This document shows, piece by piece, positions 1-64,000 of a stretch of 64,000 nucleotides of DNA; within the stretch, counting starts at the first letter, position 1; every line of letters starts with the position of its first letter. Position numbers and translations under genes: made by a program. The notes beneath the pieces were generated by a model. The model was not told the DNA's origin. It saw nothing but the letters and a program-made list of their open reading frames with translations, and made no database searches. This DNA comes from a virus (lineage: Duplodnaviria > Caudoviricetes). The DNA is taken from the IMG/VR virus record IMGVR_UViG_3300027365_000007. One strand, 5' to 3'.

Positions 1-36
1 ATTACTAAATAATTAAGAATAACTATTACAAAAACA

Positions 37-1329
37 ATGATTTTAGTAGAAAGACACCAAATAGACAAAAAGCACCCATCCTTCAAGGAATGCGATTTCT
101 TGAGTTATATAAGCAAAAACCTATATAATTCAGCTATCTATCATATACGTCAGTTCTATTTCAATAACAACACTTTTCTTAATCCTAAAGTAGTAAATGG
201 TAAAACTATAAACTACTGGGTATTTGATAAAACCCAATTATATCACGAACTCAAGGACACGAAAGAATTCCGTACCAACGAGCACCCCGAATACAACGGA
301 TATTCATGTAACACCAAAATCCTAAAACAAACTATGATACAAGTAAGTAGAGTATTCAAGGGATACAAGAAAGCACTAAAGACGTACTCTAATAACCCAT
401 CAAAGTTTACAGGAAGACCTAAATTGCCAACTTATAAACAAAAGAATGGTAGAAATGAAGTGACAGTGCCAAAAGAAGCTATCTCTTTTGTTAAACACAA
501 AGGTTATGCTAAAATAGCAAATACGGACATATTTGTTAAATTAGTAAATGTAACCGAAGAGACAACAAAAGAAATAAAGATAGTACCACGAGCCAGCCAT
601 TATGAAATATTGGTTAGCTATGAAGCACCAGAAGCACAATTAAAACCGCAAAGCGGCAAACTAGCAGGTATAGATATTGGATTGAATAATTTAGTGGCGT
701 TATCTTCAAATGATATAGCTATGAAGCCATCTCTCATTAACGGACGACCACTAAAATCAATCAACCAATACTATAATAAGAAAGCTGCTAAAATGAAGTC
801 CTTATTGCCGAAAGATGTTTTTTGGAGTAAGGCACTTAGTCAATTGACTAGGAAGAGAAACAACAAAGTTCAAACTGAAATGCACAACATATCTACATAT
901 ATTGTCAATGAATTAATCAAACACAATATAGATACATTGATAGTAGGTAATAATAAAGGAATGAAACAAGGAATTGGTATTGGTCGAAAAAATAACCAAA
1001 ATTTTGTGTCAATTCCTTTCCATAAGTTACGTAGGATGTTAGAATACAAATGCAAAAAGGCAGGTATCCATTACATAGAGACAGAGGAAAGTTATACCAG
1101 CAAGTGCAGTTTCCTTGATATGGAAGATATGCGTAAGCAGTCAGTATATAAAGGGAATAGAACACATAGGGGCTTGTTTATTGACTCGAATGGTAATGAG
1201 ATCAATGCTGACTTGAATGGAAGTTTGAACATAATAAGAAAAGTAGCTGGAAATGCATATTTTGTTTATCAAAATACGTCTGATCTAGTAGAGGGCTATG
1301 CCGTTAGTCCATTTAAAGTCACTGTCTAG
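37..1329 (+). mobile_element. tnpB: IS200/IS605-family TnpB RNA-guided nuclease (no tnpA visible in the window)
   Basis: N-terminus MILVERHQI...SKNLYNSAIYHIRQ is typical of TnpB. RuvC-I AGIDIGLNN, IVGNNKGMKQ, EESYTSKCS and RuvC-III INADLNGSLNIIRK are present. Confidence 0.93.
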
Positions 1330-1403
1330 TAATAGAATATACTTTATAAAGCAATTTGATATAATTTATATATTGAATTTCAAACGGTTGACATTAGTGA
1401 ATA
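1280..1403 (+). ncRNA. Putative omega-RNA scaffold, IS right end and guide of the TnpB element
   Basis: Hairpin GGGCTA-tgccgt-TAGTCC in the last codons of tnpB, then an AT-rich stretch ending ...GAATTTCAA (1374-1383). omega-RNAs overlap the tnpB 3' end and run into the flank. Boundaries are approximate. Confidence 0.45.
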
Positions 1404-1416
1404 ATCATGGTTTAAT
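1388..1416 (+). promoter_or_regulatory. sigma70-type early promoter
   Basis: TTGACA-17 nt-TTTAAT. Confidence 0.75.
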
Positions 1417-1526
1417 AGAATGGTAGTTGAAAAACACCTCACCGTTTATAGGTGAATTTAAAGAGAGACTGCGGCAACAGTCCCTTCTTCTTTTAAATAA
1501 TAGAGTTTTTAATATAGGGAGAAACC

Positions 1527-1769
1527 ATGGAACCAGTTGAAATAAAATTAACAGTAAATGGTATTGAGTACGCCGTGACTATTAACCATATAGGTGAAGT
1601 TATTGAACATCCTGATGGTTCTGGCGATCTACCAATTGAGTATAGCAGTGTACCCGAGTGTCCAGATAAAGACAGTGAGGCTATGCATGAAGCACTCACT
1701 GCGTTTGTAACTAATGCGCTTCGGGCTGCTATTGAGGAAGCTAAGCTAACAGATGAACAGGAGGAATAA
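1527..1769 (+). CDS. Hypothetical acidic protein (80 aa)
   Basis: ORF with RBS GGGAG, downstream of the early promoter. Confidence 0.7.
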   Translation: MEPVEIKLTVNGIEYAVTINHIGEVIEHPDGSGDLPIEYSSVPECPDKDSEAMHEALTAFVTNALRAAIEEAKLTDEQEE

Positions 1770-1770
1770 A

Positions 1771-2127
1771 ATGTTTGAAACAAAAAAGATTCCTGCTAAC
1801 GTAGGAATGCAAAGTCTTGTTGGTATTATGGCTAATGAATATCCGGTAGGATTTGGAAATTACTTTTATTTTGCTAATGGTATGCGCAGTATCAACATGT
1901 GGGCAGAAAACCTAAGCCACGCGGCTTCACATTACCTTCAAGACGGTTTGGTCGAAGTTGACGTATGGTCAGATGGTGATAAGCAATGGGGCGTTGTAGT
2001 GGACGAGAGGCTACCTGAAGGATACACTTTCAATAAACCTTGCTTCACTGGCTGTCATCCACCTTCGGTGGATATGTTGCGTGAAATGAAAGAATATTAT
2101 GGCTGGGATCATAATGATGAGGGATGA
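1771..2127 (+). CDS. Hypothetical protein
   Basis: RBS GGAGG places the start at ATG 1771. Confidence 0.7.
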   Translation: MFETKKIPANVGMQSLVGIMANEYPVGFGNYFYFANGMRSINMWAENLSHAASHYLQDGLVEVDVWSDGDKQWGVVVDERLPEGYTFNKPCFTGCHPPSVDMLREMKEYYGWDHNDEG

Positions 2128-2137
2128 GGAATGAGCC

Positions 2138-2365
2138 ATGAGTAATGAAAAAACCAACTTAAAAAAAGTAGCAAAAATCATGCGTAAGATTTCTAAGTTA
2201 GTGCAATTAACTAATTGCTATCTTATGATTTTTGATAATACCTATCAAGTTACTGACTGTGATACTGATGAATCATACGACTTCGATACACCTGAAAAAG
2301 CATTGAATTATTTAGAAAATAAAAAAGAATATCTTGAAAAAGTATTTGAGTTGATTAACTCATAA
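2138..2365 (+). CDS. Hypothetical protein (75 aa)
   Basis: ORF in operon, RBS GAGGA. Confidence 0.65.
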   Translation: MSNEKTNLKKVAKIMRKISKLVQLTNCYLMIFDNTYQVTDCDTDESYDFDTPEKALNYLENKKEYLEKVFELINS

Positions 2366-2370
2366 AGTGG

Positions 2371-2398
2371 TTGACAAAATCTAAATACCATGTAGAAT
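2371..2398 (+). promoter_or_regulatory. sigma70-type promoter
   Basis: TTGACA-16 nt-TAGAAT. Confidence 0.7.
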
Positions 2399-2403
2399 AA
2401 ATA

Positions 2404-2514
2404 ACAGTAGAGCTAATTAAGATCATCCTTCTAACAATCCAAAACTTGCCATGTAACCGATCTTTAAACTTCTCTACACCCTATTTAAAAAGACCGCGAA
2501 GTGCGGTCTTTTTT
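2404..2514 (+). ncRNA. Candidate small RNA (~110 nt)
   Basis: Bounded by its own promoter and terminator, with no ORF (only ATG-TAA). Pairings GTAGAG/CTCTAC and TTAAGATC/GATCTTTAA enclose a C/A-rich loop. Confidence 0.55.
2487..2514 (+). terminator. Intrinsic terminator
   Basis: AAAAAGACCGC-gaagt-GCGGTCTTTTTT. Confidence 0.9.
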
Positions 2515-2611
2515 ATTTGTCTCTTGTACTGAACTGCAAGTTCTACGAAGAAAAATACAATCGAATCTGTGGGATTTGATGAAGTACTTTAAGGATGAAT
2601 GTAAAAATAGC

Positions 2612-2640
2612 TTTACAGTGACAAAGAACTTTGCTATTCT
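2612..2640 (+). promoter_or_regulatory. sigma70-type early promoter
   Basis: TTTACA-17 nt-TATTCT with TG upstream of the -10. Confidence 0.6.
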
Positions 2641-2684
2641 ATTGGTAACTTAAAAAACGTCTCTAGAAATTATATAGGTGTTTT

Positions 2685-2861
2685 ATGAATAAAACATTGA
2701 TCAAAACTTTATCCAATGGTAACCATATCTATAAATTTACCGATGGACATGGCACACCCCGTTATCGTGTTCTTCGTGGGAAGCATTGGATCGGTAAGAC
2801 TCTAGATGGTGGATACATTTCTGCACGTGCTGCAAAGAATTTTGCAATGAAAAACGGATAA
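2685..2861 (+). CDS. Small basic protein (58 aa), absent from the ORF track
   Basis: RBS AGGTG; MNKTLIKTLSNGNHIYKFTDGHGTPRYRVLRGKHWIGKTLDGGYISARAAKNFAMKNG. Confidence 0.65.
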   Translation: MNKTLIKTLSNGNHIYKFTDGHGTPRYRVLRGKHWIGKTLDGGYISARAAKNFAMKNG

Positions 2862-2867
2862 TAATAT

Positions 2868-3221
2868 ATGTCTGAAGCACCCTTTGAAAAACACCGTATG
2901 TCTGAAGCTCTACAAAGTGGAAGTCCTACGATAATTCCAAATAACATGAATAGAGAGTCAATGAGAGAATTCATTTTAGATTCTAACAACCACACAAATG
3001 AAGAGGTAGGTGTTATGAAAAATAAAGCCGTTGAAGCTATGGTCCGAGTACAGTTCAATATTCCAGAAGATACCCAAGTGACTGTGAAGTGTATGGCGCG
3101 TGTAGATAATATGTTTGAATTTGAAGTTGAATGGATGGACGATGATAATATCCTTTATCAATGCCCTGTGAAACTTCCTCTGATCTCTTATACTGAAGAT
3201 ACAAGCTTTGCATGCTCTTAA
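2868..3221 (+). CDS. Hypothetical protein (start may be an internal Met)
   Basis: ORF in operon. Confidence 0.55.
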   Translation: MSEAPFEKHRMSEALQSGSPTIIPNNMNRESMREFILDSNNHTNEEVGVMKNKAVEAMVRVQFNIPEDTQVTVKCMARVDNMFEFEVEWMDDDNILYQCPVKLPLISYTEDTSFACS

Positions 3222-3233
3222 GAATGGTGATGT

Positions 3234-3776
3234 ATGAAACTTTTCAGTGTATCAAAGGTTAAAAATTTTTTAGATAACGCTAACAAAGATCTTCAAAGAA
3301 AATTGTTGAATGATGGTGATGCTGAACGTATATTCATGAATATCGAAAAATTTTTAAAATTATGTGTCAAGGATCTTGATGATTTTTCAATGTTACGGAT
3401 TCTTTTTAAAAGAAAGAAATGTATTGACTCGACATATCTAAATGTATTGTTAACATACAATAATGTTGATGTTGTGGAAATAGATCAAGATGGAAATAAT
3501 GCTCCCATGGATTGTCCAGCAAAATGTATTAATCTCAAATATCCGATTAAAAACCTTAAGGGTTGTAATAGTGAGTACGTTAATGATTTTGTTGTATATC
3601 TCAAACATGGATCTGAAAAATCACAAAAATGTATCAAACGTTTAATGAACCGTTTGGAATCACAGTTCCGTGATATTGATAGTAATGATTTTCTACCAGA
3701 CTACATGGAACTTTCGGTTACGCAATATGCTCTTATTCGTGAAGTGTCAGCTTTTACAAACATAGACGTGAACTGA
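3234..3776 (+). CDS. Hypothetical protein (180 aa)
   Basis: ORF in operon. Confidence 0.7.
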   Translation: MKLFSVSKVKNFLDNANKDLQRKLLNDGDAERIFMNIEKFLKLCVKDLDDFSMLRILFKRKKCIDSTYLNVLLTYNNVDVVEIDQDGNNAPMDCPAKCINLKYPIKNLKGCNSEYVNDFVVYLKHGSEKSQKCIKRLMNRLESQFRDIDSNDFLPDYMELSVTQYALIREVSAFTNIDVN

Positions 3777-3790
3777 GACAATGGTGATTT

Positions 3791-3997
3791 ATGAAAAGAC
3801 AAGTACCAACGGTCACCTCGGCATTGGAAGAATCAAGAAACCTTGTGTCAGATGATGCCGAAAAGAATAATTTGAAATCACCTCAAGAATACCGTGAGGT
3901 TTTTGATAAAATTTGTAATATGAATAGTTTTCCAGACTATATTCGCGAGGCGTATTACGACGGTATTGAGTTTGGTTTTGAAGAATTATTTCAATAA
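3791..3997 (+). CDS. Hypothetical protein (68 aa)
   Basis: ORF in operon, RBS GGTG. Confidence 0.6.
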   Translation: MKRQVPTVTSALEESRNLVSDDAEKNNLKSPQEYREVFDKICNMNSFPDYIREAYYDGIEFGFEELFQ

Positions 3998-4008
3998 AGG
4001 AAGAAATT

Positions 4009-4647
4009 ATGAACCACATTTACGAAAAATCGCGTTTGATTAGCTTGGTACAATACTATCAAGATACGATCAATATTTTGGTTGAAACTGAACAGGAGAA
4101 AATCAAGACCCTTTATAAGAATTATGAACCTGTCTTCGACAAAATTAAGCAAATGCTTAATGATCTTGAAGCAGAATTTATTCCTGAAGATAATCAGTCA
4201 CCAAAGAAAAAAACATTCAAGTTTTTTAAGAACAAAAAAGATGAGCCAACACATAAGCGTCGTTTATGTATTGATTCTATCGTAGATTATGTTAAAGAAA
4301 ATGGTCTCCATATTACATCGTTTAACTATCACGATCTGGATAGAAAATATATAGCCTATCACTACACATCCAAATACAATTTGTATAGTTCGACTCCTAT
4401 TAATCCAGTACATAGGCTTCTTGGTGAACATGACTATGATATGTTCGATTTCTTTGTGTATCGCGAAAACGATAATGAAATTACAATACAAAATCTAAAT
4501 GATGTGAAAAATAGACTCATTAGAGCATTTGGGCATATCCTTGATAGTGGAAAAATACTGCCGGATCAATTCAGCCTTTCATATGACGAGCAAAAAACTT
4601 TAAATTATATTCATAAGATCATCGGTGATTTAACAACTAAAGGATGA
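4009..4647 (+). CDS. Hypothetical protein (212 aa)
   Basis: RBS AAGGA, long ORF. Confidence 0.7.
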   Translation: MNHIYEKSRLISLVQYYQDTINILVETEQEKIKTLYKNYEPVFDKIKQMLNDLEAEFIPEDNQSPKKKTFKFFKNKKDEPTHKRRLCIDSIVDYVKENGLHITSFNYHDLDRKYIAYHYTSKYNLYSSTPINPVHRLLGEHDYDMFDFFVYRENDNEITIQNLNDVKNRLIRAFGHILDSGKILPDQFSLSYDEQKTLNYIHKIIGDLTTKG

Positions 4648-4994
4648 GAAATGAAATGAGTCTTATGTACCTATCGCACTCATTTAGAATACCACAGGCT
4701 ATCGAACTATTTTTATCAATCAATATGTCCACAGAGTTCATGGAACTCTGGATTCGTTCTAATGATGAGATAGACAAAAAGTATGAAGATGAAATAAAAG
4801 AAAAATTAATGCAACAACTTAAAATCAAGACACCGAAACGTTTTTGGGTGAAATTATTTGCGTCGAGATATATAACCGACGCCTGTGTTATGATAACAAT
4901 TTTTACAGATAGTAATAACTTTGACCCAAATTACGTAAAGTTAAAAAATCGCCACCTGTATGATATTATATCTCCATACTTAAAATTTTACTGA
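4644..4994 (+). CDS. Hypothetical protein, possible member of the C-terminal F..N.FKL..P paralogue family
   Basis: C-terminus NYVKLKNRHLYD. Confidence 0.6.
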   Translation: MRNEMSLMYLSHSFRIPQAIELFLSINMSTEFMELWIRSNDEIDKKYEDEIKEKLMQQLKIKTPKRFWVKLFASRYITDACVMITIFTDSNNFDPNYVKLKNRHLYDIISPYLKFY

Positions 4995-5797
4995 TTCTTA
5001 AGAAACCATTCATCAAATTCACGGAACGTCATATTTTTGATAATGTCACGCATAATCACAAATTTCTTAGCACGTTCCTGATCACCCTCTTTAAAGCTCT
5101 TGAGAGCTACGGCATCATACTTTGACTTCAGGGTGTTCTGAGCATAGCCATATATTTTAAAAGGCTTCTGTGGCTTCTCTCCGGGCATTCTAGGCTGATT
5201 CACAATCATCTGCTTCACATCTTTGACTACATTTAGATATTCTTCAGTACCTTTTTGGTTTTTAGCTTCTTGTTTGGAGATACTAAACTTCTTTTCCATA
5301 GTAGGTCTGATTTCAGATTCTTTCTGATTACTCGCCATAGCATCTTTCTTGATAATTGAGCTTCTTACTTCTTTGCGTATATACGGACGTTCTTCAAAGT
5401 CACCCAATGCCGAATCATAAAGCGCATCTGTAATTTCATCAACAGAATATTTTGGATAAAACTTAGTAACCCATTGATCAATTACTGCATAAACATCTCC
5501 GATACGTGCAAGCTCTTCACGAGTTATACCACGCAATTCTTCCGACTGCTTAGATTCAGGTTTCTTCTCACTCTTCTGGGATTTTAGATATGTGAAAAAT
5601 TCACCGGGAGAAACCTTCTTAATTGCTTCCTGTTCATCACCCTCAAGCTCATTACCCAACGCTTTACGTACACTGTAAAACTTATGAGACGCATTATTGA
5701 ACTCACCAGTTGTTTTACGAAACCTGTCTAACAGCTTCTGTAAAAGTGTTTCGTCTGTCTCAGTAATGATGCTTTCAACCAGATCTAAAATTTTCAT
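4988..5797 (-). CDS. Putative internal head protein with N-terminal leader MKILDLVE
   Basis: Leader motif; CTAAATA late-promoter variant upstream. Confidence 0.6.
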   Translation of the reverse strand: MKILDLVESIITETDETLLQKLLDRFRKTTGEFNNASHKFYSVRKALGNELEGDEQEAIKKVSPGEFFTYLKSQKSEKKPESKQSEELRGITREELARIGDVYAVIDQWVTKFYPKYSVDEITDALYDSALGDFEERPYIRKEVRSSIIKKDAMASNQKESEIRPTMEKKFSISKQEAKNQKGTEEYLNVVKDVKQMIVNQPRMPGEKPQKPFKIYGYAQNTLKSKYDAVALKSFKEGDQERAKKFVIMRDIIKNMTFREFDEWFLKNQ

Positions 5798-5832
5798 ATA
5801 TATCCTCAGTATTCTTTCAATTATATTACTAT

Positions 5833-6867
5833 TTAGGAATTATTTTTATTCTTTATGTAATATTCCAATAGTCCGTATAAATCCCCACCCACTCCATTGT
5901 TTTGCAAAACTGCGTATGGACCTTTGGGTAACATAATCTCAGTTCTATCATTTTGTGCTATAATGTCTTTCAAATCTTCTGTCTTTTCGATACTATCAAC
6001 ATATTTCTTCGACTCACTTACAATCCATTGTTCTTTATAATCACGAAAAGCTTCTAAGGTAAGGATAGTCAGTTCATATAATAGCTTTTCAAATTGATCG
6101 TAGTATTCCCCTTCAAGCTCTGAAATTTTTTCTAAGCTATACATCATAGTTAATACATTGAACATTTCTCGATAAGCAGCTTTGATAACGGCTTCATTGA
6201 TAACAAAATCAAAGTCATTTAATTCTGTAAGTTTAGCGTTAGATATAAATCTGATAAAAATTGTATCAACATAATTCGAAATATGTTTATTAATATAACG
6301 ACCTATATCCGGTTTGATATATCCACCAAATAAGGCATCAATCTTATTAAGCAGTGATTTTACTTTATCAGTTTTTGAAAAGTCCTTAAGCATGGAACTA
6401 ATATTGTTTCTATACTTAACACTGTTGAATATTTTACTACTGACATACATATCATCTACCAATGTACTGTAATATAATTCATAATCACTAGAAAGTGGGA
6501 AAACTCTAAAGACTTCTCCATATTCTGAGGCTTGTGAGGGACTTAACGTTGCGAAAACCATAGAACGTATTTGAGCACCTAACTTATCATTTGATATGTC
6601 GTTGATGGTATTGTGTATGACATTTGGTGTATCCATGGGTTTTTGACGATAAACTATGTTATTGACTTCACCACTCTTCAATTTTCCACCATGATATAAC
6701 ATGGGTATATCATTTTTTACAATTTCCCACGATGATTCTATATCGCTTAAATCCAGACTCTCAAACCAATCTTTAAGATTGATTTCAAAAAATTCACTGT
6801 TAATGATTTGATCATATAGTGAATCTAATGATTCATTTTCTTCTTCAAATAAATGTTTTATTTTCAT
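5833..6867 (-). CDS. ADP-ribosyltransferase-fold paralogue A with leader MKIKHLFEE
   Basis: LYHGG...PMDT...VFAT...ASEYG...TEIML; TATAAATA promoter upstream. Confidence 0.6.
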   Translation of the reverse strand: MKIKHLFEEENESLDSLYDQIINSEFFEINLKDWFESLDLSDIESSWEIVKNDIPMLYHGGKLKSGEVNNIVYRQKPMDTPNVIHNTINDISNDKLGAQIRSMVFATLSPSQASEYGEVFRVFPLSSDYELYYSTLVDDMYVSSKIFNSVKYRNNISSMLKDFSKTDKVKSLLNKIDALFGGYIKPDIGRYINKHISNYVDTIFIRFISNAKLTELNDFDFVINEAVIKAAYREMFNVLTMMYSLEKISELEGEYYDQFEKLLYELTILTLEAFRDYKEQWIVSESKKYVDSIEKTEDLKDIIAQNDRTEIMLPKGPYAVLQNNGVGGDLYGLLEYYIKNKNNS

Positions 6868-6889
6868 TTTAAATCCTCATGTATACGGT

Positions 6890-6910
6890 TATTTATAACT
6901 GTTATAAATA
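6890..6910. promoter_or_regulatory. Divergent pair of T4-type late promoters
   Basis: Perfect inverted repeat TATTTATAAC-T-GTTATAAATA gives TATAAATA on both strands. Confidence 0.8.
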
Positions 6911-6938
6911 TATGTAACGCGATAATAGGGGTACAATT

Positions 6939-7389
6939 TTGAGAGTATATGATGTAAGTTTAAAGAAAATAAAGATAGGAAAGCGTATAGTAAGTTTGCT
7001 ATCTGACGATAATTGGCTAACAAACAATCCATCAATATGGAGTTTTTAATAGCGGTGAGTTGACCGCACAATCTACTGGTTCAGGTTATATTGCCTACCA
7101 GACTATTGATTCGTTAGAATTAGGAAAGGACTACGAAATATCGTTTGATGTGGATTTCTTTGAGGTGGTTGATTCAGCGCCAACATTGAACTTTGTTCTA
7201 GGAGATGTCAATAACACATCACAACGCAAGGGGATTAGTGATGTACGTGGTGGTGGTAGTACGAAATCCTATACAGGTACTTTAACGTGTTACGACAAGA
7301 CACTTAGGTTTTGGAATAATCGATATGTGACATCAGTCCCAAGGTTTTCAGGAAGAATATACAATCTGGTATTGAAAGAAATAGAGTGA
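6939..7389 (+). CDS. Beta-rich late protein split by a +1 frameshift at 7043-7049 (149 aa if fused)
   Basis: RBS AGGGG then TTG 6939. Frame 0 ends AGT TTT TAA; skipping one T gives ...NPSIWSF-NSGELTAQSTG, which joins ORF 7060..7389. Confidence 0.55.
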
Positions 7390-7400
7390 TAAAATAATAT

Positions 7401-8603
7401 ATGCGAATATTCAATCTTAAAGAAGGAATAGAGGAATTAGATCTAGAATCTTATAAGTCTCTTATTGAAGGAGATTACTCTGACGCGTACAAACTAGTCC
7501 AAGAAGGCAATGTTATATACAAGGGAATGTATGAAATATTCCAAGACCAACCTTACTTTTTTACAAGAATAAAGAACCGTCAGTCAGCAAACGTTCCTAA
7601 TTATTACACATTATGGATCAATAATCATGATGATTGGGCTAGATTTCCTAATAGAAATGTCATTGGTACCACATCGGAAAAGTTTGCCGAACCATACGGA
7701 TTTTTTACTTTAGTAATACTACCTAAAAATGGTACAAAAATTGGTGTTTGTCCGTCTGATGATATTTGGTATTCCTTCCCAGTGCACACCATAATGGATA
7801 AAAATGTTGTTGATGTGTTAGAATTATTTGAACGTCTGTTTGAATACTATTATAATGAAAAACCTACGACATACAACCAACTAATAAAGTTTCTTTCTAA
7901 TATGAAAATTACTGAAGAGGACGTTCAGTCACTTGATGTTTATCCAGATATGGCAGACATTATACAGATGTTAATAAAGAATAATCCTTTAGACGTATTC
8001 CAGAAGTTATTTTACCCTAAAGGCTTCGATATAGTTTCTATGAAGGATATCAGAAACATTAATAATAAAGAAGTTTGGTTTGATGGTGATTTCATAGGCA
8101 TACCATTGGACGATTTTAAAAAGTTTGTACCATTAAGTAGTACATTGAATGAATCGGTTAGTGATTACGATAATTGGACAATGCATGATGAAGAGACGTT
8201 AAAATCCGACTTTGATGAGTATCAGTTTAAAGAGGAACGTAAATGGAAAGATCGTGCGGAACGAATGGGTTTCAGATATCCCATATTCCCAACATTTGAA
8301 AGCTATAAACACAGTATTGAAAATGGCGAGGTGGTAGAATTGTCGGATGATCGTTGGGACGAGATCGAAAATTTATCAAAAAATAGCAGTCTCGATAGTA
8401 TCAATGATATGGTAAATGGGTATACAGTACCACGCGATGTTGAACGTATCAAACAGGGTATTGAGAATGATTCAAAGATACCATATCCTGTAATTTTGAA
8501 AGGAACTAATGGTTACCATATTATGTCTGGAAATACACGAATAAACACCGCACGTGTACTGGGAGTAACCCCGAAAGTATTAATTCTAGATGTTTCTGAA
8601 TAA
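7401..8603 (+). CDS. ART-fold paralogue D fused to a ParB/sulfiredoxin-like C-terminal domain
   Basis: IYKG...IGTT...AEPYG...KEVWF; linker STLNES; C-terminus IPYPVILKG...YHIMSGNTRINTARVLG. Confidence 0.55.
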   Translation: MRIFNLKEGIEELDLESYKSLIEGDYSDAYKLVQEGNVIYKGMYEIFQDQPYFFTRIKNRQSANVPNYYTLWINNHDDWARFPNRNVIGTTSEKFAEPYGFFTLVILPKNGTKIGVCPSDDIWYSFPVHTIMDKNVVDVLELFERLFEYYYNEKPTTYNQLIKFLSNMKITEEDVQSLDVYPDMADIIQMLIKNNPLDVFQKLFYPKGFDIVSMKDIRNINNKEVWFDGDFIGIPLDDFKKFVPLSSTLNESVSDYDNWTMHDEETLKSDFDEYQFKEERKWKDRAERMGFRYPIFPTFESYKHSIENGEVVELSDDRWDEIENLSKNSSLDSINDMVNGYTVPRDVERIKQGIENDSKIPYPVILKGTNGYHIMSGNTRINTARVLGVTPKVLILDVSE

Positions 8604-8668
8604 ATTAATTAAAAGACTTGAAATGGCTGATAGTATCGGGTATACTATTAATAAATAGGAGAGATGAT

Positions 8669-8845
8669 ATGCCAATCGTATTGACCGAAGCACAAAAATC
8701 AAAAGTAGAAATTCTGAAAGAAGCTGTTGAAGATGCAGATATCATTTCAGATGAAGAATTTACTAACATCATGTACGAACTTAAAGATCAAGGTGTTGAC
8801 GTTGAAATGGTATTGCGTGAAGATTATGGAATCGATTTTGAATGA
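8669..8845 (+). CDS. Small acidic late protein (MPIVLTEA...)
   Basis: AATAAATA plus RBS AGGAG upstream of ATG 8669. Confidence 0.65.
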   Translation: MPIVLTEAQKSKVEILKEAVEDADIISDEEFTNIMYELKDQGVDVEMVLREDYGIDFE

Positions 8846-9192
8846 AGCTTATTGATTTAGGACTCAAAGGAATATTTGAGTCGAAAGAGTATAAAATAAA
8901 AAAGTCAAAGAAATTTAACAAATTCAAGATTAAATATTCGAATAAAAAGAGTAATATTAAACTCCTTGATAACTTGGTTAAAACCCTTCAGAAAGAAGGT
9001 GAGATAGTTGATCATGGTGTTCACCGTATCAATCAACCTATCTACTCAGAATATACAGGCGGTAATGAAACGGGTTGGCAAAGTGTGTATATTTCCAAGA
9101 GTGATGACTTGCGCCTAATGTATAAACGATTCAATGATGGAGTCATTGAAGTGAAATTTGGAAAGGCTACAGACGTAGGTTACACACATTAG
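8842..9192 (+). CDS. Hypothetical late protein with leader MKLIDL...IFE
   Basis: Overlapping start/stop; leader motif. Confidence 0.65.
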   Translation: MKLIDLGLKGIFESKEYKIKKSKKFNKFKIKYSNKKSNIKLLDNLVKTLQKEGEIVDHGVHRINQPIYSEYTGGNETGWQSVYISKSDDLRLMYKRFNDGVIEVKFGKATDVGYTH

Positions 9193-9201
9193 TATAACCT
9201 A

Positions 9202-9972
9202 CTAATCCCATATCTCTTCTGTGAACTCATCCCACATATCAGGACTTATCAAATAGAAACCGTCTGGCATATAACACATAATCTCTGTCTCCCGTGGAGG
9301 AATATCTTCTGATCCAACTATTTTATGAACGTTGTAATCATCACTAATGTCTGTTTCAATGGTATTATATAATTCGGATATAAATAGTTCAATAAAAGTG
9401 TCGCCTATTTCTTTTTCATGCTCTGTTTCATATTTTATTGATTCTTTAACTTGTTTAACTTCATCAAGGCTTCGGCAATATTCTATCTTGAAAATCTCTC
9501 TATTATATTTTGAAACGACATCGTTCAATTCTTCACTTGTGATATCATCATCCAACTCTTCTATTTCATCAATGATTTGATCGGCAACAAATGCAGGCAT
9601 GTCCTCTGCGTTAAACTGTGCCGTGAAATCTTCAACACCTTCCGCATAGTATAGTGTATAATCACCGACAGGAACGACTACTTTAAGAACACCATATGCG
9701 TCGGCAGTATTATGATCTTGCGTTGCATAGAAAAGGTCTCGTATAGGTAATCCATAACTCTGCTTAAGGATCTGATTGGCTATAGCGTTGATAATCTGCG
9801 GAGTGTCTTTAGAGCCCTTCCTAAAGTGAAATTTGTTTAATGTATAGGGATCAACGTTCCCACCTGTACCGTGATATAAAGTGAAATCGGGGTATTTGTG
9901 TTGGAAATCTTTTACTGCGTTAAACAGTTGTTCATTGTTTTGGTTTTCATTTAGTATATCTTTTATTTTCAT
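9202..9972 (-). CDS. ART-fold paralogue B with leader MKIKDILNE
   Basis: LYHGT...SKDT...FYAT...ADAYG...TEIMC. Confidence 0.62.
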   Translation of the reverse strand: MKIKDILNENQNNEQLFNAVKDFQHKYPDFTLYHGTGGNVDPYTLNKFHFRKGSKDTPQIINAIANQILKQSYGLPIRDLFYATQDHNTADAYGVLKVVVPVGDYTLYYAEGVEDFTAQFNAEDMPAFVADQIIDEIEELDDDITSEELNDVVSKYNREIFKIEYCRSLDEVKQVKESIKYETEHEKEIGDTFIELFISELYNTIETDISDDYNVHKIVGSEDIPPRETEIMCYMPDGFYLISPDMWDEFTEEIWD

Positions 9973-10403
9973 TTTATTTCCTTATATGAGCTTCGTATAA
10001 CTTGCGCATTGTTATCTTTAGCCCATTTAATTAATGGTGATACATTACCTAAGTCATTCGTCTCAATCGTTCTTAAATGGGTGTCACCCACTACAACAGC
10101 AATTGTTTGATACCGGCAATCATTTACTACATTGTTCAAATGCTTAACCATTGAAACCTCACGCTTTTCAAACTGACTTCTTAAGTCATCATTATATTTC
10201 ACTTCATCTTCCAAAGGGAGAACATCTACGTTGGGTAATGCGTCATTGTAAAATTCTTTATCTTCCCAATACAGTTCGTGGATTATAACATCTGGGTTTA
10301 GTCTTACGACAGCGTTTCTAATTCTCTCAACTTCTTCTGGTATAGTGTGATTTTCACCGTAAATATATACTGATTTTGGGACATCAATATCTTTTATTTT
10401 CAT
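9969..10403 (-). CDS. Minimal TraB/Tiki/ChaN-superfamily domain protein with leader MKIKDI
   Basis: YIYGENH, VIIHE, REVSM and VVVGDTHL match the family metal-binding pattern. Confidence 0.55.
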   Translation of the reverse strand: MKIKDIDVPKSVYIYGENHTIPEEVERIRNAVVRLNPDVIIHELYWEDKEFYNDALPNVDVLPLEDEVKYNDDLRSQFEKREVSMVKHLNNVVNDCRYQTIAVVVGDTHLRTIETNDLGNVSPLIKWAKDNNAQVIRSSYKEIK

Positions 10404-10456
10404 GATTAAATCCTGTATTTTTATTTATTTATCTTCCTTGTGAATCGAATACCTAT

Positions 10457-10705
10457 ATGATATCATTAGTCATTATGAAAAATATAACATTGAAAAAAGA
10501 ATACTACTGGTTAGAAGTGGATCAGCATGGAAACACATCACAGCCTAGAGTGGCTGGTAGTTTCGATGATGGTTACTTTAATTTGAATAAATCTGGAATT
10601 ACAGACAAACATATAGCCATACAACGTCTCGAAAAGTATTATGAAGTTGGTGGTTCTGGTGAATATATTCTTGTTGAAAAGCACATGAAGGATAACAATG
10701 ACTGA
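10457..10705 (+). CDS. Hypothetical protein
   Basis: ORF; start uncertain. Confidence 0.55.
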   Translation: MISLVIMKNITLKKEYYWLEVDQHGNTSQPRVAGSFDDGYFNLNKSGITDKHIAIQRLEKYYEVGGSGEYILVEKHMKDNND

Positions 10706-11087
10706 GGATATTGCAACGAACAAAGTAAATGATAAGTTATTATATAAACAGCCACAACTGTCTTATGTGATAAAAGTTGTAAAATTACGCCATAGATTTA
10801 TTTTTTATGCACAGGACCGTACCGGCTATGATTTTAGTACTTTATACGATTTATGCATTAATCAACCAACTCAACAATTATGTGATATTCTAAGGGACTA
10901 TGTAACAGAACCATACAAAAATCTAGAAGCTGAAATTTCCTTTGATTCACGGCAATACAAAGAAATATTTCCAAAGGGTTCTGAAATTAGATACTTCTAT
11001 GTAATGATTAGATTTAAAAGTCGGGATAAAATTAATAAAATGAAACTGAAATATCCCAAGCTGATGGATGAGATAGGGGTAGCATAA
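10698..11087 (+). CDS. Hypothetical protein, F..N.FKL..P family
   Basis: C-terminus VMIRFKSRDKINKMKLKYPKL. Confidence 0.65.
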   Translation: MTEDIATNKVNDKLLYKQPQLSYVIKVVKLRHRFIFYAQDRTGYDFSTLYDLCINQPTQQLCDILRDYVTEPYKNLEAEISFDSRQYKEIFPKGSEIRYFYVMIRFKSRDKINKMKLKYPKLMDEIGVA

Positions 11088-11455
11088 TGCCATCTAGTGA
11101 AAATATACATCATTTAACGTTAGAATATGCGTGTAACCGTTATGCTTTTTGTCAATATGTAATCGGGAATCATAGTAATTTCAAATCACAAACAATTAAG
11201 CATGAGGTAATACATAATCGTTCTGGAACACAGTATGAAGAGTTGCTGAACATTCTTGAAGAGTATGTTAAATCCTCTATCAAACCTATTTGGGATGTTG
11301 CAATCAATGTTGACGTAGAACATTCTAACCTATTATTCCCAACAGGACTTAATCAGCGAACAATAGTAGTTCATATCAAAATAGATGCTGATGTTTATAA
11401 TCTATTTAAATTAAAACACTCAAAATTCCATCAACAGCTTAAATCAACTCAATAA
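11087..11455 (+). CDS. Hypothetical protein, F..N.FKL..P family
   Basis: C-terminus VHIKIDADVYNLFKLKHSKF. Confidence 0.65.
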   Translation: MPSSENIHHLTLEYACNRYAFCQYVIGNHSNFKSQTIKHEVIHNRSGTQYEELLNILEEYVKSSIKPIWDVAINVDVEHSNLLFPTGLNQRTIVVHIKIDADVYNLFKLKHSKFHQQLKSTQ

Positions 11456-12383
11456 GTTCTAGAAAAACATCAACCATGAATTCAGATTGATAATCTATTG
11501 CATATGCGTGTTTAAAAAATAACATAGCTTCATATTTTTTTAGGTCTGACGGATCTTGTGTTTCTTCGATTTTGTCCACGTAACGTTTTATATTACCCAT
11601 GTAATTATTAATAATTGTACCGAGTGTTCTTTTAATACTGTTTAGAACTCTATCAAAATTATCATGGTTGCTTATAACTTCTTTCAAATACTCTTCACAT
11701 TCTTCTATTACACGCTGTTTGAACTCTTTGAAAGTTTTAAACTGCTCGTCATCCAATACACTAGTTACATAGCCGAAGAAACCATACACACTGTCTTCAA
11801 CATTATTTTTAAATGTATTATTCTCACCCATTGCATATGCCATATTATCAAGAATATAGCTAGTGAAGTGACCACCAAACTCTCCATGACTCGCGGCACT
11901 GAATCCATCAGTAAAATCGGTAACCCCGAGTGAATAGAAAATCTTATACTCTCCAAGAGGAAATATTATATATGGCGAACCATAGGATTTTGCACTTTTA
12001 ACCTGAGTTGTAACAAACATACCGTTGCGCACATTCACGCCATATTTTTTCTTTGATAGGTTATTAATATAATTATGAATAAAAACATTAGTGTCTTTAG
12101 GTTCGGTTCTTTCGCGAAATTCTAGATATTTGATGTCACCCATCAAGGTTTCAGTGCCATGAAATAAGAAATTGTCATATACGAACTTTTTAATTATATC
12201 GCCTTGGTTTTGTACTTTAGGATCATAGTTCCTTACGTTTGCATTGATTTGTTCTATCTTATCTTCTATGTATGAAAAGTATGGCGAGTTGTATATGTTT
12301 CTTGCAACGATTTCAGACGTAAGTACACCCTTATCTTCGTTTACTTGTTTATAAATTTCTGGAAATATATCTTCTATATTCAT
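11439..12383 (-). CDS. ART-fold paralogue C with leader MNIEDIFPE
   Basis: LFHGT...PKDT...FVTT...AKSYG...YEAML; TATAAATA at 12407-12414. Confidence 0.62.
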   Translation of the reverse strand: MNIEDIFPEIYKQVNEDKGVLTSEIVARNIYNSPYFSYIEDKIEQINANVRNYDPKVQNQGDIIKKFVYDNFLFHGTETLMGDIKYLEFRERTEPKDTNVFIHNYINNLSKKKYGVNVRNGMFVTTQVKSAKSYGSPYIIFPLGEYKIFYSLGVTDFTDGFSAASHGEFGGHFTSYILDNMAYAMGENNTFKNNVEDSVYGFFGYVTSVLDDEQFKTFKEFKQRVIEECEEYLKEVISNHDNFDRVLNSIKRTLGTIINNYMGNIKRYVDKIEETQDPSDLKKYEAMLFFKHAYAIDYQSEFMVDVFLELIELI

Positions 12384-12483
12384 ATTTTCAGCCCTTTTGT
12401 TTATTATATTTATAAAGGGTTTGAAAATGCTACAGAAAGTGAGAGGGATCTATCAGAAGAAATAGAAATGTATACTATGAAAG

Positions 12484-12696
12484 TTATTTACCTTTACTAT
12501 CTAAAAGCATGACATAGTTAGTAACGTCTCCGTCATTAATATAATTAATATCAGATGGCGATACCCAATTTAAAGGGGAAAGCCATTGATTGCCATCCCG
12601 ATCAATTCCTACTGCAACTACAGAATCGCCACCAGTGTTCCAGTAAAAACGATAGATACCAATATCAAGATTGTTTATTTCATCCTTAGTAATCAT
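12484..12696 (-). CDS. Hypothetical protein (70 aa)
   Basis: ORF in minus-strand operon. Confidence 0.6.
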   Translation of the reverse strand: MITKDEINNLDIGIYRFYWNTGGDSVVAVGIDRDGNQWLSPLNWVSPSDINYINDGDVTNYVMLLDSKGK

Positions 12697-13115
12697 AGCT
12701 TTTTCCTTATCTCTTCAATAACTTCATTTTCAAAATAAGCAATGGTTTCCATTTCTTTTTGATACAATCGGTTTTCAAGAAACCAAAAAATTTTACGCTT
12801 ATTTTTAGGCCATATGATGTTACGTTCTTCAACTTCTTCATCGTCATAGAAAAGCCGAGTTTGTAATGTCAATGAGCTACATTTCCCTACATTAGAAATA
12901 AAGAAAAAAGCTTCATCACTAAGTGTTGAAAATGTAATAGACAAACCATGTTTGACATCTTTTGGAACATAGGGATGCTCTTATGGATTGTTGGACATGT
13001 ATTTAATTTTATCTAGCTCTTCTGGACAGATATCTTTAAAATAGTCAGAGATAATATCATAAAGATACCTTGAATCCAGATCGTTATTTGTTTCTATGGT
13101 TATTGTATATCCCAT
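12693..13115 (-). pseudogene. 140-codon gene interrupted by an in-frame TAA at 12981-12983
   Basis: ATG 13115 ...MSNNP-TAA-EHPYVPKDVKHGLSITFS... continues in frame into ORF 12693..12944. Confidence 0.6.
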
Positions 13116-13117
13116 AC

Positions 13118-13480
13118 TCAACCTTCACCTTCTTCCAAATCGCGGTAATATTCTTCATCCGGTTTCCATGGAAATAGTTCTGAAATATGGAAGTAGCATA
13201 CCATTCCATCTGGAATGTCCATATTACCGTTTGTGTATACTTCTTTGTACAATGTAGATTCATCGTCGCAATTACGATAAGGGTTTTCTACAAGGCACAC
13301 GTAACGGTATTTCCATACACCCCAACGTTTGATATGTTTTTTAGCCCATTGAAAACATCTCTCACGAAGTTCTTCCTGTTCCTTTTCACGAATAATATCT
13401 TGTTTCCGAAGAAATTCTTCGCGTTCCCGTTCTTCGAGAATATAATTAGGGGTAAAAAATTTCTTAATTTTATGAAACAT
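13118..13480 (-). CDS. Hypothetical protein (120 aa)
   Basis: ORF in operon. Confidence 0.65.
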   Translation of the reverse strand: MFHKIKKFFTPNYILEEREREEFLRKQDIIREKEQEELRERCFQWAKKHIKRWGVWKYRYVCLVENPYRNCDDESTLYKEVYTNGNMDIPDGMVCYFHISELFPWKPDEEYYRDLEEGEG

Positions 13481-13740
13481 TATCGTACCCCGCTGAGGTA
13501 TTTTTGAGCCAGACCGTCGATCCAGTCATTGAGTTTAGTTTGTTGTACTTCAGTTACTTCGAATCGTTTGTTAGGGGAGCCCTTACCAGACGCAATCATA
13601 TCTTGGACTGCATTACGCATGAACTCAATATGCTTTGAATTAATCCAATAAGGATTATTATGGGAAAGACTTGTACCAGTACGCTGAAGATCAGTCATGG
13701 CTTTCACTTTCTTTTTCAGTTGCGGCATAGTTGCTTTCAT
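13480..13740 (-). CDS. Hypothetical protein
   Basis: RBS GGAG places the start at ATG 13740. Confidence 0.65.
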   Translation of the reverse strand: MKATMPQLKKKVKAMTDLQRTGTSLSHNNPYWINSKHIEFMRNAVQDMIASGKGSPNKRFEVTEVQQTKLNDWIDGLAQKYLSGVR

Positions 13741-13765
13741 AAGTAATCTCCATTTCAGTAGTACC

Positions 13766-13794
13766 ATTATAACAAAGGTAAAACTAAAAGTAAA
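13766..13794 (-). promoter_or_regulatory. sigma70-type early promoter
   Basis: TTTACT-17 nt-TATAAT with extended -10 TG. Confidence 0.75.
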
Positions 13795-13795
13795 A

Positions 13796-13990
13796 TTATT
13801 TTTTCAAAGTACGATGTTCTTCCCAATCTAGAACATCATATCTTCCTGTTACAACACCCCATGCATGTTTCAAACGTGTTTTCAATGACACAAATTTATA
13901 ATTTTCTGCACGAGCGGGAATCCATTCATGATGGTTTGTTTCAACTTGAGTATCCCAATTTTTAATCTGCTCAGCCGTATACTTAGACAT
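13796..13990 (-). CDS. Hypothetical protein (64 aa)
   Basis: ORF in operon. Confidence 0.6.
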   Translation of the reverse strand: MSKYTAEQIKNWDTQVETNHHEWIPARAENYKFVSLKTRLKHAWGVVTGRYDVLDWEEHRTLKK

Positions 13991-14180
13991 TACCTTCCCT
14001 CTCTTTTAAATCATTTACCACTTTATGAATCATTTTATGATCGACGTATCCTACTGTATTATCGACGCAGTACTTAACCATATCTCTAGGTAATACGTTG
14101 TTAGTAGTTAACAACCTACGATACATGAGATACGATTTCTTTTCATAATCTTTCAACCATGGCGCAACATTTTTAACCAT
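13983..14180 (-). CDS. Hypothetical protein (65 aa)
   Basis: ORF in operon, RBS GGGG. Confidence 0.6.
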   Translation of the reverse strand: MVKNVAPWLKDYEKKSYLMYRRLLTTNNVLPRDMVKYCVDNTVGYVDHKMIHKVVNDLKEREGNV

Positions 14181-14188
14181 AAAGCCCC

Positions 14189-14455
14189 CTAAATTCTTTC
14201 AGCCCAACCCATAGGCATTACATTGTATTTTGAACCACACTTAGAACACTTGATGTTCTGTGCCATTCCACCACTAGGCCCTTCAAGAAATTCACTATTA
14301 CCACAATCAAGACAACCATTTTTCGTTAGTTCATCAAACATCTTTTCATTCTCAGATCGGTTATCTTTCTTAAGTGATTTCATCATTTGTTTAAAGTAAG
14401 TACCCTTGTAAGTTGTTCGATTACGGTAATTGCCTTTAGGCCAAATATTAAACAT
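14189..14455 (-). CDS. Zinc-ribbon protein
   Basis: CLDCG...EGPSGGMAQNIKCSKCG. Confidence 0.65.
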   Translation of the reverse strand: MFNIWPKGNYRNRTTYKGTYFKQMMKSLKKDNRSENEKMFDELTKNGCLDCGNSEFLEGPSGGMAQNIKCSKCGSKYNVMPMGWAERI

Positions 14456-14457
14456 TA

Positions 14458-14748
14458 TTATTCCTCGATTTTAACTTTTCTTGAATCATAACAGTAACCA
14501 TCACCAACTTTCAATCGGGCTTGGTTAACTTCAACTTTCATACCATTTTCTAATAAAATGATAGCATCCCTACGCTTTAGCTCAAGAATTGCTTCAACCT
14601 TACTTTCACCAAAACAGCGAAATTCGTATGTCTCTCCCCACCAAAAACCATAGGCGATAAATCCAACAAACATTAGTATAGTTACCCATCCGACAAACTT
14701 TTCGCCATTACCATTTAGAATTTCCCACAGCTTTTTTCTAAAGCTCAT
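14458..14748 (-). CDS. Small membrane-anchored protein
   Basis: Hydrophobic FVGWVTILMFVGFIAYGFWW. Confidence 0.6.
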   Translation of the reverse strand: MSFRKKLWEILNGNGEKFVGWVTILMFVGFIAYGFWWGETYEFRCFGESKVEAILELKRRDAIILLENGMKVEVNQARLKVGDGYCYDSRKVKIEE

Positions 14749-14926
14749 TATTACGCCTCGATTCCATTAGCTTTTCGACAGCTTCCAAATCACGCTTAAG
14801 CTCTTCGCTATTAAGAAGTGCCTCCCCATCTTTAACTCTTACGCTTGGACCAGTCCATTCAACATTTGATTCAATGTTATCTGGCATATAAAACAGTCCT
14901 TTAAGAAACTTCATGATCTTATTCAT
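14738..14926 (-). CDS. Hypothetical protein (62 aa)
   Basis: ORF in operon. Confidence 0.55.
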   Translation of the reverse strand: MNKIMKFLKGLFYMPDNIESNVEWTGPSVRVKDGEALLNSEELKRDLEAVEKLMESRRNNEL

Positions 14927-15138
14927 AGGTTTCCACCAATAGTCAATGTGCCTACCTTTGCTTTTTTAAAGCCAAACCTTCTCAGTTGTTCTTCAGCACT
15001 TTTAACATCGCGATCATTTTGAAATGCAGAACTTTGTAAACCAGTTTCGGCAAGAGAATTGTATTCATCAGATACCCATGTTGAAACTGTCACAGGCATA
15101 TCAAAGTCGCTGTACTGTTCTAAATTTACAATCAACAT
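14923..15138 (-). CDS. Hypothetical protein (71 aa)
   Basis: ORF in operon. Confidence 0.55.
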   Translation of the reverse strand: MLIVNLEQYSDFDMPVTVSTWVSDEYNSLAETGLQSSAFQNDRDVKSAEEQLRRFGFKKAKVGTLTIGGNL

Positions 15139-15139
15139 G

Positions 15140-15352
15140 TCACATATCCTTTTTAGGTTTATAGATTTGGAAATCTACTTCAGTTGTAGCAAAAACGATT
15201 GTATTATTTGGAAAGTTTTGTCTGAGTGCATTAGCTAAAGACTTTGTATAACTTTGTGTTGTATCTTTGTCGATCTTAATCAAAAGAACTTCGTCTTCGG
15301 ATAACTCAAACTTTTCAATACTTTTAATTTTTGCTTCATCATTTTGATTCAT
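15140..15352 (-). CDS. Hypothetical protein (70 aa)
   Basis: RBS GAGGA. Confidence 0.6.
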   Translation of the reverse strand: MNQNDEAKIKSIEKFELSEDEVLLIKIDKDTTQSYTKSLANALRQNFPNNTIVFATTEVDFQIYKPKKDM

Positions 15353-15450
15353 AGACTTCCTCGAATTTGGCTCAGCGGTACGATGATCATATCACCCCTG
15401 CGTTCTGGCATTAACCCTTCCGCTGAAAGCTGGCAGTACAGCTACACGTG
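15353..15450 (-). other. GC-rich structured intergenic element
   Basis: CAGCGG/CCGCTG encloses TGC/GCA and TGAT/ATCA hairpins; competing AGCTG/CAGCT hairpin. Confidence 0.4.
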
Positions 15451-16413
15451 TTATTTAAAAAAGCCACCAATACCAAATGATCCTAATGGATGACCACCAC
15501 ATGGCGATCCACGATTAGAAAGTTTCTTGGTAGAGATTTTAACTTCACTATTTGACGCATCATAAATGAAGTTAATGATTTCGTCATACTTAACGGTACT
15601 AGGCCCATAACTTCCTTTGGTAATGTATTCACTTTCGACAAGGCTGTCTTTCACGATAGCATTAATAAGATCATTGTAACATTTGTCTTTAGGATCAACA
15701 AGTCCCTTAACATTCATTTTATTTTTGTTGACTTGGAAGTGTGCTTCATCGTTAAAAATACGAACCTCACCATTCCATTCAAAATAATCAGCAACACGTT
15801 GGTATACATGAACTATTTGATTTTCATAACTCGGTACATATGTACAATCATCTTTATCTTCAGTGCATTTAAACTTACCTAGATAAACCATGATGTCATT
15901 GAAAGAACCATAAAAAGGAACACCAACATCTACCTTAGAAGTAGTTTTCTTTTTACCTTTTGGTGCAAATGTCTTCTCGAAGTCTTTAAATTCCTGACTA
16001 TCTTTACGTACAAAGAAATAGTTTGATCCGGCATAACGAAAAGCCATTTCAGATTTAATAACACCTTTTCTTACTGATCCGTTGATAAGAAGTTCAACCA
16101 TACCATCAGTACGGAAATCAAACTTCAAGTAACAGTCATGTTCTTTATTATAAACAACGGCTGACGGAACCTTTGCACTTTGTCCACGACTATCAACATC
16201 ATCATAGATAATAGCGTCTTTAAAACTGTTTGGTGTTTCAATTTCTAAGCAAGGCACTTTTGAGCGATAGCCTTCAGCCCAACGACGTGCACCACTACCA
16301 TCATGGTGTGGGAGTTTCGGCCAAGAATCATACAACGGTTTTCCATTATAAGTCTTACTAGAATTGGCACCGCAATAAAATACAATTTTAGAACAAGTTT
16401 TTTCGACAGCCAT
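15451..16413 (-). CDS. Hypothetical protein (320 aa)
   Basis: Long ORF, RBS GGAG. Confidence 0.75.
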   Translation of the reverse strand: MAVEKTCSKIVFYCGANSSKTYNGKPLYDSWPKLPHHDGSGARRWAEGYRSKVPCLEIETPNSFKDAIIYDDVDSRGQSAKVPSAVVYNKEHDCYLKFDFRTDGMVELLINGSVRKGVIKSEMAFRYAGSNYFFVRKDSQEFKDFEKTFAPKGKKKTTSKVDVGVPFYGSFNDIMVYLGKFKCTEDKDDCTYVPSYENQIVHVYQRVADYFEWNGEVRIFNDEAHFQVNKNKMNVKGLVDPKDKCYNDLINAIVKDSLVESEYITKGSYGPSTVKYDEIINFIYDASNSEVKISTKKLSNRGSPCGGHPLGSFGIGGFFK

Positions 16414-16426
16414 TATTAGTTCTCCA

Positions 16427-16672
16427 CTATTTAATTACAAACGATTGTTTGTCTTTTTTCGTGTTAATATACACATTCCTTACTGGTTCTTTGGACCGGA
16501 AAGATTGACGATATTCACATTTTTTACAAACAAAATCTTTAATAATATAATCATCAAAAAAGTGAAAGTCACATTCGTATTCATGATGACAAACTGCTTT
16601 CTTTAAAAACGTTTTCACACTCACATCAAAATCCTTTAATGACAGAAATGAAATCCAATGCTTGGTCTTCAT
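16427..16672 (-). CDS. Small Cys/His-containing protein
   Basis: CHHEY...CKKC; start probably MKTKHW. Confidence 0.5.
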   Translation of the reverse strand: MKTKHWISFLSLKDFDVSVKTFLKKAVCHHEYECDFHFFDDYIIKDFVCKKCEYRQSFRSKEPVRNVYINTKKDKQSFVIK

Positions 16673-16925
16673 TGAATCCACGCTCAGTTAGGTCACGTGC
16701 CATCTTAAGGTAACGCTTCTTCGCGTAGGATTGTTGAACGTTTTCCCACTTTTCATATTCCCAACCACATCCATCCATATGATTGCTGGTGCACAAGGTA
16801 TCATGGAGAACGGTAGCAAACTTTTGCTCAGGAGTCAAGTTCTTATATTTTTCAATAAGGGCTTTGTGTTCCTTTTCCAGCTTTTTCAGTTCAGATTCAA
16901 TTTCTTTAATAGGTTTATAACACAT
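16626..16925 (-). CDS. Hypothetical protein (99 aa)
   Basis: ORF; LHDTLCTSNHMDGCGWEYE. Confidence 0.6.
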   Translation of the reverse strand: MCYKPIKEIESELKKLEKEHKALIEKYKNLTPEQKFATVLHDTLCTSNHMDGCGWEYEKWENVQQSYAKKRYLKMARDLTERGFNEDQALDFISVIKGF

Positions 16926-16973
16926 GCTTAATATTTCTTTTAAAGTTGCTTGAAACTATCACAATGGCTTAAA

Positions 16974-17309
16974 TTAATCCCACCACAAACCATTTCGTAC
17001 AACATGTTTAGTGGCTACCATGACATCATGAAGTGAATTAGAATCACCCGGTTCTTCACATACACCAGTACGTTTTTCATCACTCAATGCTTCAAGATGG
17101 TCAAGGTTTTGACCATGTGGGACTCGTGTCTTTTCCATACACATAGTAGAACCATCATCGTATACCCAACCACATTCAACGATTTGCTTTGGATATTTCT
17201 GCTGAAGCTCCCCAAACAGGTTAACCCATGTGGGGAACACGCTTGGTTCAAAGTCTACCAGTTCACCATTGACTTTAAAATATTTTTTAATTGCAGTAGC
17301 CATGTTCAC
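16974..17309 (-). CDS. Hypothetical protein
   Basis: RBS GAGGG; TTGTAA-17-TATAAT promoter upstream. Confidence 0.65.
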   Translation of the reverse strand: MNMATAIKKYFKVNGELVDFEPSVFPTWVNLFGELQQKYPKQIVECGWVYDDGSTMCMEKTRVPHGQNLDHLEALSDEKRTGVCEEPGDSNSLHDVMVATKHVVRNGLWWD

Positions 17310-17370
17310 ACCCTCGCGTTATTAACTAACTATACTACTATTATAGTGAATCTAAACCAAAATTACAACA

Positions 17371-17835
17371 CTAAATTTTACATTCAATAGGTTTCATACC
17401 AGAAACCATGTTATGTGTGTAAGAACAAAAGTTATGATGAGCAGGACCAATCTTTTTAAGCGGTGTATCACTATTAGGATCAATAGTGTTCCTATGGTTG
17501 AGTAGATCATAATCAATCATATTTTCGATGATTTTTTCATTTGAATTAAGCATACTAATTATATGATTAGAGCTACTAATAATCTTAGCAATATCGATTG
17601 CATCATACTTTTTGATACTAACCATGGAATCGACATTATTACCCTGACGTTCTTTTTCAAGCACGAATATCTTCATAGTGTCGTTAGGAGCAGACACATC
17701 ATTATCACGGTCGGTATAGATATGAATAACACTATTCTTAGAAAACAGTACTAGCATAGTTCCAGAGGATGTCAAAGGAAGCAAAACCTTTCTAATGTGA
17801 GAGTTGAACATGATTTCTGCATTATACTGATCCAT
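17371..17835 (-). CDS. Hypothetical protein (154 aa)
   Basis: ORF. Confidence 0.6.
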   Translation of the reverse strand: MDQYNAEIMFNSHIRKVLLPLTSSGTMLVLFSKNSVIHIYTDRDNDVSAPNDTMKIFVLEKERQGNNVDSMVSIKKYDAIDIAKIISSSNHIISMLNSNEKIIENMIDYDLLNHRNTIDPNSDTPLKKIGPAHHNFCSYTHNMVSGMKPIECKI

Positions 17836-17890
17836 ACCTAATATCCATATTTTGTTTGTTTTTCTATATTACAGGATCTAAAATCTAAAA

Positions 17891-18391
17891 TCAAGACTCT
17901 AGGTTAATCAGTTTTTTGAACTCTTCCCAGATATCTTTAATTTCCATGTTGTAACAGTCTGCTTTAACCACAAAATTATTGTCACCATCTACCTGACCTT
18001 TCTTGAGAAATCTTGCTTTTTGAAAATAGGTTTCTTTTGGAATCATACCTAAAAACCATAATGTATCCATATTGGCATTTACCCGACAAAAAGCATATAA
18101 GTCGCATTTCTGTTTGGTGTTATAGGCTGCAATACTACATTCATAATAGTCTTTTGGTTTTACGGTAGTACGCTTTGTTTTAACATCAATTGTGACGTTA
18201 TTAAACCATGTCAGATCACTATCGTAAGTGTTGTTATGTTCAGCTCCTAGTAACTCAGCCAAAACAACTTCGCCTACAAATCCTGCTAAGTTTCCTTGAC
18301 CACTTGTAATACTATTGTTTAGTTTTCCTAATTCGTCTGCTAGTTTTTTAGCTTTTTTGATATGATGTTGTTTGATTGGGATTTCTTTCAT
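17891..18391 (-). CDS. PD-(D/E)xK restriction-like nuclease, late promoter
   Basis: GFVGEVV...YDSDL...IDVKTKR; TATAAATA at 18422-18429. Confidence 0.65.
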   Translation of the reverse strand: MKEIPIKQHHIKKAKKLADELGKLNNSITSGQGNLAGFVGEVVLAELLGAEHNNTYDSDLTWFNNVTIDVKTKRTTVKPKDYYECSIAAYNTKQKCDLYAFCRVNANMDTLWFLGMIPKETYFQKARFLKKGQVDGDNNFVVKADCYNMEIKDIWEEFKKLINLES

Positions 18392-18421
18392 TGGTCACCT
18401 TTTAGAATTGTTATGGTGTAA

Positions 18422-18435
18422 TATTTATATAAATA
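18422..18435. promoter_or_regulatory. Overlapping bidirectional late promoter
   Basis: Perfect palindrome TATTTATATAAATA. Confidence 0.8.
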
Positions 18436-18460
18436 AATTTATAGTCTAAAGAGGATAACC

Positions 18461-19399
18461 ATGAAGATAAACGATATACTAAACGAAGCTTTTACTGATA
18501 TTTCCGAAGATAAATTTGAGAAACTTTTAACCACCAAGTTTTCACAAGCTTGGAATCATTACATAAAAACGGGAAATGCAATATTTCGTCACGATGATTC
18601 AGCTAGTGGGTATGATCCAGATTTGGTGGCTAAGTTTGCAACACCATTGAAAAATAGAGAAGCAGCATTTGCTTATAGTAATCTTCATAATGAATATATC
18701 AATAATGGCTCTCAATGGTCTGCATTTCCCAAACGTGCTGTCATTGGTGGATCTAATGCAGATATTGCACGTCGTCGTGGTAGTCCTTCCGGGGTTTATT
18801 TAATACTTCCGGTTAATAACACTCCTATTGGTTTATGCCCACAACACGATATATGGGCATCGTTCGAAAACATTCATGAGATCATGGACAGTGAACCCGA
18901 CATGCAAGTGCTTAACAACTTCTATCGACATCCTTTGTTTATGTTTGCCGAAGCAATAGAATACGTTTTAGACTTTAAATTCTATTCATGGTTAAAAGAT
19001 TCTGGTGGAAGTTATGATAGTTATCGAGATGAACTACGTAACTTTGATGCGTTACTGGATGGCGTAAAAAGACAAGATTACGATGAGGTTGTTGAGTATT
19101 ATGATATCTCTCAGAAACGCGTATTAGATGATGTAGAAGTCGTTAGATGTATCTTTGGGTATGATTACAATGGGGATATGATATCAGAACAATTGCATAA
19201 TTTTTGTTTAGCAGTAAGAAAGAATGGTTTGACAAAAACAATGGATTGGTTATTCTCTCCTAAAAACTTTCAGGTAGGAAAGATAGAAGATGTAATTACC
19301 GATCAAAATGATGATAACGAAGTATGGTTTGATAGCTCTTATCTAATGATACCTTACGTGCATCTTGAAGACTTCTACTATAAATATCAAAATCTATAA
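18461..19399 (+). CDS. ART-fold paralogue E with leader MKINDILNE
   Basis: IFRH...FPKRAVIGG...LILP.N.TPIGLCP..DIWASF...NEVWF; aligns with 7401..8603. Confidence 0.55.
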   Translation: MKINDILNEAFTDISEDKFEKLLTTKFSQAWNHYIKTGNAIFRHDDSASGYDPDLVAKFATPLKNREAAFAYSNLHNEYINNGSQWSAFPKRAVIGGSNADIARRRGSPSGVYLILPVNNTPIGLCPQHDIWASFENIHEIMDSEPDMQVLNNFYRHPLFMFAEAIEYVLDFKFYSWLKDSGGSYDSYRDELRNFDALLDGVKRQDYDEVVEYYDISQKRVLDDVEVVRCIFGYDYNGDMISEQLHNFCLAVRKNGLTKTMDWLFSPKNFQVGKIEDVITDQNDDNEVWFDSSYLMIPYVHLEDFYYKYQNL

Positions 19400-19437
19400 A
19401 TAATGCATATAATATCTAAATTATTTGGAGAAAAACC

Positions 19438-20089
19438 ATGGGTATAAAACCATACAATGTTATCATGGAATCAGTTCGCTTTCGAACTATTAAAACTATT
19501 TCATTTGCTATAAAAACTAATCGTGATTTATCTACACTTTTTCCTGCGTTCTGTGACAGTACAAGCTCTGGAATTTCTAAGTTTAGTTTTAACATGGGTC
19601 AAGACCCGTTTATAGGCGATACATATGGATTTTTACCATATGATACGAATTATTCAAGCTCTAAACTTTTAGGGAACTACACTACTGAAGGGACAAATAA
19701 TGAAGTTATTGTCCCAGACAATCTTAATACTATTGTATATGATCACAATTATAACAGTGGAAAATATTATTTTGAGATTAATATAGAAGACGAAGGACGT
19801 TATGGATCGGTTGGACTTTCGCCTAGTAGTGGTGACGACTTTCGTATAGTCGAGCATGGCGTTGGGCTATCTGCTATAGGATATGCAGTAGATTACTTGA
19901 CCTATAGATGTAAGGGTGAGTGAAAAAGGTGGTTACTACAGTTCTGATGACCTTGAGTACAAATTCACAAACTATGATGTGACAACAGGCGATGTCTTAC
20001 AAGTCTTTATAGATTATGACTCAAATAACATTACTATAAAAAAGGTTGGTACTGTAAAAGAAGATCATTTAAATTATAAAGATATTTAA
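19438..20089 (+). pseudogene. SPRY-like domain late protein with a +1 frameshift at 19901-19920
   Basis: GKYYFEINI...GSVGLS in frame 1; the C-terminal SPRY half GDVLQVFIDYDSNNITIKK is in the next frame, ending TAA 20089. Confidence 0.55.
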
Positions 20090-20119
20090 ATAACTTATTT
20101 ACTCTTTACATAAACGTTT

Positions 20120-20147
20120 ATAATGAGGTCAAAAACGACCTCATTAT
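20120..20147. terminator. Bidirectional terminator
   Basis: ATAATGAGGTC-aaaaac-GACCTCATTAT between convergent genes. Confidence 0.8.
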
Positions 20148-20154
20148 TTTTATA

Positions 20155-20391
20155 TCACCCTTCGTAATTAAATAAATACTTTGTTTCACATTCTAGGAAT
20201 GCTTTAATGATTGGAAATACTTGATTAGGGTTCAACTGTCCTCTTCCTTCTCTCATGACATTTGCCATAAGAACACGTTCATCATATGGGCCGTCGTAAA
20301 AATTCGTCCTTAAATATTCAGATACTTTTTCTCCTAGTTCTTTTTGGTAATCGTCTAACGTTTTATCAATATTGATATGAATCATATCCAT
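20155..20391 (-). CDS. Hypothetical protein; C-terminus resembles the GatB/YqeY end motif
   Basis: LMANVMREGRGQLNPNQV. Confidence 0.5.
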   Translation of the reverse strand: MDMIHINIDKTLDDYQKELGEKVSEYLRTNFYDGPYDERVLMANVMREGRGQLNPNQVFPIIKAFLECETKYLFNYEG

Positions 20392-20861
20392 TCTCCTGTA
20401 ATACTTTGGCGACGTGTGAACAAGTCTAACTTGCGATATTCTTCCGGGTATTTAATTTTGAACTTATGGTAAGCTTTTTGGGTTTTAAATTGGATATGGA
20501 AGACGTTGCATAGTACATCAAGTTTGAAATAGTAACCTGTTATTTTTTTGGGATCAACAATCGGTTTATAATACAATTCAATATCTTTTTCTTTAGATAT
20601 GAAAGGTAATGCTTCGTTGATTATGAAAGAATGTAATGCATTATTAACCATTTCTATAACGTCTTCGTTCGGAATTATAGAAATGTAGTTACTATCGTTT
20701 GTGTAATGTTTTATTGGCTTTGAAAGATCACTTGTTAATACCGTTTTGTATAACCTTAAGGTATCATCCTCAATGCCCAAAACATTGTCAAAGTAATCAA
20801 TAACTTTATGTAACTCAATCATATTCATTGATGTGATGCTTTTGTAATAATTATTATTCAT
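20382..20861 (-). CDS. Hypothetical protein, F..N.FKL..P family
   Basis: FHIQFKTQKAYHKFKIKYPEEY. Confidence 0.65.
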   Translation of the reverse strand: MNNNYYKSITSMNMIELHKVIDYFDNVLGIEDDTLRLYKTVLTSDLSKPIKHYTNDSNYISIIPNEDVIEMVNNALHSFIINEALPFISKEKDIELYYKPIVDPKKITGYYFKLDVLCNVFHIQFKTQKAYHKFKIKYPEEYRKLDLFTRRQSITGEWI

Positions 20862-20867
20862 TGGTTA

Positions 20868-21305
20868 TCATTCTTTTCTTTTGATACGATCATATAATTC
20901 AGGGTTGATCAATTTCAATTTGTTTAGTGTCGATTGATCTTCAAATAGTATACGGACTTTTACATGTCGTTTTATCATATCGGTTGTTGGGAAATAAACA
21001 GACCTTCCATTTACCGATTTTCTGAGGCATTCAACAATAAATTTACAGTTTAAGCCTTTAAAGCGAGCTTTACATTTATCAATTACATACATACTGATTA
21101 TGTTATCAACACTATTGAGATCTTTTCTTGTGAAATCACTAGGGTTGCAATTGTATATCGTGTTTTTCATATCACGTTCAACATCTTCTGACAGAAGAAT
21201 AGCTTCGTATTTCTCATTCATTTCATCACTAATATCTATACCATCCATGTATTCTAAAATATCGAATACCGATATTATCTCTGTCAGCCAATAGTTTAAC
21301 ATCAT
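20868..21305 (-). CDS. Hypothetical protein, F..N.FKL..P family
   Basis: VRILFEDQSTLNKLKLINPELY. Confidence 0.65.
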   Translation of the reverse strand: MMLNYWLTEIISVFDILEYMDGIDISDEMNEKYEAILLSEDVERDMKNTIYNCNPSDFTRKDLNSVDNIISMYVIDKCKARFKGLNCKFIVECLRKSVNGRSVYFPTTDMIKRHVKVRILFEDQSTLNKLKLINPELYDRIKRKE

Positions 21306-21306
21306 G

Positions 21307-21861
21307 TTACTCTACGTCAGCATCCCTGTATTTCAACATTGCCCAGCGTCCACTTAATGTCTTAGGTAATTCAACCTCATGCGCTTCTTTAATAGTGAAT
21401 GGGCGATTCTTCACCTTACTGAAAAACTCACCTTCATGACCCATCACAGGATTGCCTAGTACAACTTTTTCACCTTTTGGTGGAAAAGCATCAGGGTTAT
21501 CACTAACACCCAACAAGTATCCCTTCTTGCCATGAGGTTTTAGGAACACACTATCCTGATCATACAGTTCGCCGTATTCAGGTAGTTTTACAAATATACT
21601 AGGACTTTTATCGGTTTGAACTACAAAGAAACTTTCTTCTTTAACCTCACGTTCATTCTCAGTACCATAATTCTCAATGTAAGAGCCATGGATACGTGTT
21701 ACATCAAAACCATCACTCAGTAGTTTTGCTTTAAGTGATAAGCTATTAAGCTTATTTTGCGAGGCATTTTTATCCCCACGATAAGCACTAATCATACCTG
21801 TATCATATGACTCGAACTTACTTCTAATTCGATTTAGACTTTTCTCATTTAGTGTTTGCAT
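21307..21861 (-). CDS. Late protein with leader MQTLNE (T4-like phage hypothetical family)
   Basis: LNE-KSLNR, ISAYRG, GSYIE, EESFFV, YDQDSV; AATAAATA upstream. Confidence 0.65.
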   Translation of the reverse strand: MQTLNEKSLNRIRSKFESYDTGMISAYRGDKNASQNKLNSLSLKAKLLSDGFDVTRIHGSYIENYGTENEREVKEESFFVVQTDKSPSIFVKLPEYGELYDQDSVFLKPHGKKGYLLGVSDNPDAFPPKGEKVVLGNPVMGHEGEFFSKVKNRPFTIKEAHEVELPKTLSGRWAMLKYRDADVE

Positions 21862-21883
21862 TTATATATCCTTTTAGATATAT

Positions 21884-22213
21884 TTATTTAATACATTCAT
21901 TGAGAAGATTTTCAATAACAGATGGTTTTTTAGCCATAAAGTATTTTGAATAGTATGATTCCATACCACGTTTACCTACTAGTGGAAAACTCCATCCGCT
22001 GTGTGGTGATTCGTTCATTCCGATAACCTTACCATCTTCGAGTAGAGCCCAGACATTTACATTGCGATAGTTTTTATGTGGGAATGGATACTCATGACCG
22101 TAAAAAGATTCCACAATCTTTTTATGTCCATGCTTTTCAAGAAAAGCATAAAATTCTCCATGGGCTTGTTCTGGAACAAATTCGTTCACTGTGTTGGCAC
22201 CGTACATAAGCAC
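21884..22213 (-). CDS. Hypothetical protein (109 aa)
   Basis: RBS GAGGA. Confidence 0.65.
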   Translation of the reverse strand: MLMYGANTVNEFVPEQAHGEFYAFLEKHGHKKIVESFYGHEYPFPHKNYRNVNVWALLEDGKVIGMNESPHSGWSFPLVGKRGMESYYSKYFMAKKPSVIENLLNECIK

Positions 22214-22240
22214 AATCCTCTAAATGTTTAATGTCAAATA

Positions 22241-22732
22241 TTATCGATCTGTAGATATGCCGCAAAATATACATCTGTCATCATGTTCTTCTAATGCATG
22301 TTCCAGTGTATAGTTCTTAAGATAAAACTTAGAACCATTATTAAGTTTTACATAATATCCATCTTCGTCATTGTAACTAAACGCATGACAAGACTCGTCA
22401 GGACTTTTTAAGCAACGTGGGCCGAAATATTCATTACATATCAAACAATGTGTTTCATCATATGCAAATGATTCCAGTGTTTGTTCTTGTATATATTTTT
22501 TTTGTTTCGGAGTTAATGGCATAAAGAAATGGTCACAATCATTTTTTAACCCTTCTAATTCGCACTGAAGCTCTTTGATACGTTTTTCAGTATCAAGAAT
22601 TTTCATGTGCTTGTCATAATTTTCTTTGGATAAGATTTTATCAAGGTTCTCATACATATCGTTACTCTTTAACAATATAGTTTTTGTCGCTATGATCCAT
22701 TCCGTAGAAGGATGATAGGTCAGGTAGAACAA
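22241..22732 (-). CDS. Cys/His-rich hypothetical protein (true start probably the internal MYENL)
   Basis: CDH...CLIC...C...CH...CIFC. Confidence 0.55.
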   Translation of the reverse strand: MFYLTYHPSTEWIIATKTILLKSNDMYENLDKILSKENYDKHMKILDTEKRIKELQCELEGLKNDCDHFFMPLTPKQKKYIQEQTLESFAYDETHCLICNEYFGPRCLKSPDESCHAFSYNDEDGYYVKLNNGSKFYLKNYTLEHALEEHDDRCIFCGISTDR

Positions 22733-22976
22733 AACTATCTTTGTTATGAAAAATATTTGGAATTTTCTTATAAGGTACGTTCACGCCCAATAGACGCAGG
22801 ATATCCCTCAGCAGTGATCTTTGATATAAATATTCATCATCGTTAGTTGCAAAACTTTACTATCTTTCAATAACTCATTTTTGGCGTCATTCATACTTCC
22901 ACCAAACATTTCCTGATAGTCTCTGATAGTTTGTGCTGTTACTTTATATCGCTTAATATACCATCTCAACTTCATA

Positions 22977-23237
22977 TTATTCCCTCATGTATTTTATTCT
23001 GTTAGCACTTTCTTTGAATGTTTCTCTAAAAACCGCACCATCGTTACATTTGACACCAACAATTAAATGTTCAGAGTTATAATCGATAGTTATAACTCTG
23101 TAGTAAAACAAAGAAATACCATCATTCCTACTACACAAATCTTTTACTCTCTCATATTCAGAATAATCAATTGGTGTACTACCACCACAACCAGATAAAA
23201 TTATTACTAACAATGAGATTAATACTATCTTTTTCAT
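22977..23237 (-). CDS. Lipoprotein
   Basis: Signal MKKIVLISLLVII plus lipobox LSGC. Confidence 0.75.
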   Translation of the reverse strand: MKKIVLISLLVIILSGCGGSTPIDYSEYERVKDLCSRNDGISLFYYRVITIDYNSEHLIVGVKCNDGAVFRETFKESANRIKYMRE

Positions 23238-23246
23238 AGGGAGCCC

Positions 23247-23684
23247 TCAGCTTGAATGTCTTTGAAAATATTGACTATTTACCTTAATCGTCTCCAATAA
23301 TTCTGGATTAGATAATTTATAATGATTTAAAGAATCACAATCTTTAAATGCAATATCTACCATAATGGTATTGTTAATCCCCCAACCAATTATACGGTTC
23401 TGTGGTAAACTATAAATTAAGTCAATATTATTACGTTTTATATTGAATATTTCTTTTCTTAAGTAATGATCAATAATTTCTTCTATAGCGGTAAGATGCC
23501 TTTTCATAAACCCACAATCAATAGGTTGCTCACTTAAACTAAAATCTATATAGGAGGCATGTAGAGCGGTGTCTATAGATTTGAGATCGTTATGATCATA
23601 ATCATAATTAGTCTTTACGAAATTCATTATATCTATAATACTAAGACTTAGTATAATGGCGTAACGTTTATAATGATCGGACAT
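23247..23684 (-). CDS. Hypothetical protein, F..N.FKL..P family
   Basis: VDIAFKDCDSLNHYKLSNPELL. Confidence 0.65.
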   Translation of the reverse strand: MSDHYKRYAIILSLSIIDIMNFVKTNYDYDHNDLKSIDTALHASYIDFSLSEQPIDCGFMKRHLTAIEEIIDHYLRKEIFNIKRNNIDLIYSLPQNRIIGWGINNTIMVDIAFKDCDSLNHYKLSNPELLETIKVNSQYFQRHSS

Positions 23685-23703
23685 TATTTTTTCAACCCGC
23701 GTT

Positions 23704-24150
23704 CTAACATTTTCCTATCATATTCTTTTTCTGAGTTTCATAATCAATAAAGGATTGATAAGCTCTAGGTTTTTTAATTTTAAAATAATTCAATGATTGT
23801 TCTGTAGGGAATTTCACATTCACAACACAGTCAATGTGGGTCATACTGATTAATTCCCAATCATGATATATTGAGTACGAAATTACTACATCACCTTCAG
23901 AAAGACCCAAACGCGTTAATACAATAGATCGAAACCATTTTTGTGCGGGTAATACATATTCAGGCATATAGTTGTCTAGGAAGTACTTTTCAATATCCTG
24001 ACCGCTAAGGATACCATAGAGCGTTCTATCTTCTATCATATCCATGAATCTATCAATATTATCTTTATCAAGATTTTGATCTTGTAGGAATTTGGAAATA
24101 AATTCCTTAGAGATACTGAGCGTAAAAGTAAATTCTCTATAGTATTCCAT
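23704..24150 (-). CDS. Hypothetical protein, F..N.FKL..P family
   Basis: VNVKFPTEQSLNYFKIKKPRAY. Confidence 0.65.
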   Translation of the reverse strand: MEYYREFTFTLSISKEFISKFLQDQNLDKDNIDRFMDMIEDRTLYGILSGQDIEKYFLDNYMPEYVLPAQKWFRSIVLTRLGLSEGDVVISYSIYHDWELISMTHIDCVVNVKFPTEQSLNYFKIKKPRAYQSFIDYETQKKNMIGKC

Positions 24151-24373
24151 ACAAATTATGTTTCAAAGAAGTAAATGCATAAATGTTTGAACTCTGTTTT
24201 ATTGATTTTCACCGTTCTTTATTTTGTCGTGAATTTTAACGTAAGTGTGTTTGCTTTGAATATACATTGGGGTCATCAATATGGTCTTCAATTTTAACCA
24301 TATCTTCATCTTTAATCCACCCATGAGTATATCGGCTTTTACGTGCGTTCATTACACGACTCATTATACACCC

Positions 24374-24784
24374 TTATTGATAAATATCAAACGTTTTCTG
24401 ATTACCATTAGCGAAATGAATAATAGATTTTACATTATCAGCTAAAGCGTAATCAGGAGCCATTATGATTTCTTCTTTAGAATAAACAGTAATCTTCTCG
24501 TCTTCTACAGTAATGGCATCATGAATATTGTTCACAACTGCCTTAAATACAAAAACAGTGTAGTCCTTTCCATGGATATTGCCAATCATCACCGGCTCAA
24601 TATCAAGATCACATTCTTCTTTTGCTTCTCGGACCATTGCATCTACTACTTTTTCACCAAATTCAACTTTACCACCCACGAAGGTGGTTTTACCTTTTAG
24701 AAACTCGGGGCGATTTTTACTGATCATCACATACTCTTCGTGAGACGGATCAGTGATAACACTCATGACATAAGTCATAGCCAT
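24374..24784 (-). CDS. Nudix hydrolase
   Basis: Intact Nudix box GGKVEFGEKVVDAMVREAKEECDL. Confidence 0.88.
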   Translation of the reverse strand: MAMTYVMSVITDPSHEEYVMISKNRPEFLKGKTTFVGGKVEFGEKVVDAMVREAKEECDLDIEPVMIGNIHGKDYTVFVFKAVVNNIHDAITVEDEKITVYSKEEIIMAPDYALADNVKSIIHFANGNQKTFDIYQ

Positions 24785-24794
24785 AATACATTCC

Positions 24795-25160
24795 TTAACA
24801 TAGTAATTTCAATTTTTTCAAGTCGTCGCCGATATCATCTTCATGAATTGGACCGATGCCCAAACATGTAACGGTAGGTTCGTTAAAAACTGTAAACCCT
24901 GCGTCTTTAATGAATGCTACGCCACAAACATCGTAATACGCCCTCAGAAGCATTTCAAGCTCTTTTTCGGTCTCGACAACACAGGTGATCTTCTTAGCGT
25001 GTGTACTGTCCATGTACGCCTGTGCAGCCTCTGGGAATCGCTTTTGTGCATCCCACCATGAATGAAGATACGCATGTCCTGCCTGAGAGCAGAGTTTACC
25101 ACGATTACCATTCATCTTCTTAAGTGCTTCTTTAGAAACAATACAATAAATCTTTTGCAT
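24795..25160 (-). CDS. pth2: Peptidyl-tRNA hydrolase type 2
   Basis: M..NRGKLCSQAGHA, KKIT, IKDAGFTVF.EPTVTCLGIGP. Confidence 0.9.
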   Translation of the reverse strand: MQKIYCIVSKEALKKMNGNRGKLCSQAGHAYLHSWWDAQKRFPEAAQAYMDSTHAKKITCVVETEKELEMLLRAYYDVCGVAFIKDAGFTVFNEPTVTCLGIGPIHEDDIGDDLKKLKLLC

Positions 25161-25169
25161 GATTAGACC

Positions 25170-25382
25170 CTAAAGTATATGCGAATATGTCACTCCGAAT
25201 GCCACAAATAGCAGAATAAGAAGTGCAATGAATATCAAGATGAATGCACCATGCATCATGTTCTCAACATATTTATTTGAGTATTCGCTATAATAGGCAA
25301 TGAAACGTATTGCTTTACCAATTAGAGGTAATACTACAAATATGACAAACAAAATTGTTAGAAAAGACGATAAGATATACAT
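25170..25382 (-). CDS. Small two-TM membrane protein
   Basis: Two hydrophobic segments. Confidence 0.6.
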   Translation of the reverse strand: MYILSSFLTILFVIFVVLPLIGKAIRFIAYYSEYSNKYVENMMHGAFILIFIALLILLFVAFGVTYSHIL

Positions 25383-25383
25383 G

Positions 25384-25755
25384 CTATTGCCTTTTACCTT
25401 TGAAAATTTTCTTTAAAAAACTTTTAATACGCGTAATAAAGAATAGATCACCTATTCCTTCATTTACATATACAACCTCTGGCGCTTCTACGGTTTTATC
25501 TACCATATTGTTATCCGTTGAGTTCTCGGGTACAAAGGCAGGCGACTGCGTGTCTACACCATAGATCCAACCACCTTCAACACGCATGACTTTGATGTAG
25601 TTGGGGTGAATCCCGACACCAATATCATATCTTCTAGTAGTGGTCCCAATTTGCAACATCATCGTTTCATGAAGCTTTAGGTCGTAAATGGTTTTATCAC
25701 TATTACCACTTTTACCATGACGCCAATAGGTATCAATGCCGGGATTCATAGTCAT
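25384..25755 (-). CDS. Hypothetical protein (123 aa)
   Basis: ORF in operon. Confidence 0.6.
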   Translation of the reverse strand: MTMNPGIDTYWRHGKSGNSDKTIYDLKLHETMMLQIGTTTRRYDIGVGIHPNYIKVMRVEGGWIYGVDTQSPAFVPENSTDNNMVDKTVEAPEVVYVNEGIGDLFFITRIKSFLKKIFKGKRQ

Positions 25756-25756
25756 A

Positions 25757-26323
25757 TTATTTCCCCTGTTGTTGTTTCTTAAGATCTTCCTTGAGTTTCT
25801 TAAGTGTAGATTTATATGTCTGTTTTACATGATCAAAGTCAAGTTCGCTATCTTTGATTGGATCAAGATCGATATAGATCTCTGGTTCACGATTCATACG
25901 ATGGATAACAAGATGTTTCATAACGTTAATGGTTTCCATCATGACTTTGAAATAATCTTCGTTAAGAACGGTAGAACGTTGTAGAAAATCTTCCATAGCT
26001 TCATTATTCTTAACTTTCTTAGCTTCCTTAGTGATCTGTTGGGAAAGAAAGTCATATTCAGCAAAATATTTTGCGGCGGCAGCATATGACTTATTGTACA
26101 CTGCGTTTTCAAGAACAAATAGTAGATTTGTCTTGATCTGGGTCATACGCACTTGCATAGGGTAGATAACATTGGATACAGGTTCGATCTCTTTTACAAG
26201 CTTTGTTCTTTTTTTATGATTTGGCTCATCATCCATACGAACGATAATATTTTCGGACATTTGCTCATCAATTGTTTTGATAAGGGATGTCGCAGCTTGA
26301 TAGTTTTCAATGTTATGTTTCAT
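25757..26323 (-). CDS. Hypothetical helical protein (188 aa)
   Basis: RBS GAGGG. Confidence 0.7.
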   Translation of the reverse strand: MKHNIENYQAATSLIKTIDEQMSENIIVRMDDEPNHKKRTKLVKEIEPVSNVIYPMQVRMTQIKTNLLFVLENAVYNKSYAAAAKYFAEYDFLSQQITKEAKKVKNNEAMEDFLQRSTVLNEDYFKVMMETINVMKHLVIHRMNREPEIYIDLDPIKDSELDFDHVKQTYKSTLKKLKEDLKKQQQGK

Positions 26324-26397
26324 ATATATATACCCTCAAATGATGATAATTTAACATTATTATACCTTATCAAATTTTCAATGACAAGGTGTGATTT

Positions 26398-26541
26398 TGG
26401 GGATGGCGGGGATTCGAACCCCAACCCGGAGATAGCCATTATTTGGTTGTACGGGCCAAAAACTGACACCTCGGGGCTTGTATTGCAAATGTTTCATAGA
26501 CCGGCTAAAACATAGACAACACGCAGACCGTCTCACCATCC
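26398..26541 (-). ncRNA. tRNA-like 144-nt RNA (acceptor stem, D-arm and T-arm; no canonical anticodon loop; large insert)
   Basis: 5' GGATGG pairs with 3' CCATCC; D-stem AGAC/GTCT; T-arm GGGG-TTCGAAT-CCCC; ends ...CCCCA. Confidence 0.7.
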
Positions 26542-26551
26542 ATATTGTATT

Positions 26552-26581
26552 ATTGTATCATGAATAAAGTTGCTACTGCAA
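26552..26581 (-). promoter_or_regulatory. Promoter for the tRNA-like RNA
   Basis: TTGCAG-18 nt-TACAAT with extended -10 (TGATACAAT). Confidence 0.55.
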
Positions 26582-26635
26582 TACCTTTTCTAAGTGCATC
26601 CAAAGCCTTTTGATGAGAATCGAGTGGAACTAACA

Positions 26636-26989
26636 TTATACATTTCCTCCAATTACCATTGAGTATCGTGCGTAAAGACCTTCTAATTCAGGAACGGTGA
26701 ACCAGAAGTTATGTTCGACTGTGGAAATACATTTACATTTCCCACATTCTTCCCAATAAAGAATGTACGTTTTGTCACGATCAATTGGCACAGCTTTTTT
26801 CTGTGCACTAATAAACGCAACTTCGCGATATCCCAACTCATGTTCACAACGCTTTTTCCAAATCTCAAGACATTGCTTGCACAACGATGTTGGATATCTC
26901 ATTACTTTATAGTCAGGATGTTCTGAACATCTTTTTATATTACCATATTCGTATTCGGTTTCAAACATATCGATCCCCTTGTGGCTCAC
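26636..26989 (-). CDS. Cys-rich hypothetical protein
   Basis: CSEH...CKQC; CEH...CGKC. Confidence 0.6.
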   Translation of the reverse strand: MSHKGIDMFETEYEYGNIKRCSEHPDYKVMRYPTSLCKQCLEIWKKRCEHELGYREVAFISAQKKAVPIDRDKTYILYWEECGKCKCISTVEHNFWFTVPELEGLYARYSMVIGGNV

Positions 26990-28188
26990 ATTTCATCTAT
27001 ACGTTTTTCATAATCATGTATTTCTTGAAGCATATGGTTATAAAATTCCTTATAGGAATCAGTACAATAATCTTGGCCTGCATAATGGGATGGTACAAAT
27101 GTCCCATTGATACAATGATCATACCATTGAGTAAATAAGTGAAAGTCTTTGACTCCTTCTATGTCCAAGTCCCCGGAGACAATCATTTTTCTATATATTC
27201 CTAGAGGGGCATAGTGTCTTTTATTATCAGATGAATTACTCTTCTGTCGAATAATATCATATACCATTTGTGTTTCATAGACCGAGAGGTCTATGTCTTC
27301 GTGATTTTTTTCGTAAAAATCATATAATGATATGAAATTATCTATTGTACTTTTGAAGTTATCCTCCCCCTCCAAAATATTCTCCATATATGAAATGATA
27401 CGATCCCTACTCAAGTCGTTATTATTCATTTGTAACTGATCAATAATAATACACACAAAATACTCGAAGTTATTCATTATATTGATCAGTTCTGCTTTTC
27501 TCTTGTCGTCATTGGGCAGAATTTTACCAATAGCATGGTCAATATCAACGTCGTTATCAGTAAAGCGATTTTTGGCTTCAAAAATATATTTTATAAACAT
27601 ATTCGAAGCACTACTTTTAAACATGTCGCTTTTCTTCTCATGAAATGAAACGTCCTGATATACAAGTTCATCATCTTCAAAGAAGGGATGTTGATACTCA
27701 AAGGTACCTGAAAGAATTCGATCATAGATAGACTTTTTGATGACAAAAGGGTGCACCATCATAGGAGTATTTTGAGGTGTGATAACAGTTTCATCGTTTT
27801 CAAATTCAATATCTTCAAGGTAGTTATTATATACATTTCGAACATATAGGTACTGCTCATGCATGTAATGGAAAATGGTATCTATGTTTAAGTTAGCCTT
27901 GGTCATTGGTGTATCAGTGTTGACTATATGTTTTTGGTTTTTAACTACCATAGCATAATCATCCAAGAACTCATTAACATATTCTCTTGTCTTTTCTGGA
28001 ATGTTAAAAACGCACTGTCCGTAGTCATCATATACTCCATCCATGAGGAATGGAAACAGAAGACTATACTGTGTACAAGCCCCAATCATGTTATATGTAT
28101 GGTTTTTAACCAAAAAACCAACCTTTACGTCATCGTCGTACTCAATTGGTGTGTTACTTATTGAACATGAAATGCTAAAACTTCCCAT
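26986..28188 (-). CDS. Hypothetical protein (400 aa)
   Basis: Long ORF; MGSFSISCSISNTPI...GVYDDYG. Confidence 0.75.
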   Translation of the reverse strand: MGSFSISCSISNTPIEYDDDVKVGFLVKNHTYNMIGACTQYSLLFPFLMDGVYDDYGQCVFNIPEKTREYVNEFLDDYAMVVKNQKHIVNTDTPMTKANLNIDTIFHYMHEQYLYVRNVYNNYLEDIEFENDETVITPQNTPMMVHPFVIKKSIYDRILSGTFEYQHPFFEDDELVYQDVSFHEKKSDMFKSSASNMFIKYIFEAKNRFTDNDVDIDHAIGKILPNDDKRKAELINIMNNFEYFVCIIIDQLQMNNNDLSRDRIISYMENILEGEDNFKSTIDNFISLYDFYEKNHEDIDLSVYETQMVYDIIRQKSNSSDNKRHYAPLGIYRKMIVSGDLDIEGVKDFHLFTQWYDHCINGTFVPSHYAGQDYCTDSYKEFYNHMLQEIHDYEKRIDEM

Positions 28189-28196
28189 AAATTATA

Positions 28197-28397
28197 TCAC
28201 TCTTTGTCTGTTTCATTCTTAGGAGAATACAGTCCTTCTTGTAGACGAAGACGTGCATAATCCGAACATATTTTCTTAATTGTGGATGCTTTTACATTAC
28301 CAATTAGCATAGTATCATCGTCATGTGTGCCTGCACACGACCTTAACATCAACGCAGCATTATAAAGTTCATACGACTCATCATCATACTTGTGCAT
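28197..28397 (-). CDS. Hypothetical protein (66 aa)
   Basis: ORF in operon. Confidence 0.55.
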   Translation of the reverse strand: MHKYDDESYELYNAALMLRSCAGTHDDDTMLIGNVKASTIKKICSDYARLRLQEGLYSPKNETDKE

Positions 28398-28400
28398 ATA

Positions 28401-28934
28401 TCAATCCTTCATGTCGTATCGTAATTGTTCTAGGATATCAATTACCCATTCGCCGTTTGCTTCAACTTTCTTTCCATCATACACGTAGTAATGAGTGAGG
28501 GGGATAGTTATATCATTCCATAATGGTTGATCTTTTAACCATTCTTTATGATCGTATATTTTTCGAACAATCGCTTTTTTAAATCTGTTTCGATCAATTT
28601 TGGAATTAGCTACAGGTAAGGAACGACCATATCGTTTTGCCTCAATGCCATATAAACTTCTTAACCCTTCGTCATAGGTTTTAAGCCAATACCAATACCC
28701 TTCTAGGGATTCGAAGTCACCATCAGGGGTTTTAACGGGCGTATGTGCAAAATTAGAAAGGAACCTTCCCAACTCTGTTCTACCCCTTGAATACACGTTT
28801 ATATGAGTGTATCCATCATCTTCGGGATTAACCTCTAACATAGTAATGATACACCGTACTCCATCGATTTGACATACCCATGTTATAGATAATTTCTTCA
28901 GCAAGTTTTTCAGGTACTTTATTACGCTGTACAC
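28401..28934 (-). CDS. NADAR-superfamily protein (T4 gp30.3-like)
   Basis: INVYSRG...LGRFLSNFAHTP...FESLEGYWY...AKRYG. Confidence 0.65.
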   Translation of the reverse strand: MYSVIKYLKNLLKKLSITWVCQIDGVRCIITMLEVNPEDDGYTHINVYSRGRTELGRFLSNFAHTPVKTPDGDFESLEGYWYWLKTYDEGLRSLYGIEAKRYGRSLPVANSKIDRNRFKKAIVRKIYDHKEWLKDQPLWNDITIPLTHYYVYDGKKVEANGEWVIDILEQLRYDMKD

Positions 28935-29163
28935 ATTCTAGATTACATAGCTTTTCAATAATTTCGTTTTTTGAGAATGTGTTACCCACTTCAAGAAGAA
29001 TGGCAAATTTTTCAAACACATCATGTATTTCATTAAATTCTTCTTGGCTGATATTGTTATCATGTATGGTTCGGATAATAGGCATGTTACTATCCGAAAC
29101 CAGCAAGTCCACCGTATGTTCAAGTTTTGCAATTTTATCTTTAAGTTCTTCGATCTCGTTCAT
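28828..29163 (-). CDS. Hypothetical protein
   Basis: ORF in operon; 3' overlap with the next ORF makes boundaries uncertain. Confidence 0.5.
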   Translation of the reverse strand: MNEIEELKDKIAKLEHTVDLLVSDSNMPIIRTIHDNNISQEEFNEIHDVFEKFAILLEVGNTFSKNEIIEKLCNLECVQRNKVPEKLAEEIIYNMGMSNRWSTVYHYYVRG

Positions 29164-31379
29164 ACCATCCACTTTTTGTTAAAGTCTTCAATATCCTGTG
29201 TTACAGAATTGTCGATAACAACGTCCGCATCTTCAGGTGTATCTGCGATTTTCATGTTGTTAGCTTTCGCCAAAATTTCAAAGTAATCCCACATTTTCAT
29301 ATGGGCTTTGTTCACATTCAAAATATGTTTGATCTGAATGTCAATACTTTTTGAGCGTGACGACAAATTAGAACTAGTAATGTTATGTTCCGGCATGTCT
29401 GCCCAATACATCACATTTCTATCGATATCATAGATAGTACACAAAACGGCTCTAGCATTACATGTCAAGTCAAAGCGGTCAGTGATGGTCTTAGGATCAT
29501 ATACCTTATTATCACCTTTGCTATTATTACACATAAAGCCTGTATAAGCTTCAAATTCATCCAGCTTCTGAGACGAAAAAACGTTAACATAGGTCACTAC
29601 GTATTTTGCACCATTGTTCGAACGCTTAAGCTTGTCAATGTCTACATCCACGAACTCACTAGCACCATTTGGCGCACTAGTTATATCGCCTGAATGAGTA
29701 GAATACTTCCCATGTGTAGAGTAGTATGAACACTCTTCGACGTATCCAAGTCCTTCATCATAGATTTTAATAGACAGATCTAAATCTACGCAACCCGATA
29801 TATCGTTTTCTTTCCAGTATGTGAAAAAACGAATGTAACCAGTATCATCAAGATTAATACTTGACCCACGCTCAGCTTTAAACATACTGTCCTTCATTGA
29901 ACGAAGCTTCAATGGCATAATTCGATTTTTCAGCACTGGATCGATATAAATGGTTTTACCACTAATATCATTGTTCTTTAGTTTATTAGCGATGACGTTA
30001 TCAATACTTGCGATGATTTTCTCACAATTCTCGTCTGAAATATCTTCACGGGTTTCTTCAATAAGATTCAAGAATCCATTTACGTTAATGTATACGCGTT
30101 CGGATTCATAGTGATGAATCCGCATACTGAAGTTATCTCGTGCGGAGATCAACACTCGCATTGAGGCGTCATGTCCACAAGTTTCGAACTTTGATAGAAT
30201 AGTTTCAATGGATTCAGGAAACTTTCGACAGATACTATCCAAGTTTCTTACAAAAATACCCGGACGAGATACCACAAGATCCAACACCTTCGAAAGATCC
30301 TTATCTTCAATAAGTGCTTTCTGTAATTTACCATCAAACGTCTTGATAGTGTTTGCATGGTTCAATACAGTATCAACAGCCTTAAATGCATTCGGGTATT
30401 TCTTTCGAAACGTACCGAAGTGTACAGACATATTCAAGGCAACCCATTTTTCACGCTTCTTAACCATATCTTCGTATGGGTTGCTGATATGGTTAAGGCT
30501 TTTTGCAACAAACTTACGGCACTTGTTATTAAGTTTAAATTTACCATCGGGATTGTCTGATAATTGATTCAGTTGTTCCGCAATGCGCATCACATCATTT
30601 GCAGTTTTGATAAAACCTTTAGTCATATCATAAACTTCATTGTATGCACGAGTTTTTAGAAGCTCATTGACAACGATTGATACAGTTTCCTTGAAGGGAA
30701 TTTCGCCTGAAAAAACATAGCTTGTTTCTTCTTCATCCATCTCTACTAAAGCGTTTTTAAAAAACTCGATCTGAAGAAGAGTCATGCCATTACGAGATTC
30801 CACACAACTCTTTACGAGTTCTACGATATCAGAACGATTAAACAAATTAATAGCTTTAGGTGTGTGATTAATACGCGAACAATCAACACTTTCAAGCAAA
30901 TCTACTTCACTAACATCACCTGCACACTGAGGACATTGGCCTTCTGACATGTATCCGACGACAACATGACCACATGGATACGTGTCATGATCGGTCAACA
31001 CATCCATATCACCAGAAGTACTGTTGAGCAGATCTAGTAGACGAGCATTGATTGACTTTGAATTTCCATGCACCAATGTACTCTGTGGTACTGAATTCGG
31101 AAAGTTTCTGTATAGTGGACGCATCCTAACATTAACACCCACCATGTCTGATAGTGTTTCGAATGTATTGTCTACCAATGATTTAAATTCATTCTCAGGT
31201 AGTGTTTTAATGGCGCTTCTTGCTTCTTCTGACAAATAAAAGCCCATCAGAATAAGCTCATGATTGAATGCATCAATCAGTGTGTCGTCGATATGACACA
31301 CTGGATCGGTACCATCAATGTAAATGTTTTGATTGCTTCTGAGTGCAATCCAAATAAAAGTTTTATTTGTCACGTTCAT
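29160..31379 (-). CDS. Large helical-repeat protein with C-terminal TerD-like domain
   Basis: FFTYWKE...DLDLS...HSGDITSAPNGASEFVDVDI; N-terminal CGH...CPQC. Confidence 0.7.
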   Translation of the reverse strand: MNVTNKTFIWIALRSNQNIYIDGTDPVCHIDDTLIDAFNHELILMGFYLSEEARSAIKTLPENEFKSLVDNTFETLSDMVGVNVRMRPLYRNFPNSVPQSTLVHGNSKSINARLLDLLNSTSGDMDVLTDHDTYPCGHVVVGYMSEGQCPQCAGDVSEVDLLESVDCSRINHTPKAINLFNRSDIVELVKSCVESRNGMTLLQIEFFKNALVEMDEEETSYVFSGEIPFKETVSIVVNELLKTRAYNEVYDMTKGFIKTANDVMRIAEQLNQLSDNPDGKFKLNNKCRKFVAKSLNHISNPYEDMVKKREKWVALNMSVHFGTFRKKYPNAFKAVDTVLNHANTIKTFDGKLQKALIEDKDLSKVLDLVVSRPGIFVRNLDSICRKFPESIETILSKFETCGHDASMRVLISARDNFSMRIHHYESERVYINVNGFLNLIEETREDISDENCEKIIASIDNVIANKLKNNDISGKTIYIDPVLKNRIMPLKLRSMKDSMFKAERGSSINLDDTGYIRFFTYWKENDISGCVDLDLSIKIYDEGLGYVEECSYYSTHGKYSTHSGDITSAPNGASEFVDVDIDKLKRSNNGAKYVVTYVNVFSSQKLDEFEAYTGFMCNNSKGDNKVYDPKTITDRFDLTCNARAVLCTIYDIDRNVMYWADMPEHNITSSNLSSRSKSIDIQIKHILNVNKAHMKMWDYFEILAKANNMKIADTPEDADVVIDNSVTQDIEDFNKKWMV

Positions 31380-31870
31380 ACATTTTCACCATTAGTATAT
31401 TCGTACTCACTCATCTTATCAGTAAGGAACATATAAGAGCGTTGATATTTAATCATGCGCTTAACGTCCTTATCACTAATACCTTTGAGGCGTGAGATAT
31501 TGGAATTATCTTTCAAATCTGCAATTTTAACTTTAATACAGTCAGGATTACTCTTTACACCAAGAATGTACTTAATGTAACTATCATCAGCATCGTGTGT
31601 CAGAAGTTTGAGAGCATCAATCACCCGTGGTGAGAACCCCATATTAATTAAATCTTTCAATGTAATATCAGTATCCTCAACCACATCATGAAGAACCGCA
31701 ATCTGTTGAAGCTCCGGGTCATCATCAGGCATAGCTGACATAACACGAATAAGGTGTAGAGTATAAGGCTTACCACCCTTATCAAGTACGCCATTGAATT
31801 TTTCAGCGGCGAGGGCAATTGCTTTTGATAACATTTCCCACTGATTATGAACACTATGAGACATATTCAA
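31376..31870 (-). CDS. Stand-alone RelA/SpoT-type HD hydrolase (Mesh1/SAH-like)
   Basis: DKGGKPY..H...AVLHDVVEDT...VKIADLKDN. Confidence 0.85.
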   Translation of the reverse strand: MNMSHSVHNQWEMLSKAIALAAEKFNGVLDKGGKPYTLHLIRVMSAMPDDDPELQQIAVLHDVVEDTDITLKDLINMGFSPRVIDALKLLTHDADDSYIKYILGVKSNPDCIKVKIADLKDNSNISRLKGISDKDVKRMIKYQRSYMFLTDKMSEYEYTNGENV

Positions 31871-31922
31871 TTTCCTTTATGTTTTAGACTATATCTTACT
31901 ATACCATTTGAAGACAAGAGTT

Positions 31923-32603
31923 TCAAGCCTTACCATGGCGTTCCCGCCAACTTTCTACAACATCGCGATTATTTTTCTTACGTAAATAAAGCTTGGTCCG
32001 AATCTTTTTATCAAGATAAAGATATAGATATAATGCTGCACCAACCATAGCACCTATGATATGCGTGATAATACTGACATTCAACGGCAACAATAACAGA
32101 ACTACGTGCATAACGACAAGATAAATGGCGAGACCTTTATATCCACGAACTTTATTAAGGATACCAAAAGTTATATACGCCATTACGACACCAGAATATC
32201 CAACAACAGGTTGTGTTGAAAGTAGAGTCACAAGGGGTCCAATGACGAAGGCTGAGCCAATGTACAAAAACCACAAAACCCATTGCTTCGTGTGGAATTT
32301 ATACCGAAGCTCATTGGTTACAATAAAGAAGCAAAGCATGTTCATAACAAAATGAACAACGCCTGCATGTACAAAATTACCCACAAACCATGATATTTCA
32401 GTCATACCAGCGGGATTATTCATTGCAAGCATCGGTATTAGGTTCGGATTAACCAATGTAGCAATAAGGAAGATTGTATTAATCGCCAATGCTATAATTA
32501 CTGGCCAATTGTACGTACTGAATTTGTGATAGTACGGTTTTTTAAGTCGTATCTTATAGCTTTTTTTACTATTCGTTCCAATATCATACATTGTATTCAC
32601 CAT
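31923..32603 (-). CDS. Rhomboid intramembrane serine protease
   Basis: FVHAG..HF..NM, catalytic GYSG, and His in THIIG. Confidence 0.82.
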   Translation of the reverse strand: MVNTMYDIGTNSKKSYKIRLKKPYYHKFSTYNWPVIIALAINTIFLIATLVNPNLIPMLAMNNPAGMTEISWFVGNFVHAGVVHFVMNMLCFFIVTNELRYKFHTKQWVLWFLYIGSAFVIGPLVTLLSTQPVVGYSGVVMAYITFGILNKVRGYKGLAIYLVVMHVVLLLLPLNVSIITHIIGAMVGAALYLYLYLDKKIRTKLYLRKKNNRDVVESWRERHGKA

Positions 32604-33115
32604 AAATTAAAGAGTTCATGAACCATGTCCATGTGTTTTTCGTTGTACAAATTCAAAACTGGTATTTCAAAGATAGATGCTATTCTAATTGCTGTTGCTG
32701 TTCCACCTGTTTTATTAGTGCAGGTTTCTTGATTATATGCACCATCTGGTGTCCAACATATTACCACGTCTGATCTATTACTTTCAAGCAATTCTACACC
32801 GAATACTTGAAAGACGTTTCGAGTATGTAGCAATTTAGCACCGTGCGACAATCTATTAAATGCAGGATGGACAGTACTAATGATACTTTCCGCCGCTTTA
32901 ACCAATGTTGGATTAATTGAGCTTAATGGTATACCATGGGATGAAAAATTGCGCCAAGGTAGATATATTTCCAAGTTATTAGTAGTCTGCTCGAAAGCAG
33001 TATCACAACCACTAGCACCACCGCTACGTACCACATGATCTTGTAAAGGCAAGGTCGTTATAAAGTCATATATTTCTCTCGGTACTTTACGGCTTCCAAT
33101 GCCTGTTATTATCAT
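32597..33115 (-). CDS. SLOG/DprA-like protein
   Basis: ITGIGSRKVP, RSGGASGCDTAFE, GGTATAIRIA. Confidence 0.75.
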   Translation of the reverse strand: MIITGIGSRKVPREIYDFITTLPLQDHVVRSGGASGCDTAFEQTTNNLEIYLPWRNFSSHGIPLSSINPTLVKAAESIISTVHPAFNRLSHGAKLLHTRNVFQVFGVELLESNRSDVVICWTPDGAYNQETCTNKTGGTATAIRIASIFEIPVLNLYNEKHMDMVHELFNLW

Positions 33116-33417
33116 TGATAGTATACTTCCTTAGAAACGAAAATCTTAAAATTACAATTACGAACCATGATTCCATCTTTTAGATCGGCCCGTTCTAAAT
33201 AATTTTTTAAATTTTCATCACTACAATGCGATACCGTGAAGAACTCTTCGCCGTTTTCTTCAATTTCATCAATATTATTATCAATGTCATTATAGAGAAG
33301 ATATTTCATAGACTCGGCATCTTCGTTAGATTTGAAAATACCAATGCAATAAAATAATACATCATCGTCAGTATCTTCGATGACATACACACCCCATACA
33401 TTTCTAAAGCTAACCAT
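33112..33417 (-). CDS. Hypothetical acidic protein
   Basis: ORF in operon. Confidence 0.6.
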   Translation of the reverse strand: MVSFRNVWGVYVIEDTDDDVLFYCIGIFKSNEDAESMKYLLYNDIDNNIDEIEENGEEFFTVSHCSDENLKNYLERADLKDGIMVRNCNFKIFVSKEVYYQ

Positions 33418-33429
33418 ATTGTATTATCC

Positions 33430-34242
33430 TCATGTCCATAACGATGTACGAATATTAAGAAGCCGTCTTAACATTTTTTCATCGTCCTTCTCAAACTCAT
33501 CTTCAAGATTATTCATTCGATCTAAACTTTCATGCAACTTCTTGTAATCATCTGGGTGATCTAGTGCAAATCTTGCATCTAGTATCAGCGCCCCTGAATA
33601 CTTTTTATTATATGTAACCCATGGTTCTTGGGACATATCTAATCGCTCTGACTCAGCTACGTCTTCCCTTTCATCTAGAATCTCAGTATACCACATATAC
33701 AATGCAAACAGTTCCGTATAAAAATCTTTGTTTTCATCATCATCATTAGTGCGCTCTATGATATGGTGTAAGCCCAGTTCCTTTGAGCGAAAGAATGCTT
33801 CTGCTATACCAAATACATCAAAATTATTATTCAACCATAGTCGCTTTTTGTATGCCTCATACAATGGATGGTCCTTGTCCATTGAAATAAATTCCAACCA
33901 AGCCAACTCTATTTCAACATAATCAACGACTAAAGCAAACATGGCATGTAGCATTCTCACATCTGCATCATAGTATCCGGGCGGTAAGGTAGTTTTCACA
34001 ACATGCAAACGTTGTGTTGTACGATACCTAACCCAATCCTTGACCTTATCTAAATGAGGTTTTATACATGCATGATAGTCCCTAGCAAAAAACATATCAT
34101 AAAGGTACGATATTCTATTTGGAATTATACGAAATAGTACAAACCTGAATTTATGATCCTTTTTATATTCATGCAAACTACTGTACTCGGGCTCAAGTTT
34201 CCTTAAGCCCTTAAGTACTAGCTTACTAATTTCTTCAATCAT
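33430..34242 (-). CDS. Hypothetical protein (270 aa)
   Basis: Long ORF in operon. Confidence 0.7.
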   Translation of the reverse strand: MIEEISKLVLKGLRKLEPEYSSLHEYKKDHKFRFVLFRIIPNRISYLYDMFFARDYHACIKPHLDKVKDWVRYRTTQRLHVVKTTLPPGYYDADVRMLHAMFALVVDYVEIELAWLEFISMDKDHPLYEAYKKRLWLNNNFDVFGIAEAFFRSKELGLHHIIERTNDDDENKDFYTELFALYMWYTEILDEREDVAESERLDMSQEPWVTYNKKYSGALILDARFALDHPDDYKKLHESLDRMNNLEDEFEKDDEKMLRRLLNIRTSLWT

Positions 34243-35023
34243 GATCTACCAGCCTACTACCTAACGAAAGATTTTTGATTTCATTAAACGACAAGTTTTT
34301 AAATGCATTACATTTAATCTTGTGTCGTGTATATTCACGCGATTGAGGCTTTTTACCATCTGGGATTTTTGCCCAAATATGATCAGGAATCACATTATTT
34401 TCAAGACGCTTATATACATAAACACCATATTTGAAATCGTCTGGAAATTCATCCCAAACAACAGCACACTGATCTTCGAGCATTTCGATAACATCTTCCC
34501 GACTTCTCTTATGCATCTGCTTTTTATTCAGGAAGTGATGACCGACCATAGATACCGAGTTACGAACACAATCATGCTGACGCCATAGAATAGAATTAAC
34601 GGCTTCGTTATAATCAGGGACGTTGAATACTCTGGCATCAAAGTGTGGTACACTTTTTGAAACATGCTCTGGCCATACTTTCATAGCTTCAATAACAAAT
34701 TTCGATGTAGCTGTCGCTGATAAAACACTGACCAACTTCTGAATCTTAGCATCGAAAAATAGGTCTGGCTTAGGCACAATAATTGAAATCTCATCACTTT
34801 GGGTATATGCCAAGCATCCATCACATTCCTTCATGACATGTTCGGCGGTTCGGGTCATAACATGTCTAAAGTCTTCGTCATACGGACGTTTAAAGTTTCG
34901 GGTGAAGTTACTAAACCCGCGTCCATCTAAACGAACAATGACTGGAAGATTTTTATCGAGCCGTTGTTCAGTTTGCTTCTTTTCGTACATTTTCATACGC
35001 TTAGCAAAATCGGTATTGTCCAT
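34235..35023 (-). CDS. thg1: tRNA(His) guanylyltransferase Thg1-like 3'-5' polymerase
   Basis: RMK.YE, VRLDGRGFS.FT, YTQSDEIS, FDARVF, WRQ.DC.RNS. Confidence 0.92.
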   Translation of the reverse strand: MDNTDFAKRMKMYEKKQTEQRLDKNLPVIVRLDGRGFSNFTRNFKRPYDEDFRHVMTRTAEHVMKECDGCLAYTQSDEISIIVPKPDLFFDAKIQKLVSVLSATATSKFVIEAMKVWPEHVSKSVPHFDARVFNVPDYNEAVNSILWRQHDCVRNSVSMVGHHFLNKKQMHKRSREDVIEMLEDQCAVVWDEFPDDFKYGVYVYKRLENNVIPDHIWAKIPDGKKPQSREYTRHKIKCNAFKNLSFNEIKNLSLGSRLVDHD

Positions 35024-35047
35024 TGCACTGTCCTTTTATATTATTCA

Positions 35048-35272
35048 TTAACCAAAGTTGATGTATGATGCTCGACTTAGGATATAGTCAATGACACCTT
35101 CATTGACGTATGCAAGAACACGTTCACCGTTAATGGTCTTGCACTGATAGTTCTCGTTGTCGATGACATGAACAACATTCTCGGCAAATTCAACTTCAAT
35201 TCTTTTACCATGCAGGCTTCCACCTACAACATTAACTTCATCATTAGACACTACAGTTTTAATATCTGACAT
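35048..35272 (-). CDS. Hypothetical protein (74 aa)
   Basis: RBS GAGGA; own promoter-like region upstream. Confidence 0.6.
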   Translation of the reverse strand: MSDIKTVVSNDEVNVVGGSLHGKRIEVEFAENVVHVIDNENYQCKTINGERVLAYVNEGVIDYILSRASYINFG

Positions 35273-35311
35273 AATGCTTCCTCATTCGTGTTTGTTCTAG
35301 TATACCAAAAA

Positions 35312-36376
35312 TCATTCAGAAAGCAAATCTTTAATGATATAATAATGATCTTCGAAAAACTGATCTCTCATTTTATCGATTTCGAACAGAGAAAACCACC
35401 CTGCATGTTCTTTTTGACTCTTCGTCTTACGTACTTTTGGGAAACCTTTTAGGCTTGTAACGTTATCTAGTTCAATAAGACCTGCATTAGTAATGATGCG
35501 TCCACGTAGTGATCGATTGGGATCATCATAGGTCTTTACCTTACGAACGTTTGAGCTGAGAATGTTTTCATGGACTTGAATATTGGTATCTTTTTTCAAG
35601 TTCTTAACGACACCTTCCTCAATGGTATCAACTTGGGCAAGAAAGCCCCCCGGCAAACAATAAAGGTCTTTCCCAACCGCGCCTTTTCTTTTAACAACCA
35701 ATACATAGCCTTTATAATAAACGACAGCATCTGTCGTTACGAACGTAGGTGGGAAAGGCGCAGCCTCCCATTGTGACTTTTGAAACATGACCGCTTCATA
35801 TTCTTCCTTGAGAGTTTCAAAGTCATAGCCTTTACGGTATGTATCATACCACTCTCCTTTTCTAAACTTATCATAAAGACTAGTCATATTGGGTGCGATA
35901 TGCAAAGAAATGTCTTCCATACCATAGAAGTCATGATAAAGCTCCTGACTGATGCCCATGTCTACCTTATTCACATTAAACATAGGTTCAGGGAAAATGT
36001 TTTCATAACGATGGTGTGATTCATTCGAAACATACACATTAAGCTCAAGATCTTTACGGTTCACACACAAGGTATTAAAGCGTTCATTCAATTTCGAATG
36101 AATATCTGTAATCCATTGTCGCTTATTGACAGGATTATCATTCAGAACACCGATGGAAAAATCTTCTTTTTCCAATCCACCATTGACTTCGATGGTTTTT
36201 AGAATATTATTTGCACGATCATTCTTGTCAAAGGGCATTGTATAGTCTTTAGAACGATCAGCCGAACATACGAAGATTAGTACGTGGTCGTTCTCATCCG
36301 ACGCCTTCCTAAGAACGTGGAAGATTTCGCGTGTTACAAAAGAGAACTTACTTACTACTATTCCGATCTTAGCCAT
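35312..36376 (-). CDS. NadM-Nudix (NMN adenylyltransferase / ADP-ribose pyrophosphatase) homologue with degenerate motifs
   Basis: PTFVTTDAVV, VLVVKR, LPGGF, DDPNRSLRGRIIT, FFEDHY are present; HxGH and the Nudix box are degenerate. Confidence 0.8.
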   Translation of the reverse strand: MAKIGIVVSKFSFVTREIFHVLRKASDENDHVLIFVCSADRSKDYTMPFDKNDRANNILKTIEVNGGLEKEDFSIGVLNDNPVNKRQWITDIHSKLNERFNTLCVNRKDLELNVYVSNESHHRYENIFPEPMFNVNKVDMGISQELYHDFYGMEDISLHIAPNMTSLYDKFRKGEWYDTYRKGYDFETLKEEYEAVMFQKSQWEAAPFPPTFVTTDAVVYYKGYVLVVKRKGAVGKDLYCLPGGFLAQVDTIEEGVVKNLKKDTNIQVHENILSSNVRKVKTYDDPNRSLRGRIITNAGLIELDNVTSLKGFPKVRKTKSQKEHAGWFSLFEIDKMRDQFFEDHYYIIKDLLSE

Positions 36377-36597
36377 TTATCACTATCCCTTTTCATTATT
36401 AATCTTTCTTTACGATATAAATATACTACCACAGCCACATAGCATAATGCAACTATAATATGAATAAATGGGAGTTTTGATAATACAATAGAAAACGCCA
36501 CTTTTGTAGCTATAAAAGCGGTACTGTATAATGCTATGATGTAAAATGCGCCTATAAAGGCGCATATCAGAAAAGTCTCAATCTTTTTGTTCATCAA
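36358..36597 (-). CDS. Small two-TM membrane protein
   Basis: Two hydrophobic segments. Confidence 0.6.
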   Translation of the reverse strand: MMNKKIETFLICAFIGAFYIIALYSTAFIATKVAFSIVLSKLPFIHIIVALCYVAVVVYLYRKERLIMKRDSDKWLRSE

Positions 36598-36617
36598 CTG
36601 TTAATCTCACAAGGTTG

Positions 36618-37118
36618 TCATGGATACTTTTTAAAAATATTCCTAACAATATCAATATTCATAAAATATGTTCTATTAAATTTATCAAAAATTCTGTTTA
36701 AGAAACTGGGATGTATGCAATCACGAAATACATGAAGCTGTAATATTTTACTATCTTTATATGTTTCATCTATATTAAAGCTGTTTTTCAGACCCATATT
36801 CATGTAAAATATAAACGTTTTTGTGGGTATTACATCATTGTTATCCCATATAGATGTTGTACTTACACCATCATTGCATGGTAGGTTCATACTGATAATA
36901 AAACTACATGTTTCGCACACCCCTCCATTATACTTCATCTCATAATTCATGATAGAGGCTAAGGACCGCTCATCATTTAGAACAATACCATTCTCAATCA
37001 TATAGTGTTTGAAATCATACGATTGGACATCCTTCATATAGTGGACTAAGGACGTTATGATATCAATTTCATTTTCTTCAGATGTATAGGGGTAAACGAC
37101 AATAGACTTACTCTTCAT
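36618..37118 (-). CDS. Hypothetical protein (166 aa)
   Basis: ORF in operon. Confidence 0.6.
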   Translation of the reverse strand: MKSKSIVVYPYTSEENEIDIITSLVHYMKDVQSYDFKHYMIENGIVLNDERSLASIMNYEMKYNGGVCETCSFIISMNLPCNDGVSTTSIWDNNDVIPTKTFIFYMNMGLKNSFNIDETYKDSKILQLHVFRDCIHPSFLNRIFDKFNRTYFMNIDIVRNIFKKYP

Positions 37119-37579
37119 AGATACAGTCGATAACAGAATATTGGTAATTTTATATTCTTATTTATCACCGTATCGACAATTGTTGCACTAGAAAGCATAC
37201 TGAAGTTATTCAGCAACAAAGCGTCATCTACGTTAGTTGTTATAAGATACGTATATCCACGCACGATAGTAATTAACTTTTCTTTCTTATCCAACACGTG
37301 TAGTTTATCGTAATCTACTTCTTTGTCGTTTAACCACTTTTTTACTAATTCACCATCAGGATCACTATTCGATCTTCTAGAATAGATATCTATTGTGTAA
37401 CCACGCTGTCTAAGCATATGTATCATAACCAACATATAAGCATTGATTTTTAGCCTAGACATACACCACTGATCCATCGCACCAACGGATATGGGATTGA
37501 TGCGATGTTTGTTAATCTTTTTGAGAGTACCAAAAGTGTCTGCTATGGTATTATCAAATTCAAATAATGCTACTGGCAT
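37115..37579 (-). CDS. HAD-fold (5'-nucleotidase-like) protein, first Asp replaced
   Basis: LFEFDNTIADT instead of DxD; start MPVALF. Confidence 0.55.
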   Translation of the reverse strand: MPVALFEFDNTIADTFGTLKKINKHRINPISVGAMDQWCMSRLKINAYMLVMIHMLRQRGYTIDIYSRRSNSDPDGELVKKWLNDKEVDYDKLHVLDKKEKLITIVRGYTYLITTNVDDALLLNNFSMLSSATIVDTVINKNIKLPIFCYRLYL

Positions 37580-37581
37580 AC

Positions 37582-37965
37582 TTAAACAAAGACAATACAG
37601 GCTATGATAGCATAGTGTGTCAGATGATGTACGGACTGGTCCAGTCCAAGCGACCACCAAAAGTACTTATTTTTAATATCGAAACGTCCCAACAGGTCTG
37701 GGCTGGCTTTAACCCTATCCATGATAGAATGAATTACAAAATCAAAAGCCGCCAATGCCAATGATAGAACGAACGTTTGAGTAAATGCTAACGAAATAAT
37801 AAAGGTGGCAACTGAATGTACCGCTGTGTGAGCAAATAACGGTTTCATCCATCCTACTTTTTTGAATTTTCCAAGCATATATTTTCCCTGTAGTGGAAAG
37901 TCACACAGAAAATGCTTAACTTGGAAAATGACTAGCAATACGAAAATACTAACAATCGGGTCCAT
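37582..37965 (-). CDS. DUF3307-like membrane protein
   Basis: KHFLCDFPLQ...HTAVH...H..MD...DQSVHHL. Confidence 0.75.
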   Translation of the reverse strand: MDPIVSIFVLLVIFQVKHFLCDFPLQGKYMLGKFKKVGWMKPLFAHTAVHSVATFIISLAFTQTFVLSLALAAFDFVIHSIMDRVKASPDLLGRFDIKNKYFWWSLGLDQSVHHLTHYAIIACIVFV

Positions 37966-38126
37966 TCTTATCTCCTGAATTATTTAATGTAATTTGTTCT
38001 TTATACAGGTGTGGTAATTCTACACCATGATCGATACCACTACAATAGGTCTGATTGTCAAAATGCCAATTGCGATAGTTGTAATACTCGACACTTTGAT
38101 TATTTGTTAGATTCTTATCTTCCATA

Positions 38127-38483
38127 CTACTTTAGAATTTCATTATTGATTAATGTGAGGCGAATCTTATACCGATCCCAAAAAATATGCTTAGCATTGA
38201 GAATATACTTTACGGCATTCGTATTTGATGAATGAACGTATATAACCTTAAGCTTACTAAGATCAATATCATTCCAGTAAAGGCGCTCTTCAATCCAATT
38301 GAAAATGTCTTTACCTTCAACTTCTTCACCCAAGTCATTGTCAAGACTCAATACTTCAAATTTATTGGAAGACAAGTGCTTAAAGGCTTCTTCAGAAGTC
38401 TTTGCCCACACCCAATCACCTTTTACATAATCATTGGGATCTCTTAGGTCATCGACCCATAGTTGCAATGACATAACTTTCAC
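38127..38483 (-). CDS. Stand-alone cyclic-phosphate-processing receiver domain
   Basis: LWVDDLRDP, SLDNDLG, VHSSN. Confidence 0.72.
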   Translation of the reverse strand: MKVMSLQLWVDDLRDPNDYVKGDWVWAKTSEEAFKHLSSNKFEVLSLDNDLGEEVEGKDIFNWIEERLYWNDIDLSKLKVIYVHSSNTNAVKYILNAKHIFWDRYKIRLTLINNEILK

Positions 38484-38508
38484 TCCTACGTGTTATACAA
38501 TTACGTGA

Positions 38509-38649
38509 TTACTCATCGTCTTCTTTATCGTCATCATCATTTAAGATTCGGGCATCATCTTCAGCAAGTTCATCTTCATGCCACATATCATAAATATCTT
38601 GTGTTTTGGTGACGACTTCGTGTTCAGTCTCTCTTTCTTTACCATCCAT
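38509..38649 (-). CDS. Very acidic 46-aa protein, absent from the ORF track
   Basis: RBS GGAGG; MDGKERETEHEVVTKTQDIYDMWHEDELAEDDARILNDDDDKEDDE. Confidence 0.65.
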   Translation of the reverse strand: MDGKERETEHEVVTKTQDIYDMWHEDELAEDDARILNDDDDKEDDE

Positions 38650-38749
38650 AATGATGCCTCCGAATAATTTAGACCATTACTGATCATACCAAGACTTGAC
38701 GCATTTGTCGAGTCAAAGATAAATATATTTATCAAGGAGATTATATTAT

Positions 38750-39094
38750 ATGAAAACTGGTGACATTCTACCACAGAAAGAACAGATAGGAAAAGTAGTT
38801 TCCTATATTATTAAAAATCTACAAGATGGACAAACAATACTGGATGGTGTTGAGATAAAAAACAAGCATGATTATGATTTCATAAGCGATGCGTTAATTG
38901 TAACTATTGATAAAAATATAGAACCACCAGCCAACTCTGAATATAAAGTAGATGAATTCTGGGGTAACCAAATACGAATAGATATAGCTGCAAAAGGTTT
39001 GGATAAAAAGGAAATACGCAATATCTTAAAGAAAGCATTTGATGAGTATATTGATGTTTTCAATCGAAAAACACATAAGTATGACACACTATAA
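38750..39094 (+). CDS. Late protein with leader MKTGDIL
   Basis: Palindrome GATAAATATATTTATC and RBS AAGGAG upstream. Confidence 0.65.
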   Translation: MKTGDILPQKEQIGKVVSYIIKNLQDGQTILDGVEIKNKHDYDFISDALIVTIDKNIEPPANSEYKVDEFWGNQIRIDIAAKGLDKKEIRNILKKAFDEYIDVFNRKTHKYDTL

Positions 39095-39098
39095 TTAA

Positions 39099-39120
39099 AA
39101 AATCCCCCGTAGGGGATTTT
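39099..39120. terminator. Bidirectional terminator
   Basis: AAAATCCCC-cgta-GGGGATTTT. Confidence 0.8.
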
Positions 39121-39227
39121 GACATCATAGAACACACTTTGGCAGGCATTAAGTATTCTAATTGTATTTATAACTCGATGTAACACTTTATATAGTCAGT
39201 TTTTATTCATCAAAACAAGTATAGTCA

Positions 39228-39470
39228 TTAAGAAGTTCTAAACATAAGTGAATAGGCATTAAAAAAGTCTCTGAATTTATCGTCCAGAGACTTTTTATGT
39301 TTTACCTTCCTGTTGTAAGATTTTCCCTTTCCTTTCTTAGGTTCTTCAACTTTATGTTTGAACATTGGTGAAGTAACCGCTGCGGCGAAATAATTATCTT
39401 TTATTTCACCTCTCCCAAGATCGTGCTTATGCTTGGGAGTATTTTTATGTTTATTTCTTCGTTTAGACAT
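39228..39470 (-). CDS. arfA: Alternative ribosome-rescue factor A homologue (80 aa)
   Basis: RBS AGGAG; GEIKDN...SPMFKHKVE..KKGKG.SYNRK.KH matches E. coli ArfA GQIKDN...DPLFRQRVE..KKGKGSYMRKGKH. Confidence 0.88.
   Translation of the reverse strand: MSKRRNKHKNTPKHKHDLGRGEIKDNYFAAAVTSPMFKHKVEEPKKGKGKSYNRKVKHKKSLDDKFRDFFNAYSLMFRTS
39261..39296 (-). terminator. Intrinsic terminator / RNase III-type hairpin inside the arfA CDS
   Basis: AAAAAGTCTCTG-11 nt-CAGAGACTTTTTT, about 30 nt before the stop codon. Confidence 0.8.
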
Positions 39471-39481
39471 AATATACACTC

Positions 39482-39868
39482 CTATAGTCTCAGTCTTGCT
39501 TTATCGATAAGTTCTATCATTTCTTCATGTGGTATTGTATTTAGGTATTCCTCAGTAGATTCCAGTGTCATCTCGGATTCATAATGTAGTAGTATCAATT
39601 CTCCTGCACAAAAGCGTGTCCGCAATGACATAGCATATACAACTCGGGCATCTTCATCAATTGTTCCACGAGGCATATTATACTTATCTTCCATTTTAGT
39701 AAAATCTTTAGCTAGAAGTTTAAAAATACCATTTAGTTTTTTACGTTGAATATCATCAGCATCTCCATTGCAGTACTCCATGTACTTGATTTTATAAAAT
39801 GAATCAACCTCTACACGCTTATTAGAAAACGTTTTTGGGTGCGAAACAATAACTACATAGGAAGACAT
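39482..39868 (-). CDS. Hypothetical protein (128 aa)
   Basis: RBS AAGG; ORF. Confidence 0.65.
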   Translation of the reverse strand: MSSYVVIVSHPKTFSNKRVEVDSFYKIKYMEYCNGDADDIQRKKLNGIFKLLAKDFTKMEDKYNMPRGTIDEDARVVYAMSLRTRFCAGELILLHYESEMTLESTEEYLNTIPHEEMIELIDKARLRL

Positions 39869-39936
39869 AAATATACCTTTTGAATTTATCTATTATATAA
39901 ATACTACCATAACATAATCTTAAAAGGAAATCAACC

Positions 39937-40518
39937 ATGAGAAAGATTTTGAACAAAATATATAATTTTTTCATCCCAGATACACCCATGAAAAAGCCAA
40001 TTGAGCATATATACGGAGAACCAGTCATGAACGTACAGAATATACGCCAAACAGATAAATTATCTGAAAATTTTAAACTGAGTGAATTTACGAAGTCTCA
40101 AACTGCCTCACGAAGAGGTATAAATAACACCCCCAACGATGAACACCTACGGAATATCAAAACCCTAGTTGATAACGTCTTACAGCCTCTTAGAGATGAC
40201 TTAGGCAAGCCTCTGATCATCACGAGCGGGTACCGTTCACCTGCGTTAAACAAGGCTATAGGCGGTTCTGAAGACTCTCAGCACTCTAATGGTGAAGCAG
40301 TTGACATAGAATGCATTGGAATGTCCAATAGAGAACTTGCAAAGTATATTCGTGATAATTTCACATTTGATCAACTTATTTTGGAATTCTATAATCCAGA
40401 TGAAGGTGAAAATTCCGGTTGGGTTCATGTATCTTACGTATCTAGTGATAACCGCAAAGAGGTATTAACAGCATTATCTCAGAACGATGATGTTACTTAT
40501 CAGTATGGTATCTATTGA
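39937..40518 (+). CDS. Peptidase M15A (endolysin candidate)
   Basis: LSENFKLSEF, ITSGYRS, SQHSNGEAVDI, WVHVS; TATAAATA at 39896-39903. Confidence 0.88.
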   Translation: MRKILNKIYNFFIPDTPMKKPIEHIYGEPVMNVQNIRQTDKLSENFKLSEFTKSQTASRRGINNTPNDEHLRNIKTLVDNVLQPLRDDLGKPLIITSGYRSPALNKAIGGSEDSQHSNGEAVDIECIGMSNRELAKYIRDNFTFDQLILEFYNPDEGENSGWVHVSYVSSDNRKEVLTALSQNDDVTYQYGIY

Positions 40519-40937
40519 TAATAACTAGCCCATTCGGCATCTAGGTCAAATGATTCTAATTCCAATTCAGTCATTGCTTCTATTTTTGAAGCAATGACAT
40601 TTTCTACACTAAATGCTTTTTGTACATGTTTGGTCACTGTTGTTGCAATTAAAACCATTTGATTATAGTCCACTGACCGTATCCAACCATTCTGCCCTTT
40701 CCAATCCACGGAGTCGGTAATGCCTGCCTGCAATGCCATCATGGTTGAAGATATTTTAGCAAGAGAACCTTCATCTGTCTTAATGATGGTACCGTTAAAA
40801 TCGACTCCACCTGTTTCGATTTTTTTGCGTAAAGACGACAAACGTTTCAACATTCTTTGATGAGCGGTAGTGATCACTTCTGTACTATCATCGTATATGC
40901 TTATTGAGTGTGTTGTACTTTCAAGTATGTTTTTCAT
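40512..40937 (-). CDS. DUF4376-like tail-fibre-associated protein
   Basis: IETGGV.FNG..I.TD..S...WKG.NGW. Confidence 0.65.
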   Translation of the reverse strand: MKNILESTTHSISIYDDSTEVITTAHQRMLKRLSSLRKKIETGGVDFNGTIIKTDEGSLAKISSTMMALQAGITDSVDWKGQNGWIRSVDYNQMVLIATTVTKHVQKAFSVENVIASKIEAMTELELESFDLDAEWASYYQ

Positions 40938-40938
40938 A

Positions 40939-41391
40939 TTATTCTATAGGCACTAGTGATAAAAATATTATTTCGGAATGGTTGTTGCCACGTTTTTTAT
41001 TTTCATTCGTGGCATAAATTTCAATTTTTTCATTCACAAGATATGGCGGTGTGTTTGCTGATATTTTTCCAATTGCGTTATTATCATAAGAAAAAACGCT
41101 CTTTAAAACATCGCCTGCTAAAGAACTATCGAATACAGTAACATTATCAATGATAATTTTTGTTATTGAAACGCCAACATCACTGGTTTCAATTCCTCCA
41201 AAGTTAAAAGTCCCAGACCCAGATAAAACTAATATAGGCGTATATGTCTCATTTGGAATTGTTACTTGTATAACACCTGCATTTTGTATTTCACTCGTAT
41301 TGTATATGTTAAGTGCATGTACAGGCAATCTTGGAACAGTTATGATACGTTTCAATAAGCTCGATTTTATTTCTTTGTGCTTATTAGCCAT
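40939..41391 (-). CDS. Beta-rich putative virion protein
   Basis: Composition; neighbours are fibre-related. Confidence 0.5.
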   Translation of the reverse strand: MANKHKEIKSSLLKRIITVPRLPVHALNIYNTSEIQNAGVIQVTIPNETYTPILVLSGSGTFNFGGIETSDVGVSITKIIIDNVTVFDSSLAGDVLKSVFSYDNNAIGKISANTPPYLVNEKIEIYATNENKKRGNNHSEIIFLSLVPIE

Positions 41392-41904
41392 TTAAAGAAG
41401 CTCCCAGTTATTTGAACCTGCATAAATGAATGAAACCTCAGTCATAGTATCTACCGTAAAAGAAACCGAACTGCCTGCGGTAGTTACAATGGCATCATTA
41501 ATGGTGTCGTTAACTGTGATGCTCGCTGAAGTGACCGCATTTGAACTACGGACAACAATTGTGTCGCCCACAGACACGGTTGATACATCTGGTAATGTCA
41601 GCGTTTGATTAGAAGTAAGATAGTATTTCAAGCCAACGTTTAAAGATACACTCGCCGTAACCTCATTATATTTAGGTATGGTTGTTAATGTTTTGACGAT
41701 ATCACCTACTTGTCCTTTTGTAATCGCATGATTATCATTTGTTGCAGTTGCAACTTCAAGAGGTGCTAATGTCAGTTTGTCACTTTTGTAAAATGTGTAT
41801 GTTTGGGTCACAAGATCATATTTGAGCATCCCGCCTCGTTTACCCAACTCAATATTATTATTGATGCTTGATAAATTGTATTTTTTAATAGTCGTTAATG
41901 TCAT
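41392..41904 (-). CDS. Virion fibre-like protein; N-terminus paralogous to 59122..61314
   Basis: ELGKRGG...VATA...AITKGQV; C-terminus LTLPD...GDTIVVR...GSNNW. Confidence 0.6.
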   Translation of the reverse strand: MTLTTIKKYNLSSINNNIELGKRGGMLKYDLVTQTYTFYKSDKLTLAPLEVATATNDNHAITKGQVGDIVKTLTTIPKYNEVTASVSLNVGLKYYLTSNQTLTLPDVSTVSVGDTIVVRSSNAVTSASITVNDTINDAIVTTAGSSVSFTVDTMTEVSFIYAGSNNWELL

Positions 41905-42013
41905 TTGAGAACCTTTAAATAGTTTTATTATTTACTTTACCATTATATGTGTACATGTCAATTACATAAAATCAATAAATATATAAAACTCTACCATACA
42001 AGGAGTAACCGAG

Positions 42014-42505
42014 ATGGCAAACATAATAGTCAACGCTAACGGAACTGTTAGCAATTCATTTTCTATAGGAAAATCTGGTAAAGGTATAGTTATTTATCAG
42101 GGAGATACTATACCATCCAATCTACTCGGTAACACGGGTGATATCTATATAAAGAGATCGACTGAGCCTTTAATACTAAAGAAAAAATCTACTGGTTGGG
42201 TAGATGTCAACAATAAAGATATTGAAACAGTCGCAACTTCATCAACTTTATCACCAGTACAAGCAAGTACTGTGTATTTAGTAGACTCATCATCTTCTGA
42301 ACTAACACTAACATTGGCAACATCTTCAATGACCAATGGTAAACAAATTGTTTTCAAAGATTCGACAGGTTCGACAAGTACCAACACAATTACTGTTCAA
42401 ACCGAAGGGTCTGAAACCATTGACGGCGACACATCATTCACAATAGCATCGGATTACACCTCGATAACAATTGTTTCTGATGGTAACAATTGGTATATAA
42501 TATAA
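42014..42505 (+). CDS. Virion fibre-like protein
   Basis: NGTVSNSFSIGKSG; C-terminus TLA...GKQIVFKD...SDGNNWY; late promoter AATAAATA. Confidence 0.65.
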   Translation: MANIIVNANGTVSNSFSIGKSGKGIVIYQGDTIPSNLLGNTGDIYIKRSTEPLILKKKSTGWVDVNNKDIETVATSSTLSPVQASTVYLVDSSSSELTLTLATSSMTNGKQIVFKDSTGSTSTNTITVQTEGSETIDGDTSFTIASDYTSITIVSDGNNWYII

Positions 42506-42515
42506 GCGTAATAAC

Positions 42516-42740
42516 ATGAGTCATATTTTTAATGATGAGATACAATATAAACGTACTGAACAAGTAGATTCATTCGGGAGACTTAGAGCTTCTACACCAC
42601 ATACATATTTTGACTCTCCTAATGCATGGAAGGTGTTACCGGGATGTAAATTCAAACTTACTGCCACAAATGTAACAAATGGAAATTGGGACGTGTCGCT
42701 ATCATTTTATATGATTAAAAGAAAAACAGTGAACTATTAA
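42516..42740 (+). CDS. Short protein with DSFGRLR..TP.T.FDS motif (possible deletion remnant)
   Basis: I recall this motif at the N-terminus of much longer phage structural proteins. Confidence 0.45.
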   Translation: MSHIFNDEIQYKRTEQVDSFGRLRASTPHTYFDSPNAWKVLPGCKFKLTATNVTNGNWDVSLSFYMIKRKTVNY

Positions 42741-42742
42741 GT

Positions 42743-43222
42743 TCACTGTTTTTGATATGTTATTAAATAGACACCCTGTGTCTTCATTTCTTCAATGTAA
42801 TCGAAACGTTTAACTTCCAAGAAGTGTGCCATTTCCGGCATTTGAAGAAAACGCTTTAGTCTTTTCAGGTCAGTATTATCAACTGATACGAATTTTATTT
42901 CATCTAACCTTGTGTAAAACTTCTCAATCAGGGTAGATACCATCTTTTCCATCTGAGATCGATATTCATATGCATCTGCAACCTGTATGGGATTTAAGAG
43001 TTGTTCAATCGATCCAACAATAATACTGAATACATCTTTCGATTTAGTTGTACTGACTAAAATTCTTCCATCAGTATATAGCATGGCAACAAGATATAAT
43101 CCATCAGACACTTCTGATACTAAGGTGAACATTTTCTTTTCAGGAATATATTTCACCTTGCCATCGTTGAACTTTCCAGCGTTACTACCGTATGATGCCT
43201 CGTAAAGATCTGACTCGCGCAT
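42743..43222 (-). CDS. Putative internal head protein, leader MRESDLYE
   Basis: Leader motif. Confidence 0.55.
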   Translation of the reverse strand: MRESDLYEASYGSNAGKFNDGKVKYIPEKKMFTLVSEVSDGLYLVAMLYTDGRILVSTTKSKDVFSIIVGSIEQLLNPIQVADAYEYRSQMEKMVSTLIEKFYTRLDEIKFVSVDNTDLKRLKRFLQMPEMAHFLEVKRFDYIEEMKTQGVYLITYQKQ

Positions 43223-43225
43223 AGG

Positions 43226-43711
43226 TTAACACCATTCGTCGCTTATCGCTTCGCTATATTCTTCACCGAGCGTTATCTGACCTAAGTCGCTCAACAGATC
43301 ATTATCAGGTAAGTCACCGTCATAATCATAACTCAACGTAATATGAGGCGAATAGTTATCATAGGAGTGTATAAATCCTGCTGCAAGAAGCTCGTTATGT
43401 CGAGATTGAAGTTCAGGGGAGTCTAACTTTATAACCAAGCAATCAGACTCGTCGCCATATAATGCGAACTCAGAAGCAGTTGCGGTGTATTCTAAGTCAC
43501 TACTTGGTGGAATTAGCGGATTACCTTTATCCTCAGAATACACAAGTGTTACATGTAGCGTATCTAAATCTATTGGATTTTTGATCTTCAACTTCTTTAT
43601 TAAACCATCAATCTTTTTCTTTGTTTCTTCGTCTGGTGTAACGCCAAAGTATGAACCATTTTTAAATGATTGATAATAGTATTCGAATTTCTCTTTATTA
43701 AAATAACTCAT
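43226..43711 (-). CDS. acb1: Anti-CBASS 2H phosphoesterase (T4 57B/Acb1-like)
   Basis: Two HxT motifs (LHVTLVYS, YSPHITLSY); LDSPELQSRH and HSYDNY align with T4 Acb1. Confidence 0.85.
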   Translation of the reverse strand: MSYFNKEKFEYYYQSFKNGSYFGVTPDEETKKKIDGLIKKLKIKNPIDLDTLHVTLVYSEDKGNPLIPPSSDLEYTATASEFALYGDESDCLVIKLDSPELQSRHNELLAAGFIHSYDNYSPHITLSYDYDGDLPDNDLLSDLGQITLGEEYSEAISDEWC

Positions 43712-44640
43712 TTCTTCCCCTTGATAAATTGATCATAGATTGTATCATGTTCTTCTTCTATATCATCGCTCCAATCAAATTCGTCATCTTCATTGCATTC
43801 TGATTCTAGCTGTTCCATGATGATAGAGTCGTGATGCTCATTGATATTTTCTACTAAATTATCTACTTGTGTATTTAATAGAATCCCATTTATATCGTTT
43901 TCAGCAAACTCAAATTCATTACATTCTTTAAACTTTACTGGATTCTTTTTGAAATAGTCAGCAATGGCCACTGCGGTTGTAAAACCTATCAAACTTCCAA
44001 TTAAGTATGCATAGTCATCATCAACTTTCTTTTTTAACTTTTTAGGAAGATATGCATATACTTGGTTTGGTTTAGGCTTTGGAGCTTTAGGGTTTTCTTG
44101 TTGATATTCCTTATACATGTCATGCATTGACTTGTACATCTTTGTATATTGTGGGCGGTATTTCGCCAACACTTCTTTCTCAACATCCCCATTCAAGCCA
44201 AAAGATGTTATTAGATCTTCAAAAAAAGGCTTACTATATATCTTGTTATTAGCTTGATATTTTGGAAGCAACGCATTGTAGTGAAAATAATACTGGTCTT
44301 TTAAGCGCTTAGTAATTTGCTTCACCTGCTTTTTCATTTGAGGTGACATACGTGCATTAAACTTCGTAGTTATTTTTCGCATAGCCTTTTTATAAGAATC
44401 CTCAGCACCAGACTTTATATCTTGCATAAGATTCTTAGATTGTGAAAATATCTTTGATAAACTGCTACGAAGCCCTTCATCCAATTGTTCACTTTCCATG
44501 TACATGAACAAAAAAGACATGCCATGGTCGTCTTCAAATATTTCATAAGACGGTAATTCATTTATCTCTTCTATGAAATCATCAGAGGCTTCGTATGAAG
44601 CCTCGTCTAATAACTGACGATATTTTTTAATATCATTCAT
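43708..44640 (-). CDS. Putative prohead core / internal protein
   Basis: Many (L/I)xE sites (LDE, LVE, INE, IME); acidic termini. Confidence 0.5.
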   Translation of the reverse strand: MNDIKKYRQLLDEASYEASDDFIEEINELPSYEIFEDDHGMSFLFMYMESEQLDEGLRSSLSKIFSQSKNLMQDIKSGAEDSYKKAMRKITTKFNARMSPQMKKQVKQITKRLKDQYYFHYNALLPKYQANNKIYSKPFFEDLITSFGLNGDVEKEVLAKYRPQYTKMYKSMHDMYKEYQQENPKAPKPKPNQVYAYLPKKLKKKVDDDYAYLIGSLIGFTTAVAIADYFKKNPVKFKECNEFEFAENDINGILLNTQVDNLVENINEHHDSIIMEQLESECNEDDEFDWSDDIEEEHDTIYDQFIKGKK

Positions 44641-44654
44641 TGTTACTCATTTCC

Positions 44655-44879
44655 TTAACGTTTTGTAAACCTGAACTTCTTAGGATCGCGGTTCTTAATA
44701 GCTGATAGCATTCTCTTTTCCAAAAGAATCGCAGCTTCTTCGCCATATTTTTCTTCAATCTCTTCTATCAGATTGATACTCGAATTAATAACGTGGTCAG
44801 CGCGAGTCTTTATCACAGCTTCCGATAATCGACTTCGGCCATTTTCCATTAAACTATCGAGAATACCACCACTACTCAT
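44655..44879 (-). CDS. Hypothetical protein (74 aa) downstream of the helicase
   Basis: ORF in operon. Confidence 0.65.
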   Translation of the reverse strand: MSSGGILDSLMENGRSRLSEAVIKTRADHVINSSINLIEEIEEKYGEEAAILLEKRMLSAIKNRDPKKFRFTKR

Positions 44880-44882
44880 GTA

Positions 44883-46334
44883 TTACTCCAACTCATCGTC
44901 TTCATCGATAAATCCCCTAAGTCTTGCAAGCTTCTGACTGCCCATACCCGAAGCCAATTCATTGGGTAGCTTCGCCCCTGTTTCTATATCAACTTCGTCG
45001 TATTCTTCATTATCACTATTTAGACTGTTTTGAATTTCGTTATATTGTTTTTCAGTTTCAGTTAATTGCGTCTTCGACGTATTAGAACTACTCATATATG
45101 TATTTATGTTTGCCAAGAATTCAGGATCATCTTTAATCCGCATACACTCACTAAGGAACTTAAGTCGAACCCTACGGCCTGTGCCACTACTGTTACGAGT
45201 TTTTAATACTTGTAATTCATAAACACCTTTCTCGCGCATCGCATCAGTCACAATAATACCTAATACCATATCAGCCGTATTGATTTTTGAAATACCACCA
45301 GCAATATGACTATGGTCAAGATCGTCATTGCCCACAGCGGTACGATTCAATTGTGATGCCGTAAGACATAAAATATTAAATTCTTGCATTACATTACGCA
45401 GCTCTTCACTAACTGCCTTATCTTTACCAAAAGTATCACCAACTGATACTTTTTGAGCAGGTGATAATAGATCTAGATAGTCGATTGCTATTACATCGGG
45501 TTTTATGCCTGTCGTCTGAATATAGTCTTTGATATAAGCTTTAACTTCAGTCGTACATGTACCACTTGGCATGAATTTAATATTCATACGACCGCCATAC
45601 TTTTCACCAGCTTTAGAAACTGCCGTATCTACTGCATCAAGGTTATCATAGAGACTACTAGTTGTTTTCTCCAAGAACATCGCATCCATACGTCTCGCAC
45701 ATAATTCCGGGTGTAGTTCTAGAGTGATATACAGTACATTCTTACCCTTTTTCCAATGATCAATACAGTTGTTTTGTAGTAATAGAGATTTACCTGTACC
45801 AGAGCCCCCTGCATATATAATCAAATCACCATAGTTTAGCTTCCCTACAACACGGTCCAATGCGTCGAAGCATGTACTGATATTACCACTACGATCCAGA
45901 ATATTCTGTAGACGCTCTTTAACGTTTTCATGGTATGGTAAGCCATGATCTTCGATTAGACGAGTTTGCATAGCCTCTTTGATTAGGTTCTCAATTGCCT
46001 CATAGTTTTGGCTACCGAGATAGTCAGAACTTTGTACCACAGCGTTCTCAAGCGCTTTGTGCAAGCAGAATTTTGGGTATTCCTCAATGAACCATTTCTC
46101 AATGGCATAGTCGGTCTTTGATGGTACACGTATTTCCACACCAGTCTTAGACTTGAGATATTCAGGGTCAGGTACGCCACTGTACTTATCACTGTATTCA
46201 ACCATTTCTTCAACTGCTTTTTTTATTCTAGGGTCAAAGTGTTCTGGTTTGGTAATGGAACGAACTCTGGTAAACAAATCTGGACTAGAAAGTAATACAC
46301 CGAGATATAGCTTTTGCATGTCTAAATCATACAT
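44883..46334 (-). CDS. Replicative DnaB/gp41-like DNA helicase
   Basis: Walker A GGSGTGKS, ITLE, IAIDYLDL, TASQLNR, KTRNSSG. Confidence 0.93.
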   Translation of the reverse strand: MYDLDMQKLYLGVLLSSPDLFTRVRSITKPEHFDPRIKKAVEEMVEYSDKYSGVPDPEYLKSKTGVEIRVPSKTDYAIEKWFIEEYPKFCLHKALENAVVQSSDYLGSQNYEAIENLIKEAMQTRLIEDHGLPYHENVKERLQNILDRSGNISTCFDALDRVVGKLNYGDLIIYAGGSGTGKSLLLQNNCIDHWKKGKNVLYITLELHPELCARRMDAMFLEKTTSSLYDNLDAVDTAVSKAGEKYGGRMNIKFMPSGTCTTEVKAYIKDYIQTTGIKPDVIAIDYLDLLSPAQKVSVGDTFGKDKAVSEELRNVMQEFNILCLTASQLNRTAVGNDDLDHSHIAGGISKINTADMVLGIIVTDAMREKGVYELQVLKTRNSSGTGRRVRLKFLSECMRIKDDPEFLANINTYMSSSNTSKTQLTETEKQYNEIQNSLNSDNEEYDEVDIETGAKLPNELASGMGSQKLARLRGFIDEDDELE

Positions 46335-47365
46335 TATTTAAAATTCTCCTTAAAAATTCTTTTCGTAACTTCAATCTTAACTGGGTTGGAAATCTTATCT
46401 TTTATTATTCGTTCTAGAACGAATATCTTCCCGTATATCTGTGTAGCTTCACCCAAGTCAAAGTTTTTATTCCAATTGGGGAAGAACACAGACCAATTAT
46501 TTCGTATTGCAGCATCTATCATCTTTGATCCACCTGAACCAAAATCAGGTATAACAATGATTTCGCCTTTGAACTGGTTTATTAGTTCAATTTGGTTATA
46601 TGTAGGTTCAAAGTTCATAGTACCCACGCCGTCATAAAGAAGGGCATCAATAGGGGACTCGTTAACTATTAGATACTTTCTGTCTTTGAAAATGCTGTCG
46701 ATATTGAACACATACTTAGAACTATTTGGGCTCTTAGTTAAATAACGTTCTTCTTTGCGACATTTATCAACCAATCTTCCTGTATACCCTACAATATCGC
46801 CTTGGTACATAAATGGTATTATCAATCTACGGTTTAGCTTATTAGTCTTTGAAGGGCTCCACATGATATAAGGATGGTTTTCAATACCTCTATCAACCGC
46901 ATAGTTATATACATCTAGAAGATCTTTATTGTTGTTATCATTAATTAACTCGTCTTGTATAAGACGACAATCGTCAGGAAGGTTTACCTTCTTAAAATCC
47001 AGATTTACCTTTGGTTTGCTCTTAGGCTTTATATCTAGACCCAATAGGTTATACGCAACACTACTATTCTTAAGACTTTCTAATTGGGCCTTATTTATTT
47101 CAGATGATGGAACCCCTAATAATTCCATGAACTTCTTAATCTTAAAGCCTAGACGTTGGCCTTTTTCTTGTCTGAATTTGAATCGACAGTTAAAACAATT
47201 ATATCCAATAGTATCGTACTCAATGAAAAGACCACCACGACCTTTTACGTCAGGTCTTGCTTCGCCCATATACACACAACAAGGACAATTGAAGGATATG
47301 CACTTCCCGGTAGATCTTGATTTGGATGGGATGTAACTCATCAATACTTGTTTTAATATTTCCAT
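46334..47365 (-). CDS. gp61/DnaG-like primase
   Basis: Zn finger CPCC...CFNC, IIPF...GYTGR, TOPRIM ESPIDA, PDFG. Confidence 0.88.
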   Translation of the reverse strand: MEILKQVLMSYIPSKSRSTGKCISFNCPCCVYMGEARPDVKGRGGLFIEYDTIGYNCFNCRFKFRQEKGQRLGFKIKKFMELLGVPSSEINKAQLESLKNSSVAYNLLGLDIKPKSKPKVNLDFKKVNLPDDCRLIQDELINDNNNKDLLDVYNYAVDRGIENHPYIMWSPSKTNKLNRRLIIPFMYQGDIVGYTGRLVDKCRKEERYLTKSPNSSKYVFNIDSIFKDRKYLIVNESPIDALLYDGVGTMNFEPTYNQIELINQFKGEIIVIPDFGSGGSKMIDAAIRNNWSVFFPNWNKNFDLGEATQIYGKIFVLERIIKDKISNPVKIEVTKRIFKENFK

Positions 47366-47382
47366 AACTTAACCTCTATAAG

Positions 47383-47410
47383 AAAGTATCATGGAACCAA
47401 GTATTGTCAA
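47383..47410 (-). promoter_or_regulatory. sigma70-type promoter for the primase-helicase operon
   Basis: TTGACA-16 nt-TACTTT with TG. Confidence 0.6.
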
Positions 47411-47415
47411 TATAG

Positions 47416-48210
47416 TTACATGCGGTTTATTTTGCTGTATATGAAGAAATATTCTTCAGGGACTTGGGTATATAAGATTACACGATATTTGCCTTCAGGA
47501 AGCTCCTGAAAGCTCCATGTATGATTATGCACATTACTGACTTCAATGAAGTCTTCCCATTGTAAATGATCGTTTGGACGGACAGGGAAATACTTACCAC
47601 GATGTTTCTGTATCTTTATTCTTATAGCATCAGATGATAGATCGTTATATGTTTTGAGTTCAAGTGATCTGAAGTTTTCATCGACTTCAACATAATCGTC
47701 TAAAACATATTCACCTTCCACTTCTTCTTCGTGGGCATCTAATCTAAGACTATAGTTTTCATTCATCTTCTCAGAAACGATCTCAGAATAATTGTCTTCA
47801 ACTGTTATATCGCCTTTGAGCATGAAATTATGATCAATATACAATGGTTCCTCATTACCCTCAGCGTCCTTAAGGGATACAAAATAAGAATATCCACGAC
47901 GTGGCAATAGCTGATTTACAAATGTCTTAGGTAGAACAACGGTGTAAATTTTAGCGTTTTCAGTGGGGGATAAATAAAACGTATCAACAATTAATGTAGT
48001 CTCATCGTCAACGATTTTCACACATATATTTCGGTTGTCAGTGGCTATTGAACGTCTATCACGATCAGTTAATTTAAAGTTTAGAACATTATCTAAGTTG
48101 CGATGTAAGGTTAAAGTATCATCAAACATGGTGGTTGTATTTTCTAATCCTTCGTATGAGATGTTCCTAAATATAGGTACAGTTCGTGAATATTTATATA
48201 TGTGAATCAT
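47416..48210 (-). CDS. Putative virion structural protein
   Basis: GATAAATA directly upstream; beta-rich. Confidence 0.5.
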   Translation of the reverse strand: MIHIYKYSRTVPIFRNISYEGLENTTTMFDDTLTLHRNLDNVLNFKLTDRDRRSIATDNRNICVKIVDDETTLIVDTFYLSPTENAKIYTVVLPKTFVNQLLPRRGYSYFVSLKDAEGNEEPLYIDHNFMLKGDITVEDNYSEIVSEKMNENYSLRLDAHEEEVEGEYVLDDYVEVDENFRSLELKTYNDLSSDAIRIKIQKHRGKYFPVRPNDHLQWEDFIEVSNVHNHTWSFQELPEGKYRVILYTQVPEEYFFIYSKINRM

Positions 48211-48234
48211 TTATTATTTATCCTTGGAGTTGAA

Positions 48235-48606
48235 ATGCTTTTTGATGTTACTAAGATTAAAAACACTTTCCCGTTTATATCTGAAATTGAATCTAATAAC
48301 AATATTTATCATGGTATTATATTAAACTATGACAAGCTTAGTGTGACGTTTATCGACATTTCAAAGATCATAGATAAGAAAGAATTTGTAGCGCTTATAA
48401 ACTTAGCTGAAAAGTGGTGGTGGTATTCGAACAGGTCTATACCATTGAATCTCTTCTATTCCAATGAATCACAATTATTCATGAAGTATGTAACTCACCT
48501 CCCAGCTAAAACATCAAATGTTGTAAGTGGACACGTGGCATCACTTCAGACAATTCTTGACATGTCTAAGACTAATAAGAAAAACCGCACACTGAATATA
48601 TACTAA
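48235..48606 (+). CDS. Hypothetical protein (WWW motif)
   Basis: RBS GGAG; start MLFDV. Confidence 0.65.
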   Translation: MLFDVTKIKNTFPFISEIESNNNIYHGIILNYDKLSVTFIDISKIIDKKEFVALINLAEKWWWYSNRSIPLNLFYSNESQLFMKYVTHLPAKTSNVVSGHVASLQTILDMSKTNKKNRTLNIY

Positions 48607-49190
48607 GAACGTAGTACGTACTTGATGTAGTTCATTCTCACTGTTATCGATACTGCGTATGCAATGGCATGACTATATTTAAAGTAGAACTCACCATTAT
48701 CTGGTTTTGTATAAAGCGATTTCCTAGCACTCTCTTTATCTTTTATATACAAGTCAAGTAAATGCTTTTTAGCTGGTCTCATAAGGGCCAACACATCTGC
48801 CAAGTCCTTCACTGATGTAGGAGATACAGAATTCACTAAATGATAATGCCTTGCTAGATGGGGCAAGTCATTAACCACTTCCTCTTCTTTGAGTAAATCC
48901 CAATCAACTTCAAGGTTCATCAATGTATCTAGCTGCTTCTCGTTTTCAATATCTTCATATACTGAATTATTCAATACATCAATTTTAAAGAAGCCATATT
49001 TTCCGGTTTCTTTATAGTCTATTGAACACATGTTAGTATTCATAAAAGTAGGGGCATCTTGAAAATAGACACCCACGTTATGTTTTTTGATAACATCATT
49101 GTTGATCATTGATGCATCAACATGACCAACCAAATTTAATAATTGATCGCGGTCAGCCATGTCAATATCTATATCCGTATCGTTAATCAT
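48603..49190 (-). CDS. Miniature DNA polymerase III alpha (DnaE)-like catalytic module (195 aa)
   Basis: DIDID, KHNVG, FFKIDVL, ALMRP, FKYSHAIAYA in DnaE order. Confidence 0.8.
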   Translation of the reverse strand: MINDTDIDIDMADRDQLLNLVGHVDASMINNDVIKKHNVGVYFQDAPTFMNTNMCSIDYKETGKYGFFKIDVLNNSVYEDIENEKQLDTLMNLEVDWDLLKEEEVVNDLPHLARHYHLVNSVSPTSVKDLADVLALMRPAKKHLLDLYIKDKESARKSLYTKPDNGEFYFKYSHAIAYAVSITVRMNYIKYVLRS

Positions 49191-50007
49191 ACATTGAGCC
49201 TATAATAGTTGTTTTAATGTTATCCAGTGTTTTTTCTGAATGTTTCTTCTCATTGTTTATAAAAATGGATTTACTTGTAATATTTTTTATCACACTACAA
49301 ATATTATAAAACCTACAAACATGATATAGATGCAGTACATCGTTAGGCGTGAACTCAGTATCTGTTAATGCATTAAATAATTCTGGCCTATCTAGCCCTT
49401 GGGCGCTGCGCATATCTATAGATTTAACATAGTCTGTTGTATTAATAGATTCAACACTTCGTCCGAGACCAAATATCTTTTCACCTTCATTAGAAAGAAT
49501 AGGAACTGCCCATTGTTTGTCTGCGTTATAAAAATATACTGCACCTGTGATATTATGATCTTTCAAAATATTCAGAAACAAGTAAACGTACTCCATGTCA
49601 TTCAATACATGATCAACATCTAGTTTCCTTTCGTACAAGAATTGTTTCTTGTAATGAGTTTCTATGTTTTTATATTTTTCAGACAACACAAAATTAACAA
49701 ATGATTCTGGTATGCAAAGTAAATATCTATCATCGTCCAACACTATGTTATGTCTCTTTATATAGTTCTGTATATAATCAGTTCTTAAACCAGTCACCCA
49801 TTGATTTGAGTATGTACAATGTAACGCATGGTACCTATAAACATTATCACTATGAATGGACAGTCCTGCGTTGCGGAAGGATTCGGGATCTTTGAGCTTT
49901 ATGAGATTGGACATTTTTGAAAACTTTTTGAGTAAGCTTTTATTATCCACTGCATGCGATTCATATAACTTTCCACGGACTTTATTAACATCGATACGCT
50001 TATACAT
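49183..50007 (-). CDS. Hypothetical protein (274 aa)
   Basis: Long ORF in operon. Confidence 0.7.
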   Translation of the reverse strand: MYKRIDVNKVRGKLYESHAVDNKSLLKKFSKMSNLIKLKDPESFRNAGLSIHSDNVYRYHALHCTYSNQWVTGLRTDYIQNYIKRHNIVLDDDRYLLCIPESFVNFVLSEKYKNIETHYKKQFLYERKLDVDHVLNDMEYVYLFLNILKDHNITGAVYFYNADKQWAVPILSNEGEKIFGLGRSVESINTTDYVKSIDMRSAQGLDRPELFNALTDTEFTPNDVLHLYHVCRFYNICSVIKNITSKSIFINNEKKHSEKTLDNIKTTIIGSMYD

Positions 50008-50921
50008 TAATAGTACCCTCCTTCAACTATACCATTGTTGCCGTTCATAGTTTGACCCTCTAGAAGATTTTTAATATCCTCTTCTTTAAACATCATACCA
50101 ATTTCCGCATATTTCAATATTCGAGATATCTGATTCACATTATTCATAGCACACTCAGATACATCGCATTGATATATATTGTTTGTGTTTGCATATTGAG
50201 AATTAACTATACATTTATCCATATCATCAGACATATATTCAATAAAGAATTTTGTTTGGGATAAATCAAATGTACTTACCAGCTTACATGTATAAGCAAT
50301 CTTGTGATCAACCTTAACGGTCTTTGTCGTTTCTACTAGCTTTTTCTTTGATATGTTCACGTATTGTACATGTGGTATGGGCTTTCCTGTGTTTTCAACA
50401 TTTTGTATAGAAAATATATGGTTTTTGCCAAATTCAGACACCATAACCTGACTACCTTTATAAAAGGCGTATTGTCTTTGGTACTTAGGTAAAGGCAGAG
50501 ATTTTAGTTTATTTTTCAGCGGCTTAAAATTTAAACAAATCGTATTTTCTTTATCTTTGCTGCAATATATATTAAGCTTAAACTTATCTATTTCATCAAC
50601 ATAACATAATGATATGCTACTAGAGCTGGTTATATTAAAAAAGTTATCTAGTACAGGGGTGACTTTTTCTTCAAAATGTGACGATATAGAAAAGAAGTCT
50701 ACATCAGAACTGAAATACGCATTCATATCTTCAGGCGTCATTTCAATATCATTTTGGACCATATATAAACGCCTAGCATATCCACCAGCAAACGCAACAT
50801 ACGAGCGTTCAATCATATGGTTTAGAACATCAATGTCATCGATTTCTAGGAACCGCATTATGGTATTGACAATCACTTTATGGTTTTCTTTAAACAACGT
50901 TTTGAATTCTTCGTAATTCAT
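50007..50921 (-). CDS. CCA-adding/poly(A) polymerase-like nucleotidyltransferase
   Basis: FAGGYARR...SDVDFF...STFDL; start MNYEEF with RBS GGAGG. Confidence 0.6.
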   Translation of the reverse strand: MNYEEFKTLFKENHKVIVNTIMRFLEIDDIDVLNHMIERSYVAFAGGYARRLYMVQNDIEMTPEDMNAYFSSDVDFFSISSHFEEKVTPVLDNFFNITSSSSISLCYVDEIDKFKLNIYCSKDKENTICLNFKPLKNKLKSLPLPKYQRQYAFYKGSQVMVSEFGKNHIFSIQNVENTGKPIPHVQYVNISKKKLVETTKTVKVDHKIAYTCKLVSTFDLSQTKFFIEYMSDDMDKCIVNSQYANTNNIYQCDVSECAMNNVNQISRILKYAEIGMMFKEEDIKNLLEGQTMNGNNGIVEGGYY

Positions 50922-50989
50922 TACAACCTCCAAATAAAAATAGCGTATCATGGATACGCTATTCGTCAACATTATATGTGTATATAAAT

Positions 50990-51754
50990 TTAAAGACCGG
51001 CAGACTTTAATACAGATGATATTGCTTTAGTTTCTTGGCTATGTTTCTTAAAAGCATATTGCCAGTATTCGGGGTCGATTATTTTATACATACACGAAAC
51101 GTCTTTATCAGTAAGAGTGGCGAGGAAACGTTTACCAGATTTAGTGTTGTAGACAAGCCAAGGGCTTATCTTACCTGTCCTCAGATTCGATACAATGCGC
51201 ATTTGACCGGCTTTCTCAAAGTAGGTATCCCATGACTCCTGATGCTCATCGGCCCACTTCTGCATGGTCTTAAGGGACTTCTCTATTGCGTAGTCGGGTT
51301 TTTCATTCTTCACCTTCTGAGATATATAGATCTCATACATGCTATCCTTCGTCCATTTATCTAATGGTACATTGTTCTTAATTAAGAAGTCGATATACTT
51401 TTCTGGTTCCAACATTTTCATATCCGCCACATAATGTCCAAATTTAATAAACCCGTTATAATACCTACTTGTAATAAACTCTTCGAAGCGTATGGGTTTT
51501 TTGCGTTGCTTGGCGCATTGTAATGTTTCGTAGAACTTTAAGTATGCCATAAAACCAATGCGCGAAAACAATTCCTCTTTACTATTAAGACGAATCTTAT
51601 TCTCACACTTATGGAAAAGCAACCCGCCTTCGGTTTTATATTTCTTTTTACATAAATCGCATTTGTATGTGTTTTTACTTCGTTTACCTTTTTTAATACT
51701 ATAATTATGGACTTTTTCAGACATAGATACTTCTCCGTGATATGCGATACTCAA
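50990..51754 (-). CDS. Zinc-finger protein in the replication cluster
   Basis: YKCDLCKK.Y...FHKC. Confidence 0.65.
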   Translation of the reverse strand: MSIAYHGEVSMSEKVHNYSIKKGKRSKNTYKCDLCKKKYKTEGGLLFHKCENKIRLNSKEELFSRIGFMAYLKFYETLQCAKQRKKPIRFEEFITSRYYNGFIKFGHYVADMKMLEPEKYIDFLIKNNVPLDKWTKDSMYEIYISQKVKNEKPDYAIEKSLKTMQKWADEHQESWDTYFEKAGQMRIVSNLRTGKISPWLVYNTKSGKRFLATLTDKDVSCMYKIIDPEYWQYAFKKHSQETKAISSVLKSAGL

Positions 51755-51800
51755 TATGATTTTGGTGTTGTATATGTAGTTACAAACAAAGGACAGAAAA

Positions 51801-52292
51801 TTATATTATCTGTTTAACCTCTTTAAGTAACTTTTTCACGTCAGAATCGCTCCATCCGTAGCTTTCAGCCAAGCTAGTCCAAAAATCCTCTCCATAAATT
51901 TTATTTTTTTCCACCATCATTTGACATTCAGTCTCAGTCATATTTTCATCTGAGTACTCAAGCATAAGCTTTTGTAGTAATGATGTAGACTTTTTCGACT
52001 TAGGCGGTTTCACGAACGGCCTAAACGTCTTACCATTCCCTCTACACACACAGCAAAGGCGATAGAACAAGTCCTTGTTGTCATATAGTGATGTAAAATC
52101 CTTATTCAACACATCGTTCGTCGTAGCAAGAGCCTCCACATGGCTATTAGTGTTGTTCGTTGAACTTAGAAACTGCATAACGATGAATGGATCAAAGGCG
52201 TTGTAGTCTTCTTCAGAAAGTGAAGCAAGCCAATCCTTGTTGTTATCATCAATATTCTTTAGTACTTCTTTTATATCTAATCTCTTAGCCAT
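51801..52292 (-). CDS. Clamp-loader small subunit (gp62-like)
   Basis: L..ID...FDPFIVMQFLS...K..K; position in the replication cluster. Confidence 0.6.
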   Translation of the reverse strand: MAKRLDIKEVLKNIDDNNKDWLASLSEEDYNAFDPFIVMQFLSSTNNTNSHVEALATTNDVLNKDFTSLYDNKDLFYRLCCVCRGNGKTFRPFVKPPKSKKSTSLLQKLMLEYSDENMTETECQMMVEKNKIYGEDFWTSLAESYGWSDSDVKKLLKEVKQII

Positions 52293-52301
52293 ATTCTCAC
52301 C

Positions 52302-52817
52302 TTACATGAAATCATTTGCAGACAATACGTTTGGAATCTTTGATGTCGAATGTGTGATATAGAGACACATAGGATTTTCAGTATTGTCATCAATAGGGAT
52401 AGCTAATGCTTGTCCATTCTTAATCTTAGGCAATACCCAATCATAATCCGTATATACCGTCTTCACCTTTATAGGAGCGAAGTAATGCCTGAAACCATCA
52501 ATAGGGTTGGTCACGATTACCGAAAAGTCTCTGGCATTTAATGCAGTCATTGGAATAATTTCAACTTCAGAAATGTCTTCTTCTCCAATAAATACCTGCC
52601 ACGCCAGCGGTAAGATAACAGTTCGACCCATAACATCACATTCAATTGCTGGTCCAGTGTAATCTTCGACGTAAACCAGACGCGGGAAAATAATATCGGA
52701 ACCATCATAGTTTTTTGCATCGGAGCCCATATCAACTACTGTGAATTGAGTTTCAGGTATTTCATCTTCGAGTTCCGTTAAATCAATTATATCTTTCTCA
52801 ACCGTCAATATATTCAT
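52302..52817 (-). CDS. Hypothetical protein (171 aa)
   Basis: ORF in operon. Confidence 0.7.
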   Translation of the reverse strand: MNILTVEKDIIDLTELEDEIPETQFTVVDMGSDAKNYDGSDIIFPRLVYVEDYTGPAIECDVMGRTVILPLAWQVFIGEEDISEVEIIPMTALNARDFSVIVTNPIDGFRHYFAPIKVKTVYTDYDWVLPKIKNGQALAIPIDDNTENPMCLYITHSTSKIPNVLSANDFM

Positions 52818-53119
52818 CGCTTCCCACCTTTAAATTCATCATCTTCTTTAAGCATCATTTCAATTAACCTATTAACTCTAGTTAACTCACGATCAAGAGA
52901 TGTGACGCGTTTGTTTAAATTGTTTATTATTCGTTGTTGATCAACTACATGCTTTCTTAATGTTCGGTTATCAGTATGCATGGTTTTCATATTACCATCT
53001 AACCGCAATACACTGTCACTCAGTCTTTTATATTTTTCATACAACTGTTTTTCGTCGTCTTCTTTTTTAGGTGGTATGTATTTAAAATCTTTTCCATACT
53101 GATCTTTCTTATCTACCAT
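52814..53119 (-). CDS. Coiled-coil protein
   Basis: Heptad pattern. Confidence 0.6.
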   Translation of the reverse strand: MVDKKDQYGKDFKYIPPKKEDDEKQLYEKYKRLSDSVLRLDGNMKTMHTDNRTLRKHVVDQQRIINNLNKRVTSLDRELTRVNRLIEMMLKEDDEFKGGKR

Positions 53120-53122
53120 ATT

Positions 53123-55447
53123 TTACTCCAAGTCATCATCATATTCAGAAACTGCTTCTATGATATCTCGGTAGTTTCCTTCAAAACGATCATGTGGGTA
53201 TTCCGATTCATCATAGTAGTCAATGCGGGTTTTTAAATGCTTTTTACTGAACTTCGAATTTGATGATATATCCCATATATTAACAAAGTCTTTGTCTTTG
53301 GCAACCCTAATACCACGACCAATTGTTTGTATAACTCGGACAAATGATTTACCAGCTTCAATCATTACCAAATTGAATATTCGTGGAATATTAATACCAA
53401 CGGCAGCAACTTGATATGTTGCAATGATCACCTTATTATCAGATGTCTGTACACTTTTATATGTACTCTTTCTTTCTTTAACTTTCGTCTTGCCATATAC
53501 AAACGTTGAATCCGGTATCAAGTCATTTAGCATCTCACCTGCGGCAACGCTATTAACAAGCACTAGGGTATTACCAGTCTTATTAACTTCATTTACAAAT
53601 TCCGATATAAAATCAAGCCTTTCTTTATCTGTATTCAGAGACTTTGCCTCTTGGTCGTAAGAAGCATATTCCTTCTTGTCTTTAGTCACTACACAATGTA
53701 CATGGCATTTCGCCAGTATGCCTTTATCCTGAAGCTGTTTCGCTGTCACACGATTGACAACAGGCCCTACGTTACCAACAATAGACTTATAATCAAAAAT
53801 CTCTTTAGGCATAGTACCTGTGAATCCACGACGCAATGGCACATGTGGTAGATATTTTCCCAAAATTGTGTCCAGTGATTTACTTTTTGCTTGATGACAA
53901 TTAGAGACTACAACGCCTTCGGCGACGTAATTGTGGTCATTCTCAATATGTAAATTGTAAACTTTCTCAGGCTTCTCGATGTAAGTAATATCTTGAATTC
54001 CAAGATCTTTGCTTGATGCGACTATCTCACTCCTTTCAGAAAGTCTGTCTGCACGTTCCCATCCTTCAGTTGTAAGAAACTTGTGATTGCCTGTTACCTC
54101 GATATTATTCCCATCATTGAGTTGAACGTTTAACATATTTTCCGTTGAAGACGTTGTAAGGTTTTCGTGTACTTTGACCACACGATCTTCCTTAAACTCT
54201 CCGGTCTTTTCGGAAAAATTAATAACTATGTCACCTTCCTTTATATTTTCTATAGGAACCTCACCATACGGTGTTAGAATCTTCGTATGTCCTGCAAAGC
54301 ACTCATCCACAATAACTTCCACTACATTTTCCGTCATTGAGTGGAATACCTCAGCATTCTTGGACTCAATAATTTCGTTTAGTGATTGCCATGTTGTAAT
54401 AGTATGCGTTCTGTTAGGGTCTTTAACCTCACTGTAGTATACCCCAACATCCATACCTACCAATCTAAAGTCATCGGCAGTTTGCTCAACAAGACTTTGA
54501 GATGGTACGATAGTTAACGTCCTACCCATGTCTTCAACTACCTTACATACTGCTGCTGTAAGTAATGTGTTATGATGCAGAACACCATTAGCATCATAAT
54601 ATGCATTTGGGTATTCAACTGAAATGTCGTAAACGTCAACTTCTTCATCAGTTACATCTAAGTGCGTAATTTTTCGTATACCATGATCAGTATCGATGAG
54701 ACCATACTTTACAATCGTCGAAGCATTGACTGGAAGACCATTGTAGAAGCACTTATGCTCTGGGGAAACTTTTACTCGGTGGCCACCCTCGATAGTAAAA
54801 TCATATATTATTGATTTTTTCTTAGTCGCACCAAGAATCCTAGTCTTGCCATTAGGTGAGTCTAGATACATTTCTGTATCGTGATTAACTTTATATTCGT
54901 TTCCTTCTGTTTGTTCACCAACACGTGTAATCATATCGTAAAGATTTTTAATCTTAATGTTTCCTAGAGGATGAACATATAAGGGCATATCTCCCGCCAT
55001 ACACTTACCGAAACCAGTTGCTAGAACTTGGACACCATAACGATTGTCAGCGAAGATATTTGCAGCTTCAGTCTGATCATCACGTAAACGTATGGGTTGT
55101 CCTTCCATAATATGGCCTTCAGGCCATACATGATCTGCGAATATGTCGTTATCTATTTTAGGAACTGTTATTGAGGGGGTTTCCCTTTTATCTTCAAACT
55201 CAAATGTATACCCTGAATCTGCAATAATTGGAATAATATCTTCTAGAAGATTGATATACGTCTTACCATTCTTCTCGAAAAAACGAATACTACCATCCCA
55301 ACGACCTAATCGATACGCAGCCACATGGAAACGATAAGGCACTAAGTACTTCAATTTATCAATACATTGAGATGTCGTTTTATAATCCAAACCTTTAACT
55401 TGTGCACGAACCTCATCTATAAAAATAATCTTACACTTCTTGCTCAT
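53123..55447 (-). CDS. uvsW: UvsW-like SF2 helicase with two inteins
   Basis: WDGSIRFF, LRDDQ, ATGFGK|T, DE|CH, GFTGT, QTIGRGIR. Confidence 0.9.
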   Translation of the reverse strand: MSKKCKIIFIDEVRAQVKGLDYKTTSQCIDKLKYLVPYRFHVAAYRLGRWDGSIRFFEKNGKTYINLLEDIIPIIADSGYTFEFEDKRETPSITVPKIDNDIFADHVWPEGHIMEGQPIRLRDDQTEAANIFADNRYGVQVLATGFGKCMAGDMPLYVHPLGNIKIKNLYDMITRVGEQTEGNEYKVNHDTEMYLDSPNGKTRILGATKKKSIIYDFTIEGGHRVKVSPEHKCFYNGLPVNASTIVKYGLIDTDHGIRKITHLDVTDEEVDVYDISVEYPNAYYDANGVLHHNTLLTAAVCKVVEDMGRTLTIVPSQSLVEQTADDFRLVGMDVGVYYSEVKDPNRTHTITTWQSLNEIIESKNAEVFHSMTENVVEVIVDECFAGHTKILTPYGEVPIENIKEGDIVINFSEKTGEFKEDRVVKVHENLTTSSTENMLNVQLNDGNNIEVTGNHKFLTTEGWERADRLSERSEIVASSKDLGIQDITYIEKPEKVYNLHIENDHNYVAEGVVVSNCHQAKSKSLDTILGKYLPHVPLRRGFTGTMPKEIFDYKSIVGNVGPVVNRVTAKQLQDKGILAKCHVHCVVTKDKKEYASYDQEAKSLNTDKERLDFISEFVNEVNKTGNTLVLVNSVAAGEMLNDLIPDSTFVYGKTKVKERKSTYKSVQTSDNKVIIATYQVAAVGINIPRIFNLVMIEAGKSFVRVIQTIGRGIRVAKDKDFVNIWDISSNSKFSKKHLKTRIDYYDESEYPHDRFEGNYRDIIEAVSEYDDDLE
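53900..54301 (-). mobile_element. Mini-intein 2 (134 aa) in Walker B DE|CH
   Basis: CFAGHT...TGNHKF...VYNLHIE..HNY...VVSN followed by Cys. Confidence 0.9.
54569..55003 (-). mobile_element. Mini-intein 1 (145 aa) in Walker A
   Basis: CMAGD...SPEHK...VYDISV...VLHHN followed by Thr. Confidence 0.9.
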
Positions 55448-55478
55448 TTAACACCTTTATTATTTTTTTAATAACAAA

Positions 55479-55506
55479 ATACTATCACGAAAGCCTAATC
55501 CGTCAA
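55479..55506 (-). promoter_or_regulatory. sigma70-type promoter for the uvsW operon
   Basis: TTGACG-16 nt-TAGTAT with TG. Confidence 0.6.
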
Positions 55507-55549
55507 TGGTTCATCCCATAAATACTGTAATAAAAAGGAATGAATTTTC

Positions 55550-56533
55550 ATGTCAAATCTTAAAAAAGGCTCTACCGTAGGCGGGTTTGGGATTGTCTCA
55601 GAACTCGACAAAGATCAACATGTCCATCATGTATCAGAAATTGATGGATTGGGTGGTGGTGCGAGTGTAGACACTGGTCCGGGTAGTGGTTTTGACGCAG
55701 ATACATTGAACAGTCTTCATTATACTGACATAGCTTCTAATTTTGTCAACCGCGACGGCGATACCATCGTGGGCGGTGTGTCATTAACAGATGTCCAGAC
55801 TAGTGATTTTTCTGCTACAAGTAGAAACCACGCATTAACATACATGAATAATGAAGTGATTATTGACGCCCCCAGCGTTCCACTAGTCAGTATAAGCCCA
55901 ACATGTAACCTCACATATGATACAACCAACCAAGTGGTTGATTTCTCTGGTGGAGATATACTTATTGGTGGTACACGTTACCATTTCAATACACTTAGCT
56001 TAAGCTTAGCGCCCGTGGCATCAACAACCTTTTATATATATGCGTATCTAAACTCAGGGACTTTAGAACTTGTCACTGAAGAAGGTTTTATTGAACATTC
56101 ATTTAGACGTATCCATTTGGGGACAATATCATTTGATAGCAATTCTCAATTGGATACAGTAAACCAAAGAGCCCTTTTGTGTAATTTAGACGGTATTTCA
56201 TTGCGTGAAGATGCCGCGCCTTACTCGGCAGTACTGAGTGATCCATCCGGTAATGTTGACCCAAGTTGGTTCAATTTCACTACCAGTGCTTCTGCTGACA
56301 CAATTAATCTACAAGGTAATACGACCGTTACCTCTGGAACCACAAACACCTATACCATAACTGATTATGATTCATATTCAGTATATTTTACTAATACTGA
56401 CCAAGGCACAACATCATTAGATGGTGATCAAATAACATTTAATGCACCCGTGGTTACAGAGCCCACTAATGTTCTACTTACTGTGAATCGAAATATAAGC
56501 TCTATACAATTTGTCATCGAGGTACTTCCATAA
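55550..56533 (+). CDS. Virion tail/baseplate fibre-like protein
   Basis: CATAAATA promoter; H.H..SEI.GL, DADTL; paralogous to 58004..58954. Confidence 0.65.
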   Translation: MSNLKKGSTVGGFGIVSELDKDQHVHHVSEIDGLGGGASVDTGPGSGFDADTLNSLHYTDIASNFVNRDGDTIVGGVSLTDVQTSDFSATSRNHALTYMNNEVIIDAPSVPLVSISPTCNLTYDTTNQVVDFSGGDILIGGTRYHFNTLSLSLAPVASTTFYIYAYLNSGTLELVTEEGFIEHSFRRIHLGTISFDSNSQLDTVNQRALLCNLDGISLREDAAPYSAVLSDPSGNVDPSWFNFTTSASADTINLQGNTTVTSGTTNTYTITDYDSYSVYFTNTDQGTTSLDGDQITFNAPVVTEPTNVLLTVNRNISSIQFVIEVLP

Positions 56534-58011
56534 TGAAGATTAATTCAGAATGCATATATAAAAGCAAACCAACTCGTGATCGAGTAATATCTACTTATAA
56601 ACCGTCTTCTTTATGTAACGATGGAAAGGTATATATTGCAGGTGGAGAAATATCTGGAAGACAATCGAGATGTATATTTTACTACGACATCTCTTTACGT
56701 GAGATCAAACGACTTCCCGATATGCCGGTTGACAAGGCATTAATAATAAAAATAAACGATAATATAGGATTATGTGGATATAATGGGGAAGTGTTTGAAT
56801 TAGATAATAAGACGTGGGTTAAAATAAATGATGTACAATTAATTGGTAATGAACATAAATCGGTTTTAACTGAAACTAAGCAATATGTTATATCGAATGG
56901 AGCATTGTGCGAATTGACACCTGAAGGCTTACGCATTGTCTATGAATCATCAATTATATCCCCGAACAATTATATCCCATCTATAGACAAAGATATAATA
57001 TACTTTAAAGACGGTAAATACGACTTAAAAGATAATACACTTGTCAAGAACAGCTATACTGGCGACTATATTGCGTATGAAGAACCCTTTTATTCTGAAT
57101 ATGATCCTGTTATTGATAAAAAGAATGCATTAATAGTGGGGCATGATAACCCACTCACATTCATAGCATTTGCTACGTTTCCTGACAACACTTGGGTTAG
57201 AGACTATATGTCTGAAAAGCCAGAATCATTGTCTCCCGGTATTAAGATATGTTTACCTCAGAACCAATTTTACATAGCCGAAGACAATGAAAAATATCAT
57301 AATGTATATAAATTTGATTTTAAGTCTCATAAATTCACGAAAGTATTGTCTATAGAACTTAGTGAACATAGTTATAGTCAAAATATACAATATAACCATA
57401 ATAAGCCACTACCCATATGGTTCGAGAACGACATAGCTTTGGCTGGTAGGGGCGGACGTTATTACGATAATAACGAATTTGACAACTCGATCTATAAAAG
57501 TAGTGATGATGTGTTTGAATTATCATTGAATATCGAGAATGCTTTATATGACTATCATAATAAACAATCGTTATCTATAGCTGATATAAACAATCAAAAG
57601 TTATATCGTGTTAATACAGATACTAAAGATATTAATATCTATGATGTACCATTTGATATATATTTCACGGAACAATTTAGAGACTATGGTGATGTTGTTA
57701 CTATCACAACAAATAGAAAATCTCAACTCTATGATATAAAGAAGAATGTGTTTATCAGCAACCTTGAATACGATGAAGTAAGTGCATTATGCTCAGACCG
57801 ATACTTTTCTTATAGCCTGTTCGAAGATGGTGCTTTGTACTTACGCAGAGAATCATATTCTAAAGTCACTAATGATGTGATCAAGCTACCTATAGACATT
57901 GAAAACTCATCGATGAGTAACATGTCATTGCATAAGGCTGAAAACTATTTAATTTTATACATTGAATATCTAAATGATTGGGAAATACATAGGATTGTAA
58001 TTGATGAGTAA
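56533..58011 (+). CDS. Kelch/beta-propeller-like protein
   Basis: GKVYIAGG...YD......LPDMP. Confidence 0.55.
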   Translation: MKINSECIYKSKPTRDRVISTYKPSSLCNDGKVYIAGGEISGRQSRCIFYYDISLREIKRLPDMPVDKALIIKINDNIGLCGYNGEVFELDNKTWVKINDVQLIGNEHKSVLTETKQYVISNGALCELTPEGLRIVYESSIISPNNYIPSIDKDIIYFKDGKYDLKDNTLVKNSYTGDYIAYEEPFYSEYDPVIDKKNALIVGHDNPLTFIAFATFPDNTWVRDYMSEKPESLSPGIKICLPQNQFYIAEDNEKYHNVYKFDFKSHKFTKVLSIELSEHSYSQNIQYNHNKPLPIWFENDIALAGRGGRYYDNNEFDNSIYKSSDDVFELSLNIENALYDYHNKQSLSIADINNQKLYRVNTDTKDINIYDVPFDIYFTEQFRDYGDVVTITTNRKSQLYDIKKNVFISNLEYDEVSALCSDRYFSYSLFEDGALYLRRESYSKVTNDVIKLPIDIENSSMSNMSLHKAENYLILYIEYLNDWEIHRIVIDE

Positions 58012-58954
58012 TTTACCAAATAATACAACAATAGATGGTTATAAAATTATAACTGCTGATGAGAGTAATAATCATCGCCACGATGCCAGTGAAATTATCG
58101 GCCTGAGTGAAGATGCTATCGGTGATTCATTCGTATATGCTGAGTATATCGATGGTGTGTCATATAGTGATATGCAAAACCAATTCATATCTGAATCGAA
58201 CAATACTATGACCGGCGACTTGACTGTTCCCAATACTAGTACATCTGGTGATAATATCATTAATGTGTTCGAATTAGATTCTATAAAAATATCTAAGAAT
58301 ATTGAGGACTATGATATAACTGATTTGCCCCCTGTCGAAGAAGAGAATACTGCTATCCAAAGTATAATGGTTGTCGGTGAGTCTGGAAATATTCACAACT
58401 CTTGGATACCATTTGGTTTGCCAAAAAGCGATATATCTGTAAATGGCCCGAAATACGTACAAACAGATACTACATATCAACTACAAATAACAAATTATAA
58501 TAGTTTTAGCAATTATAACGTAAGCACAGATGTAGGTACTGTCGATATAGACCAAAATGGTTTGATTACGTTGAACACCCCTTCGAGTACCCCTAGTAAT
58601 CAAACCATTACGGTTACGGTCTCAGACCTTACCAACTCCATTGATAAGGTATTAGAAATAAGCACTGGTATGAACATCTTATATTCTGACGATAACGTTG
58701 AATATACGGATTTACCTGCTGGTGGTATTTTTATAACAGAACCATCCGAATTCTATCTAAAGCTCGGCAACTATTATCCTTTGGGTTATAGTTATACAGC
58801 AAGTACTGACTTACCTTCGCTAACGGTAACTTTACAAAACTATATTGTGATCGTAACACCACCTAGTAGCAATAGTACAGAACTGTCTGGATCAATCACC
58901 ATTGATAGAGGTGACACGTCTGAGACTATAGATATAATCATTTCAGTGTATTAG
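58004..58954 (+). CDS. Virion fibre-like protein
   Basis: N-terminus paralogous to 55550..56533; S/T-rich beta domains. Confidence 0.65.
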   Translation: MSNLPNNTTIDGYKIITADESNNHRHDASEIIGLSEDAIGDSFVYAEYIDGVSYSDMQNQFISESNNTMTGDLTVPNTSTSGDNIINVFELDSIKISKNIEDYDITDLPPVEEENTAIQSIMVVGESGNIHNSWIPFGLPKSDISVNGPKYVQTDTTYQLQITNYNSFSNYNVSTDVGTVDIDQNGLITLNTPSSTPSNQTITVTVSDLTNSIDKVLEISTGMNILYSDDNVEYTDLPAGGIFITEPSEFYLKLGNYYPLGYSYTASTDLPSLTVTLQNYIVIVTPPSSNSTELSGSITIDRGDTSETIDIIISVY

Positions 58955-59015
58955 ACGACAGAATGTAGCAAAATGCTACATTTCAATATGTTCCTTCTAT
59001 CAATGTATAAATATA

Positions 59016-59082
59016 ATCAGAAGGAGCAATAGTTCCTTTTTAAATAACATACTATATTTCACTAGATTTATAGCTATAAATA
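59016..59082 (+). promoter_or_regulatory. Two tandem late promoters
   Basis: TATAAATA at 59016-59023 and 59075-59082. Confidence 0.75.
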
Positions 59083-59121
59083 AGAAAGTAAATTGATCAA
59101 TTAACTAGGAGATAAATTCTT

Positions 59122-61314
59122 ATGGCGACTAAAAACTTTGGTATTTCTGCGGTAGGTGGTGACCTACAATACGGTAAAAAAGGTGGTCGAATCGTATTCG
59201 ATTCTACGAACGATCTGTTCAAGATCACTGGTTCTGACGGTGCTACCGTTTCCCGTGTTAAGGTTGCTGATGCTGTAGATACTGACGACGCAACTAGTCT
59301 CTCACAAGTACAATCACTAATTTCTACTTCTGAGGGTACACTACAAACTGAAATCGACGCAATTGAAACCGGCGCTGGTCTAGGTACTGATGGTTCTTAT
59401 ACCACTGAGGAAACCAGTAACTATCTAAAAGCTGCTGACTTCACCAATGCTACACTAGGCGAGTCCCTGTTCAATGCTGATCTATTGCTTGATGCACAGA
59501 TTAAGCAAGTGGCTGACGATCTAGCTGCTCTAGGTTCTGGTGATATCAATGCTATCCAGACTGAGCTAGACAATACACAAGCTGGTGCTGGTCTAGCTAC
59601 TGACGGTACATATACCGCTCTTACCGGATCTAACTATCTAGCAGGTGCAACCAGTATCCATAATGCTACTAGCCTACTTGATACTCAGGTAAAAGCTAAC
59701 GCTGACGCTATTGCTACTGCTGATACTGAAATCGGTGATCTAGCAACATTAACAACTACTGAACAGGGTTCACTAGTAGGTGCAATCAACGAGCTTGATG
59801 CTGACCTAGCTGGTCTAGGTACTATGGCTTCTCAGGACGCTGATTCTGTTGCGGTTACTGGTGGTACTATCGACGGTGTTACGATTGGTGGAACAACTGC
59901 TGCTGATGGTACGTTCTCTAACGTAGTTATCAATGGTGACCTTACCGTATCTGGTACTACTACTACTCTAGACGTTAACAACCTAGCGGTAGAAGACAAC
60001 ACCATTATCCTAAACAACGGTGAAGCTGGTCCGGGTGTAACTTCTGGTACTTCAGGTATTGAAGTTGATCGTGGTACTAGCACTGGTAATGCTCGTTGGG
60101 TTTGGGACGAGTCCACTGATAGCTGGGTAGCCGAAGTATACAACACTGGTACTACTAGCTGGGAAACTGCTTCCATTACCGCAAACATTGCTGGTTCTAG
60201 CATAGACTATGGTTTCGCAACTAGCTCTCTAATCCGTGGTGACGGTGTTGAGTTCACTGTTGGCGCTGACAACCAAGTATTAACTGTATCCGGTGGTGAC
60301 ATTAGCTATGGCTATGTAACCGACCTACGTAGTGCTGCTGGCGATTCTGTCATTAGCCAAGGTACTATCAACGGTACTGGCGGTGAATATCTAGAGTTTG
60401 CAAACGAAGACAACGGAGTATATCTAACTGCACGTAACAGTGCTGGTACTGGTGATGTTGATCTTTACCTAGCAGGCCAAGGCAACGGCGACGTTATCAT
60501 CTCTCAAAACGCTTCACAGCAAGGTCTTATCATTGCTGAAGATGATACTACTCTAACCGTTTCTGGTGGTGACTCTGCTACTGCTGACGCAGGTGACGCG
60601 GTGATTAAAGGTGGTGACGGTACTTCCACATTCGCTTCTGGTGATGTTGTACTACAAGGTGGTACTGGTGGTTCTGCTGAAGGTATCACTATCGTTAAAG
60701 ATTCTGCTGGTAACGAAGTTACTACTTTCTCTGGTCTGGCTTCTGCAACAGACTATGTAGATATCGAAAACGGTATTGGTGAAGCAACTATCTCTGCTAC
60801 TGGTGATAGCACTGATGTAGATCTAGTACTTGCTCCATCTGGCGCAGGCGTTGTACTAGTACCTGCTGGTTACGACATTTCTACTGCCGCTGATGAAGCT
60901 GTAGCAAACAAGGGTTATGTTGACTCTCAGATCTCTGAAGTAGCCAACAACGTTGATCCTCTGATCATGCGTTCTACTATTGCTGCTGACAGTACTAATA
61001 GCACGTTCAACATTGGTACTATGAGCAATGTTGCTGGTAAGACTTACTATGTAAGCCGTATCACTCTACATGTAACTACTGACTTCTCTGGTGGATCTAT
61101 CGATCACATGGTTGTATCTGACGGTACTACCGACCTTGCTGAAGAGGCAGATAGTGACATCCTAGCTGGTACTTACGTAGTTGATCTACCGTTCGCAGTT
61201 GCTACTGCTGGTGGTGCATCTGTTGATGTTAACTTCCTACAGACTGATGGCACAACTGCTGCTGTCCCAACTGCTGGTAACATGATCGCGGTAGTTGAGT
61301 ACAAAGTACTTTAA
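59122..61314 (+). CDS. Abundant virion structural protein (730 aa)
   Basis: Strong ACT/GCT/GGT/CTA codon bias, tandem late promoters, G/T/A-rich, internal GAGL.TDG.YT...SNYL repeat. Confidence 0.75.
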   Translation: MATKNFGISAVGGDLQYGKKGGRIVFDSTNDLFKITGSDGATVSRVKVADAVDTDDATSLSQVQSLISTSEGTLQTEIDAIETGAGLGTDGSYTTEETSNYLKAADFTNATLGESLFNADLLLDAQIKQVADDLAALGSGDINAIQTELDNTQAGAGLATDGTYTALTGSNYLAGATSIHNATSLLDTQVKANADAIATADTEIGDLATLTTTEQGSLVGAINELDADLAGLGTMASQDADSVAVTGGTIDGVTIGGTTAADGTFSNVVINGDLTVSGTTTTLDVNNLAVEDNTIILNNGEAGPGVTSGTSGIEVDRGTSTGNARWVWDESTDSWVAEVYNTGTTSWETASITANIAGSSIDYGFATSSLIRGDGVEFTVGADNQVLTVSGGDISYGYVTDLRSAAGDSVISQGTINGTGGEYLEFANEDNGVYLTARNSAGTGDVDLYLAGQGNGDVIISQNASQQGLIIAEDDTTLTVSGGDSATADAGDAVIKGGDGTSTFASGDVVLQGGTGGSAEGITIVKDSAGNEVTTFSGLASATDYVDIENGIGEATISATGDSTDVDLVLAPSGAGVVLVPAGYDISTAADEAVANKGYVDSQISEVANNVDPLIMRSTIAADSTNSTFNIGTMSNVAGKTYYVSRITLHVTTDFSGGSIDHMVVSDGTTDLAEEADSDILAGTYVVDLPFAVATAGGASVDVNFLQTDGTTAAVPTAGNMIAVVEYKVL

Positions 61315-61335
61315 GATTACTAAGTAATCAAGTCT

Positions 61336-61363
61336 AAAAAGGAACCTTCGGGTTCCTTTTTTT
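61336..61363 (+). terminator. Intrinsic terminator
   Basis: AAAAAGGAACC-TTCG-GGTTCCTTTTTTT. Confidence 0.92.
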
Positions 61364-61364
61364 A

Positions 61365-61393
61365 TTGCTTTGGTATAGTCAATATGCTACCAT
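61365..61393 (+). promoter_or_regulatory. sigma70-type promoter
   Basis: TTGCTT-17 nt-TACCAT. Confidence 0.5.
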
Positions 61394-62041
61394 ATGTACA
61401 TTGAGGTAACCAAAGGAATAAAAATGTCAAATGAGATGTTGAGTACCGATCTCGCAACTTTGAATACAATAAGTGAGGTTATTACCAATAAATTAAAACT
61501 ACATAAAGAAGATGGTACATGGTATCATAAACCAATATGGTTCATGGGTATGTGTTTTATCATTGATGTAGCGTATTTCCATCGTTACAACGAATCACTT
61601 TTCTATTTCACTTTTATGATTTCTGAAGATATACCTGTGCCATATATAAAGCTGGTTTCGGATTTTCACACAACCAAAACTGGTTGTTACAATATGAATG
61701 AGGCTATGATTTTTTCATTACCATCAGATGATTCAGATACCCAAAGTGGAAAAGTTTCATACAATCATTTAAACGACACAACCATAGAATACGATTTCAT
61801 TTGTGAGTTTGTTGATAATTTTTTCTCTTCATGTTTTCACGAAGGTACATTCACTACTGCGCTAACCAATACATTCCGAGAGATGGAGATTTATGAGATT
61901 GCATCTAGACATTCATATCCAGATATTGGTATTATCAATATGAAAGATTATCAAAATATCATTACTAAATATTACAAACAAGCAACAACTCATAAATCTA
62001 AAAAATCAGACGGCAACGTAATTTTCTTATCGAAGGACTAA
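61394..62041 (+). CDS. Hypothetical protein (start may be MSNEML)
   Basis: ORF, RBS AAGGA. Confidence 0.65.
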   Translation: MYIEVTKGIKMSNEMLSTDLATLNTISEVITNKLKLHKEDGTWYHKPIWFMGMCFIIDVAYFHRYNESLFYFTFMISEDIPVPYIKLVSDFHTTKTGCYNMNEAMIFSLPSDDSDTQSGKVSYNHLNDTTIEYDFICEFVDNFFSSCFHEGTFTTALTNTFREMEIYEIASRHSYPDIGIINMKDYQNIITKYYKQATTHKSKKSDGNVIFLSKD

Positions 62042-62043
62042 TT

Positions 62044-62703
62044 ATGGAGTATGAAAACGATAGCATTGACTTTATGCGCTGGTTCGACCACTATTCCAGT
62101 AACTGTACTTTTCTTGGTTCCGAATGTATTGAAGATTTCAGGAAAAGGGTAACTTCTAGTGTATTCGAAACACCCTATGGAACTATCAAATTATCAAAAA
62201 CTGCAAAGGTTATCATAAAGGATAATTGTCAGTGTGTAGAGTGTAATAAACCAGCTACCTTCGTGACATATCAAAAGTCGAATGAAAACGGACAAGTATA
62301 TATCACCTTTTGGATCAGAAAAAAGAATATGTACACACCCCTCACTAAGGACCATATTGTCGCTAAAACGCATGGTGGGAGTGACGCATACGAAAACTTA
62401 CAATCACTATGTTACATATGTAATCAGGATAAAGGAGATTGTCTAATGCCTCAAACAACACTGTCTGTTTCTAAAAACGGGCCTTCTAATCGAAAGGTTA
62501 TTACAAAAGAAGATTACGACCTATATCAAAAGAAGGTAAAAGATTTTAAATTTCTGCGCAAGCGTGTTAAGCGCTTTCGGAATTTAATGCCATGGTATAT
62601 GCGCTTGATGGGTGTTGACAAGTTTTTAGAAAGGCATGTTATCTCTCATATGAAACAGAAAGGTTATTTTATCGAAGACGACGAAAAGAAAGGTGGGTCA
62701 TAA
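62044..62703 (+). CDS. HNH endonuclease
   Basis: CVEC...TKDHIVAKTHGGSD...NLQSLCYICNQDKG. Confidence 0.85.
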   Translation: MEYENDSIDFMRWFDHYSSNCTFLGSECIEDFRKRVTSSVFETPYGTIKLSKTAKVIIKDNCQCVECNKPATFVTYQKSNENGQVYITFWIRKKNMYTPLTKDHIVAKTHGGSDAYENLQSLCYICNQDKGDCLMPQTTLSVSKNGPSNRKVITKEDYDLYQKKVKDFKFLRKRVKRFRNLMPWYMRLMGVDKFLERHVISHMKQKGYFIEDDEKKGGS

Positions 62704-62715
62704 ACCCACCTTTTT
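62689..62715. terminator. Bidirectional terminator
   Basis: AAAGGTGGGT-cataa-ACCCACCTTT between convergent genes. Confidence 0.8.
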
Positions 62716-64000
62716 AAGTATCGATATGCTCGTATGTAGTAAAGCCATTCTCTTTTTTAACGAGTATCGTTTTATCTACATGCTCAACAAGTTCTTCTTT
62801 ATGCGTGACCAAATATACCGCTTTATTAAAGTCACGTGCTTTGCTCTTTAGTATTTCTACAGCATCTTTAGCACCAACACTATCCATACCGAAGTCTAGA
62901 ATTTCATCAACGAATAAACAGTTGATTGGATTCACAAGGTTTTCATACAAATCTCTAAATGCTATATTAAGTGCAAATGTAACACGATTCTGTTCACCGC
63001 GAGACAAATTATTGAAATTGACTTCACGTCCTTTATCAGTAATACTGAATGTAAGGTTTGGATCAAACACTACCTGATGAGGTAGTGACAAACTATCAAT
63101 ATACTCTTGGAATACTTTATTAAGAAACGGTAAACTATAGTCAATGATTCTCTTACGAACAAAGGAATCTCTATTTGTCAAAAGCTTCTGAAGAAACTTT
63201 TCATGTGAAAGCTTTTTCTCTAAAGACTTCAAATTACTATAGTCAATCTCTTGGATACCCAAGTCGCCAGTCTCAAGCTCTTCAATTTGCTTACTGTACG
63301 GATTCTCTTCAACCTGTTTATCTTCAACTTTGGATATTAGCGTTTCCATTGTATTCTTGTGATTATACGCATCATCAACTGATCTATAAAACGTATCCTG
63401 AATCTCATCACCTATTGTAATAGAATCAATCACCGTTTGATATTCCTTTATCTTGGCTTCGTATTCATCTACCTCGTCAAGCTTTGAATTAATATCTTCA
63501 GTAAGCAAGGTTTTGTGCTTTTCATGACTTTCTTCATCATTAAGAGACTGTTTACACGTTGGACAAATACTTTCATCAAAGCTATTCATTTGCTTACTAA
63601 GGTCATTAAGCTCTCTAACCAAACGGGACTTATTATTTTCGAAGTTTTTAAGCTCAGTTTTTACAAGTTTCACCTTACTTTCAACTTCACGTATCTCAGC
63701 ATTTTTTGTGTGCTTCTCAATTTCCCCATCAATATCCAGATCACCCATTCCCTTCAACGTATCCATAAGTTCAGCAATAGTTCTATTCTTATTACGCTCC
63801 CATGTATCAGACTTTTCCTTAAGATTTTCAATATTACGTAAAATTCGATCATTGCTCTGTTGCAATGTTTCAATACGAATCTCTTCCTTATCAATATCAA
63901 TTTTTGTCTGCTTGATCCTATCAGCCAATACTTGAGCTTTCTTTGACAAAGCGTCAATGCCTAAAATTTGTTCAATAACTTCCCGTTGAACTGCCGCACT
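62714..64000 (-). CDS. gp46/SbcC-like SMC-type recombination ATPase (5' part outside the window)
   Basis: Coiled coils, zinc hook CPTC, signature LSRGE, Walker B LFVDE, VTH; frame open to the window edge. Confidence 0.92.
   Translation of the reverse strand, partial: SAAVQREVIEQILGIDALSKKAQVLADRIKQTKIDIDKEEIRIETLQQSNDRILRNIENLKEKSDTWERNKNRTIAELMDTLKGMGDLDIDGEIEKHTKNAEIREVESKVKLVKTELKNFENNKSRLVRELNDLSKQMNSFDESICPTCKQSLNDEESHEKHKTLLTEDINSKLDEVDEYEAKIKEYQTVIDSITIGDEIQDTFYRSVDDAYNHKNTMETLISKVEDKQVEENPYSKQIEELETGDLGIQEIDYSNLKSLEKKLSHEKFLQKLLTNRDSFVRKRIIDYSLPFLNKVFQEYIDSLSLPHQVVFDPNLTFSITDKGREVNFNNLSRGEQNRVTFALNIAFRDLYENLVNPINCLFVDEILDFGMDSVGAKDAVEILKSKARDFNKAVYLVTHKEELVEHVDKTILVKKENGFTTYEHIDT

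Follow-up and report, generated by a model that had tools for sequence, protein, structure and literature searches.

A leader-bearing protein family of T4-related jumbo phages with a probable ADP-ribosyltransferase-type fold

Head-packaged phage ADP-ribosyltransferases (ARTs) are an established theme, represented by T4 Alt, which is injected, and by the ARTs of polyvalent proteins, whose ART-PolyVal domains are phage-encoded and thought to be delivered with DNA (PMC9503650). The T4 capsid-targeting sequence is a 10-residue stretch, and gp21 cleaves on the C-terminal side of Glu (PMC9026906). Here we describe a family with five members in the window, that is, the whole stretch of 64,000 nucleotides analysed. 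It resembles T4 Alt and the capsid-targeting sequence of the internal proteins IPI-IPIII in coming from T4-related phages, in its putative N-terminal propeptide ending in Glu with a hydrophobic P3 residue, in the gp21-type protease of its relatives, in the presence of homologues in virions, and in its probable ART-type fold and presumed role in the first minutes of infection. However, it has no sequence similarity to Alt/VIP2, carries H/R, F/Y and E where Alt belongs to the R-S-E clade, has a large insert of helices separating beta4 from beta5, and counts 13 paralogs in Agrobacterium phage Atu_ph07 and five in the present fragment, against the single Alt of T4. The nearest named viral structural neighbours were ART-PolyVal (PF18760) and the AcrIF11-type H-Y-[EDQ] clade, at TM scores of only 0.25 to 0.48. 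Like ART-PolyVal, the family is phage-encoded and some of its members are fused to effector-like domains, but at E 0.01 or less neither PF18760 nor another ART model matched any of 150 members, and delivery would use a cleavable leader instead of fusion to a MuF or portal protein. The minimal bacterial ART-fold proteins BC2332 (PDB 2AUA; DUF2441, PF10386) and the Arr rifampin ADP-ribosyltransferase are cellular, carry neither leader nor helical insert, and share no detectable sequence similarity with the family; Arr also lacks the beta5 Glu. The original prediction presented the five genes as the best candidate for an undescribed system, which was overstated: this particular unannotated family is new, whereas head-packaged phage ARTs are known.

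All five ORFs were present at the coordinates and on the strands given below, with stop-free translations in which every motif quoted in the original prediction was found. The phi-phi-P strand occurred in all five proteins and AxxYG in four, the product of 18461-19399 having ARRRG. On sequence similarity, 5833-6867, 9202-9972 and 11439-12383 form subfamily A, and 7401-8603 and 18461-19399 form subfamily B.

5833..6867, minus strand: subfamily A paralog 1 (P0001, 344 aa); phrog_15932 E 6.5e-39, A5 HMM E 1.1e-57; beta1 LYHG at 57, beta2 VFAT, distal Glu TEIM at 309
6841-6867, minus strand: P0001 leader, residues 1-9, MKIKHLFEE
6442-6711, minus strand: P0001 N-terminal core, beta1-beta4, about residues 53-142, with H59 (6691-6693), R101 and Y116
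5992-6441, minus strand: P0001 helical insert, about residues 143-292
5938-5940, minus strand: E310 in the P0001 C-terminal core
9202..9972, minus strand: subfamily A paralog 2 (P0002, 256 aa), with the shortest insert; AF2 pLDDT 95.5; LYHG at 32, FYAT, TEIM at 229; H34, R78, Y93 and E230
9946-9972, minus strand: P0002 leader, MKIKDILNE
9283-9285, minus strand: P0002 E230
11439..12383, minus strand: subfamily A paralog 3 (P0003, 314 aa); A5 HMM E 3.2e-58; LFHG at 73, FVTT, YEAM at 284; H75, R119, Y134 and E285
12357-12383, minus strand: P0003 leader, MNIEDIFPE
11529-11531, minus strand: P0003 E285
7401..8153, plus strand: family domain of subfamily B paralog 1 (P0004, residues 1-251); phrog_12810 E 4.8e-36, A4 HMM E 6.7e-74; leader MRIFNLKE, then IYKG at 39, IGTT, KEVW at 223; K41, R85, Y99 and E224
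8070-8072, plus strand: P0004 E224
8145-8153, plus strand: L-N-E site (residues 249-251) closing the P0004 family domain
8154..8603, plus strand: P0004 C-terminal extra domain, residues 252-400, ParB_N/Srx-like
18461..19399, plus strand: subfamily B paralog 2 (P0005, 312 aa); AF2 pLDDT 89.5; IFRH at 41, IGGS, NEVW at 286; R43, R92, R106 (replacing Tyr) and E287; insert at about residues 136-264
18461-18487, plus strand: P0005 leader, MKINDILNE
19319-19321, plus strand: P0005 E287

The start of P0002 overlaps the stop of an upstream ORF (9969-10403) that itself bears the leader. The L-N-E site of P0004 resembles the end of the leader, and the extra domain that follows is kept in the 402-aa orthologue P0025. 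Searched alone, this domain had no Pfam or PHROG match; it reached a language-model score of 0.91 and TM scores of 0.53 and 0.59 to clusters with PF02195 ParB_N in 18-23% of their members.

BLASTP connected proteins within the subfamilies (E 3e-14 and 3e-19) and gave no significant match between A and B. With hhalign, A against B reached 31% probability with shallow alignments versus 94.5% with deep ones (E 7.7e-8, 121 columns). Atu_ph07 array proteins match both the A and B HMMs over their full length and thus bridge the subfamilies, and models A and B both align at TM >0.5 with a single ESM Atlas cluster of 288 aa and 82 members. By these comparisons, all five proteins, A and B, are homologous; the predicted five-member family holds as a set of homologues, but as two subfamilies and not as a single flat family. 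Matches of the family to PHROGs had E 1e-24 to 1e-39, all to PHROGs of unknown function, and searches with the five proteins, with their cores and with 150 members of the family all came back without a Pfam match. The subfamily A profile retrieved 1,781 representative clusters from metagenomes at 50% identity (E 0.001 or less), nearly all matches beginning MK[IL]xxxLxE. We conclude that the family is large, lacks annotation and occurs in T4-related jumbo phages, with 5 genes in this fragment, 13 in Atu_ph07 and at least 7 in SCTP-2, where seven subfamily A genes adjoin the large terminase gene.

The predicted leader was present on all five proteins, canonical in MKIKHLFEE, MKIKDILNE and MKINDILNE and deviant in MNIEDIFPE and MRIFNLKE. 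It comprises nine residues, MKIxDILxE (consensus M-K-I-x-D-I/L-L-x-E), and is also carried by non-family ORFs of the same fragment, as for a tag of the capsid-targeting type. It is uniform inside each phage but differs between phages, reading MKIxDILxE in both this phage and SCTP-2 and M[RK]WxQL[TN]E in Atu_ph07. The leader was poorly packed in both models, with pLDDT <50 at residues 1-7 in model B. When Atu_ph07 proteins were matched to the proteome table by molecular mass, gp53 to gp62 proved to be family members whose computed masses lie within 0.01 kDa of Table S5 (PMC6102473). All ten were detected in purified virions by 3 to 31 peptides each, and gp53 to gp63 together with gp408 belong to the published ESI-MS/MS virion proteome (PMC6102473). 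This 131-protein proteome (714 genes in the phage) includes 18 of the 20 leader-bearing Atu_ph07 ORFs (hypergeometric P 2.8e-12), ten of the 18 being family array proteins; outside the gp53-gp63 cluster, the fraction was 7 of 8. The leader also offers a simple sequence rule that predicts head cargo in this phage group. PF03420, the T4 gp21-type protease, scored above its curated cut-off in SCTP-2 and Atu_ph07, and neither a prohead protease nor capsid genes turned up in this fragment, whose 108.8 kb cover about 25% of the genome. Virion packaging of the family is well supported because leader-bearing homologues sit in the published virion proteome of Atu_ph07, the virion data being the presence of homologues in a distant relative.

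As predicted, ADP-ribosyltransferase-fold structures were the best matches of the conserved core, a result of five separate searches by fold and two by language model. In the fold search with model B, 10 of the top 11 rows were ART-fold chains, which we estimate to be a tiny share of structure libraries. For model A, ART matches recurred in VIA-align, in Atlas and BFVD, and in the language-model search. Behind clusters of the family itself, the Atlas shape search ranked ART-PolyVal, DUF3990, Tse2 ART and AcrIF11 first among named neighbours, and in BFVD the first named matches outside the family were PolyVal ADP-ribosyltransferases. The language-model neighbours of P0002 were DUF2441, Arr-ms, DUF3841 and PARP, and its top three clusters were the same for P0005. 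The predicted core is a split beta-sheet in the order beta1, helix, beta2, helix, beta3, beta4 ... beta5, beta6, and in the predicted model both this order and the motif positions agree with an ART core. Foldseek against the PDB gave no match for model A or model B, and the Atlas shape search with model B listed cNMP-binding domains and no ARTs. Sequence methods linked the family to no ART: the five proteins were unmatched at E 1 or less by known ART families (Pfam PARP, ADPrib_exo_Tox/Alt-VIP2, ART-PolyVal, Arr-ms, DUF2441, PTS_2-RNA and others), ART family HMMs gave no match to the protein cores (E 10 or less) or to the 150 members searched (E 0.01 or less), and HMM searches of PDB sequences found no ART. 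Judged from the models, an ART fold is probable for the family.

The best explanation of these data, to which we assign about an even chance, is that the family consists of packaged ART-type modifiers delivered with the phage DNA. The genes would be transcribed late, and the nine-residue N-terminal tag would work as the T4 capsid-targeting sequence does, directing each protein to the prohead core. We infer that a gp21-type prohead protease would cut the tag off after Glu and that the mature protein, kept in the DNA-filled head, would enter the host with the genome. Its body is modelled as a compact ADP-ribosyltransferase-type core of beta1 (H or R), helix, beta2 (aromatic), helix with Tyr, beta3, beta4, beta5 (invariant Glu) and beta6, with a variable helical bundle of 79 to 150 residues between beta4 and beta5, at the position of the ART target-recognition loop. 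We further infer that the core most likely binds NAD+ and moves ADP-ribose onto a host macromolecule, the target being chosen by the insert, which differs between paralogs. The family proteins are probably enzymes delivered with DNA, by leader and predicted fold, and several pre-made modifiers may be brought in to act before any phage gene expression. Jumbo phages carry more than 100 virion proteins without an assigned role (102 of 131 lack an assigned function in Atu_ph07; PMC6102473), and the family accounts for a sizeable block of these and gives them a testable activity. If its members are active ADP-ribosyltransferases, several pre-made host modifiers would be delivered versus the single Alt of T4, and the insert would be a natural system in which to study the retargeting of an ART core. 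In a bolder form, which we think unlikely but worth stating, the family would form a new and separate clade within the ART superfamily, with mixed H/R at beta1 and its own invariant Arg-Asp-Glu, that ADP-ribosylates nucleic acids or host defence proteins and not RNA polymerase; the hypervariable insert of each co-packaged paralog would disarm another host system within seconds of DNA entry, and T4-related jumbo phages would share a modular anti-defence arsenal that they inject.

Conservation was assessed in 150 subfamily A representatives (P0002 numbering, about 10% mean column identity). Residue 34 in beta1 was H in 91 (61%), R in 43 (29%) and S or K in 9%, and the beta2 residue was F in 92% and Y in 6%; R78 was found in 150 of 150, Y93 in 142 (95%), D115 in 149 and E230 of beta5 in 146 of 147. 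Subfamily B has R/K at beta1, an invariant Ile at the beta2 position and, in P0005, Arg where Tyr is expected, and the equivalents of R78, D115 and E230 (R92, D130 and E287) are invariant. The predicted ART catalytic signature was thus partly retained, in the beta5 Glu and, in most of subfamily A, the helix Tyr, with beta1 and beta2 loosely conserved. H62, N66 and R51 are kept in most family members; the extra invariant residues outside the ART signature (R78, D115 and, mostly, H62 and N66) could point to different chemistry. An alternative that we regard as improbable is a packaged ART-like protein that hydrolyses NAD+, acts on ADP-ribose-derived or other nucleotide signals, or acts as a Tpt1-like phosphotransferase, injected to blunt NAD- or nucleotide-based host immunity and not to modify macromolecules. 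The best structural neighbours Arr, Tpt1 and BC2332 presumably belong to the H-H-h clade. This clade is tied to RNA repair, small-molecule modification and soluble ADP-ribose derivatives (PMC9503650); an invariant Arg (R78, with R51 in most members) suits phosphate binding, and the Atu_ph07 virion also holds an ADP-ribose pyrophosphatase and a NUDIX hydrolase (PMC6102473). However, the invariant beta5 Glu marks transferase/NADase clades, the H-H-h clade having a hydrophobic residue there (PMC9503650), and large, fast-evolving inserts together with many paralogs per genome are easier to reconcile with many macromolecular targets than with a single small molecule. The insert is variable, as predicted, but spans about 79 to 150 residues instead of a uniform length of about 150. 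It lies between beta4 and beta5, where the target-recognition (ARTT or acceptor) loops of ARTs sit, and it diverges faster than the core, with identities among orthologues of 54% versus 76% for P0005 and 43% versus 57% for P0001.

Slightly less credible is the view that these are non-enzymatic internal head proteins, in which an ART-derived or ART-like scaffold serves as head cargo for DNA binding, for filling the capsid or for bringing other effector domains into it, like MuF in polyvalent proteins. The many paralogs found together in Atu_ph07 virions, the loosely conserved beta1 and beta2 'catalytic' positions and the fusions to other modules, namely the ParB_N-like domain of P0004, a region named Zeta toxin domain by UniProt in Atu_ph07 gp53 and a tandem A+B arrangement in gp54, are in line with such a role, but the near-absolute conservation of R78, D115, E230 and Y93 in 150 highly diverged representatives is usual for an active site or a ligand site, and a pure carrier role fails to explain why most family members are standalone proteins. 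Least probable is a spurious ART resemblance hiding a different or new alpha/beta fold of unrelated function, since the lack of a Foldseek match in the PDB is set against rare ART-fold chains that dominate the model B rows and recur for model A, and against a strand and helix order and motif positions that fit an ART core.

Returning to packaged modifiers made late, the genes were predicted to sit in late islands, and T4-type late-promoter-like elements were located as follows.

6890..6897, minus strand: TATAAATA, about 23 to 30 nt upstream of the start of 5833-6867
6903-6910, plus strand: second TATAAATA copy, facing ORF 7060-7389 and 7401-8603
12407..12414, minus strand: TATAAATA, 24 to 34 nt upstream of 11439-12383
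18428..18435, plus strand: TATAAATA, 24 to 34 nt upstream of 18461-19399
18422-18429, minus strand: divergent TATAAATA copy, facing 17891-18391

Of 84 ORFs, 7 had the element within the 60 nt before their start, versus 1.2 expected, and three of the seven are family members. The predicted late position thus holds directly for 5833-6867, 11439-12383 and 18461-19399, each with the element at 24 to 34 nt upstream, and the other two genes lie behind upstream ORFs. A homologue of the late sigma factor gp55 is encoded by Atu_ph07.

The five open reading frames (ORFs) of the original prediction were all found as described, with clean translations, and every motif string quoted for them was located in the translated sequences. 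In PHROGs, the products of 5833-6867, 9202-9972 and 11439-12383 (P0001, P0002 and P0003, all minus strand; subfamily A) matched phrog_15932 and phrog_11975, and those of 7401-8603 and 18461-19399 (P0004 and P0005, both plus strand; subfamily B) matched phrog_12810; all three groups are annotated as unknown function, and no other kind of PHROG was matched. BLASTP matches were significant inside each subfamily, while none was significant between A and B. When the subfamilies were compared by hhalign, shallow alignments gave a probability of 31%, whereas deep alignments, built from 150 diverse representatives of A and 19 sequences of B, gave 94.5% (E 7.7e-8) over 121 columns spanning an N-terminal leader and then beta1 to beta4. 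In addition, several proteins of a tandem array in Agrobacterium phage Atu_ph07 matched the HMMs of both subfamilies over almost their full length, and one ESM Atlas cluster matched both predicted structures with TM above 0.5. Given the deep-profile link and these independent bridges, the observation of a five-ORF family is confirmed, as two subfamilies of one superfamily rather than the single flat family first proposed. An HMM search of all ORFs in the 108.8-kb parent fragment found exactly these five members.

The window occupies positions 17451-81450 of this viral fragment, whose completeness is ~25% by CheckV and whose GC content is ~34%. By protein similarity, the cultured phages nearest to it are all T4-related jumbo phages: Salicola phage SCTP-2 (440 kb), Atu_ph07 (490 kb) and Ralstonia phage RsoM2USA. 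Orthologues of the studied proteins sit on metagenomic contigs 400 to 460 kb long. No GenBank phage was matched when 5833-12383 was queried by megablast, and tblastn returned only distant relatives, namely these three phages and two uncultured huge phages. Among sequencing runs, the complete window was present only in a subsurface metagenome, which is the probable source sample; one freshwater run contained 31% of the sampled words of the window, and no RNA runs were among those listed as containing window sequence. The family itself is large: among 1.84 billion representative proteins, its profile matched 1,781 clusters at an E cut-off of 0.001, and 215 of them at a cut-off of 1e-10. Pfam searches yielded no meaningful match, whether with full-length proteins, cores, 150 family members or neighbouring genes. 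Three profiles run by HMM search against PDB sequences picked up helical noise only, and relatives in BFVD and AFDB are entered as uncharacterised proteins.

The leader claimed for all five proteins was seen on each N-terminus as a 9-residue segment whose final Glu comes two or three residues after a Leu, Ile or Phe. It is kept on nearly all of the 150 family representatives, and it is phage-specific and uniform inside each phage (MKIxDILxE is shared by this fragment and SCTP-2, and Atu_ph07 has M[RK]WxQL[TN]E), a variation that would fit co-evolution with a phage-specific partner. At least seven ORFs of the 108.8-kb fragment outside the family also carry it:

Window 4988-5797, minus strand: leader ORF, candidate head cargo; no Pfam or PHROG match, outside the family by HMM
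Window 8842-9192, plus strand: leader ORF, candidate head cargo; no Pfam or PHROG match, outside the family by HMM
Window 9969-10403, minus strand: leader ORF of 144 aa (MKIKDI...); matches phrog_14325 (unknown function; E 1.5e-12), outside the family by HMM
Fragment 5137-5382, plus strand: leader ORF, candidate head cargo; no Pfam or PHROG match, no family similarity
Fragment 7007-7513, minus strand: leader ORF, candidate head cargo; no Pfam or PHROG match, no family similarity
Fragment 16516-17313, minus strand: leader ORF, candidate head cargo; no Pfam or PHROG match, no family similarity
Fragment 91824-92162, minus strand: leader ORF, candidate head cargo; no Pfam or PHROG match, no family similarity

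The ORFs lacking matches have a leader of the type MK[IL]xDL..E and are, on this basis, candidates for additional head cargo.

T4 internal proteins have a 10-residue capsid-targeting sequence that is removed by a cut of the prohead protease gp21 after Glu, and T4 Alt loses a 7-residue propeptide (PMC9026906). A gp21-type protease is encoded by SCTP-2 and Atu_ph07, above the Pfam cut-off; the prohead protease family PF03420 was not found in the 108.8-kb fragment, which holds ~25% of the genome. The homologous genes of Atu_ph07 form one array:

Atu_ph07 39484-50592: tandem array of 11 leader-bearing genes (gp53-gp63), each with its product listed in the published virion proteome

The Atu_ph07 virion proteome includes gp53 to gp63 with 3 to 31 unique peptides per array protein (PMC6102473, Table S5). 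The computed masses of the array ORFs equal the proteome entries within 0.01 kDa, and the homologous array is therefore physically present in Atu_ph07 virions. When the Atu_ph07 genome was searched with a general leader pattern, 20 ORFs were found, 18 of which had a mass identical to that of a virion-proteome entry against ~3.7 expected by chance (hypergeometric P 2.8e-12); a nineteenth may differ from its entry by the start codon only. Outside the gp53-gp63 cluster, eight ORFs carry the leader and seven of them belong to the proteome, which makes the packaging result independent of any single cluster. These results make it very probable that the family is packaged in virions, in line with the virion part of the original prediction; for its delivery part, we infer that the leader is cleaved and the proteins are ejected into the host. 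In gp63, a 120-residue N-terminal extension separates the leader from the domain.

Of 84 ORFs at least 100 aa long, 7 have the T4 late-promoter consensus TATAAATA no more than 60 nt upstream, compared with 1.2 expected from shuffled upstream regions, and family members account for three of the seven. Of the other two family genes, 7401-8603 follows the ORF 7060-7389, which has TATAAATA at a greater distance upstream, and 9202-9972 follows 9969-10403, which has a one-mismatch late-promoter motif. The stop of 9969-10403 overlaps the start of 9202-9972, so these two are probably co-transcribed. The proposed location in late islands holds directly for three genes; the remaining two have other ORFs in front of them. 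Atu_ph07 encodes a homologue of the late sigma factor gp55, and in SCTP-2 seven subfamily A genes adjoin the large terminase gene. Elsewhere in the window, 59122-61314 (plus strand) encodes a 730-aa protein without PHROG match, and TATAAATA is located 47 nt upstream of this ORF; judging by its Gly-rich N-terminus, the protein may be a fibre or another late structural component.

Several members are fused to other domains. P0004 has a C-terminal extra domain (residues 252-400; 8154-8603, plus strand) that is ParB_N/Srx-like and is preceded by an L-N-E site, which could be a second protease site; in P0025, its 402-aa orthologue, the domain is retained together with an L-D-E site. In Atu_ph07, gp54 consists of an A-type and a B-type domain fused in tandem, and gp53 combines a B-type domain with a region named Zeta toxin domain in UniProt. 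The fusions recall the polyvalent-protein logic of injected phage effectors (PMC9503650), and those in P0004, gp54 and gp53 feed a reading in which the proteins are carrier modules. The reading as enzymes, with NAD-dependent transfer to host macromolecules and targeting by the helical insert, stands evenly poised in our judgement.

AlphaFold2 predicted P0002 (model A) with pLDDT 95.5 and pTM 0.89, and P0005 (model B) with pLDDT 89.5 and pTM 0.87. Both models have an N-terminal helical segment, strand, helix, strand, short helix, strand and strand; after beta4 come a helical bundle, two or three C-terminal strands and a final helix. In a shape search of the ESM Atlas, model A matched the family's own viral clusters first, and then ART-PolyVal, DUF3990, Tse2 ADP-ribosyltransferase (ART) and AcrIF11-type proteins; in BFVD, PolyVal ARTs were the first named matches outside the family. 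A language-model search with P0002 returned DUF2441, Arr-ms, DUF3841 and PARP clusters, and the top three clusters for P0005 were identical to those for P0002; since all scores were below 0.9, these neighbours are leads only. AFDB clusters gave only uncharacterised proteins for model A. In Foldseek against the PDB, neither model had a match at E 0.001 or less. For model B alone, a cNMP-binding sandwich would be a weaker alternative, cNMP-binding domains being listed in the Atlas after the family's own clusters; it was rejected because TM was low (0.24 to 0.33), ART chains ranked higher in VIA-align and B is homologous to A. We consider the ART fold probable for the family.

The 150 representatives of subfamily A share a mean column identity of ~10%. 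Beta1 reads L-Y-[H/R/S/K]-G (91, 43, 10 and 4 sequences, respectively); at beta2, 138 sequences have Phe and 9 have Tyr. By P0002 numbering, R78 is present in all 150, D115 in 149, P101 in 146 and Y213 in 143; Y93 and G94, in the helix after beta2, are present in 142 and 140, and the distal-strand E230 in 146 of 147. Therefore the subfamily A pattern is H/R, F/Y, Y, E. In subfamily B, the equivalents of R78, D115, P101 and E230 are invariant, beta1 carries R/K, the beta2 position is occupied by Ile, and W, C and S residues peculiar to the subfamily are likewise invariant. Diphtheria toxin and PARP have an H-Y-E arrangement, and the subfamily A pattern is similar but not identical to it; the likeness is a lead only. 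The catalytic signature originally proposed is thus retained only in part, as beta1 also has S or K and beta2 has mostly Phe, or Ile in subfamily B. The invariant Arg and Asp (R78 and D115) lie outside the classical ART signature and leave room for different chemistry.

The helical bundle is located between beta4 and beta5, where ARTs such as C3-like toxins and PARPs have the ARTT or acceptor loop for target recognition. The insert is helical and variable, as had been proposed, but its length spans 79 to 150 residues across the five proteins rather than being ~150 throughout, and it is unalignable from paralog to paralog. Among orthologues it evolves faster than the core (identity of 54% versus 76% for P0005, and 43% versus 57% for P0001), which would be compatible with a specificity module.

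That phages package ARTs in their heads is well established, with T4 Alt as the classic case; Iyer et al. 2022 (PMC9503650) argue that packaging contexts apply to about 44% of phage ARTs and that ARTs are encoded by over 40% of jumbo phages. The Pfam ART models gave no match to the family, and the database entries seen were all unnamed. Judged by these models and entries, the proteins fit best as a new and strongly diverged family within the ART superfamily. The claim of an undescribed system goes too far, in that head packaging of ARTs is already known from T4 Alt and PMC9503650; the new element is this unannotated family. Compared with MuF or portal fusion ARTs, this family would use a T4-type cleavable tag, and it occurs in multi-paralog sets. 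Large, unannotated and, as its Atu_ph07 homologues, experimentally found in virions, it is directly testable.

Two further ORFs of the window had database matches. The 184-aa protein of 21307-21861 (minus strand) matched an S-adenosylmethionine lyase family (PF23780, E 1e-10) and is likely an anti-restriction SAMase, and the 430-aa protein of 37-1329 (plus strand) matched the transposase groups phrog_506 and phrog_12300.

Follow-up and report, generated by a model that had tools for sequence, protein, structure and literature searches.

A tRNA-shaped sequence with no recognizable anticodon lies on the minus strand of the DNA stretch analysed here (the window, 64,000 nucleotides from a Caudoviricetes phage), and it raises the question of whether this is a genuine RNA gene and, if so, what an RNA of this shape would do for a phage. 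The initial annotation had described an acceptor stem, a hairpin at the anticodon position, a structured insert, a T-arm, a 3' end and an extended −10 motif, and all of these were found on the minus strand (Table 1). The gene at 26400-26541 (−) is a real, conserved and structured RNA gene whose product is tRNA-shaped and non-decoding. On the contig it lies at 43848-43991, about 28 kb apart from the ordinary tRNAs of the phage (214-15126).

Table 1. Positions in the window of the tRNA-shaped RNA, its parts and its neighbours (RNA positions are counted from G1).
Feature	Position	Strand	Detail
Predicted mature tRNA-shaped RNA, positions 1-142 (G1 to discriminator C)	26400-26541	−	Full-length match to model R2; MFE z
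Acceptor stem, 5' strand GGAUGGU	26535-26541	−	7 bp, 100% paired
Acceptor stem, 3' strand GCCAUCC	26401-26407	−	Pairs with GGAUGGU
Mini D-like hairpin, ACG / loop GUCUG / CGU, positions 11-21	26521-26531	−	Same columns pair in relatives
Arm A, at anticodon-arm position	26480-26520	−	Long interrupted helix, 9-nt loop (MFE fold)
Arm A loop motif CCGGUC	26499-26504	−	Identical in 7/7 sequences (alignments A4, A6)
Arm B, at variable-arm position (the earlier "65-nt insert")	26423-26478	−	Three-part helix, about 50-56 nt
T-arm, GGGG / UUCGAAU / CCCC	26408-26422	−	4-bp stem; matches T-arm of RF00023 and other families
CA after discriminator C	26398-26399	−	Reads CCA with the C; by alignment not a complete encoded CCA
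5' leader AAUAU ending in U(−1)	26542-26546	−	AUUAU before G1 in relatives
Extended −10-like motif TGATACAAT	26552-26560	−	10 nt upstream of G1; read directly
28-codon ORF remnant upstream of RNA	26550-26636	−	BLASTN, 70% identity over 128 nt
Promoter-like TTGTCA-17-TATAAT of downstream 188-aa gene	26359-26387	−	11/12 matches; starts 11 nt past RNA
Conserved 188-aa gene, directly downstream of the RNA family in every case	25757-26323	−	Orthologues in relatives

The minimum free energy of the element is −53.5 kcal/mol (z = −3.66), and none of 200 shuffles folded as well. A covariance model (R2) built solely from six marine relatives (the L010 type), with the window sequence left out, matched the window element over its full length (model positions 1-145, 41.9 bits, E 1.2e-8), the next-best matches being class II tRNAs with non-significant scores of at most 12.9 bits (12.8 bits for the phage's own tRNA-Ser). 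The window RNA thus belongs to one family with the marine type, sharing its helices and genomic position in addition to the full-length match. In the alignment fitted to the model, pairing holds in 96% of cells and both sides are changed in 17 of 43 pairs, a count that none of 500 shuffles equalled, with much of this covariation resting on a single divergence event because the family comprises just the window type and a marine type, the latter represented by six near-identical variants. An alignment made by MAFFT from sequence only gave pairing in 94% of cells with 13 of 43 pairs changed on both sides, compared with 38-50% pairing in slid controls. The strand is fixed as minus by G-U pairs in several helices, and no ORF of at least 50 aa lies over the RNA in relative L010.

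The position of the RNA is the same in all relatives, directly upstream of a 188-202-aa orthologue and with PTH2 and NUDIX genes downstream. In every pair of relatives the RNA is more conserved than its flanks (identity of 90-99% for the RNA, 68-97% for the adjacent coding sequence and 59-92% for the spacer), and most of the differences within it are compensated changes in the stem of arm A. The whole marine homologue is present in contigs from metatranscriptome runs, two studies being recorded as RNA; the sequencing runs found for the window's own variant were DNA only. Comparison of the contigs of four DNA runs with the element revealed no variants, and outside the probable source sample the element was not covered.

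Searches for further members returned little. BLASTN against 50,697 phage records found no match for the 1.2-kb region, the element or the marine homologue. The pattern AGGTGT...TATCT...GGTTCGAATCC recovered only the known relative in IMG/VR and gave 16 matches in JGI metagenomes, of which one, the known contig, was genuine and the others were class II tRNAs. The pattern TAATGGCTA...GGGTTCGAATCC gave 92 matches in IMG/VR, almost all of them ordinary tRNAs or tmRNA 3' ends, and the shared TAATGGCTA was given up as a common feature of the two sequence types when the alignment placed it at non-homologous positions. Related loci were also sought with the 400-aa upstream protein, which found nothing, and with an alignment of the 188-aa protein, which found the same single contig only. 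The ~142-nt RNA founds a previously undescribed family, whose members found to date all come from one small clade of uncultured giant T4-related phages.

How far is this RNA a tRNA? The acceptor stem is 7 bp long and is followed by an unpaired discriminator C, and three of its seven pairs are changed on both sides with respect to the relatives (GGCGGAU/GUCCGCC). A T that had been taken as U8-like is better read as part of a U7-G66 pair at position 7, giving the stem its seventh pair. The T-arm carries a 7-nt UUCRANY loop as in tRNAs; its stem has five layers including a U-C mismatch in the relatives, and both of those nucleotides are missing in the window. The 3' end reads ...CCAUCC-C-CA, with the discriminator set at C 26400 by alignment to the relatives and conserved in both sequence types. 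Given that CA follows this C in the window and UCG or CUA in the relatives, a full CCA is not clearly encoded, unlike in 12 of the 14 ordinary tRNAs of this phage, and this counts against reading the RNA as a tRNA mimic. So does the D-arm region, where the GG contact between D-loop and T-loop is not clearly conserved and three relatives have AG. The D-arm is reduced to a hairpin of 3 bp whose loop has 5 nt, and not every member keeps GG. The relatives pair AGG/UCU at the same place, with one pair changed on both sides and one on one side, and these comparative data favour the mini-hairpin ACG/CGU over the D-stem AGAC/GUCU proposed earlier, with a register that is less certain than that of the other helices.

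At the anticodon-arm position, no canonical anticodon arm (a 5-bp stem and a 7-nt loop with an anticodon) was found, and no 7-nt loop is conserved. With the acceptor stem, T-arm and discriminator all present, the earlier description of a tRNA-shaped RNA without an anticodon holds. The position is occupied by arm A, a hairpin AUGUUU(UA)/(UG)AAACAU around a 9-13-nt loop with CCGGUC. Arm A has about 17 bp and a 9-nt loop in the window, and 9 bp and a 16-nt loop in the relatives, where the 9-bp stem covaries heavily around a constant loop. Arm B is collinear with its counterpart in the relatives even in the sequence-only MAFFT alignment, its changes on both sides include A-U to G-C and U-A to C-G, and the covariation supports a rod-like three-part nested helix rather than a pseudoknot. 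A kissing interaction between the two arms is not claimed: a 7-bp duplex is possible in the marine type, and the window allows only an interrupted one at non-homologous positions. In the 108.8-kb genome, no antisense targets of the arm A loop were found beyond chance, the one 12-nt match being same-sense and not complementary. A C/D-box-like UGAUGA in the marine linker was dropped, as it is not conserved in the window.

The overall layout resembles that of class II tRNAs (Ser, Leu, bacterial Tyr, Sec): in both, five helices meet at a junction, a long arm separates the anticodon arm from the T-arm, the acceptor stem has 7 bp, the T-loop reads UUCGAAU, and a discriminator base and a segment like the GGUC of the D-loop are present. 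By contrast, the arm at the anticodon position has 9 to ~17 bp and a loop of 9-16 nt (5 bp and 7 nt in class II tRNAs), the variable arm is ~50-55 nt long (13-21 in class II tRNAs), the D-stem is cut to 3 bp, the discriminator is C, and the element fails both RF00005 and ARAGORN.

The RNA had also been described as self-promoted. The extended −10 is there as a sequence motif in this phage (it was not listed by a two-hexamer promoter scan because it has no −35), but the marine relatives have no such motif: their upstream ORF ends 8-10 nt before the RNA, and the RNA has no promoter motif of its own. No terminator-like site was found in 25500-27500, and hence none between the RNA and the downstream gene. 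The 188-aa product of that gene has no Pfam or PHROG family, is predicted to be helical and had no informative Atlas match; no candidate binding partner emerged. In relative L010, the homologue of the 28-codon remnant is the first part of a 174-aa ORF found ~2.6 kb upstream of the RNA.

Several nearby genes concern translation stress. A PTH2 gene lies near the RNA (E 1.6e-16), and an ArfA gene, present in both phages, lies with it in the same region as the RNA. A Thg1-like gene that had been noticed 8 kb away was confirmed as a Thg1 family member (34235-35023, E 1.7e-36); the family is represented in both phages, 8-11 kb from the RNA, and the closest solved relative of the phage protein is the bacterial Thg1-like protein 4KGK. 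The co-occurrence of PTH2, Thg1 and ArfA reflects collinear genomes and is therefore not independent evidence of their association with the RNA. Such RNA-repair and rescue sets are carried by jumbo phages (PMC7824862). Neither a tRNA-His nor an SmpB gene was seen in the two phage fragments, which are 25% and 54% complete.

The job of the RNA is most likely tRNA mimicry. In the specific form that we prefer, and to which we lend a tentative confidence falling a little short of an even chance, it would be a stable non-decoding tRNA mimic of ~142 nt with a class II five-helix layout that acts within the phage's tRNA and translation-stress gene set. Transcription would start from the RNA's own extended −10 in this phage, and in the marine relatives transcripts of upstream genes would run on into the RNA. 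RNase P would then cut after U(−1), and a U at −1 favours bacterial RNase P. As no terminator follows the RNA, we infer that tRNA-type trimming back to the discriminator generates its 3' end, after which CCA would be completed. Through the resulting minihelix of acceptor stem and T-arm, proteins acting on tRNA ends would take the RNA for a tRNA. A long rod ending in the conserved CCGGUC loop would stand in for the anticodon arm and a rod of ~55 nt for the variable arm, and the two rods with the invariant loop would give specificity and exclude the RNA from the ribosomal decoding site. The mimic may serve as a decoy, sponge or scaffold among PTH2, the Thg1-like protein and ArfA, analogous but not homologous to T4 RNAC.

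The absence of a terminator before the next gene, whose promoter begins 11 nt past the RNA, also fits a processing or punctuation element, in which an RNase P or 3'-endonuclease site splits the upstream transcript from the mRNA of the 188-aa gene and the RNA is a by-product. The marine RNA, beginning 8-10 nt after an upstream stop codon with no promoter motif of its own, and the conserved leader ending in U(−1), point the same way. Such an element is modelled on tRNA punctuation or on the mascRNA of MALAT1; mascRNA-type signals share with our element a tRNA-like fold between transcription units, the lack of a terminator and probable cutting by RNase P. We reasoned, however, that RNase P needs the acceptor/T-arm minihelix only. 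By contrast, the extra arms, the 6-nt loop motif and the linkers are 90-99% conserved, and in each pair the RNA is better conserved than its flanks, which fall to 59-92%; mascRNA-type signals are minimal cloverleaves of ~60 nt, whereas the element has large conserved extra arms. The window RNA, moreover, has its own −10 motif and is preceded only by the 28-codon remnant. Punctuation as the purpose of the RNA is for these reasons unlikely, while deserving some weight.

The discriminator C, kept in both sequence types, raises the possibility that the RNA is charged. C73 with G−1 is the identity set of bacterial tRNA-His. Thg1-like proteins add templated 5' nucleotides opposite C73 (PMC3061083), and a histidine-like mimic would gain G(−1) in this way from the phage's Thg1-family enzyme, related to 4KGK, and be charged by HisRS for a non-decoding use. 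It might, for example, work as a tmRNA-like acceptor without a tag, with PTH2 releasing its peptidyl form, or donate an aminoacyl group. PTH2 and ArfA in the same region and a tRNA-His seen in neither fragment are compatible with charging. However, G(−1) is not encoded, position −1 being U, and nothing ties a Thg1-like gene 8-11 kb off specifically to the RNA. In genomes that are 25% and 54% complete a normal tRNA-His may exist elsewhere, the phages show no SmpB gene and the RNA no G3-U70, resume codon or ORF, and its long rods may clash with the ribosomal A-site. The chance that the RNA is a chargeable histidine-like mimic is accordingly slim. Only marginally less doubtful is the broader proposal that the RNA is a tRNA surrogate, chargeable or enzyme-trapping, in partnership with the tRNA-end enzymes that the phage itself encodes; this proposal has two versions. 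In the first, G(−1) placed opposite C73 by the Thg1-like enzyme would confer histidine identity, and the RNA would be a tag-less, tmRNA-like acceptor of nascent chains from stalled ribosomes, which PTH2 would then release. In the second, it would be a dedicated decoy soaking up host defence enzymes that recognise acceptor ends or tRNAs with long variable arms.

The T4 stable RNAs invite another comparison. T4 RNAC (species 1 RNA) resembles our element in its length of ~140 nt, its 7-bp acceptor-like stem stacked on a canonical T-arm, its two long extra hairpins, and in having no anticodon and no known function (PMC3014915). With a T4 RNAC of 139 nt that combines an acceptor-like stem, a 3' T-arm and two long hairpins, and with the roles of RNAC and RNAD not known (PMC3014915), the element could be its distant homologue, inherited from a common T4-like ancestor and diverged beyond recognition. 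However, a covariance model of seven rnaC homologues scored the element like an ordinary tRNA (8.9 bits, E 4.2, against 8.8 bits for an ordinary tRNA), and the reciprocal search with R2 gave no match at rnaC, L103 included. The topologies also differ: rnaC has its large hairpin in the D-loop, enclosed by an AGG/CCU D-stem, carries the second where a tRNA has its anticodon arm and lacks a variable arm, whereas the arms of the element stand in place of the anticodon arm and the variable arm. The hairpin loops of rnaC are complementary to each other (UUGACG/CGUCAA) with covariation, a feature not clearly shared by the element, and rnaC lies within a tRNA cluster whereas the element is ~28 kb from that of its phage. 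Homology with T4 rnaC, which had been raised at the outset, thus gains no support; T4 RNAC is an analogue, not a relative, and we give descent from a shared ancestral RNA only a small chance.

A reduced tmRNA relative, or an SmpB decoy, is very improbable. In the tRNA-like domain of tmRNA, too, an acceptor stem, a T-arm and a degenerate D region are attached to long non-tRNA helices, a layout that the weak or absent D-stem of the element recalls, and the phage carries arfA, whose control depends on tmRNA. Nonetheless, the insert that had been called tmRNA-like is a plain long helix, and the match to RF00023 covers the 15-nt T-arm only (model positions 348-362) at 12 bits against a gathering score of 47. 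Position 3:70 is A-U in the window and C-G in the relatives instead of G3-U70, a tag reading frame, resume codon, stop and pseudoknots are all absent from the element, the ARAGORN search for tmRNA was negative, neither phage fragment contained an SmpB gene, and the element has 142 nt as compared with about 350 nt for tmRNA.

Y RNAs (YrlA, partners of Ro/Rsr) are non-coding tRNA mimics with a T-arm as well, and some jumbo phages carry them too (PMC7824862). The Ro-binding stem of YrlA is built from its 5' and 3' ends, with the tRNA-like module internal, whereas the ends of our element form a normal acceptor stem. TROVE (PF05731) is absent from both phage fragments (a weak observation on fragments only), and no Y RNA family was among the Rfam matches at E up to 10.

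The checks for an ordinary, intron-containing or decayed tRNA came out negative, as the initial annotation would have it, with ARAGORN and Rfam, and strong purifying selection and covariation speak against decay. ARAGORN found no tRNA or tmRNA genes in the window and, with introns allowed at default stringency, nothing on the element; its relaxed calls there (Gly, Pro, Ser, Gln) were mutually inconsistent and were treated as noise. Rfam gave no match on the element at the gathering score, and at E up to 10 only noise (mir-1537, mascRNA and others) plus the tmRNA T-arm, with no RF00005; the mascRNA match scored 14.3 bits against 42.5. A decaying or non-functional pseudogene, such as a class II tRNA-Ser that has gained insertions, or a tRNA with an intron, is scarcely credible: the next-best R2 matches are class II tRNAs that include the phage's tRNA-Ser, and the 5' linker GAGACGGUC resembles the tRNA-Ser D-loop GAGCGGUC, but conservation is far above that of the flanks (which also argue against very recent common descent of whole regions as its cause), compensated substitutions occur in every long helix, no 7-nt anticodon loop is conserved, and the ARAGORN calls were empty or inconsistent. 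An attP site or tRNA 3'-fragment was dropped because a matching, covarying 5' acceptor strand is present and no integrase context was seen.

To our knowledge, no function has come to light in about fifty years for RNAC and RNAD, the tRNA-like stable RNAs of T4. The new family is independent of and non-homologous to them and follows the same general design, with an acceptor/T-arm minihelix, two long arms and no anticodon; this convergence points to non-decoding tRNA mimics as a tool that phages have adopted repeatedly. Its hosts are giant aquatic T4-related phages in which the RNA lies near genes for peptidyl-tRNA hydrolysis, tRNA 5'-end repair and ribosome rescue. If true, either version of the surrogate would represent the first function for this 50-year-old class of T4-type stable tRNA-like RNAs. 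Because the family is missing from Rfam and invisible to tRNA finders, similar RNAs have probably been overlooked in phage genomes. With its well-defined structure and invariant loop, the family yields clear predictions (processing by RNase P, addition of CCA and a possible role as a Thg1/HisRS substrate) that are testable in vitro without culture of the phage.

The element, read from 26541 to 26398 on the minus strand, escaped the standard detectors. ARAGORN called no tRNA and no tmRNA in the whole window, made no call on the element itself with introns allowed, and returned only contradictory calls under relaxed thresholds. No Rfam 15 family matched the element at gathering score, and at E-values up to 10 the matches were noise and a 15-nt T-arm match to tmRNA (12 bits versus a gathering score of 47). 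The source record is a 108.8-kb virus genome fragment of an estimated 25% completeness. Its cluster of 14-16 ordinary tRNA genes spans contig positions 214-15126 and is separated from the element by about 28 kb; CCA is encoded in 12 of the 14 called by ARAGORN. In a single-sequence fold, the element forms a five-helix cloverleaf (−53.5 kcal/mol, z = −3.66), and none of 200 shuffles folded as stably. Given this fold and the presence of the described parts on the minus strand, the initial annotation of a tRNA-shaped RNA was accurate in its description. Some details are read differently here: the supposed U8-like T is better taken as a U7-G66 pair, comparison favours another pairing than the AGAC/GUCU D-stem, and what was described as a 'tmRNA-like insert' folds as a plain nested helix.

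Parts of the element and neighbouring genes
Feature	Position	Strand	Description
Extended −10-like motif	26552-26560	minus	TGATACAAT, 10 nt 5' of G1
Acceptor stem		minus	7 bp, GGAUGGU/GCCAUCC
5' linker		minus	short, GGUC inside
Arm A (anticodon-arm position)		minus	long interrupted hairpin, 9-nt loop GCCGGUCUA
Arm B (variable-arm position)		minus	rod-like, ~56 nt
T-arm		minus	4-bp T-stem, canonical loop UUCGAAU
3' end of element		minus	unpaired C, then CA
188-aa gene	25757-26323	minus	directly downstream of element
PTH2 peptidyl-tRNA hydrolase	24795-25160	same as element	downstream, E = 1.6e-16
NUDIX hydrolase		same as element	downstream
Thg1-family gene	34235-35023	minus	upstream, PF04446, E = 1.7e-36

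Homologues of the 188-aa gene were found in marine metagenomes at 47-64% identity, some of them on Tara Oceans contigs as long as 462 kb. In six marine relatives (L010, L111, L114, L117, L122 and L125) a 145-nt element occupies the identical place just 5' of this homologue; PTH2 and NUDIX genes follow downstream, as they do in the window. The marine RNA has the acceptor stem GGCGGAU/GUCCGCC, the same T-loop as the window, a discriminator C and likewise a long arm B, and its 9-bp hairpin varies in the stem among lineages via compensated changes while the 16-nt loop, which contains CCGGUC, is constant. In every marine pair the RNA (90-99% identity among the six lineages) is more conserved than both the adjacent coding sequence (68-97%) and the spacer that separates the RNA from the start codon (59-92%). 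It starts 8-10 nt past the stop codon of the ORF that precedes it, behind a conserved leader AUUAU that ends in U(−1), and no ORF of at least 50 aa lies over the element in L010.

A covariance model (R2), built from the six marine sequences only with an author-specified structure, matched the window element at full length (model positions 1-145; 41.9 bits, E = 1.2e-8). The search set (~106 kb) included all tRNA loci of the phage and the T4 tRNA/rnaC region, and the next-best matches were ordinary class II tRNAs at no more than 12.9 bits; each of the two phage records contains one copy of the element. Standard pairs made up 96% of pair cells in the model-fitted alignment and 94% in a sequence-only MAFFT alignment, itself nearly collinear, with 17 and 13 of the 43 pairs, respectively, changed on both sides, a number that none of 500 shuffles reached in either alignment. 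Sliding the partners by 1-3 columns gave 39-50% and 38-50% pairing. Three of the pairs with double-sided changes are in the acceptor stem; others are in arm A, in the mini D-hairpin and in arm B, there in its lower, middle and apical parts. Much of this covariation represents a single divergence, though, because the set holds two sequence types only: that of the window and the marine one, the latter in six close variants. Both nucleotides of a marine T-stem U-C mismatch are absent in the window, leaving a clean 4-bp stem, and G-U pairs in several helices establish the minus strand as the functional one. We are nearly certain that the element is a gene for a conserved, structured RNA that neither codes for protein nor decodes and is built like a class II tRNA.

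The window RNA follows a 28-codon ORF remnant, which carries the extended −10 motif. About 2.5 kb (four or five genes) of the marine relatives is absent from the window, so that the RNA gene has come to lie next to this remnant. The 28-codon ORF (26550-26636, minus strand) overlaps the stop of an upstream 117-aa ORF (TAATG) and shares homology with the first part of an L010 ORF of 174 aa. A strong promoter-like site of the 188-aa gene starts 11 nt after the element. Upstream lie arfA and the Thg1-family gene. Among solved structures, the product of the latter comes closest to a bacterial protein, Thg1-like 4KGK of Bacillus thuringiensis (E = 2.7e-26), and not to eukaryotic Thg1. Both upstream genes recur at corresponding places in the marine relative, the Thg1-family gene as an orthologue, but with collinear genomes their co-presence does not count as independent support for a functional link. 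Jumbo phages carry tRNA-repair and rescue sets (PMC7824862). Also on the minus strand are an S-adenosylmethionine lyase family protein (21307-21861, E = 1e-10) and a 164-aa protein (31376-31870) with a weak HD_4 (RelA/SpoT-type HD) match (E = 6e-4, below the Pfam cut-off).

No element match occurred among 50,697 sequenced phage records, the L010 contig was the sole IMG/VR match, and a pattern search of JGI metagenomes returned only the already known contig. The window variant was found in a subsurface metagenome that is probably its source, and its flanks were partly matched in freshwater metagenomes. The full marine type lies on contigs assembled from metatranscriptomic libraries, from two studies on record as RNA, which is suggestive of expression.

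More distant relatives carry a second family of large tRNA-shaped RNAs, ~152-220 nt long and unrelated to the element (L124:480-635, L120:1926-2077, L123 ~1398-1617), a short way 5' of the conserved gene (188-202 aa) that also adjoins the element. Its members combine a 7-8-bp acceptor and the T-loop UUCGAUU with a small hairpin, and their variable arm is very long; the leader ends AU before G1, the trailer starts UCA, and neither ARAGORN, Rfam nor R2 called them. Their 8-nt loop on a 5-bp stem (GUAGUUGA or GUUGUUGA) might be an enlarged anticodon loop. A ~100-nt conserved non-coding stretch after the large RNA (L124 ~640-760, L123 ~1620-1730; e.g. ...CAGUGUUCGCCUUAAAGCUGAAUGUGG...) may be a further small RNA. 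L124:390-469 is a tRNA-like gene of ~80 nt with anticodon loop CUUCUAA (Arg UCU), encoded CCA, 4 nt instead of a D-arm and an extended variable region (RF00005 28.7 bits, just below the gathering score of 29; no ARAGORN call). At L120:1892-1919, a T-arm, acceptor 3' strand and ACCA directly follow an HNH_3 endonuclease ORF (1426-1881), which points to a homing-endonuclease insertion that interrupts a tRNA or tRNA-like gene, or is fused to one (1426-1919).

As to function, we tentatively favour tRNA mimicry, as a decoy, sponge or scaffold. The 5' end would be generated by RNase P cleavage after U(−1) and, given that no terminator follows the element and no complete CCA is encoded, the 3' end by tRNA-type trimming and CCA addition. 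The acceptor/T-arm minihelix would engage a tRNA-end-binding factor; specificity, and the exclusion of decoding, would come from the two rods together with the invariant CCGGUC loop. That the element is instead a processing or punctuation signal is unlikely, since everything beyond the minihelix is also conserved. The conserved C73 agrees with a chargeable mimic of His-like identity, to which the phage Thg1-like enzyme would add G(−1) opposite C73; we consider this reading improbable. Neither of the two partial genomes showed a tRNA-His.

For comparison, T4 rnaC and rnaD were fetched with six diverged rnaC homologues, aligned and folded. T4 rnaC is tRNA-like too, with a 7-bp terminal stem and a T-arm; by contrast with the element, its arms sit at different cloverleaf positions: a large hairpin is enclosed by an AGG/CCU D-stem, and another takes the place of the anticodon arm. 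A model of rnaC homologues (R1) gave the window element 8.9 bits (E = 4.2) and an ordinary tRNA 8.8 bits, and R2 did not match T4 rnaC. Given these insignificant scores and the differing arms, T4 RNAC is the nearest known analogue and not a demonstrable relative; homology too distant for recognition is again improbable. In T4 RNAC (L103:4909-5047; homologues L104-L109) the loops of both hairpins are perfectly complementary to each other, UUGACG/CGUCAA, and co-vary in Yersinia phage TG1 (UUGAUG/CAUCAA), implying a conserved loop-loop contact. The role of T4 RNAC is still unknown (PMC3014915).

A tmRNA was rejected: position 3:70 is A-U (C-G in relatives), neither a tag ORF nor a pseudoknot signal is present, and the RF00023 match is limited to the T-arm. 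No SmpB gene was found in either phage fragment, and a tmRNA or SmpB decoy is very improbable. Y RNA was also rejected, with no such family among Rfam matches at E up to 10 and no TROVE gene found in either phage fragment. A decayed tRNA is hardly credible for an RNA conserved above its flanks.

Phage-encoded stable tRNA-like RNAs such as T4 RNAC and RNAD are a kind already known. The element's RNA family, not in Rfam, is new among them and has a different topology.

Follow-up and report, generated by a model that had tools for sequence, protein, structure and literature searches.

The arfA locus, its carrier and its relatives

The stretch analysed here (the window, 64,000 nt) is part of a 108.8-kb IMG/VR virus record (25% complete according to CheckV), and contains a minus-strand reading frame matching ArfA, the bacterial factor that backs up tmRNA in ribosome rescue (Table 1). 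The frame starts with ATG at 39470 and ends with TAA at 39228-39230, and an identical protein was found again on a 222.6-kb contig. The record also encodes 14 tRNA genes, a DnaB-like helicase and another DNA helicase, an M15 endolysin and a T4 gp9/10-like baseplate domain. Among cultured phages its nearest relative is Salicola phage SCTP-2 (440 kb), which provided the best match to the record's helicase (56% identity), while a megablast search of the arfA region against cultured phages gave no match. Judged from its sequence, the carrier of arfA is a giant T4-related phage.

Table 1. Positions of genes and sequence features at and around the phage arfA gene, numbered along the window
Feature	Position	Strand	Remarks
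tRNA-like RNA, 144 nt	26398-26541	-	two long hairpins in place of D and anticodon arms
Thg1-like gene	34235-35023	-	RNA-repair-type block
NUDIX/cytidylyltransferase-like gene	35312-36376	-	RNA-repair-type block
cREC_REC gene	38127-38483	-	RNA-repair-type block
Non-coding block	39098-39170	-	between arfA stop and bidirectional terminator
Strong bidirectional terminator	39099-39120	.	between arfA and convergent gene; terminator scan; 110 nt past arfA stop
arfA reading frame	39228-39470	-	80 codons + TAA; Pfam ArfA match; E. coli ArfA match
Tail	39228-39260	-	10 codons + stop, hydrophobic; sequence, length and frame all variable among relatives
Terminator-like hairpin + U6	39261-39296	-	codons 59-70 of arfA; A tract, 14-bp stem, 7-nt loop
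Functional ArfA core	39297-39470	-	codons 1-58; invariant residues; E. coli ArfA alignment
Shine-Dalgarno sequence AGGAG	39479-39483	-	8 nt 5' of ATG; overlaps stop codon of upstream gene
Conserved 128-codon gene	39482-39868	-	directly before arfA in syntenic relatives, 33-50% identity

The encoded protein covered the Pfam ArfA model PF03889 from end to end (positions 1-44 of 44), scoring 64.5 bits (E = 6e-18) where the cut-off is 25.5, and a six-frame search of the genome with the same model returned 65.3 bits. It also aligned with the E. coli ArfA chains of the ribosome-RF2 structures 5U4I, 5MDV, 5H5U and 5MGP (E about 1e-6). The core is made up of a basic N-terminal extension, an RF2-side motif (G-x-I-K-D-N...A30) and an mRNA-channel motif. 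Residues G21, I23, N26, A30, K46, G47, R54 and K55 were invariant (G21, I23, N26 and A30 in an 18-sequence alignment), and A30 occupies the aligned position of E. coli Ala18, a residue whose functional role is known from the ArfA A18T mutant. The pairing of ArfA with RF2 on the ribosome is textbook knowledge, and the C-terminal basic motif of ArfA (KKGKGSY-x-RK-x-KH) sits there in the empty mRNA channel. This motif is present in the window protein as KKGKGKSYNRKVKH, with one inserted residue that is common to P0003, P0004 and P0007. The original prediction of an ArfA core ending in RKVKH was thus borne out, the full Pfam model being matched and the KH motif kept. On these alignments the window gene encodes a genuine ArfA homologue, carried by a phage, with RF2-dependent release as its predicted activity.

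The conserved gene directly upstream is probably co-transcribed with arfA. No Pfam, PHROG or Atlas lead was obtained for it, and its AlphaFold model (pLDDT 63.5) showed a mixed alpha/beta fold too uncertain for a fold search. Upstream of this gene no promoter reached the scan threshold, and a candidate at 39934-39906 (TTGATT-17-TATGGT) was discarded with a score of only 8/12. On the other side of arfA, the non-coding block shows about 90% conservation across five relatives with only 49-79% identity between their ArfA proteins, and was absent from three others (L006, L010 and L011). It contains a T4 late promoter-like TA(T)AAATA sequence, an invariant 8-bp hairpin (UAGAAUAC/GUGUUCUA, with the loop UUAAUGCCUGCCAAA) and then the terminator hairpin, and is a candidate small RNA or 3' UTR element. 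A 10-nt complement of the loop occurs in a DUF4376 gene (40719-40728), which could be due to chance.

Searching 1.84 billion representative proteins without a profile recovered 84 ArfA relatives, and further loci were added from a DNA pattern scan and a narrower alignment (A2). Most matches in metagenomes were marine bacterial arfA genes rather than phage genes. The closest relatives of the window gene (L002, a 239-kb IMG/VR record, together with L305, L226, L005, L006, L010, L011 and L013) share its gene order: M15 endolysin, a gene of about 125 codons, arfA, a convergent gene, cREC_REC, DUF3307, NUDIX and Thg1. The RNA-repair-type genes beside arfA (34235-38483, minus strand) therein form a conserved block with the same order in relatives. 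One of these contigs, L011, also carries a virion structural gene. A second context was seen in L008, in which a YqeY-like gene (PHROG 'tRNA amidotransferase') is followed by arfA and then by a 522-codon gene. The proteins of these relatives were all full-length Pfam ArfA matches (E = 1e-14 to 1e-23). Among cultured phages, tblastn with ArfA detected pf16 alone; the other matches were bacterial records listed under phages. A tree of the 41-column core was poorly resolved and placed the syntenic phage clade weakly (71/72) beside Alteromonadales-type ArfA; given this weak grouping, we do not claim a donor for the phage gene.

A terminator-like hairpin within the arfA frame

The arfA hairpin (39262-39296) directly follows the KHKK end of the core and consists of 12 Watson-Crick pairs, one G-U and one A-U pair around the loop (dG -15.4 kcal/mol), with an A5 tract on its 5' side and the U6 tract (39261-39266) on its 3' side. 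From the end of the U tract to the stop codon there are 30 nt, or 10 codons (NAYSLMFRTS). The original prediction had placed a 12-bp hairpin and U6 tract about 30 nt before the stop, and both its coordinates and its description were accurate, with 14 pairs in all. The features of an intrinsic terminator are present, namely a G+C-containing stem, a short loop and at least six U residues directly 3'. The stem is nevertheless A/U-rich (4 G-C pairs among the 14), so termination may be partial. For the 103-nt 3' part of arfA the fold z-score was -4.9, and none of 200 shuffled sequences was equally stable. When a uniform rule was applied to both strands of the 108.8-kb record (a stem of 9 or more pairs, 3 or more of them G-C, a loop of 3-12 nt, dG of -10 or below and a T run of at least 6), eight terminator-like sites were found, seven of them intergenic; the arfA site, of the same class as these seven, was the only one within a same-strand open frame. 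The arfA hairpin is not a chance structure. A stricter terminator scan did not list it, in our reading probably because part of the U run was taken as stem. Rfam returned no match at gathering score; the hairpin's weak, sub-threshold matches to unrelated small RNA families (RefA9 and others) were dismissed as terminator look-alikes.

Conservation of the hairpin in phage homologues had been proposed as a check on the prediction, and the structure was found at the same place, with covarying stems, in all ten sequences compared (the window, L002, L226, L305, L005, L006, L010, L011, L013 and L008). Each has an A tract, stem, loop, stem and U6-7, beginning directly at or after the KHK codons and lying 20-86 nt before the stop (dG -13 to -21). 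An eleventh homologue, L230, retains the hairpin with a broken U tract, so that the A tract and U6-7 accompany the stem in 10 of 11 homologues. The stems themselves differ (GUCUCUG, GUCUUUA, AUCACUG, CUCUCGG, CUCUCGA, GGUUCAUC and GAGCGCUUAUC). In a MAFFT alignment of the ten sequences (A3), standard pairs filled 93.2% of cells compared with 78.1% after shuffling, a value reached by none of 500 shuffles, and both sides had changed in 8 of 12 pairs; sliding the partners by 1-3 columns reduced pairing to 35-64%. From the window to L002, for example, one G-C pair gives way to A-U, and both codon changes involved are synonymous (Leu CTG to TTA, Phe TTC to TTT). Across the hairpin the encoded peptide varies (KKSLDDKFRDFF, KNSRKYDDYREFF and KGSSNGEPFLL), and the constraint therefore acts on the RNA.

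Sequences of the four closest relatives (alignment A4) were near-identical up to the U tract and the ATGCCT that follows it; past this point the window is longer by 22 nt than L002 and L226 and by 11 nt than L305, and these indels shift the frame in relatives that still share 79% identity in the core. Tails ranged from 6 to 28 codons with no common sequence. The hydrophobic tail noted behind the hairpin in the original prediction was found as described in the window, and the tails of relatives also tend to be hydrophobic. The frame-breaking indels and variable lengths indicate that no selection for coding acts on the tail as annotated. Such divergence fits a functional message that would end at the terminator, and argues against the 80-residue protein as the selected product.

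A terminator conserved within the frame, followed by a frame that is free to vary, is the pattern expected if the message ends without a stop codon. We consider it likely that phage arfA is a terminator-type, tmRNA-gated non-stop gene, whose truncated ArfA product would act with host RF2 to free ribosomes. The hairpin could instead be a plain leaky or bidirectional operon terminator without a regulatory role, the 80-residue protein made by read-through to 39099-39120 being the main product. The second terminator is the stronger of the two and would stop read-through arfA transcripts, and the A/U-rich internal stem is in keeping with leakiness. In L008, moreover, a co-directional gene begins at the arfA stop, which implies some read-through in that contig, or else a separate promoter for the gene. 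However, an 80-residue product predicts a conserved tail, contrary to the shifting frames and lengths seen here, and a plain terminator would not be expected at the same codon position after KHK in ten homologues with different flanking genes, or as the sole in-frame site of its kind within 108.8 kb. We therefore regard this explanation as unlikely.

Comparison with bacterial and other phage arfA genes

[quoted passage not shown] The phage gene resembles E. coli arfA (yhdL) in belonging to the same family over the whole model, in having a hairpin within the frame before the stop and a hydrophobic, dispensable tail, and in its expected logic of a non-stop mRNA and a tmRNA-tagged product. The two differ in the hairpin, which in E. 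coli is long, G+C-rich (dG about -29 to -37) and cut by RNase III, whereas in the phage it is short, A/U-flanked and of terminator type. Long G+C-rich hairpins of the RNase III type (dG -28 to -37) were found in Enterobacterales arfA genes (60 or more loci). Phage stems have 11-16 bp and the modest stabilities given above (dG -13 to -21), compared with the very stable stems of at least about 20 bp that characterise the RNase III type. This difference in length and flanking sequence assigns the phage genes to the terminator type.

The same comparison bears on whether the hairpin is a nuclease processing site (for RNase III, or for another phage or host endonuclease), with the stop codon lost by cleavage. 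Cleavage of the E. coli hairpin by RNase III (PMC10107115) provides a precedent, and both the L230 hairpin, without an intact U tract, and the 9-bp hairpin over the stop of pf16 arfA, which has no U tract, are compatible with processing. Against this, phage stems are considerably shorter than the enterobacterial ones (about 20 bp, dG -28 to -37), and an A tract with U6-7 in 10 of 11 homologues is the signature of an intrinsic terminator, making processing quite improbable as the source of a non-stop end.

Termination-based designs are also found in bacteria. In Aggregatibacter, of the Pasteurellaceae (L161 and L164), a terminator-type hairpin lies within the frame 26-28 nt before the stop, as in the phage. 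A 45-kb contig in IMG/VR (L014, IMGVR_UViG_2541047228_000006) was rejected as a phage arfA locus, as it carries Neisseria-like hscB, iscA, iscU and iscS; its bacterial arfA has a G+C-rich in-frame terminator with a U tract about 50 nt before the stop, again as in the phage. These bacterial genes differ from the phage ones in being chromosomal, in their G+C-richer stems and in their proteins, which share about 40-50% identity with that of the phage. Schaub and colleagues reportedly described a termination-generated non-stop arfA mRNA in N. gonorrhoeae in 2012 (J Biol Chem 287:29765). Marine Alteromonadales-type arfA genes (L227-L304, L116, L124, L142, L159, L170 and L178) encode proteins ending in ...E(S/P)YL(I/M/K)AA, similar to the C-terminus of the ssrA tag, and a long terminator hairpin includes their stop codon, in its 5' arm or its loop. 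They represent a third design of the 3' end, distinct from the enterobacterial and phage types. In Bacillus subtilis, brfA has an internal rho-independent terminator before its stop and provides trans-translation-gated, RF2-dependent rescue (PMC6881298, PMC8012679). BrfA (YqkK) thus follows the same terminator logic as the phage gene, in a Gram-positive host and with a protein unrelated in sequence.

Besides its viral carrier, the phage protein is distinguished from E. coli ArfA by its basic N-terminal extension (14 residues) and by one extra residue in the KGKG-SY stretch (KGKGKSY). These changes might suggest a decoy or inhibitor, which would fill the empty mRNA channel without activating RF2 or block tmRNA-SmpB. 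Yet no sequence in the alignment departs from the RF2-side motif, its Ala18 equivalent included, the insertion is found in only part of the clade, and a non-stop design would be pointless for an inhibitor wanted early and constitutively; we give this possibility very little credence. Least credible of all is a recently captured bacterial passenger gene with an inherited hairpin that the phage does not use, for although ArfA is otherwise beta- and gammaproteobacterial and the tree weakly sets the phage clade beside Alteromonadales-type ArfA, phage gene order is conserved among ArfA proteins only 45-80% identical, compensatory hairpin changes occurred within the phage lineage, and one such contig carries a virion structural gene.

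Other phage genes of the ArfA type have ordinary stop codons. In Pseudomonas phage pf16 (KU873925), an unannotated arfA of 47 codons with a GTG start lies at 131,775-131,918 (L004 2498-2641), opposite the hypothetical gene pf16_199. Much as in the window gene, the ArfA core is almost whole here (model positions 1-40 of 44, E = 1.9e-20), but the frame ends in an ordinary TGA within the 5' arm of a 9-bp hairpin with no U tract, and for this reason the gene is probably not tmRNA-gated. Pelagiphage HTVC027P (MN698241) encodes an ArfA-domain protein, gp30, that is transcribed early and late and whose regulation was not discussed (PMC12753301). In contrast to the window protein, gp30 has 58 residues and lacks the G-x-I-K-D-N motif typical of the family's N-terminal half (as judged by eye from the sequence), and its gene has an ordinary stop overlapping the next gene and no in-frame terminator. 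A pattern scan of IMG/VR identified 86 further contigs (L015-L100) that encode 31-60-residue peptides bearing the C-terminal motif of ArfA (KKGKGSY-x-RK-x-KH). These mini-peptides have several unrelated N-terminal halves, match Pfam ArfA over positions of about 17-44 only (some with weak DUF7230 scores), and all have ordinary stops; several end in ...PACA, ...DCA, ...RCA or ...LVA, recalling ssrA-type degrons. As a counterpoint to the gated design, such genes imply that gating is not needed for phage use of a factor of this kind. No paper on a phage arfA with the non-stop design was found in the literature searched.

A putative switch set by trans-translation capacity

Under the preferred reading of a tmRNA-gated non-stop gene, a two-gene transcript (the 128-codon gene and arfA) would end mostly at the hairpin and U6 tract (39258-39263), yielding an mRNA without a stop codon, at whose 3' end ribosomes would stall holding a peptide of about 70 residues. 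With spare capacity in host tmRNA-SmpB, this peptide would be tagged and degraded. If trans-translation were saturated or disabled, possibly by mass mRNA decay in infection or by defence nucleases that cleave mRNA or tRNA, the stalled complexes would be released untagged by ArfA/RF2; active truncated ArfA would then build up, recruit host RF2 and free ribosomes for phage protein synthesis. Read-through transcripts would stop at 39099-39120 and encode the 80-residue form.

The switch may extend beyond arfA itself. In the E. coli zntR-arfA pair, the non-stop 3' end of arfA was shown to affect the stability and yield of the upstream gene (PMC10107115). By analogy, the whole phage operon could sense infection through trans-translation capacity, the non-stop end of arfA gating ArfA and also setting the yield and stability of the 128-codon gene, and the unit, together with the adjacent RNA-repair-type genes, countering defences that cleave mRNA or tRNA. 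We raise this extension tentatively, as a possibility that is on balance doubtful.

The original prediction had further speculated that an anticodon-less RNA might tune the circuit by titrating SmpB. This RNA is probably the 144-nt tRNA-like RNA of the window, which combines an acceptor stem of 7-8 bp with a T arm (GGGGUUCGAAUCCCC) and a 3' CCA (MFE -53.5, z -3.7). It was not called by ARAGORN or by Rfam at gathering scores, and it is not taken as conserved, its apparent counterpart in the 239-kb relative being an ordinary tRNA. Its third acceptor pair is A-U (A3-U, not G3-U), and the RNA is therefore not alanine- or tmRNA-like. Neither tmRNA nor SmpB was detected in the 108.8-kb record or the 239-kb relative (both fragments), nor an RF-1 domain in the 108.8-kb record (a fragment). 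No link to SmpB emerged, and this part of the prediction is unsupported.

Genes for tRNAs, tmRNAs and other translation factors are known from viral genomes. What the locus appears to add, with good comparative support, is the known arfA switch on a viral genome; no description of a virus with a ribosome-rescue factor together with its feedback switch was found in the literature searched. If the switch works, the phage would gauge the tmRNA load of its host and add RF2-dependent rescue only when broken messages cost ribosomes, a loss to be expected when host mRNA is shut off and when abortive-infection systems attack mRNA or tRNA. The ungated phage versions (pf16, HTVC027P gp30 and the mini-peptides) would provide a natural contrast between gated and constitutive rescue.
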